Under the pieces are notes generated by a model. It did not search any database. It saw only the letters and a program-made list of their open reading frames with translations, and was not told where the DNA came from. The translations under genes and the position numbers were made by a program. DNA of 64,000 nucleotides from Macrostomum lignano (Eukaryota). Below are positions 1 through 64,000 of this stretch, in pieces (position 1 is the first letter of the stretch; the number at the start of each line of letters is the position of its first letter). The stretch is taken from contig NIVC01001207.1 in the NCBI GenBank assembly GCA_002269645.1, positions 23,541-87,540 of the forward strand, given 5' to 3'.

Positions 1-75
1 AGGAAGGGGCGGATGGAGAGGAAGGGCGGATGGAGAGGAAGGGGCGGATGGAGGGAAGGGGCGGATGGAGAGGAT
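1..75. repeat. Purine-rich minisatellite (aggaaggggcggatggag-like unit), truncated by the window start
   Basis: About 3-4 near-identical tandem copies at the window start. Confidence 0.8.
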
Positions 76-1036
76 AGTGGATAGGGAGAAAGGATCCGCT
101 GTCTCTCCTAGTCTCAGTGTCTATCTATATGTAGCTATTCTGCACCTTCAGATTTACGCATCAAAATCCTTTGGCTGATCTAATATTTGATCCAAACTTT
201 GAAAGGTGAGTGGCGCATAATGAATGGTGCAGTTGGCAAAGGAAGTGAAGAGAGAGAAAGAAAGAGAAAGGAAAAAGATATAGTGAGATAGATGTGCCCA
301 GAGTGAGAGATGGATAATGCCATTCCATATAGATCAGCATGTTCGTGCATCTAAAGTTAAAAACTGAACGAAGAGGAAAAATAGGTCTTAAAAGAAAAGA
401 ACTTTAGGAACTTTTCTCGCGTTGTCATTGGTTAGCCTAGTTTATTGCTCAGCCATGAGGATTGGCTGTTCCTGGCTGCTTTTTTGGCGCAACCAATTAG
501 CTATCATGAAATGTGTTCCCATAGGTCTTGAACCTTTGGCATTGGATCCAACGTCTCTTCCTGCGTTTCGCGATATATACAAGCTACATAAAATTTAAGA
601 CTGATTGCCCTTAATTACTTTAAACTTTCATTTTCAAAGCTCTTCAATAGCATCTGACATCTGCAACATCGTTTTGGAGATCGTACAACCGGATATCTGC
701 ATCTTTCGTGAAACTTTTAAAATATTTTTTCTAATTATTGGCTTTTTATTCATATAGGCTTAGTCCAGGTCAATTAACATAATATTCTCATTAGGTCTAA
801 CTTAGTTTTATTAGCTAATAAACTCAAATAGCAATTTAGGGTCTTATAAGTCTAGTGATATTGTAGTGATCAAATCCATAATTCTAGCTGTGCTTCTAGC
901 TGTTCTAGCTATTACTGTGTAGACTAGCGTATATACTTCGTATATAAACTAAATTTAGTCGAAGACTAGGCCGTATAGGTTTGTTTAGTAGTTCTTTAAG
1001 TTTTTTTACAAGGTCTAAATTAATAGAGAGACAGGT

Positions 1037-1394
1037 ATGGCAGCAATTAGAAGCAAGAAGGAGAGAGTCCAAGCCGCAGTGGACAGTGTAATTGAAAGAA
1101 TTCGCACTGGCAAAGAGTGCAATTATCGAAAAATTGCTCAAGAATTTTCCGTACCTACCACCACCGTTTATGACAGAGCTCGCAGGCTGATGAACGGGCT
1201 GAAGGTGACGGAAAAAAATACTGCCAAGCGGTATTTGACGCAGGCCGAGGAGCGAGTCTTCTGTGATGCAATCAAGCAGGCCGCTCGACAGCAGGTCCCC
1301 ATCACGAGGAAGAAGCTGCTCGAAATGGCAAGTGAGACTGTCCGCAACATCGGCGTTTCGAATGAGGAGCGCTGCGGTTTGCGTGACGCACAAG
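1037..1394 (+). CDS. Transposase exon 1: pipsqueak-type HTH plus Tc5/CENP-B HTH DNA-binding domains
   Basis: NYRKIAQEFSVPTTTVYDR (HTH_psq-like) and YLTQAEERVFCDAIK...PITRKKLLEMA (HTH_Tnp_Tc5-like); donor caag|gtaggc at 1394/1395. Confidence 0.8.
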
Positions 1395-1472
1395 GTAGGC
1401 CAAATTTTAAAATAATAAGAAGCCTGCTTGGACTCAAACATATTTAACTGTTAATTCTCTATCAATCGCATG

Positions 1473-4400
1473 TCTATCTCTGAATCAGCACCTGTCTATC
1501 ACCTCTCTATCAGCCGCCCGTCTGTCTCCTCTCTATCAGCCGCCGTCTGTCTCCTCTCTATCAGCCGCCCGTCTGTCTCCTCTCTATCCGCCGCCCGTCT
1601 GTCTCCTCTCTATCCGCCGCCCGTCTGTCTCCTCTCTATCCGCCGCCCATCTGTCTCCTCTCTATCAGCGCCGGCGCCCGTCTGTCTCCTCTCTATCAGC
1701 CGCCCGTCTGTCTCCTCTCTATCAGCCGCCCGTCTGTCTCCTCTCTATCAGCCGCCCGTCTGTCTCCTCTCTATCAGCCGCCCGTCTGTCTCCTCTCTAT
1801 CAGCCGCCCGTCTGTCTCCTCTCTATCAGCCGCCCGTCTGTCTCCTCTCTATCAGCCGCCCGTCTGTCTCCTCTCTATCAGCCGCCGTCTGTCTCCTCTC
1901 TATCAGCTGCCCGTCTGTCTCCTCTCTATCAGCCGCCCGTCTGTCTCCTCTCTATCAGCCGCCCGTCTGTCTCCTCTCTATCAGCGCCCGTCTGTCTCCT
2001 CTCTATCAGCCGCCCGTCTGTCTCCTCTCTATCAGCCGCCCGTCTGTCTCCTCTCTATCAGCCGCCCGTCTGTCTCCTCTCTATCAGCCGCCCGTCTGTC
2101 TCCTCTCTATCAGCCGCCCGTCTGTCTCCTCTCTATCAGCCGCCCGTCTGTCTCCTCTCTATCAGCTGCCCGTCTGTCTCCTCTCTATCAGCCGCCCGTC
2201 TGTCTCCTCTCTATCAGCCGCCCGTCTGTCTCCTCTCTATCAGCCGCCCGTCTGTCTCCTCTCTATCAGCCGCCCGTCTGTCTCCTCTCTATCCGCCGCC
2301 CGTCTGTCTCCTCTCTATCAGCCGCCCGTCTGTCTCCTCTCTATCAGCCGCCCGTCTGTCTCCTCTCTATCCGCCGCCCGTCTGTCTCCTCTCTATCAGC
2401 CGCCGGCGCCCGTCTGTCTCCTCTCTATCAGCCGCCCGTCTGTCTCCTCTCTATCAGCCGCCCGTCTGTCTCCTCTCTATCAGCCGCCCGTCTGTCTCCT
2501 CTCTATCAGCCGCCGGCGCCCGTCTGTCTCCTCTCTATCAGCCGCCCGTCTGTCTCCTCTCTATCAGCCGCCGTCTGTCTCCTCTCTATCAGCCGCCCGT
2601 CTATCTCCTCTCTATCAGCCGCCCGTCTGTCTCCTCTCTATCAGCTGCCCGTCTGTCTCCTCTCTATCAGCCGCCCGTCTGTCTCCTCTCTATCAGCCGC
2701 CCGTCTGTCTCCTCTCTATCAGCCGCCCGTCTGTCTCCTCTCTATCAGCCGCCCGTCTGTCTCCTCTCTATCAGCCGCCCGTCTGTCTCCTCTCTATCAG
2801 CTGCCCGTCTGTCTCCTCTCTATCAGCCGCCCGTCTGTCTCCTCTCTATCAGCCGCCCGTTAATCTCTGAATCAGCACCTGTCTATCACCTCTCTATCAG
2901 CCGCCCGTCTGTCTCCTCTCTATCGCCGCCCGTCTGTCTCCTCTCTATCCGCCGCCCGTCTGTCTCCTCTCTATCAGCCGCCGGCGCCCGTCTGTCTCCT
3001 CTCTATCAGCCGCCCGTCTGTCTCCTCTCTATCAGCCGCCCGTCTGTCTCCTCTCTATCAGCCGCCCGTCTGTCTCCTCTCTATCAGCCGCCCGTCTGTC
3101 TCCTCTCTATCAGCCGCCCGTCTGTCACCTCTCTATCAGCCGCCCGTCTGTCTCCTCTCTATCAGCCGCCCGTCTGTCTCCTCTCTATCAGCCGCCCGTC
3201 TGTCTCCTCTCTATCAGCCGCCCGTTAATCTCTGAATCAGCACCTGTCTATCACCTCTCTATCAGCCGCCCGTCTGTCTCCTCTCTATCAGCCGCCCGTC
3301 TGTCTCCTCTCTATCAGCCGCCCGTCTGTCTCCTCTCTATCAGCCGCCCGTCTGTCTCCTCTCTATCAGCCGCCCGTCTGTTCCCTCTCTATCAGCCGCC
3401 CGTCTGTCTCCTCTCTATCAGCCGCCCGTCTGTCTCCTCTCTATCAGCCGCCCGTTTATCTCTGAATCAGCACCTGTCTATCACCTCTCTATCAGCCGCC
3501 CGTCTGTCTCCTCTCTATCAGCCGCCCGTCTGTCTCCTCTCTATCAGCCGCCCGTCTGTCTCCTCTCTATCCGCCGCCCGTCTGTCTCCTCTCTATCAGC
3601 CGCCCGTCTGTCTCCTCTCTATCAGCCGCCCGTCTGTCTCCTCTCTATCAGCCGCCCGTCTGTCTCCTCTCTATCAGCCGCCCGTCTGTCTCCTCTCTAT
3701 CAGCCGCCCGTCTGTCTCCTCTCTATCAGCCGCCCGTCTGTCTCCTCTCTATCAGCCGCCCGTCTGTCTCCTCTCTATCAGCCGCCCGTCTGTCTCCTCT
3801 CTATCAGCCGCCCGTCTGTCTCCTCTCTATCAGCCGCCCGTTAATCTCTGAATCAGCACCTGTCTATCACCTCTCTATCAGCCGCCCGTCTGTCTCCTCT
3901 CTATCAGCCGCCCGTCTGTCTCCTCTCTATCAGCCGCCCGTCTGTCTCCTCTCTATCCGCCGCCCGTCTGTCTCCTCTCTATCAGCCGCCCGTCTGTCTC
4001 CTCTCTATCAGCCGCCCGTCTGTCTCCTCTCTATCCGCCGCCCGTCTGTCTCCTCTCTATCAGCCGCCCGTCTGTCTCCTCTCTATCAGCCGCCCGTCTG
4101 TCTCCTCTCTATCAGCCGCCCGTCTGTCTCCTCTCTATCAGCCGCCCGTCTGTCTCCTCTCTATCAGCCGCCCGTCTGTCTCCTCTCTATCAGCCGCCCG
4201 TCTGTCTCCTCTCTATCAGCCGCCCGTTAATCTCTGAATCAGCACCTGTCTATCACCTCTCTATCAGCCGCCCGTCTGTCTCCTCTCTATCAGCCGCCCG
4301 TCTGTCTCCTCTCTATCAGCCGCCCGTCTGTCTCCTCTCTATCCGCCGCCCGTCTGTCTCCTCTCTATCAGCCGCCCGTCTGTCTCCTCTCTATCAGCCG

Positions 4401-4490
4401 CCCGTCTGTCTCCTCTCTATCAGCCGCCCGTCTGTCTCCTCTCTATCAGCCGCCCGTCTGTCTCCTCTCTATCAGCCGCCCGTTTATCTC
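1473..4490. repeat. About 3 kb 26-nt minisatellite (cagccgcccgtctgtctcctctctat) inside transposase intron 1, with a recurring higher-order marker
   Basis: Period 26 read directly from the sequence; the marker atctctgaatcagcacctgtctatcac recurs near 1477, 2863, 3228, 3458, 3844 and 4230. Confidence 0.97.
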
Positions 4491-4532
4491 CTCAATGTGA
4501 TTATACGAGTATATATTCTACTTGCCTACCAG

Positions 4533-5830
4533 GTCAAGCCAGCCGGACTGTCGAAGGGCTGGATTACCGGATTTCTGTTGCGCCATCCCGACATCGCTCA
4601 GCGAACGCCGCAGACGGTGAATCCTGCCCGGGCGATCGTAACGGAGGGCCGCATTCGTGATTGGTTTTCCGAGCTGGCCGACTTCGATGACGATGACCTT
4701 GTCGACGGCGCGCTGCAAGATCCGTCGCGAATTTTTAATTGTGACGAGATTGCAGTGCCGCAAGGATTGAAGTCTCACGCTGTTCTGGCAGAGAAAGGAA
4801 TGGTAAACGTGGTGCAGAAGGTCCACGGCAGTGACCGGAAGCATACCACAGTTTTAATTTGTGTTCAATGCTCAGGTTCTCTATTGCCACCCCGCTTTGT
4901 TTTTCCAGGAAAGACGCAGCCTCGAATGGATGGCTATCCCACTGATTGTCATTATTCTTTTTCACCCAACGGGTGGATGACCACCACTGGGTTTGAGGAA
5001 TTTATTAAAAAAACATTCATGCCCTATCTAGAACAAAAGCGAGTTCGCCGTCCTGTTGTCCTTTTCACAGATTTACACGGCTCCAGATTTTCGCTGGAGG
5101 TTCTGGAGTATCTGAGGCAGCAGAAGGTTGTGCTCTACGGGCTGGTGCCGAACGCAACGCACGTCATGCAGCCTCTGGACCTCGCTGTGTTTCGTCCCGT
5201 CAAGATGGGATGGCGCGAGCTTCTCGCCGACAGGTCCCGGAGTGCTGCGATTGGAGACTGTCACCAGGCTGCGATTCGTGGAAATGCTCCGCGAGGTCCT
5301 GGCAGAGCGGGCTACTCCGCAGAACATCATGGCTGGCTTCCGAAAAAGTGGCATTTTTCCGCGGAACCCTGATGCTCTAGCGTATGACAAGCTCTGCAAG
5401 CGGCAAGACCCGGCTCCTAAGCAGCAAGCAGCAGGTGAGAAGGATTGTGAATGCGTGCTAAAAGCAAGCAACACCGCCCCCACCTCTAGCCTCCCACAGA
5501 AAAAATTTAAATCAAAAAAGTGCCAAACAGCCTCAGGCTCTGTGGAGCGCTGCTTCGAGGATGTTCTTGGCACCGCTAAGCTTCACGACTTGCAAACGAA
5601 GCCAGCAACGACCGACAATGATCGCGTACTGCAGCAGCTGCTGCTGCGCCTGACCGGACAGGTGAACTGCCAACAGATCAGTGACGAGCACGTGAGCTCC
5701 GACCAGCAGAGCACTGACAGCGAGGACCAGATCGAGAGCAGCCCACTGCATCATCCCTCTCTCGATGAGGATACCGTCGAGGCGGTTGAACCACAGAGTG
5801 AGGATTTGCTCGATGCAGAGAGACAGTCTG
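4533..5830 (+). pseudogene. Transposase exon 2: DDE_1 catalytic domain with a +1 frameshift near 5240-5260
   Basis: RIFNCDE, TTVLICVQCSGSLLPPRFVF, SPNGWMT, LFTDLHGS and HVMQPLDLAVFRPVK in ORF 4497-5372. The expected continuation NIMAGFRKSGIFPRNP is in the next frame (ORF 5128-5838). Confidence 0.85.
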
Positions 5831-5959
5831 GTGAGTAGTCGGTAAATTTTGAAAAGTAAACTCAAATTAACGTATAGTATACAAGTAAATTTCACGTAAA
5901 GACGTAAAAGATGTGACACTGTAAATTACATTGTACACTACTTTAAGACCATCTTCCTA

Positions 5960-6400
5960 ATTTTCTCTCCTCTCCTCTCTCCTCTCTCCTCTCTCCCCCT
6001 CCTTCTCTCCTCTGCTCTCCCTTCTCCCCTCCTCTCCCTTCTCCTCTCTCATCTTCCTTCTCCCCTCTCCTCTCCCTTCTCCCCTCCTCTCCCTTCTCCC
6101 CTCCTCTCCCTTCTCCCCTCCTCTCCCTTCTCCCCTCCTCTCCCTTCTCCCCTCCTCTCCCTTCTCCCCTCTCCTCTCCCTTCTCCCCTCCTCTCCCTTC
6201 TCCCCTCCTCTCCCTTCTCCTCTCTCCTCTTCCTTCTCCCCTCCTCTTCCTTCTCCCCTCCTCTCCCTTCTCCCCTCTTCGCTCCCTTCTCCCCTTCTCT
6301 CCATTCTCCCATCCTCTCCCTTCTCCCCTCTCCTCTCATCTTCCTTATTTCCCCCTCTTCTCTCTCCCTTCTTTCTTTCTCATCTCCTGTCTATGTTACA
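5960..6400. repeat. Polypyrimidine (ctcccttctcccctcct-like) low-complexity repeat in transposase intron 2
   Basis: C/T-only tandem motif; the minus-strand ORFs here are repeat artefacts. Confidence 0.9.
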
Positions 6401-6520
6401 CAGTCATGCGCTATATTTTATATCTGATCATTAACTTAAAAGCTTATCGACTTCATCATTCATATATATTTTTTCTTCATGATTGCTAAGTTTGAGCTAC
6501 AAATTATTTATTTCGTTCAG

Positions 6521-7629
6521 GTGCCTTTTGCTCGGTGACGTCAGTATCACCCGCAGCTCGAGAAACAGCCGAGTCGATGGCGTTCCCGATAAAGCGGAAC
6601 CGGACTCCAGTTTCCGGCAAGAAAAGAAGAACGTCCGTTTACCAGGACATTCCGCATCCTAACTTAACTAGCCGCTCTACTTTAGCCTTTTTCAGACTAA
6701 GACAGCAAAAGCGTCAGGCTGCTCTGGACGCCAAGGCCGCACGGCAGACCGCTCGGAGGCTTCGGGCACAGCAGCGTCAGCGTCAAGGTTCCCGGCGACT
6801 GCAGTCGAAGCAGACGGTCGCAGCTGAGCAACCGGTCGCCCAATCTGCCGTGCTGGATATGTCCGTCGCTTTAGGTCGGCTTGAGAGCAAGGCGAAGTCG
6901 TTGAATTGCTCCTTAGGTAAGGCAGATTCTTTTGGAAATTGTTTTTTTGACTCCGTCCGGCAGGTGCTGAGTTCCGAAGGCATCAATTCCGACGCCGACA
7001 GACTTCGATCAGACAGCTGCGCTTTCCTAGAGCAAAACTCCTATGTAAATGGTGAGAGTATCGTTGACTTTTTGGAAATGCCACTTAATGACTATTTACA
7101 AAAAATGAAACGTTCAAGTACCTATGCTGATCATCTTATTATCGTTGCATTAGCCAATTTCTTAGACAGGCCTTTTCAGATTTACCAGCTTGACCGTCCG
7201 GAGCCGGTAGTCATCATGCCAGAGGATCGCCACCCAGAAGGGCAATCAATCAAGCTGGCGCACATCCCAGAGCTGCACTATCTGCCGATGCTGCCGCTAC
7301 CTCTGCCGGAGCTAAGCGTTGACTGCTGGGTGCTGGTTGCCGTGCAGGCAACTTGCAGAGGACGAAAAGCTTGGCAGCATTACCCGTGTCGAGTCATTCA
7401 ACTCCAGGGCGATGGCCAAGTCGTTGTCTCTGCCTGCACTCAGTCGGTGACAAACTGGATGGCTGGAGGTCAAAAGCCATTCATATTCCCGGCCAAGAGT
7501 GACGAGTTCAGCGCATTGGTGAGTGAGGTCGCAGTTTTACCCAATCCCCATTTTCCTACGGGAAGGAATCCTGGATTCCTCTGGACCCGTGATCAGCTCA
7601 TGAATGCTCGCAGCCGCCTTATTCACTGA
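6521..7629 (+). CDS. OTU-like cysteine protease domain plus C-terminal SH3/Tudor-like beta domain; probable last exon of the transposase gene
   Basis: ADSFGNCFFDSV (Cys codon 6940-6942), STYADHLIIVALANFLDRPFQIY and ELHYLPM (His codon 7276-7278). Acceptor tttcgttcag| at 6520 is phase-compatible with the donor at 5831. Confidence 0.75.
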
Positions 7630-7704
7630 GTTGATCACTAGGCCTAGAAATTACGTCCCCATCGTTCTATCACATTTTATGAATTTTATGAACTCAAATG
7701 ACCG

Positions 7705-9225
7705 TTCACTGCTCATTTAATTTCCTGCATTGCTCAACAATTGCCTCATTGCCTAACCTTCAAATCATAATGAATGCTAACTTCACTTTGACATTGCTTC
7801 TATCAAACATCACCATGCACAAGACTTTCATCAAAAGTTTAAAATCTAAAAAAACAAAAAAATTACAAGTATTGCTTGCCTATTTTTCTTCAGCACATTC
7901 GCACTAAAATGACTGCTCACTGACTCAAGCTCTCTCATCTATATTTCCTCTCCTCTCCCCTGTCATCTCGCTCTCTTCTCACCCTCTCTTGTCGCTTCTC
8001 TCTTCTCTCCCCTACCATCATCCCTCTCATCCCTCTATCCCCTCTCCTCTCTACCATCCTCTCCTCTCTCCCCTTCTCCTCTCTCATCTCTCCTCTCCCT
8101 CTCCTCTCTCATTTCCTTTCTCCCTCCTTTCTCATCTTCCGGCCTCTCTCCATTCTCACCTATCCTCTCATCTCCTTTTTCATCTCCTTTCTCCCCTCTC
8201 CCTTTTTCTTTCTCTCTCATCTCCGCCTATCATCTCTCAGCTTGACTCTAATCTATTCGCTTTTCCCTTCTCTCTCCTCTCTCATCTCCCTTCTCCCCTC
8301 TCATCCGCTCTCTATCTCCTTTCTCACCTCTCACCTCTCATCTTCCCTCTTTATCTTTGCACTGTACTCAAAATTGAAAAAAAACAAAAAAATTACAAGT
8401 ACATGTATTGCTCGCCTATTTTGCTTCAGCACATTCGCACTAAAAATTACTGCACACTGATTGCTCATTAACTTTCATTTAATTTCCTGCATTGTTCAAC
8501 AATTGCCTCATTGCCTAACCTGCACTCTCTATTTAAATCATAATGAATACTAACTCACTTTGACTTGTACATTGCTTCTATCAAACATCACCATGCACAA
8601 GACTTTCATCAAAAGTTTAAAATCTAAAAAAAACAAAAAAATTACAAGTATTGCTTGCCTATTTTTCTTCAGCACATTCGCACTAAAATGACTGCTCACT
8701 GACTCAAGCTCTCTCATCTATATTTCCTCTCCTCTCCTCTCCTCAGCTGTCATCTCGCTCTCTTCTCACCCTCTTCTGTCGCTTCTCTCTTCTCTCCCTT
8801 ATCATCTTCCCTCTCATCCCTCTATCCACTCTCCTCTCTACCATCCTTTCCTCTCTCCCCTTCTCCTCTCTCCTCTCCCTCTCCGCTCTCATTTCCTTTC
8901 TCATCTTCCCTATCTCCTCTCTCCAATCTCCCCTATCATCTCCCTTCTTCCCTCTCCTCTCTCATCTCCTTTTTCCCTCCTTTCTCATCTTCCGGCCTCT
9001 CTCCCTTCTCCATTCTGCCCTATCCTCTCACCCCCTTTTTCATCTTCTTTCTTCCCTCTCCCTTCCTCTTTATTCTCTTTCATCTCCGCCTATCATCTCT
9101 CAGCTCCCCTCTCCCATCTTTGCACTGTACTCAAAATTGAAAAACAAAAAAATTACAAGCATTGCTTGCCTATTTTGCTTCAGCACATTCGCACTAAAAA
9201 TTACTGCATACTGACTGCTCATTAT
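7705..9225. repeat. About 770-bp tandem duplication (2 copies) of AT-rich and CT-rich blocks
   Basis: The block catttaatttcctgcattg...cacattcgcactaaaatgactgctcactgactcaagc is at about 7714 and 8477; tttgcactgtactcaaaattg... is at about 8356 and 9119. Confidence 0.85.
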
Positions 9226-12200
9226 CATTAATTTTCCTTGTCTTGATACATGGCGCTATATATGTCTATAAATCTTACGAGCGTAATATTGGTGACTTTT
9301 GACTTGGTGACTCAGCAACAAGCATTTCCAACGCACATTAATTTAAATTTGGGTCAAAAGCCTATTATCAACAATGGGAAAACATACGAGCTAGATACAG
9401 TAGGTTTTAATAAGCCTTTAAATTTTTTATGGAACTGTAATACTTTTACTTGTAATCCCAATAGAAACATTATGCGTTCTTATACAAAACCATTGGATTT
9501 ATTTTATGTGCCTGACTAATGTCAGAATTTTTTATAATTAAAGATGAACTCAAACTGATAGTGCGGAAGATATGCTTGCTGCTGCGGCAGGGAAGGGCCT
9601 CCTTCTCGGTTAAAAAAGCCCCTGCCGACGAAGCCAAGGAAGAAAGGTGACAGTTAAAAAGAAATTAAAAATGCAACTGTCACTTTTTGAGTCACGACGA
9701 GAAGGAATTGAGCAATATCCTGGAAGCTATCAATGTCAAAAGGCCTAGCTTCTATCCAATTAAGAATGACAATACATGTAGTTACGTTTTTGTAGTGCCT
9801 TATAGGCTTAATCATTGGCCAGCGAATTTAGTCATTTCAAATATTCTGAAGCATAAAAACAAACTCAATAAAGTTTGAGTGCATTCGAGTCTATATCTTT
9901 AATATCTTTCGGCATATTAATTACTGTGGAATATTTAAGGATGAGCTATTCTTGCTGAGTTATAATTATGTATTACATATATGTATGTAGCATTTGCTTT
10001 TTGTATTTCTATTTCGCGTATACATGTACGAGCCTATATCTCTAGTTGGCCTCTGCGAGTTTGGCGCCTATAGTCTGTGTACAGTATCGCAAATATGTAA
10101 GTCAGGTCAGTATTATAGCCTGGCTGCCAGGAGTCGGGGGCAAGAGGGAGCTGCGCCCCCACCCCCCAGGCTGGTAAAAGTATGTAGCGCCCCATTGCCA
10201 GTGGGCTTGGCTCCCCCCCCCCCTCTTGCCACCAAGCTTGCCCATCCGCCCAATTAGAAATTCTGGCTATGCCCTTGTATTAAGACGTTTACTCTATTAT
10301 ACTGCGCACATATCTTAAACCTATAAAAAGGGTCAGCCGATTGCCTGCCATCGATTGGGCCTATGTGGCAATTAGTTTTGCACTCTCTTCAAAGATCTTC
10401 TTGAGCCTGTATACATTAAGTTTAGACCTAGCCCCAGAGAAATGTTGGATTGTGGCCTCTTTTGCAATGTGTATGTGTACAAAATGTATGCAATACAAGT
10501 ATTCAATATGTATACTAAGCGCACAGGCGCACCCAATGAGCCTTTTTTAGGGAGGGTTTAGCGGCCCCATCTTGCTGGTTGTGTCAAGGGGCCCAGTGAT
10601 GACTCAGTGCTCAGAGTCATCAGACTCTGCAGACTCAGAACGAGATGATTGTTTTCAACAAAATTTTAAGAACTTACAGCATTTTTCTCTGCATATTGGA
10701 TTCATCTACTTGAAGTAGAAACATATGAGTATGGTGAGAAAAAAAGAAACAGAATATTTGCAGAATTTGTTTGCAGAAAAATGGACTTTTTTTTACTATT
10801 TCTTGAATTTTTCGCTTTTTCTTCTTTAATGTTTAAAAATGACCAATAATATAGCAAGAAGAGCAGTAGACGAAACTAGTGGTACCTTGATTTTTTTTAA
10901 ATCGTGGTATAATGGTGAAATACAGGCAAGTTTAGGAAGCGAAGGTCCCTTTGAAGAAATCTGAAATGAACAAAATATGAGGTCTGTTTAAAAAAAACAG
11001 GATTTTTTACCTTCGTAAATGATTGCTTAATTAAAAAAGTCTAAAATACGTAGAAAAATATAACTTTTTATCAATTTAGCATGAAAGAGTTCAAATAAAT
11101 CGCAAAAAAGTAAAAAAACACGATTTTTCTGTTCAATGGGGGGTACTATATTCAAATGCAGATAAACAATATTTTTCGGAATCTATCCATGCAAAAGTTA
11201 TACCTTTTAGAAAGAGTATGAACTAATCTTTACAATGATATATATTTCAGAAAAAACGAACAAGAAATAAAAAAGTTATTAGTGTTCAAACACAAAAACC
11301 GAACATCAGATATCCTGTTCGGTTTGAAGATACCCTAGAATCATCGTTCGGTTTTGATATAAAATCATCAATAACTTTCTTTCTACTTGTGCAATCAAGT
11401 AAAGCGAACATTCATTTGAAAGAAAAAAAATGTTTTAAACAACTTCGGGGTAGTTTCATTTCATTACATATAAAACTTTCTTTCCTATCTATGAGAGAAT
11501 GTCGAAAAATGACACTTTCATGTTCGGTTGATGAGATCTTACCCTAGTGAGTTTCTATTTCCGCGATTCTTACTGTACGTACTTTACTACTATTGTTTTA
11601 CTGTATCCTAATTCCTATCGTATTTCAAATGCAAATGCTCTGTGTTTTGGTGTTAGTTCTCCTGTGCGCCGTAGTAGTTGTAGTTGTAGGGTAGCATAGC
11701 CGTTCCAGAGTTCCAGTCGATCCAGTTTTAATTCAGTAATAGATATAGACATTATTTAGAATTTATCTTAATTACTTTGACTACATAGATTGTTCAGATA
11801 CGAATACAAATATATAAATGAAATGAATTAAGGCGCATTGCACCCACAAGCCAATAACGCAATCGTTCATTCATCTGTCATCACAACGAAAATAAGGCGA
11901 TTCTTTGAATTCTTGGACTTCAAGAAACTTATTTTACATTGGCAACCATGCCAGCAAAGAAACGCTGGATCTGCACATTTACAGCCAAGTCAAGTATATT
12001 TATTATTGCCTATTCTACCCTGCCTATTGACTACTGTCTATGCCTAATGGATCATTAAGACAATTGACAATATTTTTTGGTCAGCTATTTTCAATAATAT
12101 CAATCTGCTTATTGAAGAACTGGTATTCATTTGGACCTAATTGCTATTATAAATTAATTATCTTGCTTGACTAGTTCTCATTGAAATTTAGTCCTATCAA

Positions 12201-12337
12201 CATATTATTATTAAATGTCAACAAATAAGACCTTTGGCATTAGTATCAAAGAATTATAATATTAACTATTCAAAGACTTCTTGAGACCAATAAGGACTAT
12301 CAGTATCATCATCATCAATTGATTAATTGCTGCCAAA

Positions 12338-13290
12338 ATGCCACCAAAGAAAGTAGTGCCTACAGGCAAATTAACAAAGACAAAAAGTGCTTCAAATACT
12401 AGCAAACCAAAGACAAGGTCTACTACTAAAAACAAGGCAAATAGTCAGCAAGTGCCATTATCATCAGTTGCTACTAAACACTTGTGTCCATCTAAAAGTG
12501 CTAATAACAATGCTCAGCCAATCAAATCGGAGGTTGAAGCTCCTAAAATAGTAACTCAAACAAACCAGGAATGTGATTCAATTTCTGTTACAAATCCAGT
12601 AGACTATTCAAGGCCTAATCAATATCCAATTAACTCTTTACCAGTTGCTAGTCATCTTTTGCAACCTATTGAATCTATTCTAAGTACCAAGCTATGCAAA
12701 TTCAATTGCCGCCAATTCCAAAGCCAGTGCCATTTAATAGAAAAGAAAATTTTGCGGATTTCCTATGCCAGATTGAAAGCTACATCAGTAGGTTTTCAAA
12801 TTTAACTGAAGCAATTAAAATTCAAACTTTATCAGCATTCTTAGGATCAGCATTTAGTACTTATCGCTCGTGGCTCTCAACTATTTATGTAACGCATGGT
12901 GTGCCTGTCAACACTCCATTAGAAAATATTCCAAATGTCACTTTCTTGGAATGCACAGAATTTCTCCGAGGCCGCTATGGTGAGAAAAGCAATGTTGTTC
13001 TACGCCGTGAACTTAGAAATCTATCTAGGAAACCAACAAAGACATTTGAGCAATTTCTTACTGCTTTACAAAACCTGGCTATCCAGGCCTACCCAGATGC
13101 AATTGCTACTGAAGTTGTGCAAACCATGATCTTAGATCAGTTCATAACTGGCATCAACGACCTCAAGGTCATGGAGCATCTATCAAATCTCACCAACTTG
13201 GAGACAGCAGAACAGGCCTTGCAGATTGCACAACAAGTCCGTGAGACACAGCAACTCTTGGCAAAAGCACCAGTGAGTAGTCAGATATAA
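12338..13290 (+). mobile_element. Ty3/gypsy-type gag relic (two overlapping ORFs linked by a frameshift), no pol downstream
   Basis: A basic MPPKK N-terminus (12338-12805) overlaps 12694-13290, which has a retrotransposon gag capsid signature (FNRKENFADFLCQIE, FLRGRYG, ELRNLSRKPTKTFEQFLTALQNLAIQAYP, ILDQFITGI). Confidence 0.75.
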
Positions 13291-14595
13291 ATCTGAATCT
13301 GAACAGGATGTGTAAAAATTGCAGGAATCACATTAAGAAAGAAAAAAGAGGGATGTATAAAATTAAAGTAAAACAAAGCAGTAAAACAAAAAGAGTTTTA
13401 TATAAAAAAGTGGACTATTTTCATTGGCATTCGTTTCCTCTAAAAAACTATATGCGGGTTTAGCTGTCTCAAAAAAGATTTTTTGTCATCATAGAGTATG
13501 TTTTATGCAGCTTCAATCTTTTACGAAAAAACAGTTTTCAATCCTTTTACTTTACAGTTTACAACGTATGACTCGTCTTTGGTCAAGCATAGCATATCAG
13601 CGGCACCCAAAATAAAAAAGAAACTTTGCGTGCCATCTTCTTGAACCAATCTACGAGTATGATATAGACGATGTAAATAGGTGCCATCCATAAAAAAATA
13701 AAGGACAGCCATCAAATTATAGAAGGCCTGACTACATGTACATGTAAGTGTAGTGATGGAGTTAAATGCCTTCCTTCGCCCTCGAGCAGATAGTACAAGG
13801 ACAAGTAAACAAGTCATCCCTTGAGACCGTAATGCATGTACTCGGTTCATGAAACTATACACATAATTGAGTAAAAGTTAAACGAGATGTACAACAAATT
13901 AGCTTAATTTCCGTCTAGCTCTACGTACATGATATACCATATTACACGTAAACTCCCAGTTCATTCATACAAGATTTTTCAATGATTTTTCAAGATTAAA
14001 TTTTTATTTAATCATCGGCAAGAGATGTGAATTGCAATCACTATGCATACATCCGCTGCACAGGTGGTCAGATGCATTTTTTTATTAATCTGTGCGCAAA
14101 ATATACATTGTGTGTACAAAATATACAATCGATCATCAGCTCATGCATGCACACGCAATTTAAGGGAAAGAAAGATAATTATTATATATCTGATACAAAT
14201 ACATGATGTTTCAAGAACTAGCTACTAAAGTAGATAATGACCAAATGTATCTGCATTTCTTATTGTTGTCCTTTGGATTTTATTCGTATATAATATTTAG
14301 AGATAAAAACAGCTTTTATGGACTTTTTGGATAAAGTGGCAACCTTGAAAGTATCACAGTTGTTTAATTATTTGAGCAAGAGAGATGATCAATAATGAAT
14401 TTGTGGCAAAGCAGCACATTACATGTACAGGCGTATTTTACATTTATTCGAAGAATGGTTCGATCTATATGCACGCAAAACAAAACAAACAATGTTTTAG
14501 AACTCAAGCTTGAATAATACTGTCATAAAGAATGACAGGCAGATTTTCTCAAAAAGTGTTACTCCAACGTGATTGAAGAAATTATGGAATCAAAA

Positions 14596-15751
14596 TTAAT
14601 CGCCCAGACGAGCAAGCTGAATGTAGGTGCTGCGGTACAGGCTCTGCAGCGGGACGCGACTCTGAGGCGAGAATAGCCTGACTTTGTCTCCAACCTTCAG
14701 CCGCCGCAAGCCTTCGACAGAGCATTGGGTATAGGGTGCCGTCTGGCGTGGACCCGATGCACCGGTGCTGCTCACGGTGCACAGGAAAGCCAGGTGTTCG
14801 TCATTGATAGCAATGCCAAAGTGCACCTCCGCTGATTCGTGTAGGCGAATCGTGACCCGCATGATCATCATGTAAAAGCCCTCTTCGAGCACTTCAATTA
14901 TTCCAGTAGCCGGATGCAGCCTCAGCGCCCCTAGTTGATCGCAGTTGTTGGTCGAATTCGATGGATTAGACAGGTAGGCATCATCGACGCAGCGCAGAGG
15001 ATACAAAGTAGGTGCAACTGTGAAGCGTTGAAATTTATTAAATGATCAGTCTGAAGTCAGATAAAGTAATGTAAGTAATGCACGCTTGTAGTTACTTTGT
15101 ACAAAATGTTTTACCTGGAGTGATAAACGTTGATCTATTTCTGCACGGCTTCAGTCCAATGAGATCCTGGGTACATACTGGAACATCTTTTATATTCAGT
15201 GCCACATGGATCTGAAAATATATACGTGTATACATGTAAAAACCAAGGATGCAAACTGTTTCAATCTAGCAAGTCGTGAAACTCTTCAAACGTACATGTA
15301 CAGTATTTCAAGTCTGAAAACTAATACTACTCACCCATTGGATCTTACGCGAGGGCGTTGAAGGTGTTGTTCCAGTGACATCACCTGGGCCCGTCTGTTC
15401 TAGCTTCTTTAACACCGGACTGCCACCGCTTGCGGTCTGAGCATGGTGATCTTCGTGTAGATGCAGTCCGTAGGTACCGAATACCACCAGGCCAACAATC
15501 GCAACAAGTCCGAGAGTAATTGCGACTACAGCTATGATTAAAGAGTAATTTTGTTGCTTTCGCTTGAAGCGATTGGCGATTCGAGAAATACCAGATCCCG
15601 GTGGCTGACTGAAACTAGAAGCTTCCGTTTCTTCGTCAGTCATGCGGTTGATCATTGGATGGTTCTCCTTGCTAGCGTTCGGATCGTCTTGTTGAGATTC
15701 CATGTCAAGTTCAGAGCGGCTAAAATGGGAGCCTGCTTGAATTGGTTCCAT
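14596..15751 (-). CDS. TNF-superfamily ligand, type II membrane protein; exons 15751-15335, 15211-15115, 15017-14596
   Basis: TM segment LIIAVVAITLGLVAIVGLVVFG. TNF-homology strands WIHVAL, GIIEVLEEGFYMMIMRVTI, CSVEGLRRLKVGDKVRL and STYIQLARL. All four splice sites are canonical and phase-compatible (0, 1). Confidence 0.75.
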
Positions 15752-16539
15752 ATTTTTATTTATACTCAAAATTTGTAGAGAAAAAACCAACAGCCTTGTT
15801 TAGCTTGTACTAGAGCAGTGCTCGTGCTCATTAATATAGAGGCATGGGCATGCACACAGCTGTTGTACGCCTCGAATTTCAGTCGATCTCTTTCCTTTTG
15901 CGGCACTGTGCGCGAACACAACTAGGAATCTACCTCATGGCTATTTTTGTCAGGACACGAGCTCGTTTAGGATTCTCCGCGGTCGGTCCGCGGCCATTCA
16001 GAGGTAGTCCCGTGGAAACTATTAGTCAGGTTCCATGTTCATAATGTTTTTATTAAAGCAGCTATCTTCTGACTAATGCTTCTACTCGTGACGTCTGAAT
16101 GTACATTGTACTGTGAACGTGAAGTAAGAATTCACATAGGGCCTTGAGACTCTCTCTGTTGGCTTGCACTGCATGCTTTCGTACCTTTTAAATTGCACTG
16201 TGAATGACCTCGCTAATACTGTCAAAATTTTAATTGCATAGCTGAATCCGTATAGCGGACGTATTCTGTCGACAGTCTTTATCCCAACCTGGGCCCCAAA
16301 ACGCCCGGCCCCTGCGATCGACGACGCTGTTATATTTTACTCGTAACCTTCAGCGCATTTTTGTTGTTAGCAACATAGCATCACCTTAACCGAGTTACCA
16401 TAGACAAGATTTAGAAGAGGCTGTTCAGATGTAGAGGCTAACGAGTAGAGTTGCTAAGGTGTTACAGGGATGTGGTTAGGGTAAGGTTCAGCCACAAAAG
16501 AATCACCGTCAAGCATGAAAGGCTCATGAGGGAATTGAT

Positions 16540-17720
16540 AAGATGTCCTGATTCATTGGGGAAGGAATTTTTTAGTTTTCAAGGCTTATGGGGAAGTGTC
16601 ACTGAGATGTCAAGCCCCATGGTGGTATAACTGAAATGGTGTGGCTCATGAGAGAATTTTCCAGATGTAAAGACTCATTGGGGGGATCGCTGAAATGGTG
16701 TGGCTCTTAGCGCAGGGTTAGGGTTAAGGATAGGGTTGGTTCAACCATACATTTATCGCCCTGTCAACCATAGACGGCTCATGGGGGAATTGCCAAACAA
16801 TATGTCAAGGCTCATGGGGAATTGCCAAACAATATGTCAAGGCTCATGGGGGAATTGCCAAACAATATGTCAAGGCTCATGGGGGAATTGCCAAACAATA
16901 TGTTAAGGCTCATGGGGGAATTGCCAAACAATATGTCAAGGTTCAAGGCTCAATCTGGGGCGGTGGCGGAAGAGGGCCTCGAGCCCACTGAAGTCCCTGG
17001 CCAGGATAGGGAGGCCGATGCAGCCGGGAGGGTGGACAGCCCACCTGAGGAAGACTCCACCGACCCCCGGGCCTCCTACGCTGATGCGGCAAAGAGGCAA
17101 CCGGCGGTTGTCATTCTGGGGAAGGACGCGCGCCTGTCTCCCGACCAGCTGAAGCAGCAGGTGAGAGGTGCCTTTGATGGCCTCCTGTGGAAGCTAACTC
17201 TGAAGGGCACGCCTCTGAACATTTATTCGAATGCGACGAGGGACTCTATCTGCCACTGCCCGGTTTTCACCAGGGCCAGGCTCACTCACCTCGTGCCAAA
17301 CCCGGTTTTCTCCGACGTTTGCAGGCCCGAGAGCATCCGCGGCTCCCCCGGTACCTCAGGGACACCGGACGAGCTGAGTTCTTCCCCACCGTTGGTGAGG
17401 AGGACCGCGCTGCAGGCGAGACTGACGGGTCCCCCTGAGCGACATCATTTCAACGGAAGTCATTGGTCGCCAGGGGCTAGCGGAATGGGCGGTCTCCTCC
17501 GCCTCCTCGCTGCATCCGCCGGACGCCCCCTGCAGCTAAGTCAAGTAAGTCAAGGGGGAATCGCCAAACAATATGTCAAGGCTCATGGGGGAATTGCCAA
17601 ACAATATGTCAAGGCTTATGGGGGAATTACTAATATGCCAAGGTTCATTGGGGAATCGCTGAAATGCTGTGTCTCATGGGGAGAATTTTTTTAAGTGTCA
17701 AGATTTATGGAAGGGGAATT
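16540..17720. repeat. 33-nt minisatellite (aggctcatgggggaattgccaaacaatatgtca) with degenerate edges, interrupted by a LINE derivative
   Basis: Near-perfect copies at 16775-16952 and 17554-17640; decayed copies further out on both sides. Confidence 0.85.
16953..17553 (+). mobile_element. 600-bp composite non-LTR element: ORF1-like 5' part joined to the 3' end of the RNase H LINE family also present at 60529-61766
   Basis: 17247-17553 is nearly identical to 61459-61766, including the (taagtcaag)2 tail. 16953-17246 encodes an ORF1-like SYADAAK segment. Confidence 0.8.
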
Positions 17721-17959
17721 TAAATGCTATTTACAATTGCTTTAAGAAATTGACATTAGCGAATGTACAAGGTCAAAAACTTCATGCAGTTGATTCAAAG
17801 ATTTTTATTGATTCTCTGTTTCCTTCTCAATGGGGCGCAGATCGCTTGCAGTAGTACGTGTTTTTTTAAAATCTACAGCTAGTGTAGCTTACATGTGGCT
17901 TACTGTATGTGCATGTATATTACATGTACTTGTAAATTGTAAAACAGGGGCTGCTTTTT

Positions 17960-19380
17960 TTTAATGTCGGCTGACAATCCGGGGCATCCCGCTTGAACCT
18001 GAGCAATCCTTTGTGGGTTTTTGATGACGGTCGGGTTGCGGCTGGCTTCATTCAGTATAGGAATTTAAAAAAACATTCTTAGAGTTCCAGCTTGGAGAAG
18101 ATTTTTACGCCTGAAAAACCGCGTCGCAGAGCTCTTCCAGTGTAGTCGGCAAGAGATAATGGTCAGTCTTCAGCTGTGGTTTCCGTTCGGTTTGCTCCCA
18201 GGTGACCACCGGAGTCGTCTGTGCCCGCACTGCCTCTACCACCTCTGCTTCCTGCATCCGCAGCAGGTCGATCCGCCTCGATCTTGGACTTGGGGACGTA
18301 CGGCACGGAACTTGGGCTACGCGTCCTCTTGTAGCCGTAGCTTTTGGGGGAATTTTCCCAGGCCCGGCTTAAAAACGTCTGCGAACTCCTGCAGACGCTG
18401 TTGCTGCAGGGATGGCTGCAGGGGTGACCGGCGTGTCGGGCTCGGAAATGGAGAAGATCTCCTTCCAGTCCAGCCAGATGTCACTTAGCTACTTAAGGAC
18501 TATTAGCGCGCTCGCCCTCTCCAGGCTGATGATGATCAAAGGCAGCTGGCAGGTACTGCACTGCCACCTTTGCTGTCCTCGTGACCGGAATGCCCTCGCA
18601 GCAGTTACCTCTCTCTACTGCAGCCGTGACCGACCCATCTACTCCCCAGCACTGATGGTAACGAGGCTGACGCAGGCTCCGGTGTCCACCTAAATTCTCA
18701 GTGATCGCCCGTTGCTGAGCAGTTTGGCTCTCACATTCCTCTCCCTGCTGCTGCAAACCTGGGAGATATACCATATCAGATCTGGTGTTCATTGCTTTCC
18801 CTATGTCTGAGCTTCTCACTCCTCATTCTTGCCTTTACGGACCTGATGTACTTATAGTTCTTGCGGCCACTGAATTTCAAGTTGCGGTTACAGACAGACA
18901 CATGCAGTCTTCAAGTGGCCCAGCTTGCCGCAGGCGCGTGGCACTTTGTGTTCCGGTGCTGGCACTCAAGCCGACAGGTGCTTGCCTGGATCTGCAGCAC
19001 ATGCAGCGTCGTCGTAGTGAATTGGCCCCTCCAAACAGCTTGACCTCTATAACTTGGCACGCTAGTTGCTGGTCTTTATTTTGGCAATTTCTGCTGCCTG
19101 AGTGACCTCCTTCGCCTTCTCGAGCGTCAAAGTGCTGACAGTCGACGGTCGCTTCTGCACTTCCGGCTCCCGGAGTCCGCAGACGAAGCATGTAGTCTCG
19201 CAACGCGCGTCCTGCCGAAGTCGCAGGTCTCTGCCTGATTCTCGAAATCGGCTAAGAAACTGCTTAGCCGTCTTTCTTTATCTTAAGACCGCTTTTAGAA
19301 GAAGATATGTAGACTGCACACCCAGTTACTTCTCAAAAGGCTTGAATGTGCCAAATGCGGCCATCTTCGTCGTCTATCCA
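17960..19380 (-). mobile_element. Heavily degraded Ty3/gypsy gag-protease-RT relic
   Basis: Across frames: FVCGLRE...LTLEKAKEVTQAAE (gag), CGKLGHLKTAC (zinc knuckle), VDTGACVSL (aspartic protease), LDWKEIF, LLQEFADVFKPGLG, DHYLLP and THKGLLRFKR (RT start). Many stops and frameshifts. Confidence 0.75.
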
Positions 19381-19763
19381 TGTGGAGTATGTTTCAAATA
19401 ACGAAGGCCGAAGAAGAAGCTGTATCTTGGCTGTCATTTGAAGCCCTGCGATATTACACACTGTACAGCCTGTACTTGATCAATCGCTCCTCAAGGGGGG
19501 GGGGGGATCGAGGACTCTAAACAGGGCTCCGTAGTGCGTTCACTGCAGTTATATCACAAGCCGAAGCGAGAGGAAGCCGAATTCAAAGACAAATTGCAAT
19601 AATGAGCTGTGCGAAACAAAAAACACGAAGATCTCATGGCTGGGAAGTGCGCGAAAGTTAATTGCCAACCATGCATAGCTCAGCAAACTGCTAATTGTCT
19701 GGCTGGATGCATCCTTCCCCGAGACATTCACCACATGACTGATAATGCATGCATGCGTGCAGG

Positions 19764-21206
19764 GGGTCTATGAAATTTGCTAGCAGGAAATCTGCTAACC
19801 GAAGTTTGCTAGCGAGAAATTTGGTTGCCGAAATCTGCTAGCCGAAATCTGCTAGCCGAAGTTTGCTAGCCGAAATGTGCTAGACGAAACCTGCTAGCCG
19901 AAATCTGCTAGCCGAAGTTTGCTAGCGAGAAATTTGGTTGCCGAAATCTGCTAGCCGAAATCTGCTAGCCGAAATCTGCTAGCCGAAATCTGCTAGCCGA
20001 AATCTGCTAGCCGAAGTTTGCTAGCCGAAATGTGCTAGCCGAAATCTGCTAGCCGAAATCTGCTAGCCGAAATCTGCTAGCCGAAATCTGCTAGCCGAAA
20101 TCTGCTAGCCGAAATCTGCTAGCCGAAATCTGCTAGCCGAAATCTGCTAGCCGAAGTTTGCTAGCCGAAATGTGCTAGCCGAAATCTGCTAGCCGAAGTT
20201 TGCTAGCCGAAATGTGCTAGACGAAATCTGCTAGCCGAAATCTGCTAGCCGAAGTTTGCTAGCAGGAATTTTGCTAGCCGAAATCTGCTAGCGATAATCT
20301 AACCAAAACCGGTGAACAGCAATTTACGAACTTGTAATTTGCTAGATTCATTTTTTCTTGTCCAATTTCGCAAGAAACTTTGCAGGACTTATCATGCTGG
20401 ACAAATAAATGTGCGTTTTTCGCTCTAATGACTCTCTTTGTCGTGCTTATTAGCAGTGATCTGCAAATTGCAATATATAATAATAATTGCAGCCTGCATT
20501 GTTGTATCGTAAATAATGCAATTAAAAATTACTAAATCAGAAATTTCTTTGTAGCTAGCACTCGCATGACAAGAATCTGAATGTAATTTATATACAAAAT
20601 GTGCTTGTTAATTCTATTCTTCTTAACACCTTTTAAAATGTGGCTACTTTGGTCAAGATAAATTACCGATTTTCTTTTTTTAAGTGTTTAGAAAAAGGCC
20701 GATCGCGGGCTAAAATAAAATTATAAGTGTGCCCAACAATGCAATCATAAAATGTAGACATTTTGGCTTTTTACATCAATTTATCTAAACGTATCTATAC
20801 GCACAACTTTCAAGTCTTAATGGCTAGTAGTGGCAGTATATGGTACGAGCTATAAGTTATATATTTACTCGTACGAATCAAAGCAGCTCAAATCGGAATC
20901 AAAACACAGCAAATAACATGCAACAGCTACGAGAGCAAGGCAGCTAGCAAAATCCTTGCTAGCAAAATTCCTGCTAGCAGATTTCGGCTAGCAAAATCCT
21001 CGCTAGCAAAATTCCTGCTAGCAAACTTCGGCTAGCAGATTTCGTCTAGCACATTTCGGCTAGCACATTTCGGCTAGCAAACTTCGGTTAGCACATTTCG
21101 GCTAGCACATTTCGGCTAGCAAACTTCGGCTAGCAGATTTCGGCTAGCATATTTCGGCTAGCAAACTTCGGCTAGCAGATTTCCTGCTAGCAGATCTCGT
21201 ACTCCC
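19764..21206. mobile_element. Non-autonomous foldback-type DNA transposon with GGG...CCC termini and arms made of gctagccgaaatct repeats; 9-bp TSD
   Basis: Left end gggtctatgaaatttgctagcagg; right end reverse-complements to gggagtacgagatctgctagcagg. Flanks gcgtgcagg (19755-19763) and gtgtgcagg (21207-21215), one mismatch. Confidence 0.85.
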
Positions 21207-22311
21207 GTGTGCAGGTTGCCACTACAAAAACTTTTATATTGTCTTCATGCATGTATGGTTCTTACATGGCGCAATTGGCCCTTTATCAATAAGATGCTGA
21301 CTGAAACTATATATAGCTTACATTTTTCGCATTGATTAGACCTTTTATTAAATTTTTATTGCTAACTGATATCAGTTTGGGTGTTGAAGAAATTTTTTTA
21401 ATTTTAATTTTTAACGATAGTACATGTACATATGCAACATATTTAGGACACTACATTACACTAGCAGCTCCGTGGGTCTATAGTGATAATTTGAACCGCC
21501 CTGTACGGGACCGTCAAGTAAGGGACAAAAATGAAACTGTCCTTGGGAGTAAATCTTGTACATTTGGCTCAATCCGCTTGTAAACAGTAAAAACGAAGTC
21601 GTCTGCTAGCGAAGTATTACTTAATTTCTTGCACATTTCTGTTTTTATTCAAAAACCTATATCTGAAACTAGCAAAGAGAAGTAAATTATCAGATTGAAT
21701 ACAAATAATTTATCGTTTTTGTTTTATCCGTTGAATGATTAATGCGCTTTCTATTCTGGGTATATTTAAAATAATACATTTGGAGGGGAAGCACTTGTTT
21801 GGCGGATGCATGATTCATTCATCCATCCATCGTCCTAGTGGCTACGGTGAGAATCCTGACTTTTGGCTTAGTCCTCTAGCGTAAGTCCATATCAGAAATA
21901 CCACCTACAACTGATTCGTAGGTGCCTAAATTTTAATTGAAAACAGTTTTTGGACTTCTTGAACTTTAGGTAGATAAAATAGTTTTAATAGGATCATAAT
22001 TTTGTCTGTATATGGGTTTTTGTCTTGATAGTGCTGATTTCAAATTTGAGCTTCATTTTTTCGTAGCTTAAAGCCAACCACCAGGGCATAGGGAATGGGG
22101 GGTTTTAGGGTGGGGATAAACTTCAATAGAGTTATAGAGGCATGGGGGTCTATTGTAGATTAGGTAGATAAATTTGGAGACTAAGAGTGTCCAGGGGAAA
22201 ATTGTAATGCAGCTTAAATAAAAATTTCAGCAAGTTATCAAACACCTCCATGGAGAAAAATTATAATCTTATTAATCTAATTGATATCAGCAGCTGTAGT
22301 TACCTTTCAAA

Positions 22312-22676
22312 GGGATGCCATCAAAATGGCCACACGTGGAATAGCCACACAACAAAATGGCCACACCGTCAAAATGGCCACACGACAAAATGGCCACACG
22401 ATGTAATAATTTGTAATAATAAGAGATAAGAGAAGTGGAAGGTTGAATGTACATTTAAGTAGAAAGCTCCTAGCTCCTAACTTTTTAACTTTTGTGGTAA
22501 ATTTTACTTTGTGATACTTTGTGAACCATTTTAGCATTTTTTAACTTTCTTACATAACTATTTTAAATCTGCAACCCTTTTTGTTTTATGTGGCCATTTT
22601 GTCATGTGGCTGTTTTGATAGTGTGGCCGTTTTGACGTGTGGCCATTCCGCGTGTGGCCATTTTGATGGGCATCCC
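22312..22676. mobile_element. MITE with GGGATGCC...GGCATCCC termini and subterminal aaaatggccacac repeats
   Basis: gggatgccatcaaaatggccacacg at the left is mirrored by cgtgtggccattttgatgggcatccc at the right; flanked by duplicated (c)tttcaaa (7-9 bp depending on end assignment). Confidence 0.85.
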
Positions 22677-23293
22677 TTTCAAAATAGAGACGACAATGCA
22701 AATTAGGCCTAATAGAAATTAAGTTTAGGTAAACAAGTAAAATAATGTACAGCTAGTCACAACCATGAGAGAATGACACCAAATCAAAAGCAGGAGGTAA
22801 GGAAGGTGGCAAACCATGAATCAACATTTTAAAAACACTAATTTGATATGGCACTCTCATTGTACTATAACAAACTGAATGAAAAAAAATTAAAATAGAT
22901 TTTTTATGGGAGTTACAAATCTAACCCTCTAAATGTTTTTTAGAATGAATTCATTAAACTCTGGAAAATATTTACCTTGAAAAGTCATGATTCTAAAAAA
23001 AGCTTAATTTTCAAATAGGCCTACAATTCTCCAAAACTAGGCCTAACATAGGGGATTCAAAAATTGAGTTGAGCTCCTATTAACTTTGAATATAATTTTA
23101 TGCAGTTTTCTTTGCTTTATTATCATTTTGGATAGCCTCCAAGACTCTGGCAAAAAGTTTTAGAAAATCCAAAAATTGGAAATATTTTTATATATCTAAA
23201 GTTCAAGAAGTCCCTGTTTTTTTCCAATTTTATCACATTTTTTGTGTAGGTTCCCCAACAGATATTCACCAGACAGATATTTTTTTCTTCAGG

Positions 23294-23950
23294 CAAATAA
23301 TTTAAACAAAAAATGAATTCATATTTCAGGATACATTCCTTACTCTGATGCCATATTCAGCTTTAAAAATTTGTAAGCAGAAATTTTCTGTCCCAAAGAA
23401 AAAAAATTTGGCATGAATGCAAAGTGTGTCAAAAGATGAATTCATTGGCACCCTTTACAAACACATTTTGAAAGCAAATATCTTGGGAAATACAATAGGG
23501 AATCATGTGTCTAAGATGTCATTGCAAAGCTGAGACATATGTCAAGAAGTGATAGAAGTTCCATACTAAGGAAGGTAGAACATAAGAACACATTTCAAAC
23601 TTTTTGTTGATCAACAATCTTCAACCAAGATAAATCAAAACTTTGATTTATTGCTGCATCTTAATGCTTCAATCATTTGCTCTGAAACTTTTATCATTTC
23701 TTGAAATATGTCTCAGCTTTGCAATGACATCTTAGACACATGATTCCTTTTTGTATTTCCCAAGATATTTGCTTCCAAAATGTGTTTGTAAGGGGTGCCA
23801 ATGAATTCATCTTTTGACACACTTTGCATTCATGCCAATTTTTTTCCATTGAGACAGAAAATTTCTGCTTACAAATTTTTAAAGCTGAATATGGCATTAG
23901 AGTAAGAAATGTATCCCAAAACATGAATTCATTTTTGTTTGAATTATCTG
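23294..23950. repeat. Long inverted repeat (arms about 260 bp, spacer about 135 bp); probable foldback/MITE relic
   Basis: 23294-about 23555 is the reverse complement, with scattered mismatches, of about 23690-23950 (for example gtgtctaagatgtcattgcaaagctgagacatat / atatgtctcagctttgcaatgacatcttagacac). Confidence 0.9.
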
Positions 23951-23989
23951 TTCAGCATCATGTTACTTTTTGTTTAAATTATATATATA

Positions 23990-24274
23990 CTCAACAATAT
24001 TAAAAAGTCGCCAGTTTTGAGAGTACGCTTAAATAAATTCTAGCTCAGTATTGACTTTTGAGTGACGCAACTTGCACCACGCAACGCAGATTTGAGCTGG
24101 GTGAGGAGAGATTGGGAAGAGTGGAGGGCAAAGATTGGATAGATTGAAGCTTCTACCCAGTTTTCATAGTTTTTCAAGCATTTTTAATATCAAAATTGTT
24201 GCCCAGGTGATAGACTCTGGTTGAAAGACACTGCTCACTGGGGCAAAGGGTGGCAACTTTTCAATGTTGCTGAG
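23990..24274. mobile_element. TA-flanked MITE (Tc1/mariner-type) with about 25-bp imperfect TIRs
   Basis: tata|ctcaacaatattaaaaagtcgcca ... tggcaacttttcaatgttgctgag|tata. Confidence 0.7.
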
Positions 24275-25533
24275 TATATATAGTTTTAATTTGTTAAATT
24301 GCTATAAATATTTAATGGACAAGATGTTTTAGAATTAAATCAAAGATTCTAGTCAATCTTTACTTACAAAAATAAAAAGCAATTAACTATAATTGTTGTA
24401 TATTAATCTAAACAAATCTTTTTCTTTGTTTTTACTTTTAACTTTGTATCTATATAAATATGACCATTTAGCTATAAAATAGGAATTTCATGTTGATTAG
24501 ATACATGAACCAACTTTACCAACCGAAAACCCAATATATTGTTATGATAAACATTGTTTATTTGAAAAAATAACTATTTATGACAAATAAAAATTTGTAG
24601 CCTTGTTACAACAGTTAATTTATTTAAACTATTAAAATAAAACATGCAATTTTATCTTTATATTATTCAAAATTTAGCCTAATATTTGCTAATAGACACT
24701 TCTACTTAAAGTAGAGCTATGAAACTTTGGTTTGTCATAGATATATATAAATATATAATATTATAATAAAAGTTGAAAATCAATTTCCAGCTTAAAGCCA
24801 ATAACTATACTTTGTTGTTTGAATTAAACAAAAGTTAATAATAAGCTTGTTAAAATTTGAATATGATTGCGAATATCAATCTATAAGGTAAATATAATTA
24901 TTATACTTGTAAAATTATCTTTGTGACCTATATATAGGCTAGTGATTATATCCTGATTAAGCAAACCCTCTGGCACAACTGCTGTTTAAACACTTGTAAC
25001 ATTACATGAGCTAAAAAAAACCAATAGGCCCTAATGATAGCAGAAGCAGAACTTAAACTTGGTCCTAGAGATAATAAGTTGACATTGTTAATTGACTGAC
25101 TATTGCCAACCTTCTATGATCTGTACTTTGTAGGGCTAAGGCAGTGGTGACAGTCTCGTCTTTAGTCTTTCATTTGTCTATTTTTCATATCTTTCATAAT
25201 TGTAAACTTCTGTAAGTTTCATTTTTTATAATTCTATGTTGTACATTGTATGCACATGATAATAAGTGTAAAACAAATTTTCCCAGAAGTTTGGTTGGCA
25301 GAAAAATGTTGATTTTAAGGGAGATCATTTTTGTCTAAATTTGAAAGTTTTGAGCTTTTCTGGTTTACTGATATCAAAAGCATAGCAGTGGAAATGATAA
25401 GTATTTTTTCTGCTACTTTTTATAATCTTAAAATGATAATGTAGCAAAGTATCATGGACTTATTGTATTCATGTTGCTGTGTTTTGAACAATGTAACACA
25501 AAAACAAATCTAAACTTCTATATTTCAGCTGTT

Positions 25534-28500
25534 ATGCACTATCAACACCTGATCCTCTTCTGCATAATTGCTGCCACTCTCGCAGCCAATGAAAAGCCAA
25601 GATTCAAGTTCTCCGAGACCAACAAGATCATGCTGTCCTGGGAAGAAACATGGGAAGTTGGATCGTCAAACATGTTAGCATTTTTGAACACTGACAAACG
25701 GCTAATAATTAAAATCGTAGTCGTAGGAAATGTTGGTACTGGCTTGAGAAGAATTCTACAGTTCAAGTGCAGGCGAGATTATGTTGAGTCAATGATGGAC
25801 ATGGAATCATTGAAGTCCAGCTCAAATGAGGTCCAGTGTAAAGACACTATACCATTTTCAGTGAGGCTTAAAAACGAGCGCGAAAATGAATTCGACTTCA
25901 CGCTACTGTCGTCAAAATTACCATACTCGCATGCCTTTTCTGATAAAATCGAATTGCGAGTACGCATCGAGCATTCGTCTGGCGTTCTTGAATCCAATAG
26001 CCTATTTGTATGGAATTTAGATGCCATTGGCAAACTGAACCCGGATGGTAGGCGTTTCCTTTCTACAGGGGCTGAACAGTTTCTGAAGCGAATGTCGGAG
26101 AACATGCCGGATACAGAGTTTGATAGTACGCAATTTTTGGATCCTGCCATGAGCCAAATAATCAAGGAGGCTCCAGAATTTCTCAAACCGAAGATTAACA
26201 TCGGAGCTATTCTTAACTTTGACGCTGGCACATGCGAGTCCTATCAGATATCAAGGGCGTCGCTCTTTGTCAACTATCACTCAAAATTGGATGAAAGAAA
26301 CCAGAATCTACTTAAGCATATCTATTTGGACACGGAGACTGGTCTGTTGCACTACTCGCGATACGGTCTCAGTTCCATAATCTCTGATTTTTTTTCTTCC
26401 AAGAGTCCGGTTCAGATTGGTATTTGCGCAACTTTATCGTTCGCAGGCCAAGGCCAACCCTATGACAAAACATTCTCTATTGCGCAGAAGATACCAAAGA
26501 CTGAGCTGTCCTACAAGACACTTGGAGATCGAAACTCAAATTGCAAAATAATCGGTTCTACTAATCAAAAAGCGGTCACAATATTCTCTGGTATGGACTA
26601 CACTCCACTTGTTTGTCCCATTATATGCAACAGTCCAAACCAAGTGTACAGATTTTTTCACGGTGATAAGGGTCTTGTTCCGGATACGCGGCGCGATTGG
26701 ACAGAAGTGAATGGGATTCGAATCTCCAAGACGGGCAACATAATAGAGTTTCCGCCGATAATTTACAATAAACATTCGGGTGCCTATACGTGCGTCGCTG
26801 GTGGTACAAGGTTCACCTTTAACACGCAAGTAATTTCCATGCCGCAGTTTACGTCAAAATCGTATGGTAGCAGCTCTAGCTCAGAAATTTCTGGTAATCT
26901 GCCACCAACAGTGTATGCTATGGAAGGCGAAGGACTATCTTATAACTGCACGGCATACTTTACCAACGTTGCAACTACAAATGTCTTACCGGTCTTTTAC
27001 AGTGCTGCCTTGGGCGAAAACAATTGGAAAAAATACGATTTAGATAGTTTCAATCGTCTAATGGCTACTCCGGTGTCCAATGTTATAACTGTGCCGAAAG
27101 TTTCTCAACTTGAATCGATGACGCTAACATTCAATATTGGCAAAGTTCCGCCAGCAAATCCGTCAACTGGATTGAATTTCACGCATCGTTGCGTGTGTGA
27201 CGTAACTGTTGGCACAGCTGACACCCAAAAGATTGGTATGCCATCTTACAGCGTGCAGAGTGGCAGCAGTGTTTTCTTTTTGAGCCGTCCTCTACTAAAC
27301 AGCTTCGACATAAGCATGGCAAAGAACTGTAGCTTGCAGTCGTGCACCGCCTCAGATGGGGCGTATTTCCAATTTTCACTGAAGCCTCAACTTGCCGCCT
27401 ATTTGAAAGCGATTGGCGTTTCCGTGACAGGTTACTTCAAGATTGATGATGATTACTTGGACTTTGTCAAGGTGCTTAATCAGCCGGATGTGGCAAAAGT
27501 ATCCTACGATCCGGATACAACAAAGCTTTCCTTTAAAGTTAATCGCATAACAAAGCCTGAAGTGTTAACCGAGCTTCAGTCGCGCAAGACGCTGACACCA
27601 ATATTCAACTTTCGCTACAAAGAGGGCACAAAATCGCCCAATCTAGTTTTTGACAAGAAGCGCTACGGCCCGCGCCAACTTGTTGCTGGTAAGCGCGACT
27701 GTCGATCGGACGATCTCTGCTTCTACTCTACCGACTTTGACGCTGACACCACTCTTCAAGGCCTCATGCTTGGCCTGGACTTCAAGGGTCAGCCTGTTGT
27801 TGGCGAAAATGCGGCGACTGCCAGCACTAGCATCATTGTGGGAATCATATTGGCTATTGTTTTACTGCTAATTATTGCCGTACTCATCGTCTTCCTTCTT
27901 CGACGCGACACCGGTCAGACCTATTTGCTAGACGAGAAGGAACGCCAGCAGGGCAATCATCCTGAGCAGGAAGCCAAGGAGGAGCAGTTCAAAGAGTATC
28001 AGCGACCCGAGGAGGGCCCGCTGAAGGCCAGGCAGATGTCAGTGGGCTCGAGTATCTCTGCTGGTAGCAAAGATGACCAAGAGCTTGAGGAATATGGCAA
28101 CGACGATATAGACTGCAGTAAGTACTGTTCAGTGTGTACGATACATAGCATGACTTAATTGGCATAATCTTCATGGCAAAGCAAACCTAATATGGTCAAG
28201 CTCCATCCCAAAAAAGGCTAATTTCTAGAATCGTAAAACTAACTGCGATCAAAATGAATGAGCTCCCGCTGTTATGACTGGCCGAGTGCTCCATTTGCCA
28301 TGTAAAGAATTTAAGCCTAAAGAAATTGTCGAGACGAAGAGTATTTAGCCCGCCTTTATCTCTTATCTCTTATCAGTCTCACAGCGCCTGTTAATAAATT
28401 TTATAGACTAATTCTGCCCTGTCTTTCCGCCCATATGCGCAACTATTGTGTAAATGGGGCCAAGCACAAAGCTCAACATTGCGAACTCAGGTTAAAATTA

Positions 28501-29118
28501 TTCAAGTGCTGGATTATAAACAAATCTGGGGTCATGAGAGGGCATTTTGGGATAAAAAAGTTCAAATAAATCAAGTGTGAACTTCTTGATGCTCTGAATT
28601 GTAAATTTAATCCTCTGAATCTAAAAGAGACCCTCTCTGTGCGCATCCTGGCGCACTTTAAGCGACATTGTCACACAATCAGCGAGAGGCATTACTTACT
28701 TCCCATTCCGCCGACTCCCCTGAGCAGGCACACACACAGGAGTGTACAGCGGCCCTAACTTTATTTATCGTTAGGCATGTACACTTTAATTAACGTGTCT
28801 TGGGGGTTGGCCCTCAAGGGCGTTGATTGCACGAGCAGAGCCAAGCCGAGATTCCAGTTTAGTTACAAAGTTAATGTGACTGCCTGGCCCGCTGACACAT
28901 AAGACCGAGTTGCTAAAGGTGGCAAAGTCTTGAGATTCAAGGAAGAGACAAATCCTTGAGAGAGTGTGAAAGCTTTAGCATCCGATGGAAATACTAGGAT
29001 TTCAAAACTTTGCAATTCCTTGTCTTTTACAGCAAAGTTCGTGGAGGACGGCTCATTCATCGGCGATTATTCTACGGACGCGCGTAGACGCGACGCCTTC
29101 AACGCTCATCAAGTGTGA
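25534..29118 (+). CDS. Type I membrane protein with Ig-like domain(s) and a neuroglian/L1CAM-type cytoplasmic tail (FIGDY); exons 25534-28117 and 29033-29118
   Basis: Signal peptide MHYQHLILFCIIAATLA; Ig-like GAYTC; TM IIVGIILAIVLLLIIAVLIVFLL; tail RRDTGQTYLLDEKE...FKEY. The phase-1 splice gca|gtaagt ... ttttacag|ca gives TKFVEDGSFIGDYSTDARRRDAFNAHQV*. Confidence 0.9.
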
Positions 29119-29565
29119 AAGGCGAGAACGAGAGTGGCGATAGACAGCCAGGTGGATAACTGTTCAGTCAGCTGAGGGTAGTGTTAAGCTTATCTATAGC
29201 TTATTGGATTGCCAGCCTAGTGTAATGATTTGCTAGCGTGTCATATTTTATAATATTTAGCAGTGTTTTTCTCTGTGTGTTGTCTGGCTTTGTGCCTCTG
29301 TAGGTTTTTCGTTCAGTTTAAAATATTTATACTTGTTATGCGGCTATACACTATGGTATCAACCTTTCCTTTGCTTTTTATAGCGTTTTCGCATAACGTT
29401 AGTTGTCTGTATGCATATCACAGTACTTTGTCCGTTTGAACAAATTTACAAAAAATCTGAGAGATTACATGTATTAGAATATGTTTCTATGTCCTGTGTG
29501 CAATCTCATCGCTGCCTCAGCTACCGTAGTAGCAAACTCCGTCTATTGAACAGTAATATCTAAAC

Positions 29566-30178
29566 CAGGGGTCGGCAACCTCCGGCCCGCGGGCCAGATC
29601 CGGCCCGCAAAGACTTTCTATGCGGCCCGCGAACTTCCTTAATCTTAATTATTACAATCCGGCCCGCACCTTTATTGTAACTTCATTGTTTCTCCTACAA
29701 AAGTTTTGTGCACTAATAATGGGAAATTTCTTTCCTCAATTGCCAACTTTAATAACAAATTAGTTAACAATGAGACCCAAACTGATCGTGTAAGTGGCTG
29801 TTTACTAACTCTAGACAGACAGCACATCAGTTCAAACTTTCGAATATGGTATGGGGGGGGGGGTAAAGGCCCAGGGGGGCAGATTTTGGAGGGTAAAGAC
29901 CCAGAGGGCGGATTCTGGAAGGTAAAGACCGACGGGGCGGATTCTGGAGGGTAAAGACCCATGGGGCGGATTCTGGAGGGTAAAGACCCATGGGGCGGAT
30001 TCTGGAGGGTAAAGACCCATGGGGCAGATTTTGGAGGTAAAGACCCAGAGGGCAGATTTTTTAGGGTAAAGAAAGACCCAGGGGGGGGGGCGAAGTAATC
30101 GGGGGACGACCTGTGGCCCGTGGTCTTGAACTGAAAACCTCATCTGGCCCTCAAGTGGAAAAAGGTTGCCGACCCCTG
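29566..30178. mobile_element. Non-autonomous hAT (Charlie-like) element with an internal 29-nt tandem repeat
   Basis: TIR caggggtcggcaacct / aggttgccgacccctg; perfect 8-bp TSD atctaaac (29558-29565, 30179-30186); repeat gattctggagggtaaagacccatggggcg at about 29870-30070. Confidence 0.95.
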
Positions 30179-32426
30179 ATCTAAACTAAAAAGACAGATG
30201 AAGACTTAGGTTAGCGGTTCTGTTGCTCTCAATGACTGAGCTGTAGCTCATTTCTAACTGTATTTGCATTTCGTCTTAGTTTAGCAATATAGTCATATAT
30301 ATATAGATATAGATATTTGTTAGCACAAGTCAGCTTCCATATATATCTGCATAATGCATTTTCGGAAGCGGGTTTGACCATTTTTTCTCTTTCTCTCTCT
30401 AGTTCTGCCCACGCCCAGTGCGTGCGTGCGGGCCGGTCTGAGGTTTAGAGAGGAAGGTTAAAAGGCCGGTCAAGGAAGGCGGGAGGGAGGGCGGTCGATA
30501 TGCGCTCTGTTCTGCCTTCAGATAGCTTATTATAGTTTAGTGTGGGCCTAAGCTAAATAATCACCCCCGAGCTGTGTGGTCTGATACTACTAAGCCTGAT
30601 GCAAATGATATCAACGGTGGCAGTGAGGCTACTCGAAATAACCCCGATCAAATATTAAATATTCAATCTTCATACTAATCAGAACCGCCGCGATTAGCCG
30701 GGCTGTTGCAATTTTATTTGGGCGTTTATTTTTTTAAAGAGGTGTGTTTTTTTCAAGTTCTAATCTCCACGGTAGCAATACAATGTGTTTAGAATTCTTT
30801 TTTTCTGCTTCAAGCAGCAATCAATTTTTGCTTTTTTTCCTCCCATTTAGTCAAAAGCAGCATATCAGTGTCTGTTACAGTTTTTTTCTTCATTTATCCG
30901 ATATATTAGTCCTGAATAGCTAACCTAATGAGTTTAATGTAAAAGCACAGCTGTCAATATTTTTGTTAGTAACATTGCGTAAGTTTTGAATTACAGTAAC
31001 GTATTTTTAATTTAGTCAGCTGTGTGGCTGCTATTTGCAGAAAGTTTACTGCTTTACTCATTGCTTTTTCTGCTTCTTTTGTTTTAAAAGCAACATTTAA
31101 TTGTGTAATAATCAACTTTTTGTCATTTTTTTTACTTTAAAATACCGCCTTTAGTCAAGCTTAGTTAGTTTAAGCTGGAATTTGTTCAACATTTTAGTTT
31201 CTAAGAATTCTATATATGGCATACTAACCCCTGTCGGCATTCCTCTGCCTGTTATATTTAGCCAGCCGAATTGGTCTTTTGCTATTTTTTTAACCTATGG
31301 GAAAGCGTACCTTGCCAGCGGATGGAGGTGTAGCACGTATCTAGGCGGCAAGAGAGGCAATAACAAGTTCCATTTGCATTGGTCCCATAGGAGCTGGGAG
31401 AGATTTCGCAGCCGTATTCCCATATAACTAACTATAACTATAACTATCTATAACTATGTGCCCTGCGTACAACTTGTCTGAATTGATGGCCTGTTGACTG
31501 CATAGATTGCGGGTCCTACATACTGCATGTGCAGATATTACAGAATAAGGCCTGGCTTGCCTGTGGCCATTAGGGGTCAGATCAAGATCGTTATCTTGTT
31601 CCTAGCATTCTTGTTATAATGCGTAATCATAAGGTCGGCTGGTTGTGCAAGCTTTAGTTTGGGCCCTAGTCAGCTCAAGGAGCTTTGAATACAGAAACTG
31701 GCTAGGAGAAATTTCCTTCACCCGACTCTTACCCCGTGTGCAGTGCAGTGTTTTATTTGAATTTTTGTCCTAATATTATTATTAATTTCGTAAAATAATT
31801 GCCATTCAGCGGTGCAGTTACATGTCTCTAAACTTTTTTGTCAGCTTTGCACCTCTTTGTGCTGTAAATTCTGACTGCTTTCCTTGCTTCATTAGCTCAC
31901 AATATTTCTATGCTTTTTATAATAACTGCTCTAATACCTGCCTACCCGATCGCCATGTTCCTAATAATTAATCCCGCGTGTTTTTTTACCGATTTTTGTT
32001 ACGCAAAATTCTCAAATCTGTCACTCGTGCGTCCTCGAAAAAAAATGTTTTCTCTCGTCGTGTTTATAACTGATTTTTTCGCCGCTTTGCAAAATTATAA
32101 TATCGATTTGCGAACAAAAATAAATACGCGTTCATTCATTTTGAGCCTTTTGCAATGCGAAAATTTGAAGTCGAAGAATTCTTAAAACTGAATTTTATTT
32201 GGGAGAACTTCTCTAGTGTTTTAATTTAGATTTTATTAAACTTCATAAAGCCTGAAAGGTTTATTGGCACCACTGCCCCCTCCCCACTTTTTGCTGTGGT
32301 AGGGCCGATCCCCCACTTTTGGTAGGAAAATCCAATATGTCTACGGTACTGGAAACTCTAATGTTTGTCTTAGACTTATTAAAAGTTTAGAATCCTTTCA
32401 CAATGCTCCCTTTGCCATTTTGATGC

Positions 32427-35229
32427 ATGATGGCTTGGAGACAGACTTTCAGCCGGCTATGCGTGCTGCTGGCGGCCATACTAGCAGTTAGTGTTGCGCA
32501 GAAGTCGCCACAGTTTGTGTACTCACAGTCTAACAAAATTATGCTGTCCTGGGACGACGTCTGGGAAGTTGGCGTATCCAACAAGTTGGCCTTTCTTAAC
32601 AAAGATAAGCGGCTTATTATCAGGATTAACGTTGGCGGCGATACTGGCAACAGCTCTGGCACCAAGGTTCTAGTTTACAGGTGTACTGAGTCGAGTCCTC
32701 CGGAGGAAGTCGCTCTTAGTAGCGTTCAGTCGCAGAGTAATTATTGTCCGGGCACTATGCCCTTCACCATTAGTAAAGTGAGCGGAAAGGAAGGCATTGA
32801 CTTCTATTTTACACTTTTGGATTCGATGCAAACTTACGATAACGTGTTTTCTCAAAAGATTCAACTGTACATCCGGGTTGAATTTCCTGTCGGCACAATC
32901 ACATCCAACAGTCTGTTTGTTTACAACCTGGACGCTATTAGCAAATCGCCCAGTTCATCGTCTAACGACGCCATTATTGACAGCTTTTATAAGCGCTTTC
33001 TAACTGTGCCGGCCATCAATTTCATGATCCAGATGAACACTACCGCCGATCCATTCTCTTATGTGCCCTTTATCGACCAGCAGATTGTCGATCGGATTCG
33101 TTCAGCTCCGGATTTTATCAAGGCAAAGATAAACATTGGGGCAATTTTGCAATTCGATGCCGGCGACTGTCAGAATTTCCAGTCGCATTTGGTCTCTATG
33201 TTTGTTAACTACTACTCAAAGATGAATGAGAATAATATTAATTTGTTAAAACATATTGGACTAAGCTTGGATGACGGCAGGTTGTACTATTCGAAATATG
33301 GACTAACAACCGCCATATCAAACTTCTTCAGAGACCGAGGATCGCCCAAAGAAATCGGTATTTGCACTCTAGTTTCTTTTGCTGGTCATAGCCAGCCGTA
33401 TTTCAAGGTTGATGAGGTTAAGCAGAGAATATCTACTACTATTGTGAATTATAAGCAAATGGGTTCAAGAACCACTGAATGTTCGATTGTTGGCTCGGGC
33501 ACGGCTCGATCAGTGAGCATATTTGCTGGCATGGACTACACCCCGTTAGTGTGTCCAATTATTTGTGACGATCCTAACCAGGTGTTTAGATTTTACCATG
33601 GCAACCAACAAATTGTGTCCAACGGTCAAAGCGAATGGACTTATGTTCAGGGACTGAAAATTTCTCGAACAGGAAATGTAATCGAATTTCCAGCTGAGCT
33701 TTTCGAGAACGACTCCGGTGAATACAGGTGCGAGGCTGGCGGGAAGAGCTTCAAGTTTGACGTTAAAATTGTCTCCATGCCCCAGTTTTTAACAAGATTG
33801 CACGATAGCGACAGCAAAATTGTTTCGGGAGACTTGCCTCAAGTAGTATTTGCAATTGAAAACGAGACTCTCTCTTATAACTGCACAGTGTACTACACTA
33901 ATATGGACCAAGTCGACGTGATTCCAGCCTTTCACACCATTGGCACCGCTGATCAGAAGTGGAAAAAGCTCGATCTGGACCAATTTAATCAGATGTTTTC
34001 CTCTTCTGTTTCCACCGTTCGCCAGTCAACTCTTAAAACAAACGAAACCAAAACACTAAACCTGACAATCTCCCGGGTGCCTGTCTCCGATTATTCAACT
34101 TATCTGAACTTCACTCATCGATTTGTGTGCGATGCATCTGTCAGCCCTGCCGATGCCCAGAAGGTTGGCCTACCATCATACAACATCCAGAGCAGCAGCA
34201 ATGTCATCTTTCTTAAGCGACCCACGATTTTAAGTTTCAATCGAACGTCTGCTAAGCCTTGTTCTGAGCAGAAATGCTCCAACAAAGTTGGCGGTACTTT
34301 TGAAGTCTCTTTGAGCCCCGACATGACTCGTCGGTTGGCGGCAAGCGGTGTCAAAGTGTTTGCCTATTTTAAGATTGACAACGAGCTGCTTGAAAACATT
34401 CATACCATCCATGGACAGGATATTTCTGTATCAAAGTTCTATCCCGAGACGAACCGTTTGTTGTTTAAAATATTGCCTAACGCTAAAAAAGAAGTCATCT
34501 CGATTCTACAAAAGTACAAATATTTAACGCCAGTATTTAATTTTGGGTACAAAGACTCCTCCGGTACGAAGCTTACTAATCTAAACTTGCACAAAGAGCG
34601 CTACGGCCAGCCTATTGTGTCATTTGGTGACCGAGACTGCCGAGCCGATTCTACCTGCTTTTACTCCACCGACTTTGACTCGGCTGATTTGCTCGCCGAT
34701 TTAAGCATCAGACTGGGTTTCGATTGGATCAGCGACGAGCAGCCGGCTGCTGGGCTAGCCAGCGCCAGTGCCGGCCTCATTGCTGGCATCACCCTGGCCG
34801 CTCTCATTGTTCTAATTGCAATCATACTCCTGGTGCTGCTTCTGAGACGCGACTCGGGCCAGACTTACTTGGTCGACGAGAAGGAGCGCCAGCAGGGCAA
34901 CCATCCCGAGTTGGAGGTCAAGGAGGAGCACTTCAAGGAGTACCAGCCGGCGGAGGAGGCGCCAATGCGGGCTGAAAGAATGTCGCTGAATTCCTACTCG
35001 GGTGTGTCAATCAAGAGTCAAGACGATCGAGAATTGGACGTCTACAAAGACGACATGGGCGATAGTGAGTGCTCATTTGTCTGTTTGTATCTATAAATTG
35101 TGCAATAATTCCATTATATAATAAACTTAAATCATTTTATACTCTTTAGTGGGCGATTTCACCGAGGACGGCTCGTTCATTGGTGAATACTCGGCCAAGA
35201 AAAAGAAGCAAGACAACTCGGCAAACTAA
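32427..35229 (+). CDS. Tandem paralog: type I membrane protein with Ig-like domain(s) and a neuroglian/L1CAM-type tail (FIGEY); exons 32427-35064 and 35150-35229
   Basis: Signal peptide; collinear with the upstream paralog (NKIMLSW, GMDYTPLVCPIIC, CFYSTDFD); SGEYRC Ig motif; TM; a phase-1 85-nt intron gives MGDFTEDGSFIGEYSAKKKKQDNSAN*. Confidence 0.9.
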
Positions 35230-35384
35230 TTGAATCGAGTGTTTGTAGTTTTGTTCAAAACATTGCACAGTGACCAGGCTAGTGTGAGGCGCTTGTAACT
35301 TCTAGTTTTAGTTTTTATATTTTCATTGTTCATTGCGCTAGAGTCCGAAGTCTGTACTCATTGAAGGTCATTGAAGGTCAGTCC

Positions 35385-36120
35385 CTACGCCATCCTTGAT
35401 CCATCAGAAGGGTGCCACCACCTACCCATCCTTGATCCATTAGAGTGGTGTCACTCACTACCCCATCCTTGATCCATCAGAGGTGTGTCACCCCCTATCC
35501 CATCCTTGATCCATCAGAGGGGTGTCACCCCCTACCCCATCCTTGATCCATCAGAGGGGTGTCACCCCCTACCCCACCCTTGATCCATCACAGGGGTGTC
35601 ACCCCCTATCCCATCCTTGATCCATCACAGGGGTGTCACCCCCTATCCCATCCTTGATCCATCACAGGGGTGTCACCCCCTATCCCATCCTTGATCCATC
35701 ACAGGGGTGTCACCCCCTATCCCATCCTTGATCCATCACAGGGGTGTCACCCCCTATCCCATCCTTGATCCATCACAGGGGTGTCACCCCCTATCCCATC
35801 CTTGATCCATCACAGGGGTGTCACCCCCTATCCCATCCTTGATCCATCACAGGGGTGTCACCCCCTATCCCATCCTTGATCCATCACAGGGGTGTCACCC
35901 CCTATCCCATCCTTGATCCATCACAGGGGTGTCACCCCCTATCCCATCCTTGATCCATCACAGGGGTGTCACCCCCTACGCCATCATTGATCGATCACAG
36001 GGGTGTCACCCCCTACCCCATCCTTGACCCATCAGTGAGATGCCACCCCCATCCTTGATCCATCGGTGAGATGCCACCCCATCCTTGACCCATCAGTGAG
36101 ATGCCACCCCCTGCCCCATC
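35385..36120. repeat. 37-nt minisatellite (ccatccttgatccatcacaggggtgtcaccccctatc)
   Basis: Period 37 measured at 35641/35678; homogeneous core with decayed ends. Confidence 0.95.
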
Positions 36121-37309
36121 CCTGTTAGATTTGGTTAAACGTTTTTAACGATTCGTTCTCATATCGTAGCTTTGCTACGTCTTATACGCAATCAAGAACC
36201 GTTCTTTACTAATATGCTAATTCTTAAACTTCCGTGGCTTAACTTTTCGCGCTAACTGCTGTCCTGCTTGCACTTTTAGCTGTTATTTATTGTTATTTAT
36301 ATAGACAGTACTTTGTATCAGCTTTCCAGTTGATTCAGGCAATTTCTATATTCCAATCAGTATGTATTTAAAGCACTGATTTTTCCCTGCACACACTATT
36401 CGAACCCAAACCGAGCTTTGGTTCTGCCAAATTGATTGAATTTAATTAATATTTATTCCACTGATTCAAATGGCTTTTTTTACACCTGATTTTGCTGGCT
36501 TTTTTAGTATTATATTTATTGCTTATTTATAGGCATTGTGTGCTCAAATGCTTAGCAGGCTCGCCATCTCCTAATGAGTGCGGGTTCTGTCCATTGACTA
36601 ATTATTGATTCGATGCATTCGCTCATTATTTTTTGCTATATTTTTGTAATCATCTTGATTTTTCCCTACCGTCTTAGTCCATGACTATTTTCTATATTTT
36701 CCCACGACTTTAAGAAATCGAATTTTTTCATAAATTATATTTTTTCGCCCTGTACTTGTACACACTTGTTTTTCCCCGTCTGGCTTCCTTGTTGTTTGTT
36801 GTTGCTTTTGCAATTTCTGGCGCTGAAATAGCGTCCGTTCAAGAGGCGCATTGATCTACATTTATACGCGACAATTATTGAAAAAAAAATAAATAATCGT
36901 ATCGATTATACTGGCGGATGTGCCAGCCTGCGTGTGCTGAAGTCAATCGAAGCGCAAATTGCTGCTAATTGTGGCAAGCTTCTAGTTTCAGTCTTACTTG
37001 CTGCAAGCTTGGATAAGCGGTGTTTAGGGGCGAAGCGTTTTCTTAGTGGCCGGATGTGCCCTGTCACAGCCTAGCTTAGATGAACAGATTAATGAAGCGT
37101 GACCATGAAAGCTTAATTATTGATAATTAAGGCCTACCAGGTTGTAGCTTTGGTGTCAAGGTTGAACTATTGTGTTCGTTGTTATACATGTATTCTTAGA
37201 AAGGTAAGGAGCTATCATGGTTTAGTGCTATTTCTGCTTTCCTAATTCGATAAAAGCATAACTTAAAGCGATCTTAAATGTCCTCTAAAAATAAATCGAT
37301 TTACTTATG

Positions 37310-37640
37310 AAAACCTTTTTCTTTTAATTCCCTCGTGTGTTAATCTTTAATTCCCTCGTGTGTGAATCTTCTTTTAATTCCCTCGTGTTAATCTTTAATT
37401 CCCTCGTGTGTTAATCTTTAATTCCCTCGTGTGTGTGTGAATCTTCTTTTAATTCCCAGGTGTGTGAATCCTCTTTTAATTCCCTCCTGTGTGAATCTTC
37501 TTTTAATTCCCAGGTGTGTGAATCTTCTTTTAATTCCCTCCTGTGTGCATCTTTTAATTCCCTAATTCCTAATTCCCTTGTGTGTGAATCTCCTAATTCC
37601 CTTGTGTGTGAATCTCCTCATTCACTCGTGTTTGAATCAC
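37310..37640. repeat. Degenerate minisatellite (ttttaattccctcgtgtgtgaatctt-like)
   Basis: About a dozen variable-length tandem copies. Confidence 0.85.
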
Positions 37641-38069
37641 TATGATTATTTCCTACATTCGTCAGTTTATCCTCTCTGATTAGTATAAAATTTAATTATG
37701 GCCTTGTGTTCCCAATAAAATTTGCGCTTGATTTTCTGCTTCCCTAAAAAGATCGTCATTGACATACTCTACTGTAAGTAGCCAGGTAAGAATATTATAT
37801 CTACTCCCATTTGTGCATCTATGGCTCGTTGCGTGCTAGCAGAGCGCGCCGTTCTGCGTGATTTCCGCCTGATTTACCTGAGCTGAGCAGTCATTTTGCT
37901 TGTCTGAAAAACATTAGAAGTGCGCTGCATGGCAATATTGCATGGTTGGCCTTGCATCCTTTGAATTTTTAATACGGCAATTAGATCCGATTGGGAGCTC
38001 GAAAACAAGCTTAAGTTACATGACCCACCAGACCTTTTTTTGTGGGCACAAATGAAAGTAGAGTGTTTA

Positions 38070-39505
38070 CTCAGTCTAGTAAAGTGCCTGTATTCAGTCT
38101 AGTAGAGTGTCTGTATTCAGTCTAGTAGAGTGCCTGTACTCAGTCTAGTAGAGTGTGTATTCAGTCTAGTCGAGTGTCTGTATTCAGTCTAGTAGAGTGC
38201 CTGTACTCAGTCTAGTAGAGTGTGTATTCAGTCTAGTCGAGTGTCTGTATTCAGTCTAGTAGAGTGCCTGTACTCAGTCTAGTAGAGTGTGTATTCAGTC
38301 TAATAGAGTGCCTGTACTCAGTCTAGTAGAGTGTGTATTCAGTCTAGTAGAGTGCCTGTACTCAGTCTAGTAGAGTGTGTATTCAGTCTAATAGAGTGCC
38401 TGTACTCAGTCTAGTAGAGTGTGTATTCAGTCTAATAGAGTGCCTGTACTCAGTCTAGTAGAGTGTGTATTCAGTCTAATAGAGTACCTGTACTCAGTCT
38501 AGTCGAGCGTCTGTATTCAGTCTAATAGAGTGCTTGTACTCAGTCTAGTAGAGTGTGTATTCAGTCTAATAGAGTACCTGTACTCAGTCTAGTCGAGCGT
38601 CTGTATTCAGTCTAGTAGAGTGTGTATTCAGTCTAGTAGAGTGCCTGTACTCAGTCTAGTAGAGTGTCTGTATTCAGTCTAGTAGAATGCCTGTACTCAG
38701 TCTAGTAGAGTGTCTGTATTCAGTCTAGTAGAATGCCTGTACTCAGTCTAGTAGAGTGTCTGTATTCAGTCTAGTAGAGTGCCTGTACTCAGTCTAGTAG
38801 AGTGCCTGTACTCAGTCTAGTAGAGTGTCTGTATTCAGTCTAGTAGAATGCCTGTACTCAGTCTAGTAGAGTGTCTGTATTCAGTCTAGTAGAATGCCTG
38901 TACTCAGTCTAGTAGAGTGCCTGTATTCAGTCTAGCATAGTGTCTGTATTCAGTCTAGTAGAATGCCTGTACTCAGTCTAGTAGAGTGCCTGTATTCAGT
39001 CTAGTAGAGTGTCTGTATTCAGTCTAGTAGAATGCCTGTACTCAGTCTAGTAGAGTGTCTGTATTCAGTCTAGCATAGTGTCTGTATTCAGTCTAGTAGA
39101 ATGCCTGTACTCAGTCTAGTAGAGTGCCTGTATTCAGTCTAGTAGAGTGTCTGTATTCAGTCTAGTAGAATGCCTGTACTCAGTCTAGTAGAGTGCCTGT
39201 ATTCAGTCTAGTAGAGTGTCTGTATTCAGTCTAGTAGAATGCCTGTACTCAGTCTAGTAGAATGCCTGTATTCAGTCTAGTAGAATGCCTGTACTCAGTC
39301 TAGTAGAGTGCCTACTCAGTCTAGTAGAGTGCCTGTATTCAGTCTAGTAGAATGCCTGTACTCAGTCTAGTAGAGTGCCTACTCAGTCTAGTAGAGTGCC
39401 TGTATTCAGTCTAGTAGAATGCCTGTACTCAGTCTAGTAGAGTGCCTACTCAGTCTAGTAGAGTGTCTGTATTCAGTCTAGTAGAATGCCTGTACTCAGT
39501 CTAGT
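38070..39505. repeat. 21-23-nt minisatellite (tcagtctagtagagtgcctgtac), ending about 230 bp upstream of the GPCR start codon
   Basis: About 60 tandem copies with variant units. Confidence 0.95.
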
Positions 39506-39736
39506 AGAGAGAATAGCTTGGTTACAAACGAGAGAAAATGAGTATCTGATGTCGGCAGTGACCTGTCAACTGGCAGGGGAATTCTCCAAGAGAGCCAACA
39601 GCCAGTTCGATCCGAATCACGTGACGATGCAGCCTTTCAACAGACGTTATTGGATGAAAAAATTTCCTCATAAAACTGTGCACTTGCTGTCAGCTCTCGG
39701 CGCTTTTTGCCTCATCCAGTTTTTTTAACTGTCGAA

Positions 39737-46459
<6,723 letters not shown>

Positions 46460-46789
46460 GAGTTCTGAAACAATTGAGCAACTTTTGTGTTCCCAAATAA
46501 AAACAAAAAATAAAGAAACTAATGATTTTTTAATCGCAATGGTAGAATTTAGCATCGCACCAGCATAGTCTGCAGCAGACATTACCGTGGTTATTAACCA
46601 ACTATTCTCACGGCTTTTCGTACGAGCGCAACGATTTCTTTTATTAGCTCTCATGTTTGCACAGCTAGCAGACGCTATTTTAGTGCACCCGATAGCCCAG
46701 TTTGGCGCCACTGGCACTCATCTTTGGCACACCTAAAAATAGAAGATCGCGTAGGCGGGGGTAAGAGTGTAGACGTGTAGGAGTACGAA

Positions 46790-47570
46790 TGACCCTTTCT
46801 GACTTTCCTGTTGCATAGTCCATGGCTTCTGACCCCTACTGACTTTCCCGTATCATAGTCCATGGCTTCTGACCCCTACTGACTTTCCCGTATCATAGTC
46901 CATAGCTTCTGACCCCTACTGACTTTCCCGTATCATAGTCCATGGCTTCTGACCCCTACTGACTTTCCCGTATCATAGTCCATAGCTTCTGACCCCTACT
47001 GACTTTCCCGTATCATAGTCCATGGCTTCTGACCCCTACTGACTTTCCCGTATCATAGTCCATGGCTTCTGACCCCTACTGACTTTCCCGTATCATAGTC
47101 TATGGCTTCTATGGCTTCTGACCCCTTACTGATGACATTCTCTGTAGCATAGTCTATAGCTTCTGACCCCTTCTGACCCTTTCCGTAGCTTAGTCTATGG
47201 CTTCTGACCCCTACTGACATTTCCGCATCATAGTCTATGGCTTCTGACCCCTTACTGATGACATTCTCTGTAGCATAGTCTATAGCTTCTGACTCCTTCT
47301 GACCCTTTCCGTAGCAGAGTCTATGGCTTCTGACCCCTACTGACTTTTCCGTATTATAGTCTATGGCTTCTGACCCCTACTGACATTCCCGCATCATAGT
47401 CTATGGCTTCTGACCCCTACTGACATTCCCGCATCATAGTCTATGGCTTCTAAGCCTTACTGACTTTCCTGTATCATAGTCTATGGCTTCTGACCCCTTC
47501 TGACCCTTTCCGTAGCATAGTCTATGGCTTCTGACACCTACTGACCCTTCTGACACCTACTGACTTCTCC
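46790..47570. repeat. 40-nt minisatellite (catagtccatggcttctgacccctactgactttcccgtat), array 1
   Basis: Period 40; same family as 49730-50330. Confidence 0.92.
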
Positions 47571-48584
47571 TTTAGCAAAACTCTGTTAGTGTCAGCATTA
47601 TATTGCACAAGCAGCATGCACCAAGCACAGCAGGCCTCCAATATGATACTGGAGCATTGTTTTTATTTACACGTTTTATTATTTATTAGTGTTATCTTCT
47701 TATCTGTAGCCTAGAATTCGCAAATTCGCAAAATAAAACGTTAATTTTTTTTCGGTTGAAACAAACATTGAAAATGACTTTTGTAGCTTCAGATTCCTGT
47801 GAATCTAGATTTGTAATCTACTACATCATCTGTTGGCGCGCTTGTTAGCAGCTTAGGAGTCAGCATTATGGGCAGAATTTGCCCCAAATTATTAGGTAGA
47901 GTGACAAACCAAGGTTCCCATTGTTATTCTCTGTCATGCTTTGTTAAATTCTATAACCACAATTACTTTAAATGCAGCTTCAAAAACGCTAACTGCGTGC
48001 GGATGAACGGCAATTGCATATTTTTTGAGCCACTAAAATGGCGCGAGGCCTTTTGCTGAAGTCGCTGATGAGCTATTGCCGTTTGCTTGTTTAACAACTC
48101 AGATAGAAATTGCTTCAACATTAATTAACTGCCGCTGGTCCCGCGCCTCACCTGACGGCTTGCGGCAGTGTAAATTGCTGATTTCAACAGGTAATAACAG
48201 TAATAATAATGATATTATATCACCTGCATGGCTGGGCTTCACAAGACAAACAAAAGGGCTGAGAGAATGACTTGTTTTAAATAATTTTTTGTTCGTTCGT
48301 TCAACAAGCTTAGCGTTCCGCTTTGCAATAGGCTTATCTATCGGATTACCTGTGGGTGAATTGTTGAGAATCGAATTTCATTTTAAATCGATGCAGGATT
48401 TACGGATTAGCCATTATCAGTTGACAGTTCCAATGAGAATAAGGGATTTATTGTACGAGTAACAAGATGCGCGCGGAGTGTGGTGAAAAAATGTAAAAAA
48501 TTTAAAGATAGAGAAACGGAGTGAAGACGGCACAAATAAAAAAATAAATGAATTGTATCTTTTTATTGAACCAGTCACTTATTT

Positions 48585-48591
48585 ACTTAGC

Positions 48592-48623
<32 letters not shown>

Positions 48624-48691
48624 CAGTTGGCTAGTTAGTTATTGTAGTTGGTTAGTAAGTTACATGTAGTTAGTTAGTTAGTTAGTTAGTC

Positions 48692-48726
<35 letters not shown>

Positions 48727-48794
48727 CAGTTGGCTAGTTAGTTATTGTAGTTGGTTAGTAAGTTACATGTAGTTAGTTAGTTAGTTAGTTAGTC

Positions 48795-48829
<35 letters not shown>

Positions 48830-48897
48830 CAGTTGGCTAGTTAGTTATTGTAGTTGGTTAGTAAGTTACATGTAGTTAGTTAGTTAGTTAGTTAGTC

Positions 48898-48931
<34 letters not shown>

Positions 48932-48956
48932 CTAGTTAGTTAGTTAGTTAGTTAGC

Positions 48957-49012
<56 letters not shown>

Positions 49013-49013
49013 C

Positions 49014-49044
<31 letters not shown>

Positions 49045-49049
49045 CAGTC

Positions 49050-49100
<51 letters not shown>

Positions 49101-49101
49101 C

Positions 49102-49140
<39 letters not shown>

Positions 49141-49145
49141 CAGTC

Positions 49146-49188
<43 letters not shown>

Positions 49189-49189
49189 C

Positions 49190-49227
<38 letters not shown>

Positions 49228-49228
49228 C

Positions 49229-49262
<34 letters not shown>

Positions 49263-49340
49263 CTTACTTAGTTAGTTAGTTAGTTAGTTAGTTAGATATT
49301 TAGTTATTTAGTTAATTAGTTTGTCAGTCCGTCAGTTAGT
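48585..49340. repeat. (AGTT)n microsatellite with repeated interruptions
   Basis: About 750 nt of agtt, with a recurring cagttggctagttagttattgtagttggttagtaagttacatgt block. Confidence 0.95.
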
Positions 49341-49729
49341 TAGTTTGTTTCTTTGTTTTAGACACTGCCACAAAGCATACTTGCTAGAGACATCTGAACA
49401 TTAATTGGTTCAGCAATTTATTAAAGTGATAAACACGTTTGCGTCTATAAAAAAGCGTTTGCAAATATTCTACTTCTGTATATTTCATGTATTGCATAAA
49501 TCACAAACTGAAAATTGAGATACAGAGAATTAAAAATTTGCTGACTTTGAATTTAAACTGAGATGCTTTCTGCAATAATGTTTGTTAAGGTTTAAAACAA
49601 AATAGTTTGTTATAAGGATATTGCCAGACCATGCAATTATGTTTGCAGTTTGTAATAAATTTATTGCAAGAGTTGAAACAATTTTAACGATATCGGAAAG
49701 AAACAGGAAAAGTGTGATCATAGATTTCA

Positions 49730-50330
49730 GTAGTCTATGGCTTCTGACCCCTACCGACTCTCTCCGTAGCATAGTCTATGGCTTCTGATCCCTACTGACT
49801 CTCGCCGTTGCATAGTCTATGGCTTCTGACCCTTACTGACTCTCTCCATAACATAGTCTATGACTTCTGACATATTGATTTTCTCTGTATCATAGTCTAT
49901 GGCTTCTGACCCCTACTGTACTGACTTTCTCTGTAGTATAGTCTATGGCTTTTGACCCCTACTGACCCTCTCCGTAGGATAGTCTTTGGCTTCTGACCCT
50001 TACTGACCCTCTCCGTAGGATAGTCTTTGGCTTCTGACCCTTACTGACCCTCTCCGTCGGATAGTCTATGGCTTCTGACCCCTACTGACTCTCTCCGTCG
50101 GATAGTCTATAGCTTCTGACCCTTACTGACTCTCTCCATAGCATAGTCTATAGCTTCTGACCCTTACTGACTCTCTCCATAGCATAGTCTATGACTTCTG
50201 ACACATACCGATTTTCTCTGTATCATAGTCTATGGCTTCTCCATCATAGTCTATAGTCTATAGGATAGTCTTTGGCTTCTGACCCTTACTGACCCTCTCC
50301 GTAGCATAGTCTATGGCTTCTGACCCCTAC
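49730..50330. repeat. 40-nt minisatellite family, array 2
   Basis: catagtctatggcttctgacccctactgactctctccgtag units, same orientation as array 1. Confidence 0.9.
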
Positions 50331-50577
50331 TATCCCATATCAGCATAAAGCCATGGCTTCCAATCCTCTGGCGCTCCCCTACTACTGAACTTCTTGTATT
50401 GTATACTGTTTGTACATGTAATTTTTCTATTTTCAAAATAGCTTTCCTTAACTATATCAAAGCTTGAAGCAAATCAAAGCAACAGACCAACTAAAGCTAA
50501 GCTAGCCAAAGATAGAGACAAAGATAAGCAGCCAAAAACGACTATTAGGATATTAGAATCAATTCAAATATGAAGCG

Positions 50578-53500
50578 TCAGGCCAGAGTCTGGGCTTTAG
50601 CTGCATTCTGCATTAATCGACTATTGAGATTCTGAGACAGCGACAGGACCTTGCTGGAAACCAGGCTGGTGTCGGACTCAGCCGTTTTCGACGCGATAAA
50701 CTCGTTCATGACAAAATTGTTCTGCTCGTGATGCTGCCACTTGCGCTCCAGGTTGCTCAGCTGAGAATGGTTCTCATTCTCGGACAGTTCCTTCTTCTTG
50801 GTCTCGTAGGCGGATGAGAGGCTGCGGCTGAGTCGTTTCATCTGCTCTCGGCGCCGGCCTAGGACGGCCCGCTCCTTGCCGAGCTGAGGGGATTTTCGGG
50901 AGGGATATACTTTACCTGAACCTTATTAAAGCTCATATTACCTGAACTTTATATTACCTGAACCTCATATTACCTGAACTTTTTATTACCTGAACCTCAT
51001 ATTACCTGAACTTTTTATTACCTGAACTTCTTATTACCTGAACTTTATATTACCTGAACCTCATATTACCTGAACTTTATATTACCTGAAATTCATATTA
51101 CCTGAACTTCTTATTACCTGAACTTCTTATTACCTGAACTTCTTATTACCTGAACTTCTTATTACCTGAACTTAATATTACCTGAACTTAATATTACCTG
51201 AACTTTATATTACCTGAACCTCATATTACCTGAACTTTTTATTACCTGAACTTCTTATTACCTGAACTTAATATTACCTAAACTTTATATTGCCTGAACT
51301 TCATATTATCTGAACTTTATATTACCTGAACCTCATATTACCTGAAATTCATATTACCTGAAATTCATATTACCTGAACTTCTTATTACCTGAACTTCTT
51401 ATTACCTGAACTTCCTATTACCTGAACTTAATATTACCTGAACTTAATATTGCCTGAACTTCATATTACCTGAGCCTGAAATCCACAGCATCAGGCTTCT
51501 TATTATATCTAGACTTCTCATTGCGAGAACCTGAAGCCTATGTTAGCCTATGAAAATAAACAGATTTATTTTTCTATTTTCATGTATTTATAACAAGTCG
51601 TGACTGTCACCGAATTCTTTTAATTCCCCCTTCGGGGAATTTACCACTGTAAGCCACTGCCGCTGCTGCACACTGATTTCATCCCCAACCTAACTCTGAC
51701 TTGCCTACAGATTTCGTGACAAATGAAGCTCATGAACCTCTCATCCACAGTGTGTCAACAAAACTAGTTATGCATGTCGGACTTGACCTGTTCTGAACCC
51801 TTCCCTCTCGCTGTGACTTTTGAAAACTCGGTGCAAAAATCGAACTAAGGAGAAAGAGAGAGATGGCACAGAGGGGGGGGGGCAGACAGGGGCAGAGCGA
51901 GGAGTTGCGCAATAACCCGAGCGAGAAGAATTGCAGAGCAAAAATCGATATTATTAAAGTCGAGGCTATGTGCAATTTAGCGAGATAAGGGAAAGAGAAG
52001 GGAGGGAGGGGTTGAGAGCCCCACCCCCAAGTCAAGCCAGAGCTCCACATAAAAGTGACAGGACTTGGAAGGTTTTGAATTATACTTTCTAACTTTTCGC
52101 GGGAGAATACAACTGACCATAAGGGCAGGACAAGGCGGAAATGAAGAAACTATTTAAGTATCAAGTGCTGCTGCTGTCAGTGAGCCAGCAGCCGGAAGAG
52201 GCCTCATCTAGCGGAGTGACCCGCCTGCTCACGGCTCTGCTGCTCCTAGCTGTGGCCCTGCTGGTATCTGTAGCCGTGTTCGGTGTCGTGATCCTCTCCG
52301 GTGCACCTGGCGAACAGGACGGCAACTCTGCCAAGTTAACAATGGCCTGGATGTCAGCTGGGGCAGCGGCTCTGGTGTTGGTCTGTCTGGCTCTCTACCT
52401 GCTGATATTCGCTGCTCTGCCTCGGTCGCCGCATCGGCCACCGCTGCCAGCCTCTGCCGAAGTGCGCCGGGTCTGATGCCCGCGACGAGAGCCGCTTTAA
52501 CAGCCTTCGGGATGCTTTGTAGCGACTTGCGAGCAAAAATTGACGCTATTGGGAAATCGTGATGGGAAATGTTTTTGGAAATCTTCAGGGGGTTCAGGGT
52601 TAGAGATACTTCAGGGAGTTCAGGGTAAGAGTTACTTCGGGGAGTTCAGGGTTAGAGATACTTCAGGAAGTTCAGGGTTAGAGATACTTCAGGGAGTTTA
52701 GGGTTAGAGATACTTCAGGGAGTTGAGGGTTAGACTTCAGGGAGTTCAGGGTTAGAGATACTTCAGGCAGTTCAGGGTTAGAGATACTTCAGAGAGTTGA
52801 GGGTTAGAGATACTTCAGGGAGTTCAGGGTAAGAGATACTTGAGGGAGTTGAGGGTTAGACTTCAGGCAGTTCAGGGTTAGAGATACTTCAGGGAGTTCA
52901 GGGTTAGAGATACTTCAGGGAGTTCAGGGTTAGAGATACTTCAGGAAGTTCAGGGTTAGAGATACTTCCGGGAGTTCAGGGTTAGAGATACTTCAGGAAG
53001 TTCAGGGTAAGAGATACTTCAGGAAGTTCAGGGTTAGAGATACTTCAGGGAGTTCAGGGTAAGAGATACTTCAGAAAGTTCAGGGTTAGAGATACTTCAG
53101 GAAGTTCAGGGTAAGAGATACTTCAGGAAGTTCAGGGTTAGAGATACTTCAGGGAGTTCAGGGTAAGAGATACTTCAGAAAGTTCAGGGTTAGAGATACT
53201 TCAGGGAGTTCAGGGTAAGAGATACTTCAGGGAGTTCAGGGTACGAGATACTTCAGGGAGTTCAGGGTTAGAGATACTTCAGGGAGTTCAGGGTTAGAGA
53301 TACTTCAGAGAGTTCAGGGTTAGAGATACTCCAAGGAGTTCAGGGTTAGAGATACTTCAGAGAGTTCAGGGTTAGAGATACTCCAGAGAGTTCAGGGTTA
53401 GAGATACTCCAAGGAGTTCAGGGATATAGTCACTATATAGATAATTCAGGCAGTCCAGCGTTATAGATATTTCAGGGAGTTCAGAGCAAGAAACCCTTCA

Positions 53501-56500
53501 GGATAATCAGCAGTTCAGGAATATCCAAATATCTAAGTTCCAACTGAAACTGAGACTAACTTGAGTCATTTTCTGTAAACCCATATTTTTATGTGAAACT
53601 TCCCTGTCAGCCAATTATTTTCAAAAGTAAACATCTGTATTTTAAAGTAATTCGAAATGTTAATCTCATTATTTTTCGGTTCAGCTACAAATACTACTAC
53701 TATCAGCAGTACTATATCGTACAGTAGTTCATATTCAACCAAAATAATTATTTTTCATTCAAAATGTGCCAACAGCCAGCTGCGAGTTGCATTATTAATT
53801 ACTTAATCACCTTTCCTTACTTATATACCCTTCAATTCAATGAAGATTAATAAGTACATTTGTTCATTTGAAAAAAACTGCATTTTAAATAAGCACTTAT
53901 TTTGTTTACAATGAAACCGTTTAATAAAATACAACTAACACAACTAGGCTGATAGCCGTATAAATTTCCTCGGTAATTAACATTTATCTCACTGCTTTCT
54001 CGCACTGATTAACTATCAAACCCTCCTTTTGGAATATTGACATCTGAGCAGGGCAAATCTCGTACATATACGATGCTGTACAAGATATACATGAGACCCA
54101 TTTGTATATTCCAAGGTATCCTAAACAATTTATTAAATCTGCTGAAAACCAGACTAGACTACTAACAATAGAAACGTTAGACTTTTTTTATAAAACATAG
54201 CAGGCCAGAGTGTGTTCCCGCCTTACCGACTCCCTCTTCGCCTCGCTCTCGGCCATCAGGCCGCCAATGTCGCCGTAGCGAACCAGCTCGTCCTGCATCG
54301 CTTTGATTCGCTCTTTCAGCGATTCAATCTCCTCCGTGGTTTTCCTCTCCAGCTGGTCGATCTTCAGCAGGTCCTGCTGCACCTTCACGTGGCCGCCAGT
54401 CAGGTTGGCGGCTGTCGCGTCCGCTTTGTCCTTCTCGTTGGCTTTGAACTTCAGCTGGTCTTGCATTGAGCGGAAGTCGGTGGCCGATGGCAGCGAGCTC
54501 ACGCGGCCCATGCTCCTGGTGATGAAGTCCAGCAGTTCCACGACCTGGCGCTCCAGCTCGCTCAGTTTGGCCTTCTCGCTTGAGAATGTGGAGTCGTAGC
54601 TGCCGAGAAATTCGTCCATTTGTTCCTCTCGTTTTCGCAGCTCCCTGTACTGCTGCGACCGCTGACCGGACACGTCCTCGATGTCCTGCTCGGTGGCTCG
54701 GATCTCGCTCTGCAACATCTGCAGGCGCTCCACCGCCTCTCTGGTTTGCCGTTCCATCGTGCCGATCTCTTGGTTGTCCTCCTTTACCTGTTGGAGAGAA
54801 ATATACTGGTATCATTACCTGTGCCGGATAGTGGATGAAAGTCTCCATGTGGCATGCGCACAATGGCTCTCAGATGTACACTTACCAGCAGTCTCTCTCA
54901 ATCTTTCTCAAAGTCTCACCTGAGCCAGCAGTCTCTCCCAAAGTCTCACCTGAGCCAGCAGTCTCCCTCAAAGTCTCACCTGAGCCAGCAGTCTCTCCTA
55001 AAGTCTCACCTGAGCCAGCAGTCTCTCCTAAAGTCTCACCTGAGCCAGCAGTCTCTCCTAAAGTCTCACCTGAGCCAGCAGTCTCTCCTAAAGTCTCACC
55101 TGAGCCAGCAGTCTCCCTCAAAGTCTCACCTGAGCCAGCAGTCTCCCTCAAAGTCTCACCTGAGCCAGCAGTCTCTCTTAAAGTCTCAACTGAGCCAGCA
55201 GTCTCCCTCAAAGTCTCACCTGAGCCAGCAGTCTCTCTCAAAGTCTCACCTGAGCCAGCAGTCTCTCCCAAAGTCTCACCTGAGCCAGCAGTCTCCCTCA
55301 AAGTCTCACCTGAGCCAGCAGTCTCTCCTAAAGTCTCATCTGAGCCAGCAGTCTCTCCTAAAGTCTCACCTGAGCCAGCAGTCTCTCTCAAAGTCTCACC
55401 TGAGCCAGCAGTCTCTCCCAAAGTCTCACCTGAGCCAGCAGTCTCTCTCAAAGTCTCACCTGAGCCAGCAGTCTCTCCTAAAGTCTCATCTGAGCCAGCA
55501 GTCTCTCCTAAAGTCTCACCTGAGCCAGCAGTCTCTCCTAAAGTCTCACCTGAGCCAGCAGTCTCTCCTAAAGTCTCACCTGATCCAGCAGTCTCTCCTA
55601 AAGTCTCACCTGAGCCAGCAGTCTCCCTCAAAGTCTCACCTGAGCCAGCAGTCTCTCTCAAAGTCTCACCTGAGCCAGCAGTCTCCCTCAAAGTCTCACC
55701 TGAGCCAGCAGTCTCCCTCAAAGTCTCACCTGAGCCAGCAGTCTCCCTCAAAGTCTCACCTGAGCCAGCAGTCTCCCTCAAAGTCTCACCTGAGCCAGCA
55801 GTCTCCCTCAAAGTCTCACCTGAGCCAGCAGTCTCTCCCGCTCCTGCTGCGGGTTCCCGGCCGCCCTGGCCTCCTCCAGCAGGCCGTCCCGCCTCTCTTC
55901 AGCCTCGCGCAGCTGCTCGCTAAGTCGCACCGCCTCCTGCTTGACGGGATTCGGCGTCAGCTCGTCCTCCAGGTGGCCGCGTCGCCGCCGCAGCTCCTCC
56001 AGCTCCTCTTGGCCGGACTCGAGCTGCTTGGCCAGCTGCCCGTTCTCCTCTTTCAACTGCTGGTAGCGTCTCTGCTGCGCCGGCTGCATCTGCTGCACCA
56101 GACTGTCAGCCATGCGCCTCTCCTGCTCCAGCTCCTGTTCAACTGAGCGAACCGCAGCTTCGGCCTCTTTGCGCTCGCTGAACACGCGTTCAAGTTCGCG
56201 TTCTTCTCGTTCGTTTTGGCCTCGAAGCTCCTCGCAGTCCATCTGAATGTTGGCCACATCCTGGTCGGTGTTGAGCTTGTCCACCAGCGTGTTGTAGTCA
56301 GCCAGCTCGCCCTGCAGCGCTTTGATGTCGCCGGCCAGGGTCTCCGCCATCTTCTCGTATTGCACAAAGCTGCTGCTCTCCTCCTCCATGGTTTCGAAGC
56401 TCTGCTTCAGCTGGCCAATCTCGGAGGCGAGCTCGTTGATCTTGGAGCGCAGCAGGCCGATGTAGTAGCTCTTGTCCTCGTGCTGGCGTCGGAGGCCTTT

Positions 56501-56751
56501 GCCGCCGGTCTTCAATCCACCAAGGCCTTGCTGGGTGATGGGCCGATCTTCGAACTTGGGAAGAAAAGCAGAAAAAATGCAATTCCAATAAGTCAATGGT
56601 CTCAAAGCGTAAGGCTGAATCGTGGAAGAGTTATTCTTACCCGCACGTTGGCTCCTGCGGCAACTGCCGAGCCGCCCTTTGTCTCCGGGCGCATTGCAGT
56701 TTTCAATCTGGAGGCTGTGCCGGGCCTCAGCGCTGAGCCTCTGCTAGCCAT
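50578..56751 (-). CDS. IFT74: Intraflagellar transport protein 74; exons 56751-56641, 56554-55820, 54787-54227, 50883-50578 (570 aa if the 56751 ATG is the start)
   Basis: DRPITQQGLGGLKTG, DKSYYIGLLRSKINEL, QGELADYNTLVDKLNT, VKQEAV, KEDNQEIGTMERQ and ENENHSQLSNLERKWQHHEQNNFVMNEFIASK match IFT74 motifs along the whole length; all junctions are phase 0 GT-AG. Confidence 0.95.
50912..51475. repeat. 16-nt minisatellite (aacttcttattacctg) at the 3' end of IFT74 intron 3
   Basis: Period 16, about 35 copies; reads caggtaataagaagtt on the transcribed strand. Confidence 0.93.
52141..52476 (+). other. GC-rich ORF with two hydrophobic segments, antisense inside IFT74 intron 3; possible nested gene exon
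   Basis: LLTALLLLAVALLVSVAVFGVVIL and AAALVLVCLALYLLIFAAL; no family recognised. Confidence 0.3.
52585..53425. repeat. 26-nt minisatellite (gggttagagatacttcagggagttca) in IFT74 intron 3
   Basis: About 30 tandem copies. Confidence 0.95.
54886..55836. repeat. 30-nt minisatellite in IFT74 intron 2 derived from the exon 2 / intron 2 junction
   Basis: The unit on the minus strand is gtgagactttgagggagactgctggctcag; its last about 18 nt copy the end of exon 2. Confidence 0.97.
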
Positions 56752-58548
56752 CTAATAATAATAATAATACATAATTAAAATTAGCCTTCGAAATTAGCTT
56801 AACCTAATCTATAAAAAGAAACTCAGAATGACAAATGCAGATAGCTAAATTAAAAAGAGAAAAAAATTGTTTGAATTATTGAATAAAATTAATTTTTTTT
56901 TAAATGGCATGCCTTTTTAATTCTATGTAAGGTATCTACTGTAAACTTAACTGGTTTATTGTCCTAATAAAGCGATACTCCATGATCATGATAGTACTTT
57001 TGAATGCACAAATGTCCAATAGCTAAGTATTTTTAATCATGACATTCAGTCAACAACACAAACAAACCTTTATTAAGAAATATACGGGTCCATAACAGAT
57101 AATCAAATCTATAAGTTCAGTTATAACATTCAATTAGTTCATCAAATTTACTTTTAAATTTTGCTTGTACGGATGTATTATTCATGGAGAATTTTTACGT
57201 TTTGGTTGCAGATTAAATATCTTTTTTGAGATTTCTGGGCAGATGTTTATTAAAATTATGCTATATCAAAATGTGTGAAAAATAAAAAAGCAAGTTCTTT
57301 TCATATTTGGAATGTTTCAATGATGGCTTGGTTAATTTAGTTTCATGGCATCCATTTTGTTGACTTTCTATGACTACAGATATTTTTTGTCAAGTACTTT
57401 TAGTCCCTTTGGCTTTGAGTCGTCAGAACTTACTTTAAGGACACTCTGAGTCTGAACCTACCATTATTTCCGAACCTACTATGATCTAAGAAAAATAATT
57501 ATTTGAAGCAATTACAAGCTTGTAAAAAAAGATCTTACTTACTCTGAATTACTTCGCGTTTGATCCAAATCTATTTAAATAAGCAAAAAAATTTTAAGTG
57601 CTGCGAAAAATAGTCAGGAATGTTGCATATCGAATTTGCGTATCAGAATGCCATGCCATGTAATACAAAAGAGTTTTACATTATATACAGAATCCATTAT
57701 AAATAAGTTATTTAAAATTCATAAACCGACTTTTTGATTACCAATGTTTACTAATTTGTATTTTTGTCTGTATGGTTTGTTTTACACATACACGAAGTTA
57801 AATTTGGAAATTTAAGGAGTCGAATTAACCAATTCTAAACCCAGCAGAATGCGATACGTGCACACAAGCAGCATGATTTGCTGATGTTTCGTAAACCGTA
57901 TCCTAACAAGAATTCAAAAATTAGGCATGAATTCGAAGTGGATGCCATTTAGAACGAACGCGTAATCATGAATGAAATGAATTTCACTGGTGGCAGGTTT
58001 TTGCAGAGAATAGTGACATTGTTTTGGTTTTCCGCCTTTGAATTTGCTTAGGAATTAAGCATGTGCACATTGTGCGGGCTTTGTCCGAGGTTTGATCCAC
58101 AAGCTCACATTTAATGTACGAAGTATGTGTCCATGGACCATCTTTAAGCGTTTGTTAATTTCAGTAAACATTTAGTTATTATATAGAATACTGGCAAATA
58201 TTTATCTTTTTATTGAATTTTGGTATGTGCAATGATCCTAATCCATATTTTTTCATTCGAATAAACACAATTTTAATTTGTCAAGACATTAATTGCATTT
58301 CTCAGACGCTCAGCAGTTCATCAATTTGGAAAGCTGCGTGCAACCTATAGAGGCATATTTTAGTATTTTGGATTCCAGCTGGCAGGGCGCATCATGGATT
58401 TACTCATTAAGGCCTTTGAACTTGACAGCATGTGTTGTGACGCTGTTTTTTACGTTCATACATGTACAGAATGACACATAGACGGACGGTGCCCAATACA
58501 TTTATGTTGACCAATTTTCTAACAGTTCTTGTCATTGTTGGCTTGTTA

Positions 58549-58921
58549 GTCCCTGCTGCGTGCCGCCTTCAAGATCAGCTACGAACGAGTGACCAACGCG
58601 GCTTTGTATCGCCGCGCCGGCCTGCTTCGTCCAAGCGACCTGTTGCGCCGTCGGCGACTCCAGCTGGCAGGCCACATCATCCGCGCCGAGTCGTACTGGC
58701 CAGAGCCGGTGCAGGAGGTGCTGCTGCTAACGCTGCAGGAACCCTACTGGCGGGGGCAGGCGCGCACTCGGCGTTTCGTCGACTGCCTGCTGGCTGACGC
58801 CGGCGCCCCGGATTCGGCCGGCGGCGTGGCGTTCATTCGCGACCTGCTGGCCTTGAAGCGCGCCCTGCATGTGAGTCCGACTGCTAACGCGCCCTGTGAG
58901 TCTGACTGTATTCTGTTGTTG
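58549..58921 (+). mobile_element. 5'-truncated RTE-like LINE 3' end with a 14-bp TSD
   Basis: LLRAAFKISYERVTNAALY...RRRRLQLAGHIIR...RGQARTRRFVDCLLADAG; TSD ttgttggcttgtta at 58535-58548 and 58922-58935. Confidence 0.85.
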
Positions 58922-60102
58922 TTGTTGGCTTGTTACAATTATTACTGTGATATTTACAGTACAGGTAAGTTACGACGGAACTTGTTATGCAATTTCTATC
59001 TGCATTTTGTTTTGTAAAACATTTCTACGAAAAGATTTCGTTAAACGATTTGCAAATACGCAATCAGCCATACTGGAGCATTGTGTTTATAATTGCTAGG
59101 CAAACAGTTTGTCTCTGCATGGCTGCATGAGTATCTAGCGTTAATCAGCTATGCAATTTAAAAATTAATTGCTGCAGCCACCAGGTATGGTTTATTCTTA
59201 TCAAGCATAAACTCCAATTGGCGCTCAGCGAAAACGTATCGAATTAAAATTTGTAAGGTTTGCTAAGTAGCACAGCTGGCTGCGTGAGAGCGCATACTCG
59301 TAGAGCTGATGATGTAGCTAGGGCTTAAGAATGCAAATTTACCATTTTCGAGCTACATTCCAGCTATCATTAATAATGTACTCGCAAATTAATATTTTCA
59401 AGAATGAATATTGCTTTTTTTAAATTGGTGGCTCTTCAAGCGAAACGCAACGTCGCGATCATTGTTTTACTAAGATTAGCTCCGATTTAGCTAAGCGCAG
59501 TTATTCGCTCAAAATTTCTATATTATACAAGCACATTTACATAGAGAGAAAAATTAATAGCTCAAAGTTCGAGCAAGTCCAATCGACCGTGAAATCCAGC
59601 TGCCCCCTCCATTCCAAAAATGAGGGGTTCGATTTGCTGCGCAATTGACTGCATGGCCGTGCGGCCTCCTGTACCGATGAACTCGTGCGAGCTTGGGACG
59701 CCTATAAATCGGCGCCCTCGATCCGAGGTCGCAGTATTTTCGCCTGTTAAAGTATTTGCTTTGCGTTTAACTGTTCAATAAAATCAATAGACAGCTCTAT
59801 GATCGTAAGTTCTCTAGCTGTCCTGTTGTTGTCTGCGCGAGTATCCTTTACACTTAGCAAATCAATCAATCCTTAGTACTCAGCACTGGTCTCAATTCGA
59901 GCATGTACCCTGTAGAACTGTGCTTGTGCAGTATTAGCTAAGCTAATCCACTGCGTTTGGATTTAAGTCTAATTATAGACGCCGAAAATTTTGTACAAGC
60001 CATTCTACAGTGTACATACCGAGTGCTGTAATCGGCGACCGAGATCCTAGCTTCCTAATTTATACCTATAACAGGTGATATAGGCTGGTCATGCCTAACA
60101 GA

Positions 60103-60430
60103 GGGAGTTTGTGGCCTAGCATGGTTAGAGCGTCGGACTCACGACTTAAAGGTCGGGGGTTCGATTCTCGACCTTACTCGGAACAAATGGTGTACTGAGT
60201 AAGACATTTAACTCTGCATTGCTTCAGTTCACCCAGCTGCAAAATGCATGGGTGCCAGCATTAGCTGGTGTACAGTAATTGAGGGTGTGTGTGGCGACCC
60301 CCAGTCCTTGGACTGAACAGCCGTACGCAGGCTTCAGATGCGCCGCGCAATAGCTGCGGCTGAGCTGTTGGTTGCACATCTGCCCATAAGAGCAAGTGTA
60401 TTCAGTTATTAAATATCATTATTATTTAAT
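60103..60430 (+). mobile_element. tRNA-derived SINE
   Basis: Pol III A box tggcctagcatggttagagcg and B box ggttcgattctc, then gagtaagacatttaactct...cacccagctg (resembles conserved central domains of CORE/Meta/Nin-type SINEs), and an (att)-rich tail. Confidence 0.75.
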
Positions 60431-60439
60431 ATTAATATT

Positions 60440-62090
60440 ACTTTTGTATAGAGACGTGTACGCTGACGGCTACGCCAGAGCGGCAGTTGGACTCGGCGCA
60501 CTCAGAGCTGCTCCGTGCATGCGGCTTTCACCCGGCGTCTTCTGGATGCTGGGGTGGCCTTCAAGAAAGTGCGGGCCTTTAAGAAGCGGTCGCTTATCCC
60601 GCACTCTGACCTCTGCCTCAAGGCTCTCGAGGAGTGTGGCGGGCTCAACATCCTCACGGACTCGATCCCAGCCACCCTTCTCCTGAGCCAAAGGTATAAG
60701 GTCACCATTCAGCCTCGACACGAGGCGAGTGACAGCTGGAGCGACTCTGAAGTCCACTGTTACACTGACGGCTCTATGAGGCATGGTCTTTCAGGCTTCG
60801 GAGCTTGCGTCTTCTTCAAGGGAGAAGTGGTGTGGAGCTACTCCCAGCACACTGGGCTCAACTCCAGTGTTTTTCAGAGCGAGGTGCTTGCCATCAGCTC
60901 CTGCGCGGCAGAGCTGCGCCGAAGGCAGCTTAGCGGCCGGAAATTTATTTTTCACTCTGACAGCCAAGCAGCCCTTCGGGCCCTCTGCCGCAGCACCGCC
61001 AGCTCCAGGTCCGTCCTGGACTGCAACACCCAGCTCAACGGGCTTGCGCTAGGCAACCAGGTGGAGCTCAGATGGATCCCGGGCCACGCCGGCTTCCTCG
61101 GCAACGAGCGCGCTGACCTGCTGGCCAAGGCTGGCTCCGCCGGCGCGCTTTTGGGGCCGGGCCCGGGTGCCCCCATCCCCGCCTCGGTGATCAATTCCCG
61201 CGTTAAGCGCTGGGCTGACTCCGAGCATCTCCGCAGGTGGCACGACACCTGGAATTGTAGGCAATCCCGTGCTGCCGTCCCCTGTCCCTCTCCTCTCCTG
61301 CGTAGAGCCTTCCTCAGGCTCAACCGCAAAGACCTCAGAGCAGTTAGCATGGCCCTCTCCGGGCATGGCTGCTTCTCTCACTACCGCTTCCTTCAGGGCC
61401 AAGTACCCGAGGAGCGGTGCCCCTTCTGCCGCTCAGGCAGTGAAAACGCCGAGCATTTTATCTGCCACTGCCCGGTTTTCACCAGGGCCAGGCTTACTCA
61501 CCTCGGGCCAAACCCGGTTCTCTCCGACGTTTGCAGGCCCGAGAGCATCCCGCTGCTCGCCCGGTACCTCAGGGACACCGGACGAGCTGATTTCTTCCCC
61601 ACCGTCGGTGAGGAGGACCGCGCTGCAGGCGAGACCGACGGGTCCCCCTGAGCGACACCACTTCAACGGAAGTCGTTGGTCGCCAGGGGCTAGCGGAATG
61701 GGCGGTCTCCTCCGCCTCCTCGCTGCATCCGCCGGACGCCCCCTGCAGCTAAGTCAAGTAAGTCAAGCATGCGGCTTTTCGAGCTGACGAGAGCGTCGGG
61801 ACCGAGGCCCTGTACGATCGGACCAAGCTGCAGCGTCCGTGCATCATCTTGCCCCGGCTGCGACTTCAACTGGCGGGTCGCGTTATCCGGGCCGAGGACT
61901 ACTGCCCCCAACCTGCTTAGGACGTCCTGCTGCTCACCTTGCAGGGACCGTTCAGGCGGGGTAGGACCGAACCCGTCGACATGTGGACTGCCTGCTATGC
62001 GACGCTGGGGTGCCATATTAACGGGGCGCACTTCGTCCGCTCTCAGGCTCTGCGGCGCGCCATCTGACGCGCCCTGCTCTGACTGTGACC
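60440..62090 (+). mobile_element. Degenerate RTE-like LINE 3' fragment (same group as 58549-58921), split by a younger LINE
   Basis: ETCTLTATPERQLDSAHSELLRA on the left continues after the insertion as AFRADESVGTEALY...RLQLAGRVIRAEDY...VDCLLCDAG. Confidence 0.8.
60529..61766 (+). mobile_element. 5'-truncated I/R1-group (Loa-like) LINE: RNase H + C-terminal zinc finger, (taagtcaag)n tail, 12-bp TSD
   Basis: CYTDGSM, VFQSEVLAI, HSDSQAALRAL, WIPGHAGFLGNERADLLAK and CPFC...AEHFICHC; TSD gcatgcggcttt at 60517-60528 and 61767-61778. Confidence 0.93.
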
Positions 62091-62112
62091 TTATATGTGG
62101 GGCTATATATTT

Positions 62113-64000
62113 TGTTGTTGTTGTTGCTGTTGTTGTTGTTGTTGTTGTTGTTTTTGTTTGCGGTAAGCAATCTCACAGGGGCCGCCAGTCGACGGCTCTC
62201 AGGAGCTGCGACACCATATCACCACGTGCAAAGTCGCTTAGATTAGTGACGCCGATGTTTTGTCTAATTGCTTCGAGCTTAGGGCAGGTCCAGAGGTGGA
62301 ATTGGTCCGGGACAACCAGGCAAAGTCGGCAGGGGCCACCTTCGGTGATGCCTGTGCGGTTGCGATAGTAGTTGGGGTCAGGGCAGTGGCCTGCTCCGTC
62401 CTGCGCCACGAGGACTTGTTGACGGCGTGGTCCCTGATGGAAGGAGATCGGTTTACCATAGACCTCGGCCATGTGCCCCTGAAGGGTTGGGCGGTACTTG
62501 AGATGATGACGGATGCGCTCTTTAGCGGCTGCAAGGGGATAGCGACGTTTGCCTGCGGGACGTTTGCCAGCCGACATTTGCCTGCGGGACGTTTGCCAGC
62601 CGACGTTTGCCAGCCGACGTTTGCCTGCCGGACGTTTGCCAGCCGACGTTTGCCAGCCGACGTTTGCCTGCCGGAAGTTTGCCAGCCAAAATTTGCTAGC
62701 CAATATAAAGCCAGTCAGTGAAAAATTTGATACTGAAATATTCGCAGTTTAGCGGTTTGACAAAAACCATTTTTACTCCAACTTTTTGACGGTTATTCGC
62801 ATGTATACAAGTTTGAAAGCAAAATATATAAATTATGCAGTTCATCAGTCTAACGTCTAATATCTAGTTTAACAACGATTTTGGCACAACATATCAAAAG
62901 ATGAACATTGGGTTTGCCTCGTATGAAAGCAATAAAAATTGTTGTGCTGAAAAGATGAAAACTTCCTATCTCCCTATGGCCTTCAAAACATTTTTCATAG
63001 ATTTCGAGTGCTGCGTACTTCTACTTTAGTAGTCTTTGGCGCGACTAAGCTTTGCATACGTAGTGTCTAGCGCTTGCTATCCTACTAGCTTGCTACTGGC
63101 GGCTTGTCTGGCTATTCAGCTATATAGCTTACTATAAAAACGTACCGCATTCGACTCGTCTACACATGTACGTTGAGATCGCGGTTTCCTGGCTTACTTG
63201 AGTAGTAATACAACAGAATTGGAATCAATTTGCTTACTTTTGGATCTCCCAATGAACTGAGAAATATATGAGCCAGAATTACCGCTCAGCAGCTCTTTTT
63301 GTTTGCCTCATAACTTAATCGCTGGAGATTCCCGTTGTAATCTGCGCGTCTTCTTTCGCACATCAAAAATCAAACATCTCAAACTGGGAAAAACGATACA
63401 CAATTGTCAAAAGTAAACAATATTTTCACATTCAAAGAAAATCGTTGTTAAACTGGATATTAGATGTAAATCTATATAAATTGCATAATTTATATAGATT
63501 TTGCATAAATTGCATAATTTATAGATTTTGCTTTCAAACTTGTATACATGCGAATAACCGTCAAAAAGTTGGAGTAAAAATGGTTTTTGTCAAACCGCTA
63601 AACTGCGAATATTTCAGTATCAAATTTTTCACTGACTGGCTTTATATTGGCTAGCAAATTTTGGCTGGCAAACTTCCGGCAGGCAAACGTCCGACTGGCA
63701 AACGTCCCGCTGGCAAACGTCGGCTGGCAAATGTCGGCTGGCAAACGTCCCGCAGGCAAACGTCGGCTGGCAAACGTCCCGCAGGCAAACGTCGGCTGGC
63801 AAACGTCCCGCAGGCAAACGTCGGCTGGCAAACGTCCTGCAGGCAAACGTCGTAGACCCGCTGCAAGGGATATTTCGGACTCGTCCTGAGGCAGGGTGGC
63901 CGCGAGCTTGGCCTCTGCGTCGACCAGTTCGTTTCCGGGCACTTCCGAATGTCCCGGAACCCATTGCAGGGTAATCTTCGTGTGCATGGCTGCGCTAGCG
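62113..64000 (-). mobile_element. Second RNase H-type LINE 3' region (continues beyond the window end), split by a foldback element
   Basis: ITLQWVPGHSEVPGNELVDAEAK...EISLAA at 64000-63860 joins AKERIRHHLKY...CRLC...HLWTCP at 62535-62173; probable (caa)n tail at 62160-62113. Confidence 0.8.
62536..63859. mobile_element. Non-autonomous foldback-type DNA transposon: about 350-420-bp inverted arms, GGG...CCC termini, 8-9-bp TSD
   Basis: The arms are reverse complements (tandem gacgtttgccagcc units, then ccaatataaagccagtcag...aacaacgatttt). gctgcaag(g) is duplicated at 62528 and 63860; removing the element restores the host LINE reading frame. Confidence 0.93.

Follow-up and report, generated by a model that had tools for sequence, protein, structure and literature searches.

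Within the window, the 64-kb stretch of Macrostomum lignano DNA analysed here as a whole, open reading frames at 1037-1447, 4497-5372, 5128-5838 and 6535-7629 accompany a three-exon gene, represented below by a spliced model of 920 aa. The features of this gene, some of them defined by comparison with a related public contig (L001, Logan SRR30276804), are as follows.

1037-1394, forward strand: exon 1, from the ATG; HTH_psq-like region and first half of a CENP-B/Tc5-type HTH; donor aag/gtaggc, phase 1
1395-4532, forward strand: predicted intron 1; AT-rich unique ends (34% and 33% GC) around a 26-bp minisatellite array
4533-5830, forward strand: exon 2; end of the Tc5 HTH, DDE_1 catalytic domain and variable acidic linker
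4743-4745, 5070-5072 and 5178-5180, forward strand: catalytic Asp codons with DD35D spacing, within exon 2
5249-5250 (approximate), forward strand: frameshift site within DDE_1, where 2 nt present in L001 have been deleted
5831-6520, forward strand: predicted intron 2; begins gtgagt and finishes ttcgttcag, with unique ends of 28-29% GC
6521-7629, forward strand: exon 3, including the TGA stop; linker, basic region, OTU domain and C-terminal module
6628-6702, forward strand: conserved motif RTSVYQDIPHPNLTSRSTLAFFR, with KKRR just before it; 84% identical to L001
6841-7305, forward strand: OTU cysteine-protease domain; catalytic Cys codon at 6940-6942 (GNC) and His codon at 7276-7278 (HY)
7309-7626, forward strand: C-terminal beta-rich module, a predicted small barrel common to the C-termini of OTU-less pogo-like transposases

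The gene appears to be interrupted by two spliceosomal-type introns that would since have been filled with satellite and low-complexity DNA, and GC content, which is 51-55% in the exons, drops to 28-34% precisely where the GT and AG boundaries lie. A sequence-only reading of this DNA had placed a consensus phase 1 donor at the end of the DDE exon and an acceptor at 6520; the donor is present (tctg/gtgagt at 5830/5831), although phase 1 holds for the downstream frame only, and the acceptor is borne out (ttcgttcag/gt at 6520/6521), the split codon G+GT resuming the frame of the 364-aa ORF. Between these sites lies a CT-rich low-complexity core (5964-6386), and retention of intron 2 would stop the frame at TAG 5836-5838, two codons beyond the donor. 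Homology to L001 starts exactly at the exon 3 acceptor, 5' of any start codon, and the exon 1 product is alignable to L001 over aa 6-119. Intron 1 contains about 115 copies of the 26-bp unit, which together occupy 3 kb (1494-4493), and each unit closes with an acceptor-like ctctatcag. Its best acceptor (ctaccag/g at 4532/4533) yields the wrong frame with the phase 1 donor at 1394/1395, the frame being kept only by the weaker acceptors at 4509/4510 or 4542/4543, with exon 2 then starting at 4510 or 4543.

The DDE exon likewise spans two reading frames, passing from frame 0 (ORF 4497-5372) to frame +1 (ORF 5128-5838). In the alignment, 5238 to 5277 comprises 40 nt in the window as opposed to 42 nt in L001, and the Pfam DDE_1 match breaks off at the same site, at profile position 132 of 177. 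On the evidence of this alignment, loss of 2 nt within DDE_1 disables the window copy, and the out-of-frame junction at intron 1 is probably a further disabling lesion; because of the frameshift and the intron 1 frame problem, the copy as it stands is unable to make the fusion protein. The frameshift, the intron 1 frame problem and the minisatellite array had all been overlooked in the sequence-only reading.

The transposase part is anchored by its catalytic core, for which the Pfam DDE_1 match (E 2.1e-13, 50.7 bits, cut-off 22) lies well above threshold. Among the HTH_psq, CENP-B HTH and DDE_1 blocks proposed earlier, only the last clears its cut-off in the window copy, and the same holds for the spliced model as a whole, in which DDE_1 and OTU pass and HTH_Tnp_Tc5 (E 0.0038) and HTH_psq (E 0.19) remain weak matches below the Pfam cut-offs. 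The window N-terminus is nevertheless alignable with L001 and with a second public sequence, P0089/L003 (Logan DRR639055), in which HTH_psq, HTH_Tnp_Tc5, DDE_1 and OTU are all above cut-off. All three catalytic Asp residues are retained in the window (model positions D190, D299 and D335, the latter two separated by 35 residues) and in P0089, where the spacing is the same; a DDE_1-type core with a DDD triad at pogo-range spacing supports placing the element in the pogo superfamily (IS630-Tc1-mariner group). The nearest OTU-less relatives show 30-32% identity, and their source names include 'tigger transposable element-derived protein 1-like' and 'jerky'.

That the 364-aa ORF (6535-7629) carries an OTU domain, as had been claimed, is confirmed by a Pfam OTU (PF02338) match above the curated cut-off (E 1.3e-7 to 4.2e-8, 32.6 to 34.2 bits, cut-off 23.3). 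In a word-based protein search the OTU ORF alone gave no match; an exhaustive search returned 100 OTU relatives at E <= 0.001. The AlphaFold model of this part has pLDDT >90 over residues 11-150, and Foldseek matched it to OTUD5, wMelOTU, OTUD3, OTUD1 and Otu2 (E 3e-8 to 6e-7), including OTUD5 (3tmp) at E 2.8e-8 and OTUD3 (4bou) with a TM of 0.83 and an rmsd of 2.3 A. The domain is thus predicted to adopt the OTU (papain-like) fold with catalytic Cys and His in place, and it is probably a ubiquitin-removing enzyme. The GNC and HY motifs are found as described earlier, and the Cys and His of these motifs recur in L001, in P0089 and in almost all of 31 aligned OTU relatives. Catalysis had been considered uncertain on account of a Phe in place of the usual Asp before GNC and the lack of an Asn/Asp following the His. 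The residue three before the Cys is indeed Phe, and the one two after the His is Leu, but the concern is largely defused. Asp three before the Cys is common rather than universal. The window OTU and its whole clade lack the canonical third catalytic residue, an Asp or Asn at the second position after the His; across the 31 aligned relatives this position is variable (Leu in the window, Met in L001, Val in P0089), so that the absence is a clade trait and not decay of the window copy. What is conserved instead in this alignment is a Glu at the second position before the His. Elsewhere among the relatives, rve integrases bear OTU domains of the same clade (P0046, P0036 and three more), and an OTU joined to a hAT domain also occurs.

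A conserved C-terminal module does follow the OTU, as had been noted. The accompanying proposal that the OTU sits ahead of an older transposase C-terminus is moderately supported: with an HMM derived from the C-terminal ends of four DDE_1 proteins that lack an OTU, the modules of the window and L001 scored higher than all 1000 shuffles; an hhalign comparison was weak (P 5e-4, probability 31%). Pogo-like transposases near the pogo-OTU lineage bear modular C-terminal additions, either a small beta-barrel or a PHD finger.

A single gene is supported by the two closest transposase relatives, in both of which an OTU lies downstream in the same frame. L001 is 52% identical to the window (69% protein identity in the DDE part), lacks introns and has the same part order, aligning to model aa 6-811 in one frame and to aa 816-916 in a second; its lesions comprise an in-frame stop, a frameshift and an Asn at the second catalytic Asp. 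P0089/L003 is an intact, intronless 838-aa ORF aligned with model aa 10-809 in a single frame (E 1e-74). With the window transposase part as query, P0089 scored 204 bits, compared with at most 196 for any OTU-less relative. The claim of one gene running HTH-DDE_1-OTU-C-terminal module, rather than two adjoining elements, is upheld by this shared order in L001 and P0089. Between the window and L001, pS is saturated (0.66-0.77), and pN is 0.20 in DDE, 0.12 in the conserved motif, 0.355 in OTU and 0.28 in the C-terminal module, as against 0.47-0.51 in the linkers; judged by these substitution levels, constraint has acted on both the OTU and the C-terminal module. The architecture, its conservation across three independent sequences and the constraint on these two parts are direct observations of the present analysis. 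In an NJ tree P0089 is not sister to the window and L001, and one or two OTU acquisitions are therefore both possible.

The window copy is a decayed member of a rare pogo-OTU lineage, and the locus is probably the remnant of an autonomous pogo superfamily (DD35D) DNA transposon whose transposase was fused to an OTU-family cysteine protease. In outline, the gene would encode one polypeptide in which HTH_psq and a CENP-B/Tc5-type HTH, presumably for DNA binding, are followed by the catalytic core of DDE_1 type, an acidic linker of variable sequence, a basic region containing the conserved TSVYQ..FFR motif, the OTU and a small beta-barrel C-terminal module.

Two readings would deny the locus this status. 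One, in which a pogo fragment merely lies beside an unrelated OTU gene or element (such as a piece of Ginger1 or Helitron) and the in-frame GT-AG join is coincidental, could appeal to the repeat-rich surroundings and to the OTU ORF's empty word-based search; it is rejected as extremely improbable, since two unrelated public contigs share the intronless part order in one frame, homology to L001 begins at the acceptor and not at a start codon, and the gene model lacks rve, Rep and helicase domains. The other, a domesticated host gene or its recent pseudogene in which a pogo-derived transposase was recruited with an OTU and is no longer mobile, has precedents in POGK, POGZ, JRK and CENP-B, which, like TIGD, are pogo-derived host genes. 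It fits the introns, the constraint that every domain has been under in the long term and the single copy, no second one being found within the 64-kb window. It also fits the nature of the next-nearest OTU relatives, host-type proteins of several domains in which the OTU is combined with kinase, Mab-21, Roc-COR, NACHT or LRR partners. It would also fit the want of recognisable ends: pogo superfamily transposons have TIRs and a TA target-site duplication, and comparison of 1-1036 with 7630-11000 found neither, only low-complexity matches and one chance-expected 10-nt match; no inverted repeats of at least 14 nt outside low complexity connect 1-1100 with 7600-11000, and none were found at the ends of L001 or L003, contigs that may be truncated. 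We nonetheless consider domestication unlikely. Of the three known members only P0089 has an intact ORF; the window and L001 both have disabling lesions, as is typical for copies of a transposon but not for a host gene under conservation. The window and P0089, moreover, keep all three residues of the DDD triad, and animal DNA transposons commonly contain introns, with 0-4 in Ginger1 (PMC2836005).

A third alternative accepts the architecture and assigns the protease another task, the OTU either cutting long linkers in cis to free a mature transposase or serving as a non-catalytic ubiquitin-binding module. Long, poorly conserved linkers on both sides of the OTU and the missing canonical third catalytic residue are compatible with it, as is the processing of some viral polyproteins by OTU-like proteases; arterivirus PLP2, for example, is an OTU-fold enzyme that both processes polyproteins and removes ubiquitin. 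However, the three-way alignment shows no conserved cleavage motif of the Gly-Gly type, and the strict retention of Cys and His speaks against a purely binding role. We consider this alternative unlikely as well.

The earlier statement that other transposons carry OTU or Ulp1 proteases is correct, with OTU in Ginger1 and Helitron and Ulp1 in MULE elements (PMC2836005, PMC9741609, PMC4224331). Ginger1, of invertebrate animals, encodes in one gene, often with introns, a cut-and-paste transposase with a C-terminal OTU (pfam02338) (Bao, Kapitonov and Jurka 2010, PMC2836005), and in these respects resembles pogo-OTU; its core, in contrast, is an rve integrase of the Gypsy type, marked by YPYY, a zinc finger and GPY/F motifs (PMC2836005), whereas pogo-OTU has a pogo-type DDE_1 (DD35D) core, HTH_psq and Tc5 DNA-binding domains and, as an extra, the barrel module after the OTU. 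Identity with Ginger1 was rejected, the 920-aa model having no rve match in Pfam. In some Helitrons and Helentrons the main protein contains OTU and/or VTD deubiquitinase-type cysteine protease domains (PMC9741609, PMC4224331); these elements use rolling-circle Rep/helicase proteins rather than a DDE transposase, and were rejected in the absence of a Rep or helicase match in the model and of any such ORF in 1-10000. MULE transposases with Ulp1 SUMO-protease domains, cited in PMC2836005, likewise pair a DDE-type cut-and-paste transposon with a protease of a ubiquitin-like pathway, although both components differ (Mutator superfamily transposase, Ulp1 (C48) protease). Within the pogo superfamily, comprising the Tigger, pogoR, Passer, Lemi, Mover and Fot groups (PMC7386202, PMC7325037), HTH_psq, the CENP-B/Tc5 HTH and a DDE_1 core with a DDD triad recur in pogo-OTU, the two HTH domains above cut-off in P0089 and below it in the window; canonical pogo transposases, unlike pogo-OTU, finish shortly after the DDE domain. 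No published description of an OTU fusion in pogo-type transposons was found in the literature, and both large pogo surveys leave OTU, protease and ubiquitin unmentioned (PMC7386202, PMC7325037). OTU domains in transposons are already known from Ginger1 and Helitron, and OTU on a pogo transposase is the new combination.

As to function, the OTU would act either on the transposase itself or on proteins located where excision or integration takes place, and would strip them of ubiquitin or of a ubiquitin-like modifier; this would shield the transposition complex from ubiquitin-dependent removal or change ubiquitin signalling at the DNA break, and the barrel module may assist chromatin targeting. 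A role in stabilising the transposase or countering ubiquitin-based silencing, as first proposed, is at this stage purely speculative. Transposon-borne VTD domains are active deubiquitinases (PMC9741609, PMC4224331) and thereby support the general idea of transposon deubiquitinases; the activity of transposon OTU domains has, according to PMC9741609, never been assayed. More tentatively, a copy with introns might make either a plain transposase or one that bears the OTU, depending on whether intron 2 is retained or spliced out, given the stop codon just past the donor.

More broadly, it is conceivable, albeit tentative, that this undescribed pogo lineage has a deubiquitinase as an obligatory, selected part of its transposase and, together with Ginger1, Helitron and OTU-hAT, reflects repeated independent capture by unrelated DNA transposons; if true, the ubiquitin system would be a general battleground between hosts and transposons. 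With this fusion, pogo would be a fourth, mechanistically simple superfamily with such a protease, beside Ginger1, Mutator and Helitron. As pogo is a well-studied cut-and-paste class for which cell-based transposition assays exist, e.g., for Passer (PMC9976928), the long-standing question of how a deubiquitinase benefits a transposon would become directly testable.

At the family level, a pogo-type transposase is genuinely fused to an OTU domain, and the sequence-only reading, which had described a pogo/Fot1-type transposase apparently spliced in frame onto an OTU deubiquitinase-like domain, was largely right; the copy of the element in the window is itself broken. Four plus-strand ORF pieces within 1037-7629 combine into a three-exon gene model, whose conceptual product is 920 aa long:

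1037-1394, plus strand: exon 1
1395-4532, plus strand: intron 1
4533-5830, plus strand: exon 2
5831-6520, plus strand: intron 2
6521-7629, plus strand: exon 3, with TGA at its end

The exons have a GC content of 51-55% and the unique portions of the two introns one of 28-34%, with the step falling exactly at the GT/AG boundaries, which favours genuine introns over random insertions. The donor (tctg|gtgagt, 5830|5831) and acceptor (ttcgttcag|gt, 6520|6521) of intron 2, which contains a CT-rich low-complexity block, are as originally described, and the split codon G+GT does keep the reading frame of the 364-aa ORF. Since an in-frame TAG (5836-5838) lies two codons past this donor and would stop the frame if the intron were left unspliced, intron retention is predicted to give a transposase of normal length that lacks the OTU domain. 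Intron 1 is inflated by about 115 copies of a minisatellite with a 26-bp unit (GTCTGTCTCCTCTCTATCAGCCGCCC, 1494-4493), in which a variant unit (cgttaatctctgaatcagcacctgtctatcacc) returns at irregular spacing; as all of the 26-bp units end with a pyrimidine run and cag, the array presents more than 100 decoy 3' splice sites. The end of exon 1 has a single GT donor (aag|gtaggc, 1394|1395, phase 1), and its junction with the best acceptor (polypyrimidine tract, ctaccag|g, 4532|4533) is out of frame; no canonical in-frame junction exists with that acceptor, and restoring the frame takes one of two weaker acceptors, 4509|4510 or 4542|4543.

Exon 2 is likewise interrupted, its first part being read in frame 0 (ORF 4497-5372) and its second in frame +1 (ORF 5128-5838). 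Between the CGG at 5238 and the end of the Phe codon at 5277, the window has 40 nt versus 42 nt in L001, a 3191-nt Logan contig from run SRR30276804, and the Pfam DDE_1 match breaks off at this site; relative to L001, 2 nt are deleted within DDE_1, at about 5249-5250. A small intron was considered as the cause of the frame change and was ruled out, because the region falls short of its L001 counterpart by exactly 2 nt. The sequence-only reading had missed both this frame change and the out-of-frame intron-1 junction. Given these two faults, the window copy, as assembled, is unable to make the full protein.

Evidence for one gene, as opposed to the chance adjacency of two elements, comes from the relatives. 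A search with the transposase part retrieved P0001, a 644-aa ORF on L001 in which DDE_1 and OTU share one reading frame. L001 lacks introns at both of the window's intron positions; one of its frames, broken by a single in-frame stop, covers model aa 6-811, and a second covers aa 816-916, which implies one frameshift. Homology between the window and L001 begins at the exon-3 acceptor, upstream of any start codon, so exon 3 is not a free-standing gene. An intact 838-aa ORF, P0089, is carried by a second Logan contig (L003, DRR639055_75149); in it HTH_psq, HTH_Tnp_Tc5, DDE_1, and OTU all exceed their Pfam cut-offs, and one frame of L003 matches aa 10-809 of the window model (26% identity, E 1e-74). 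When the transposase part of the window serves as the query, P0089 outscores every OTU-less relative. An exhaustive HMMER search with the OTU and C-terminal part returned 100 relatives, among which the pogo-OTU contigs were represented only by P0001, P0025 (the third ORF of L001), and P0089. The other DDE copies of the family, L001 and P0089, carry the OTU domain as well, contrary to what chance adjacency would predict. The 364-aa OTU ORF gave no match in a word-based protein search, its exact sequence (with two different starts) is not on record, and JGI metagenome contigs scanned for window and L001 patterns yielded 452 pattern matches, 0 of them confirmed. In a neighbor-joining tree, the window and L001 were paired with 100% bootstrap and P0089 was not placed as their sister; the tree gave no decision on a single clade of OTU-bearing transposases, and the OTU domain may have been acquired once or twice.

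All four domains had been expected of the spliced model. In the 920-aa model, DDE_1 (E 2.1e-13) and OTU (E 1.3e-7; 4.2e-8 in the ORF alone) indeed surpass the curated Pfam cut-offs, but HTH_Tnp_Tc5 (E 0.0038) and HTH_psq (E 0.19) remain below them in the window copy. The window copy and P0089 both keep the full DDD triad, with DD35D spacing, and L001 has Asn at the second position. A linker motif, CQT..G.(V/I)..C.E(D/E)(V/L)(L/I)G, at window 5482-5580 (model aa about 437-469), is kept in the window, L001, and P0089. Synonymous differences between the window and L001 are saturated (pS 0.66-0.77), and pN rises from 0.12 in the TSVYQ..FFR motif, which precedes the OTU domain in exon 3, through 0.20 in DDE, 0.28 in the C-terminal module, and 0.355 in OTU to 0.47-0.51 in the linkers. 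With pS saturated and pN low relative to the linkers, selection has kept the OTU domain and the C-terminal module within the coding unit.

Only marginal OTU matches were obtained by phmmer against PDB sequences (E 0.011-0.1), so a fold search was needed to confirm the OTU fold. The AlphaFold model of the domain is confident (pLDDT above 90) and resembles OTUD5/DUBA, wMelOTU, OTUD3 (TM 0.83, rmsd 2.3 A), OTUD1, and Otu2. All three family members, and nearly all of the 31 aligned relatives, keep the catalytic Cys (codon 6940-6942) and His (codon 7276-7278); a Glu two residues before the His and a Gly/Ala-His five before it are also conserved among the relatives. Doubts had been raised over the Phe that replaces the usual Asp before GNC and the missing Asn/Asp after the His; these are real, yet they are clade-wide traits, as many but not all of the aligned relatives have the Asp three residues before the Cys and the residue two after the His varies throughout them. 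The domain is a putative deubiquitinase whose activity, like the mechanism by which the element would use it, is inferred.

The window and L001 share 58% identity in the beta-rich module that follows the OTU domain, and neither this module nor the linkers matched anything in Pfam at E <= 10. From an alignment of six sequences, AlphaFold gives a confident prediction of a beta-rich fold (pLDDT 89, pTM 0.79), for which Foldseek returned no significant match (best E 0.067); Tudor-type barrels (SGF29, PHF20, FMRP) came up only among the low-rmsd, non-significant ones. The proposal that the OTU domain sits inside the transposase, ahead of a module shared with other DDE_1 transposases, fared well against a profile of the C-terminal ends of four DDE_1 proteins without an OTU domain (P0013, P0016, P0018, P0020), on which the window and L001 modules outscored 1000/1000 shuffles (p <= 0.007 in the reverse test), but less well in hhalign, where the similarity was weak (P 5e-4, probability 31%). 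Insertion of OTU ahead of an older C-terminal module is therefore moderately supported by sequence comparison. The same four proteins end in a beta-barrel module like that of the window, whereas two other OTU-less pogo-like proteins, P0014 and P0017, end in PHD-finger-like zinc fingers (Pfam PHD E 0.008 and 1e-4, both below cut-off), which indicates that C-terminal additions are modular.

Other features of the window, which comes from an animal genome, contains LINE remnants and gave no match in an Rfam scan, are as follows:

1-90 and 240-300: GA-rich upstream flank, the reverse-complement type of the downstream CT-rich low-complexity sequence
7690-9250: tandem repeat of about 770 bp with CT-rich low-complexity blocks, directly downstream of the gene
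12338-13290, plus strand: Gag-like ORFs
16822-17694, plus strand: fragment related to the RNase H ORF, with the CHCPVFTRARLTHL peptide in common
25471-28158 and 32427-35096, plus strand: two paralogous intronless ORFs (895 and 889 aa) for proteins that span the membrane once and have a cytoplasmic FIGEY tail of the Bravo/L1 type (Pfam E 1e-8 and 2e-6)
44418-46459, plus strand: class C GPCR transmembrane-region exons (7tm_3), with microsatellites in between
54188-56605 (minus strand), 54835-55923: exons of an IFT74 (intraflagellar transport 74) homologue, one of which matches a contig at 62% identity and proteins of fish and insects at 42-48%, with a 27-bp minisatellite between exons whose opposite strand reads KVSPEPAVS
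60515-61651, plus strand: RNase H ORF of a LINE-like retroelement

Terminal inverted repeats sought in the window flanks and at the ends of L001 and L003 amounted to low-complexity or chance matches only, and no TA duplications were found. Disabling lesions occur in two of the three family members, as in decaying transposon copies. The statement that OTU and Ulp1 proteases travel with other transposons agrees with the literature: Ginger1 transposases carry OTU or Ulp1, and Helitrons carry OTU (PMC2836005). Helentrons have VTD and OTU deubiquitinase domains, and the activity of a transposon OTU has never been tested (PMC9741609). Two large pogo surveys never mention OTU, protease, or ubiquitin (PMC7386202; PMC7325037), and full-text literature searches, with Repbase outside their range, likewise found no described pogo-OTU family. 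A Pfam scan of 51 long OTU relatives revealed kinase, Mab-21, TPR, Roc-COR, LRR, NACHT, HEPN, and glycosyltransferase partners, as well as a Ginger1-like rve integrase in five (P0046 and P0036 among them), a hAT dimerisation domain in one, and DDE_1 in one (P0089); the closest OTU protein outside the family is P0024, from the bivalve Sinanodonta woodiana. As OTU domains of the same clade are joined to rve in five proteins and to hAT in one, OTU capture seems to span several transposon superfamilies. The pogo-OTU element represents a further case of a known theme, the capture of deubiquitinase-type proteases by DNA transposons.

Follow-up and report, generated by a model that had tools for sequence, protein, structure and literature searches.

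L1-type cell adhesion molecules have an ectodomain of ~1100 residues, composed of six Ig domains followed by three to five FN3 domains. Their FIGQY tail, which ties axonal and epithelial membranes to ankyrin and spectrin, is taken to mark a single ancient family of bilaterian adhesion molecules. Contactins are GPI-anchored relatives of L1CAMs. We analysed a window of 64,000 nucleotides from the flatworm Macrostomum lignano (contig NIVC01001207.1), in which two tandem genes combine a tail of this type with an ectodomain that is not the array of six Ig and five FN3 domains found in L1. Uncharacterised entries for the encoded proteins already exist in GenBank and UniProt.

Tandem genes and their cytoplasmic tails

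Genes g1 (25534-29118) and g2 (32427-35229) both lie on the + strand and have the same organization, with a 2.6-kb exon, a phase-1 intron and a small last exon. The long open reading frame of g1 spans 25471..28158, the ATG at 25534 being the likely start, and that of g2 spans 32427..35096. Exon 1 of g1 (25534..28117; Mlig020049) encodes a signal peptide, an ectodomain of ~766 residues, a transmembrane (TM) segment (27832-27900) and, at 27901-28117, the larger part of the tail. The exon ends at the donor GACTGCA/GTAAGT after base 28117. A 915-nt intron with GT..AG boundaries (28118..29032) separates it from the last exon (29033..29118), which starts at the acceptor ttttacag/CAAAG at 29033 and encodes (T)KFVEDGSFIGDYSTDARRRDAFNAHQV, including the ankyrin-binding-type motif, up to the stop at 29118. 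In g2, exon 1 (32427..35064; Mlig011430) includes the TM segment (34776-34844) and the first part of the tail (34845-35064), and ends at the donor GGCGATA/GTGAGT after base 35064. Its phase-1 intron is 85 nt long (35065..35149), and the last exon (35150..35229), which starts at the acceptor ctctttag/TGGGC at 35150, encodes (M)GDFTEDGSFIGEYSAKKKKQDNSAN and ends with the stop at 35229. Open reading frames and splice sites thus bear out the original prediction that signal peptide, ectodomain, TM segment and most of the tail are encoded by one exon. Aside from an N-terminal signal-like segment, each protein has a single strong hydrophobic segment (residues 771-789 in g1, 788-806 in g2). The intergenic spacer (29119..32426) contains a 29-bp tandem repeat at 29861-30072.

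Exon 1 of g1 and the spliced product, the latter over 889 residues, are 100% identical to PAA70765.1. Exon 1 of g2 and its spliced product are 100% identical to PAA70766.1, the latter from the second Met, as the annotated start of Mlig011430 is the second ATG (32430). Both entries are labelled 'hypothetical protein' in GenBank. The gene models of the M. lignano annotation were constructed from RNA-seq transcripts (PMC5730564), which supports the splicing and expression of both genes. The transcript-derived model of g1 begins with 'VM'. This start precedes the ATG by 3 nt, directly follows a tttcag acceptor and may reflect SL trans-splicing. The two proteins align across their full length with 46% identity (E = 0), and their resemblance is therefore not due to chance.

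The g1 intron is 99.2% identical to copies on two other contigs, and contig NIVC01001983 carries a copy of the spacer that is shorter by ~600 nt. The g1-g2 pair is unsuited to dN/dS estimates because synonymous sites are saturated at 46% protein identity. Ratios were computed instead from the three genomic copies, which are ~99% identical, and range from 0.11 to 0.37, each comparison resting on 7-19 substitutions. In the pooled copies, 17 nonsynonymous and 18 synonymous changes were counted, against an expected ratio of 3.5:1 (binomial 1.6e-4). Hence, g1 and g2 are under purifying selection. Pseudogenes and gene-model artefacts were rejected, since the reading frames are intact, the models are transcript-derived and dN/dS is below 1.

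Each motif of the L1-type cytoplasmic series quoted in the original prediction was found in both tails. The juxtamembrane motif (RRDTGQTYLLDEKE in g1, RRDSGQTYLVDEKE in g2) is accompanied by FKEY and an acidic motif (DDQELE and DDRELD, respectively), and the last exons encode FVEDGSFIGDY in g1 and FTEDGSFIGEY in g2. The proposed check with the Pfam model Bravo_FIGEY (PF13882; cut-off 23.8 bits) matched the spliced tails end to end, at positions 1-84 of 86 in g1 (66.5 bits, E 5e-18) and 1-86 of 86 in g2 (62.5 bits, E 9e-17); unspliced exon-1 products also pass the threshold. Matching of the model over its full length led us to reject a chance or low-complexity likeness, and a search of the tail against PDB sequences gave no match. 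In neurofascin, residues F1202, E1204, D1205, F1208, I1209 and Y1212 contact AnkG (PMC9396398). All six are present in the g1 and g2 motifs (F-x-E-D-G-S-F-I-G-x-Y), where the Q of FIGQY is the sole replaced position (D in g1, E in g2). Across the four paralog groups that have retained this exon, the contact residues do not vary, apart from a D to Q change in one group. Judged from sequence, g1 and g2 possess a genuine L1-family cytoplasmic domain in its full length.

Composition of the ectodomain

The AF2 model of the ectodomain, built on 20 family sequences, has a pLDDT of 83.8 and a pTM of 0.77, while an alignment of the two paralogs alone gave a pLDDT of 37.5. The model consists of five modules and a stalk. 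In g2, the signal peptide (residues 1-24) precedes a beta-sandwich module, D1 (25-168; 32499-32930), and a mixed alpha/beta module, D2 (169-345; 32931-33461). D3 (346-455; 33462-33791) is an Ig domain, and D4 (456-598; 33792-34220) is Ig-like by the model only. The membrane-proximal D5 (599-722; 34221-34592) is again mixed alpha/beta and features the order beta-alpha-beta-beta-beta-alpha-beta directly before a short, two-cysteine stalk (723-783) and the TM segment. The module limits were set by DSSP of the model. Three modules are thus beta-sandwiches, one of which is an Ig domain by sequence. The helix-containing D2 and D5 have pLDDT values of ~80-94 (86-92 for D5), and 14 cysteines are invariant among the seven transmembrane groups of the family.

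One clear Ig motif and a probable second Ig had been proposed, and both motifs are present: SGAYTC in g1 and SGEYRC in g2, within D3, and LSYNCT...HRCVCD in g1 and LSYNCT...HRFVCD in g2, the second-Ig candidate. D3 of g2 has C376/C380...C435 with DSGEYRC, and the corresponding strand pattern is seen in the model. A D3 profile searched against PDB matched FCRL5 (5.6e-12) and contactin-5 (6e-5), followed by contactin-4, contactin-2 and DSCAM. With a B-F cysteine pair and DxGxYxC, D3 is a genuine Ig domain by sequence. Profiles of the N-terminal modules, D4 and D5 had no match among PDB sequences (best E 0.26-0.61), nor was an Ig signal found in D1. In Pfam searches of g1 and g2, only Bravo_FIGEY exceeded the threshold, with Ig_3 below it, and NCBIfam returned nothing, as expected for a eukaryote. 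Twenty family members were screened for fn3, and none had a match at E up to 1. The N-terminal and membrane-proximal residues therefore resemble nothing at the sequence level, in Pfam or among PDB profiles, and fibronectin-III repeats are unrecognisable, as had been stated.

The ectodomain of g1 and g2 is not the L1 array of six Ig and five FN3 domains. In place of six N-terminal Ig domains, of which Ig1-4 form a horseshoe, we found one Ig domain by sequence and one Ig-like module by model; in place of three to five membrane-proximal FN3 domains, there is a predicted alpha/beta module with no match among PDB sequences. It is rather unlikely that the family is a fast-evolving flatworm descendant of neuroglian/L1, in other words a derived L1CAM, and no new architecture, whose ectodomain was shortened and remodelled from an ancestral Ig/FN3 array instead of being put together from unrelated modules. 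The unmistakably L1-type tail speaks for such descent, as do the contactins that rank among the PDB sequences closest to D3. When the whole model was used as a Foldseek query, without classifying the D1, D2 and D5 folds singly, the top match was contactin-2 Ig1-6-FN1-2 (E 3e-14, TM 0.30, 10% identity), and the DCC Ig1-4 horseshoe had a TM of 0.52-0.54 normalised to the target. The cestode A0A183SHS7, a 'Bravo_FIGEY domain-containing protein' listed in the supplements of an S. solidus paper, has 915 residues, a signal at 1-19 and a TM segment at 769-792. Likened to g1 and g2 by size and topology alone, it has the same layout, which hints that ~900 residues may be typical of flatworm L1-tail proteins.

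Against a divergent orthologue stand the confidently predicted, helix-rich alpha/beta folds of D2 and D5, which do not resemble Ig or FN3, the missing fn3 signal, and the number of modules, which is five rather than eleven. In hhalign comparisons, the five modules have no similarity to each other and no internal repeats, and D1, D2, D4 and D5 have none to PDB sequences. Moreover, cadherins, RET, pIgR and titin score almost as high as contactin in Foldseek, so that the match reflects beta-sandwich arrays in general. Given the beta-sandwich modules and the structural matches to IgCAM arrays, the ectodomain may nevertheless have been remodelled from that of an L1-like ancestor, and these matches mean that it could be less of a novelty than sequence comparison implies. 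The modelling that had been proposed as a check thus yielded a confident five-module structure distinct from L1, the Foldseek matches of which are generic Ig, FN3 and cadherin arrays. The notion of a new extracellular module is thus only partly supported, as three of the five modules are beta-sandwiches.

Distribution and diversification of the family

HMMER searches over 1.84 billion representatives retrieved 10 clusters, all from M. lignano, in addition to giant Ig-repeat proteins matched only via a D3-type motif. The paralog count that had been suggested revealed a multigene family of at least seven membrane-anchored and four shorter, tail-less groups; the latter (P0008-P0011) end in a hydrophobic, GPI-signal-like segment. 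A single metagenome fragment has stalk and tail in common with the family. Word-index protein searches with g2, an 11-sequence ectodomain profile and a tail profile, the index being insensitive here, retrieved only the queries themselves and one metagenome fragment. A JGI metagenome scan with the patterns [LTM]CFYSTDF and T[PA][LI]VCPI[IVL]C gave 313 pattern matches, 0 of which were confirmed. Searches of the literature and supplements by gene IDs, Bravo_FIGEY and flatworm neuroglian found no study of the family. Therefore, g1 and g2 belong to an uncharacterised gene family, so far encountered almost only in M. lignano. The prediction of a lineage-specific family agrees with the exhaustive search, but the layout of the cestode protein suggests that the lineage may be flatworms rather than Macrostomum. 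Other M. lignano loci also hold members in tandem. The family grew by tandem duplication, and its diversification probably involved polyploidy as well.

The FIGxY exon is kept in four groups (g1, g2, P0003 and P0022) and missing from three of the seven transmembrane groups (P0005, P0006 and P0007), with none found in the 7 kb downstream of one such gene. Ankyrin coupling is therefore not essential to the whole family. The juxtamembrane YxxEEKE...FKEY is kept in all seven. This distribution would suit a tail retained but repurposed. The receptors would then no longer act through ankyrin, the conserved juxtamembrane part (Y-x-x-[DE]EKE, FKEY) would bind other partners such as ERM-type linkers or kinases, and the FIGxY exon would be a relic that can be dispensed with. 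We regard this as improbable, since the four groups with the exon show hardly any variation in the eleven-residue contact segment while its flanks vary, a pattern that indicates selection on exactly the ankyrin-contact residues.

The suggestion of retroposition, in which a spliced mRNA gave rise to the single large exon and an L1 tail exon was captured later, is hardly credible. In its favour, g1, g2 and P0022 carry 2.6 kb of intron-free coding sequence in a genome averaging ~5 introns per gene. Against it, g1, g2, P0003 and P0022 all retain the phase-1 intron ahead of the FIGxY exon, and the metagenome fragment has a donor at the same place. The ectodomain exon also holds most of the L1-type tail, the copies are tandem rather than dispersed, and no intron-rich parent is known. 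P0003 contains two additional introns, of which one interrupts D5 and the other precedes the TM segment, which makes intron loss within an old family the simpler account.

A putative ankyrin-linked receptor and its known relatives

The g1 and g2 genes are probably functional tandem paralogs encoding type-I membrane glycoproteins, in which a compact five-module recognition ectodomain and stalk are joined to a complete L1/neuroglian-type, ankyrin-docking cytoplasmic domain. It is plausible that these proteins act as receptors specific to this family and coupled to ankyrin. We infer a role in adhesion or recognition, ankyrin binding and control by phosphorylation. The ectodomain would mediate cell-cell or cell-matrix recognition, and the FxEDGSFIGxY segment, given its conserved contact residues, would dock into the inner groove of the ankyrin repeats and tie the receptor to the spectrin skeleton. 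By analogy with L1CAMs, phosphorylation of the motif tyrosine may release ankyrin. Some members of the family have lost the FIGxY exon, and other, shorter ones have a hydrophobic, GPI-signal-like end. More tentatively, and with some doubt, this may be the first described L1/neuroglian ankyrin-binding domain on an ectodomain that does not derive from an array of six Ig and FN3 domains. The family would then be flatworm-specific, built by domain shuffling and later split into ankyrin-coupled transmembrane, FIGxY-less transmembrane and GPI-like forms, re-creating the L1/contactin division independently.

A complete tail under selection on a different five-module ectodomain implies that the tail can be a portable cassette for coupling to the cytoskeleton. 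As some paralogs have the motif, others lack it and others again lack the tail, a single family offers a natural experiment. M. lignano is a flatworm with working transgenesis and RNAi, and the proposed function is thus directly testable. The practical impact is modest, as the proteins are existing database entries and the family may be limited to one lineage.

L1CAM, neurofascin, NrCAM and CHL1, Drosophila neuroglian and C. elegans LAD-1/SAX-7 share with g1 and g2 a type-I topology, one or more I-set or C2-like Ig domains and the full Bravo_FIGEY series, which comprises basic-G-x-x-Y-x-x-[DE]KE, F-x-EY, an acidic stretch and FxEDGSFIGxY. In contrast, the ectodomains of g1 and g2 have ~760 residues in five modules, lack an fn3 signal and, in the model, feature two helix-containing alpha/beta modules and a cysteine stalk. 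Sequence similarity is confined to the tail and D3, and direct reading of the sequence revealed that the YRSLE-type AP-2 motif is missing after FKEY. In position and secondary-structure order, D5 may resemble the membrane-proximal SEA or ferredoxin-like 'membrane-adjacent' domains known from mucins, dystroglycan and protocadherin-15, a lead only; the Pfam SEA model gave no match. Contactins resemble g1 and g2 in that CNTN2 is the top whole-model structural match and contactin-5, -4 and -2 are matched by the D3 profile. They differ in that g1 and g2 span the membrane and carry a tail, and the TM-score to CNTN2 is only 0.30 at 10% identity. The tail-less members P0008-P0011, the ends of which suggest GPI anchoring, are contactin-like in this respect, and the best explanation is that transmembrane and GPI-like members of the family parallel the L1/contactin split of canonical IgCAMs.

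Tandem receptor genes, genomic copies and surroundings

The only family members in the window are g1 and g2, both located on the forward strand. Each consists of a single large exon (25534-28117 in g1, 32427-35064 in g2) followed by a phase 1 intron of 915 nt in g1 (GTAAGT...ttttacag) and 85 nt in g2 (GTGAGT...ctctttag), and by a last exon spanning 29033-29118 and 35150-35229, respectively. The products, 889 and 905 residues in length, can be aligned end to end (46% identity), and each features a signal-like N-terminus, one transmembrane (TM) segment and a tail of approximately 100 residues. All motifs quoted in the original prediction, which described L1-type tails on single-exon, non-L1 ectodomains, were found in the sequence and in the spliced products, and the observation as a whole is confirmed.

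The g1 and g2 products are identical to PAA70765.1 (BOX15_Mlig020049g1) and PAA70766.1 (BOX15_Mlig011430g1), are encoded by the same 336-kb contig and are labelled "hypothetical protein" in GenBank; UniProt names them according to the tail domain. The GenBank gene models of M. lignano were built from RNA-seq transcripts (PMC5730564), and therefore support both the splice junctions and the expression of g1 and g2. The g1 model starts 3 nt upstream of the ATG, directly after a tttcag acceptor, a position with which SL trans-splicing would fit. In the UniProt model P0001 (A0A1I8GV.., 1558 aa), g1 is wrongly fused to g2, and an internal deletion in the g1 part takes out D3, the third of the predicted ectodomain modules (D1 to D5), and neighbouring sequence. 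The fusion is an annotation error, and could distort domain-architecture counts for the Pfam Bravo_FIGEY domain.

The g1-g2 pair is also found on two more contigs (~99% identity), as expected in the polyploid M. lignano genome. Among the three genomic copies, dN/dS ranges from 0.11 to 0.37. Two independent comparisons, when pooled, yielded 17 nonsynonymous and 18 synonymous changes against an expectation of 3.5:1 (binomial 1.6e-4); g1 and g2 are under purifying selection, the substitution counts being small. Intron divergence between copies (~0.8%) is close to dS. On contig NIVC01000364 (locus L006, 16248-19045), the g2 copy may carry a frameshift: its exon 1 has gaps at two positions when aligned with the window, and its annotation begins only at residue 200 (706 aa). 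The g1-g2 spacer, which hosts a G-rich tandem repeat with a 29-bp unit (7.3 copies, 29861-30072), is ~600 nt shorter on contig NIVC01001983, indicating that its length varies between genomic copies.

A 37-bp tandem repeat (17.6 copies, 94% match, 35383-36034) begins approximately 150 nt past the g2 stop, probably in or just beyond the 3' UTR, and is followed by a related 30-31-bp array (36015-36111). ORFs encoding a DDE_1 endonuclease (4497-5372, E 3e-14), an OTU-like cysteine protease (6535-7629, E 4e-8) and RNase H (60515-61651, E 6e-12) are of the transposon type, and are probably remnants of mobile elements flanking the receptor genes. A 466-aa ORF at 1470-2870 is low-complexity, extensin-like and proline-rich; the region 2001-4000 has a GC content of 61% and is extremely skewed between strands (GC skew -0.49, AT skew -0.56). 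This ORF probably represents repeat sequence and not a gene.

Cytoplasmic tail and the M. lignano family

The spliced tails cover the whole Bravo_FIGEY model, scoring 66.5 bits in g1 and 62.5 bits in g2 (cut-off, 23.8 bits). The neurofascin residues important for AnkG in the crystal structure (F1202, E1204, D1205, F1208, I1209 and Y1212; PMC9396398) read as F-x-E-D-x-x-F-I-x-x-Y, and the corresponding segments are FVEDGSFIGDY in g1 and FTEDGSFIGEY in g2. This segment is near-invariant, with variable flanks, across the four paralog groups retaining the last, FIGxY exon. The conservation of both contact residues and segment provides a sound basis for expecting that the g1 and g2 tails would bind ankyrin.

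HMMER searches against 1.84 billion representative proteins returned 16 hits, ten of which are M. lignano clusters; in the other six, the match is confined to the Ig motif. Seven groups possess a TM segment and an L1-like juxtamembrane tail, and share 14 invariant cysteines. FIGxY is kept in g1, g2, P0003 and P0004, and is missing in P0005, P0006 and P0007. Four groups (P0008-P0011) end after D4 with a terminal hydrophobic segment typical of GPI signals, and may be GPI-anchored. The receptors belong to a family that is uncharacterised and has expanded in M. lignano, a tractable flatworm.

Tandem clusters occur at other loci, with three members in L004 and two in L005. Those in L004 (3306-6006, P0007/P0033 type; 10001-12619, P0027; 19970-22600, a third copy) lie on the same strand, and no FIGxY exon was found within the locus for any of the three. 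The single exon of the P0027 gene ends (...SKDDLELS) exactly at the g1/g2 splice-donor position. A second, inverted P0022 gene copy (L003, 14930-17190, minus strand; 96-99% identity), whose reading frame is broken near residue 327 and which ends at residue 755, probably represents either a recent pseudogene or an artefact of assembly.

Two leads point outside M. lignano. A eukaryotic ENA metagenome contig (ERZ25070786, ctg142120l; L001) encodes, in one exon (5038-5595), a stalk, TM segment and L1-type tail 49-51% identical to those of g1 and g2; its GTGAGT donor falls at the codon where g1 and g2 have theirs. The stalk is cysteine-less, IIFYSSEEDP replacing CFYSTDFD, and the ectodomain exons lie beyond the contig; no FIGxY exon was found in the 10 kb downstream. 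The exon sits among reverse-transcriptase fragments. The second lead is a Schistocephalus protein whose name refers solely to Bravo_FIGEY; compared by layout alone, it matches g1 and g2 (915 aa, TM 769-792).

Gene structure and origin

We read g1 and g2 as variants of L1-type receptors, in which the L1 tail is kept and the ectodomain is different and shorter. The original interpretation is partly supported. Shuffling may have joined the tail to this ectodomain, or the ectodomain may derive from that of an L1 ancestor by remodelling. The intron preceding the FIGxY exon is conserved in g1, g2, P0003 and P0022, and P0003 has two additional introns, one within D5 and the other immediately ahead of the TM segment. 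The scarcity of introns in g1 and g2 is thus best explained by their loss within an old family expanding in tandem. The same introns speak against retroposition, which the original prediction had suggested from the single large exon.

Modular organization of the ectodomain

Pfam revealed no domain above threshold, and no fn3 match, in the ectodomains of 20 family members; weak Ig_2/Ig_3 matches occur in five. The D3 profile (residues 346-455) matched FCRL5 (5.6e-12), contactin-5 (6e-5) and then contactin-4, contactin-2 and DSCAM in PDB, and D3 is, by its sequence profile, a genuine Ig domain. The D1, D2, D4 and D5 profiles matched no PDB sequence (best E 0.26-0.61), and module-versus-module comparison detected no relatedness among the modules.

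An AF2 model obtained from the 20 members reached a pLDDT of 83.8 (37.5 from two sequences alone) and a pTM of 0.77. Module limits, set by DSSP of this model, are given in g2 numbering. D1 (25-168) is predicted to be all-beta, D2 (169-345) to contain five helices and seven strands (pLDDT mostly 80-94), D3 to be an Ig, and D4 (456-598) to be Ig-like with a C486-C568 pair. D5 (599-722), followed by a stalk (723-783) with C738 and C744, has the predicted order beta-alpha-beta-beta-beta-alpha-beta, and may be SEA or ferredoxin-like, a reading based only on this order of elements. The high pTM implies that the modules would pack together instead of being strung out like beads.

Foldseek searches against PDB, performed with the whole model, matched only multi-domain beta-sandwich arrays, and BFVD gave the same picture; the model thus has no full-length analogue. 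Contactin-2 Ig1-6-FN1-2 (E 3e-14, TM 0.30, 10% identity) and DCC Ig1-4 (TM 0.52-0.54, normalised to target) score nearly the same as pIgR, titin, the RET cadherin-like domains and protocadherins, so that the likeness is to Ig-like arrays generally.
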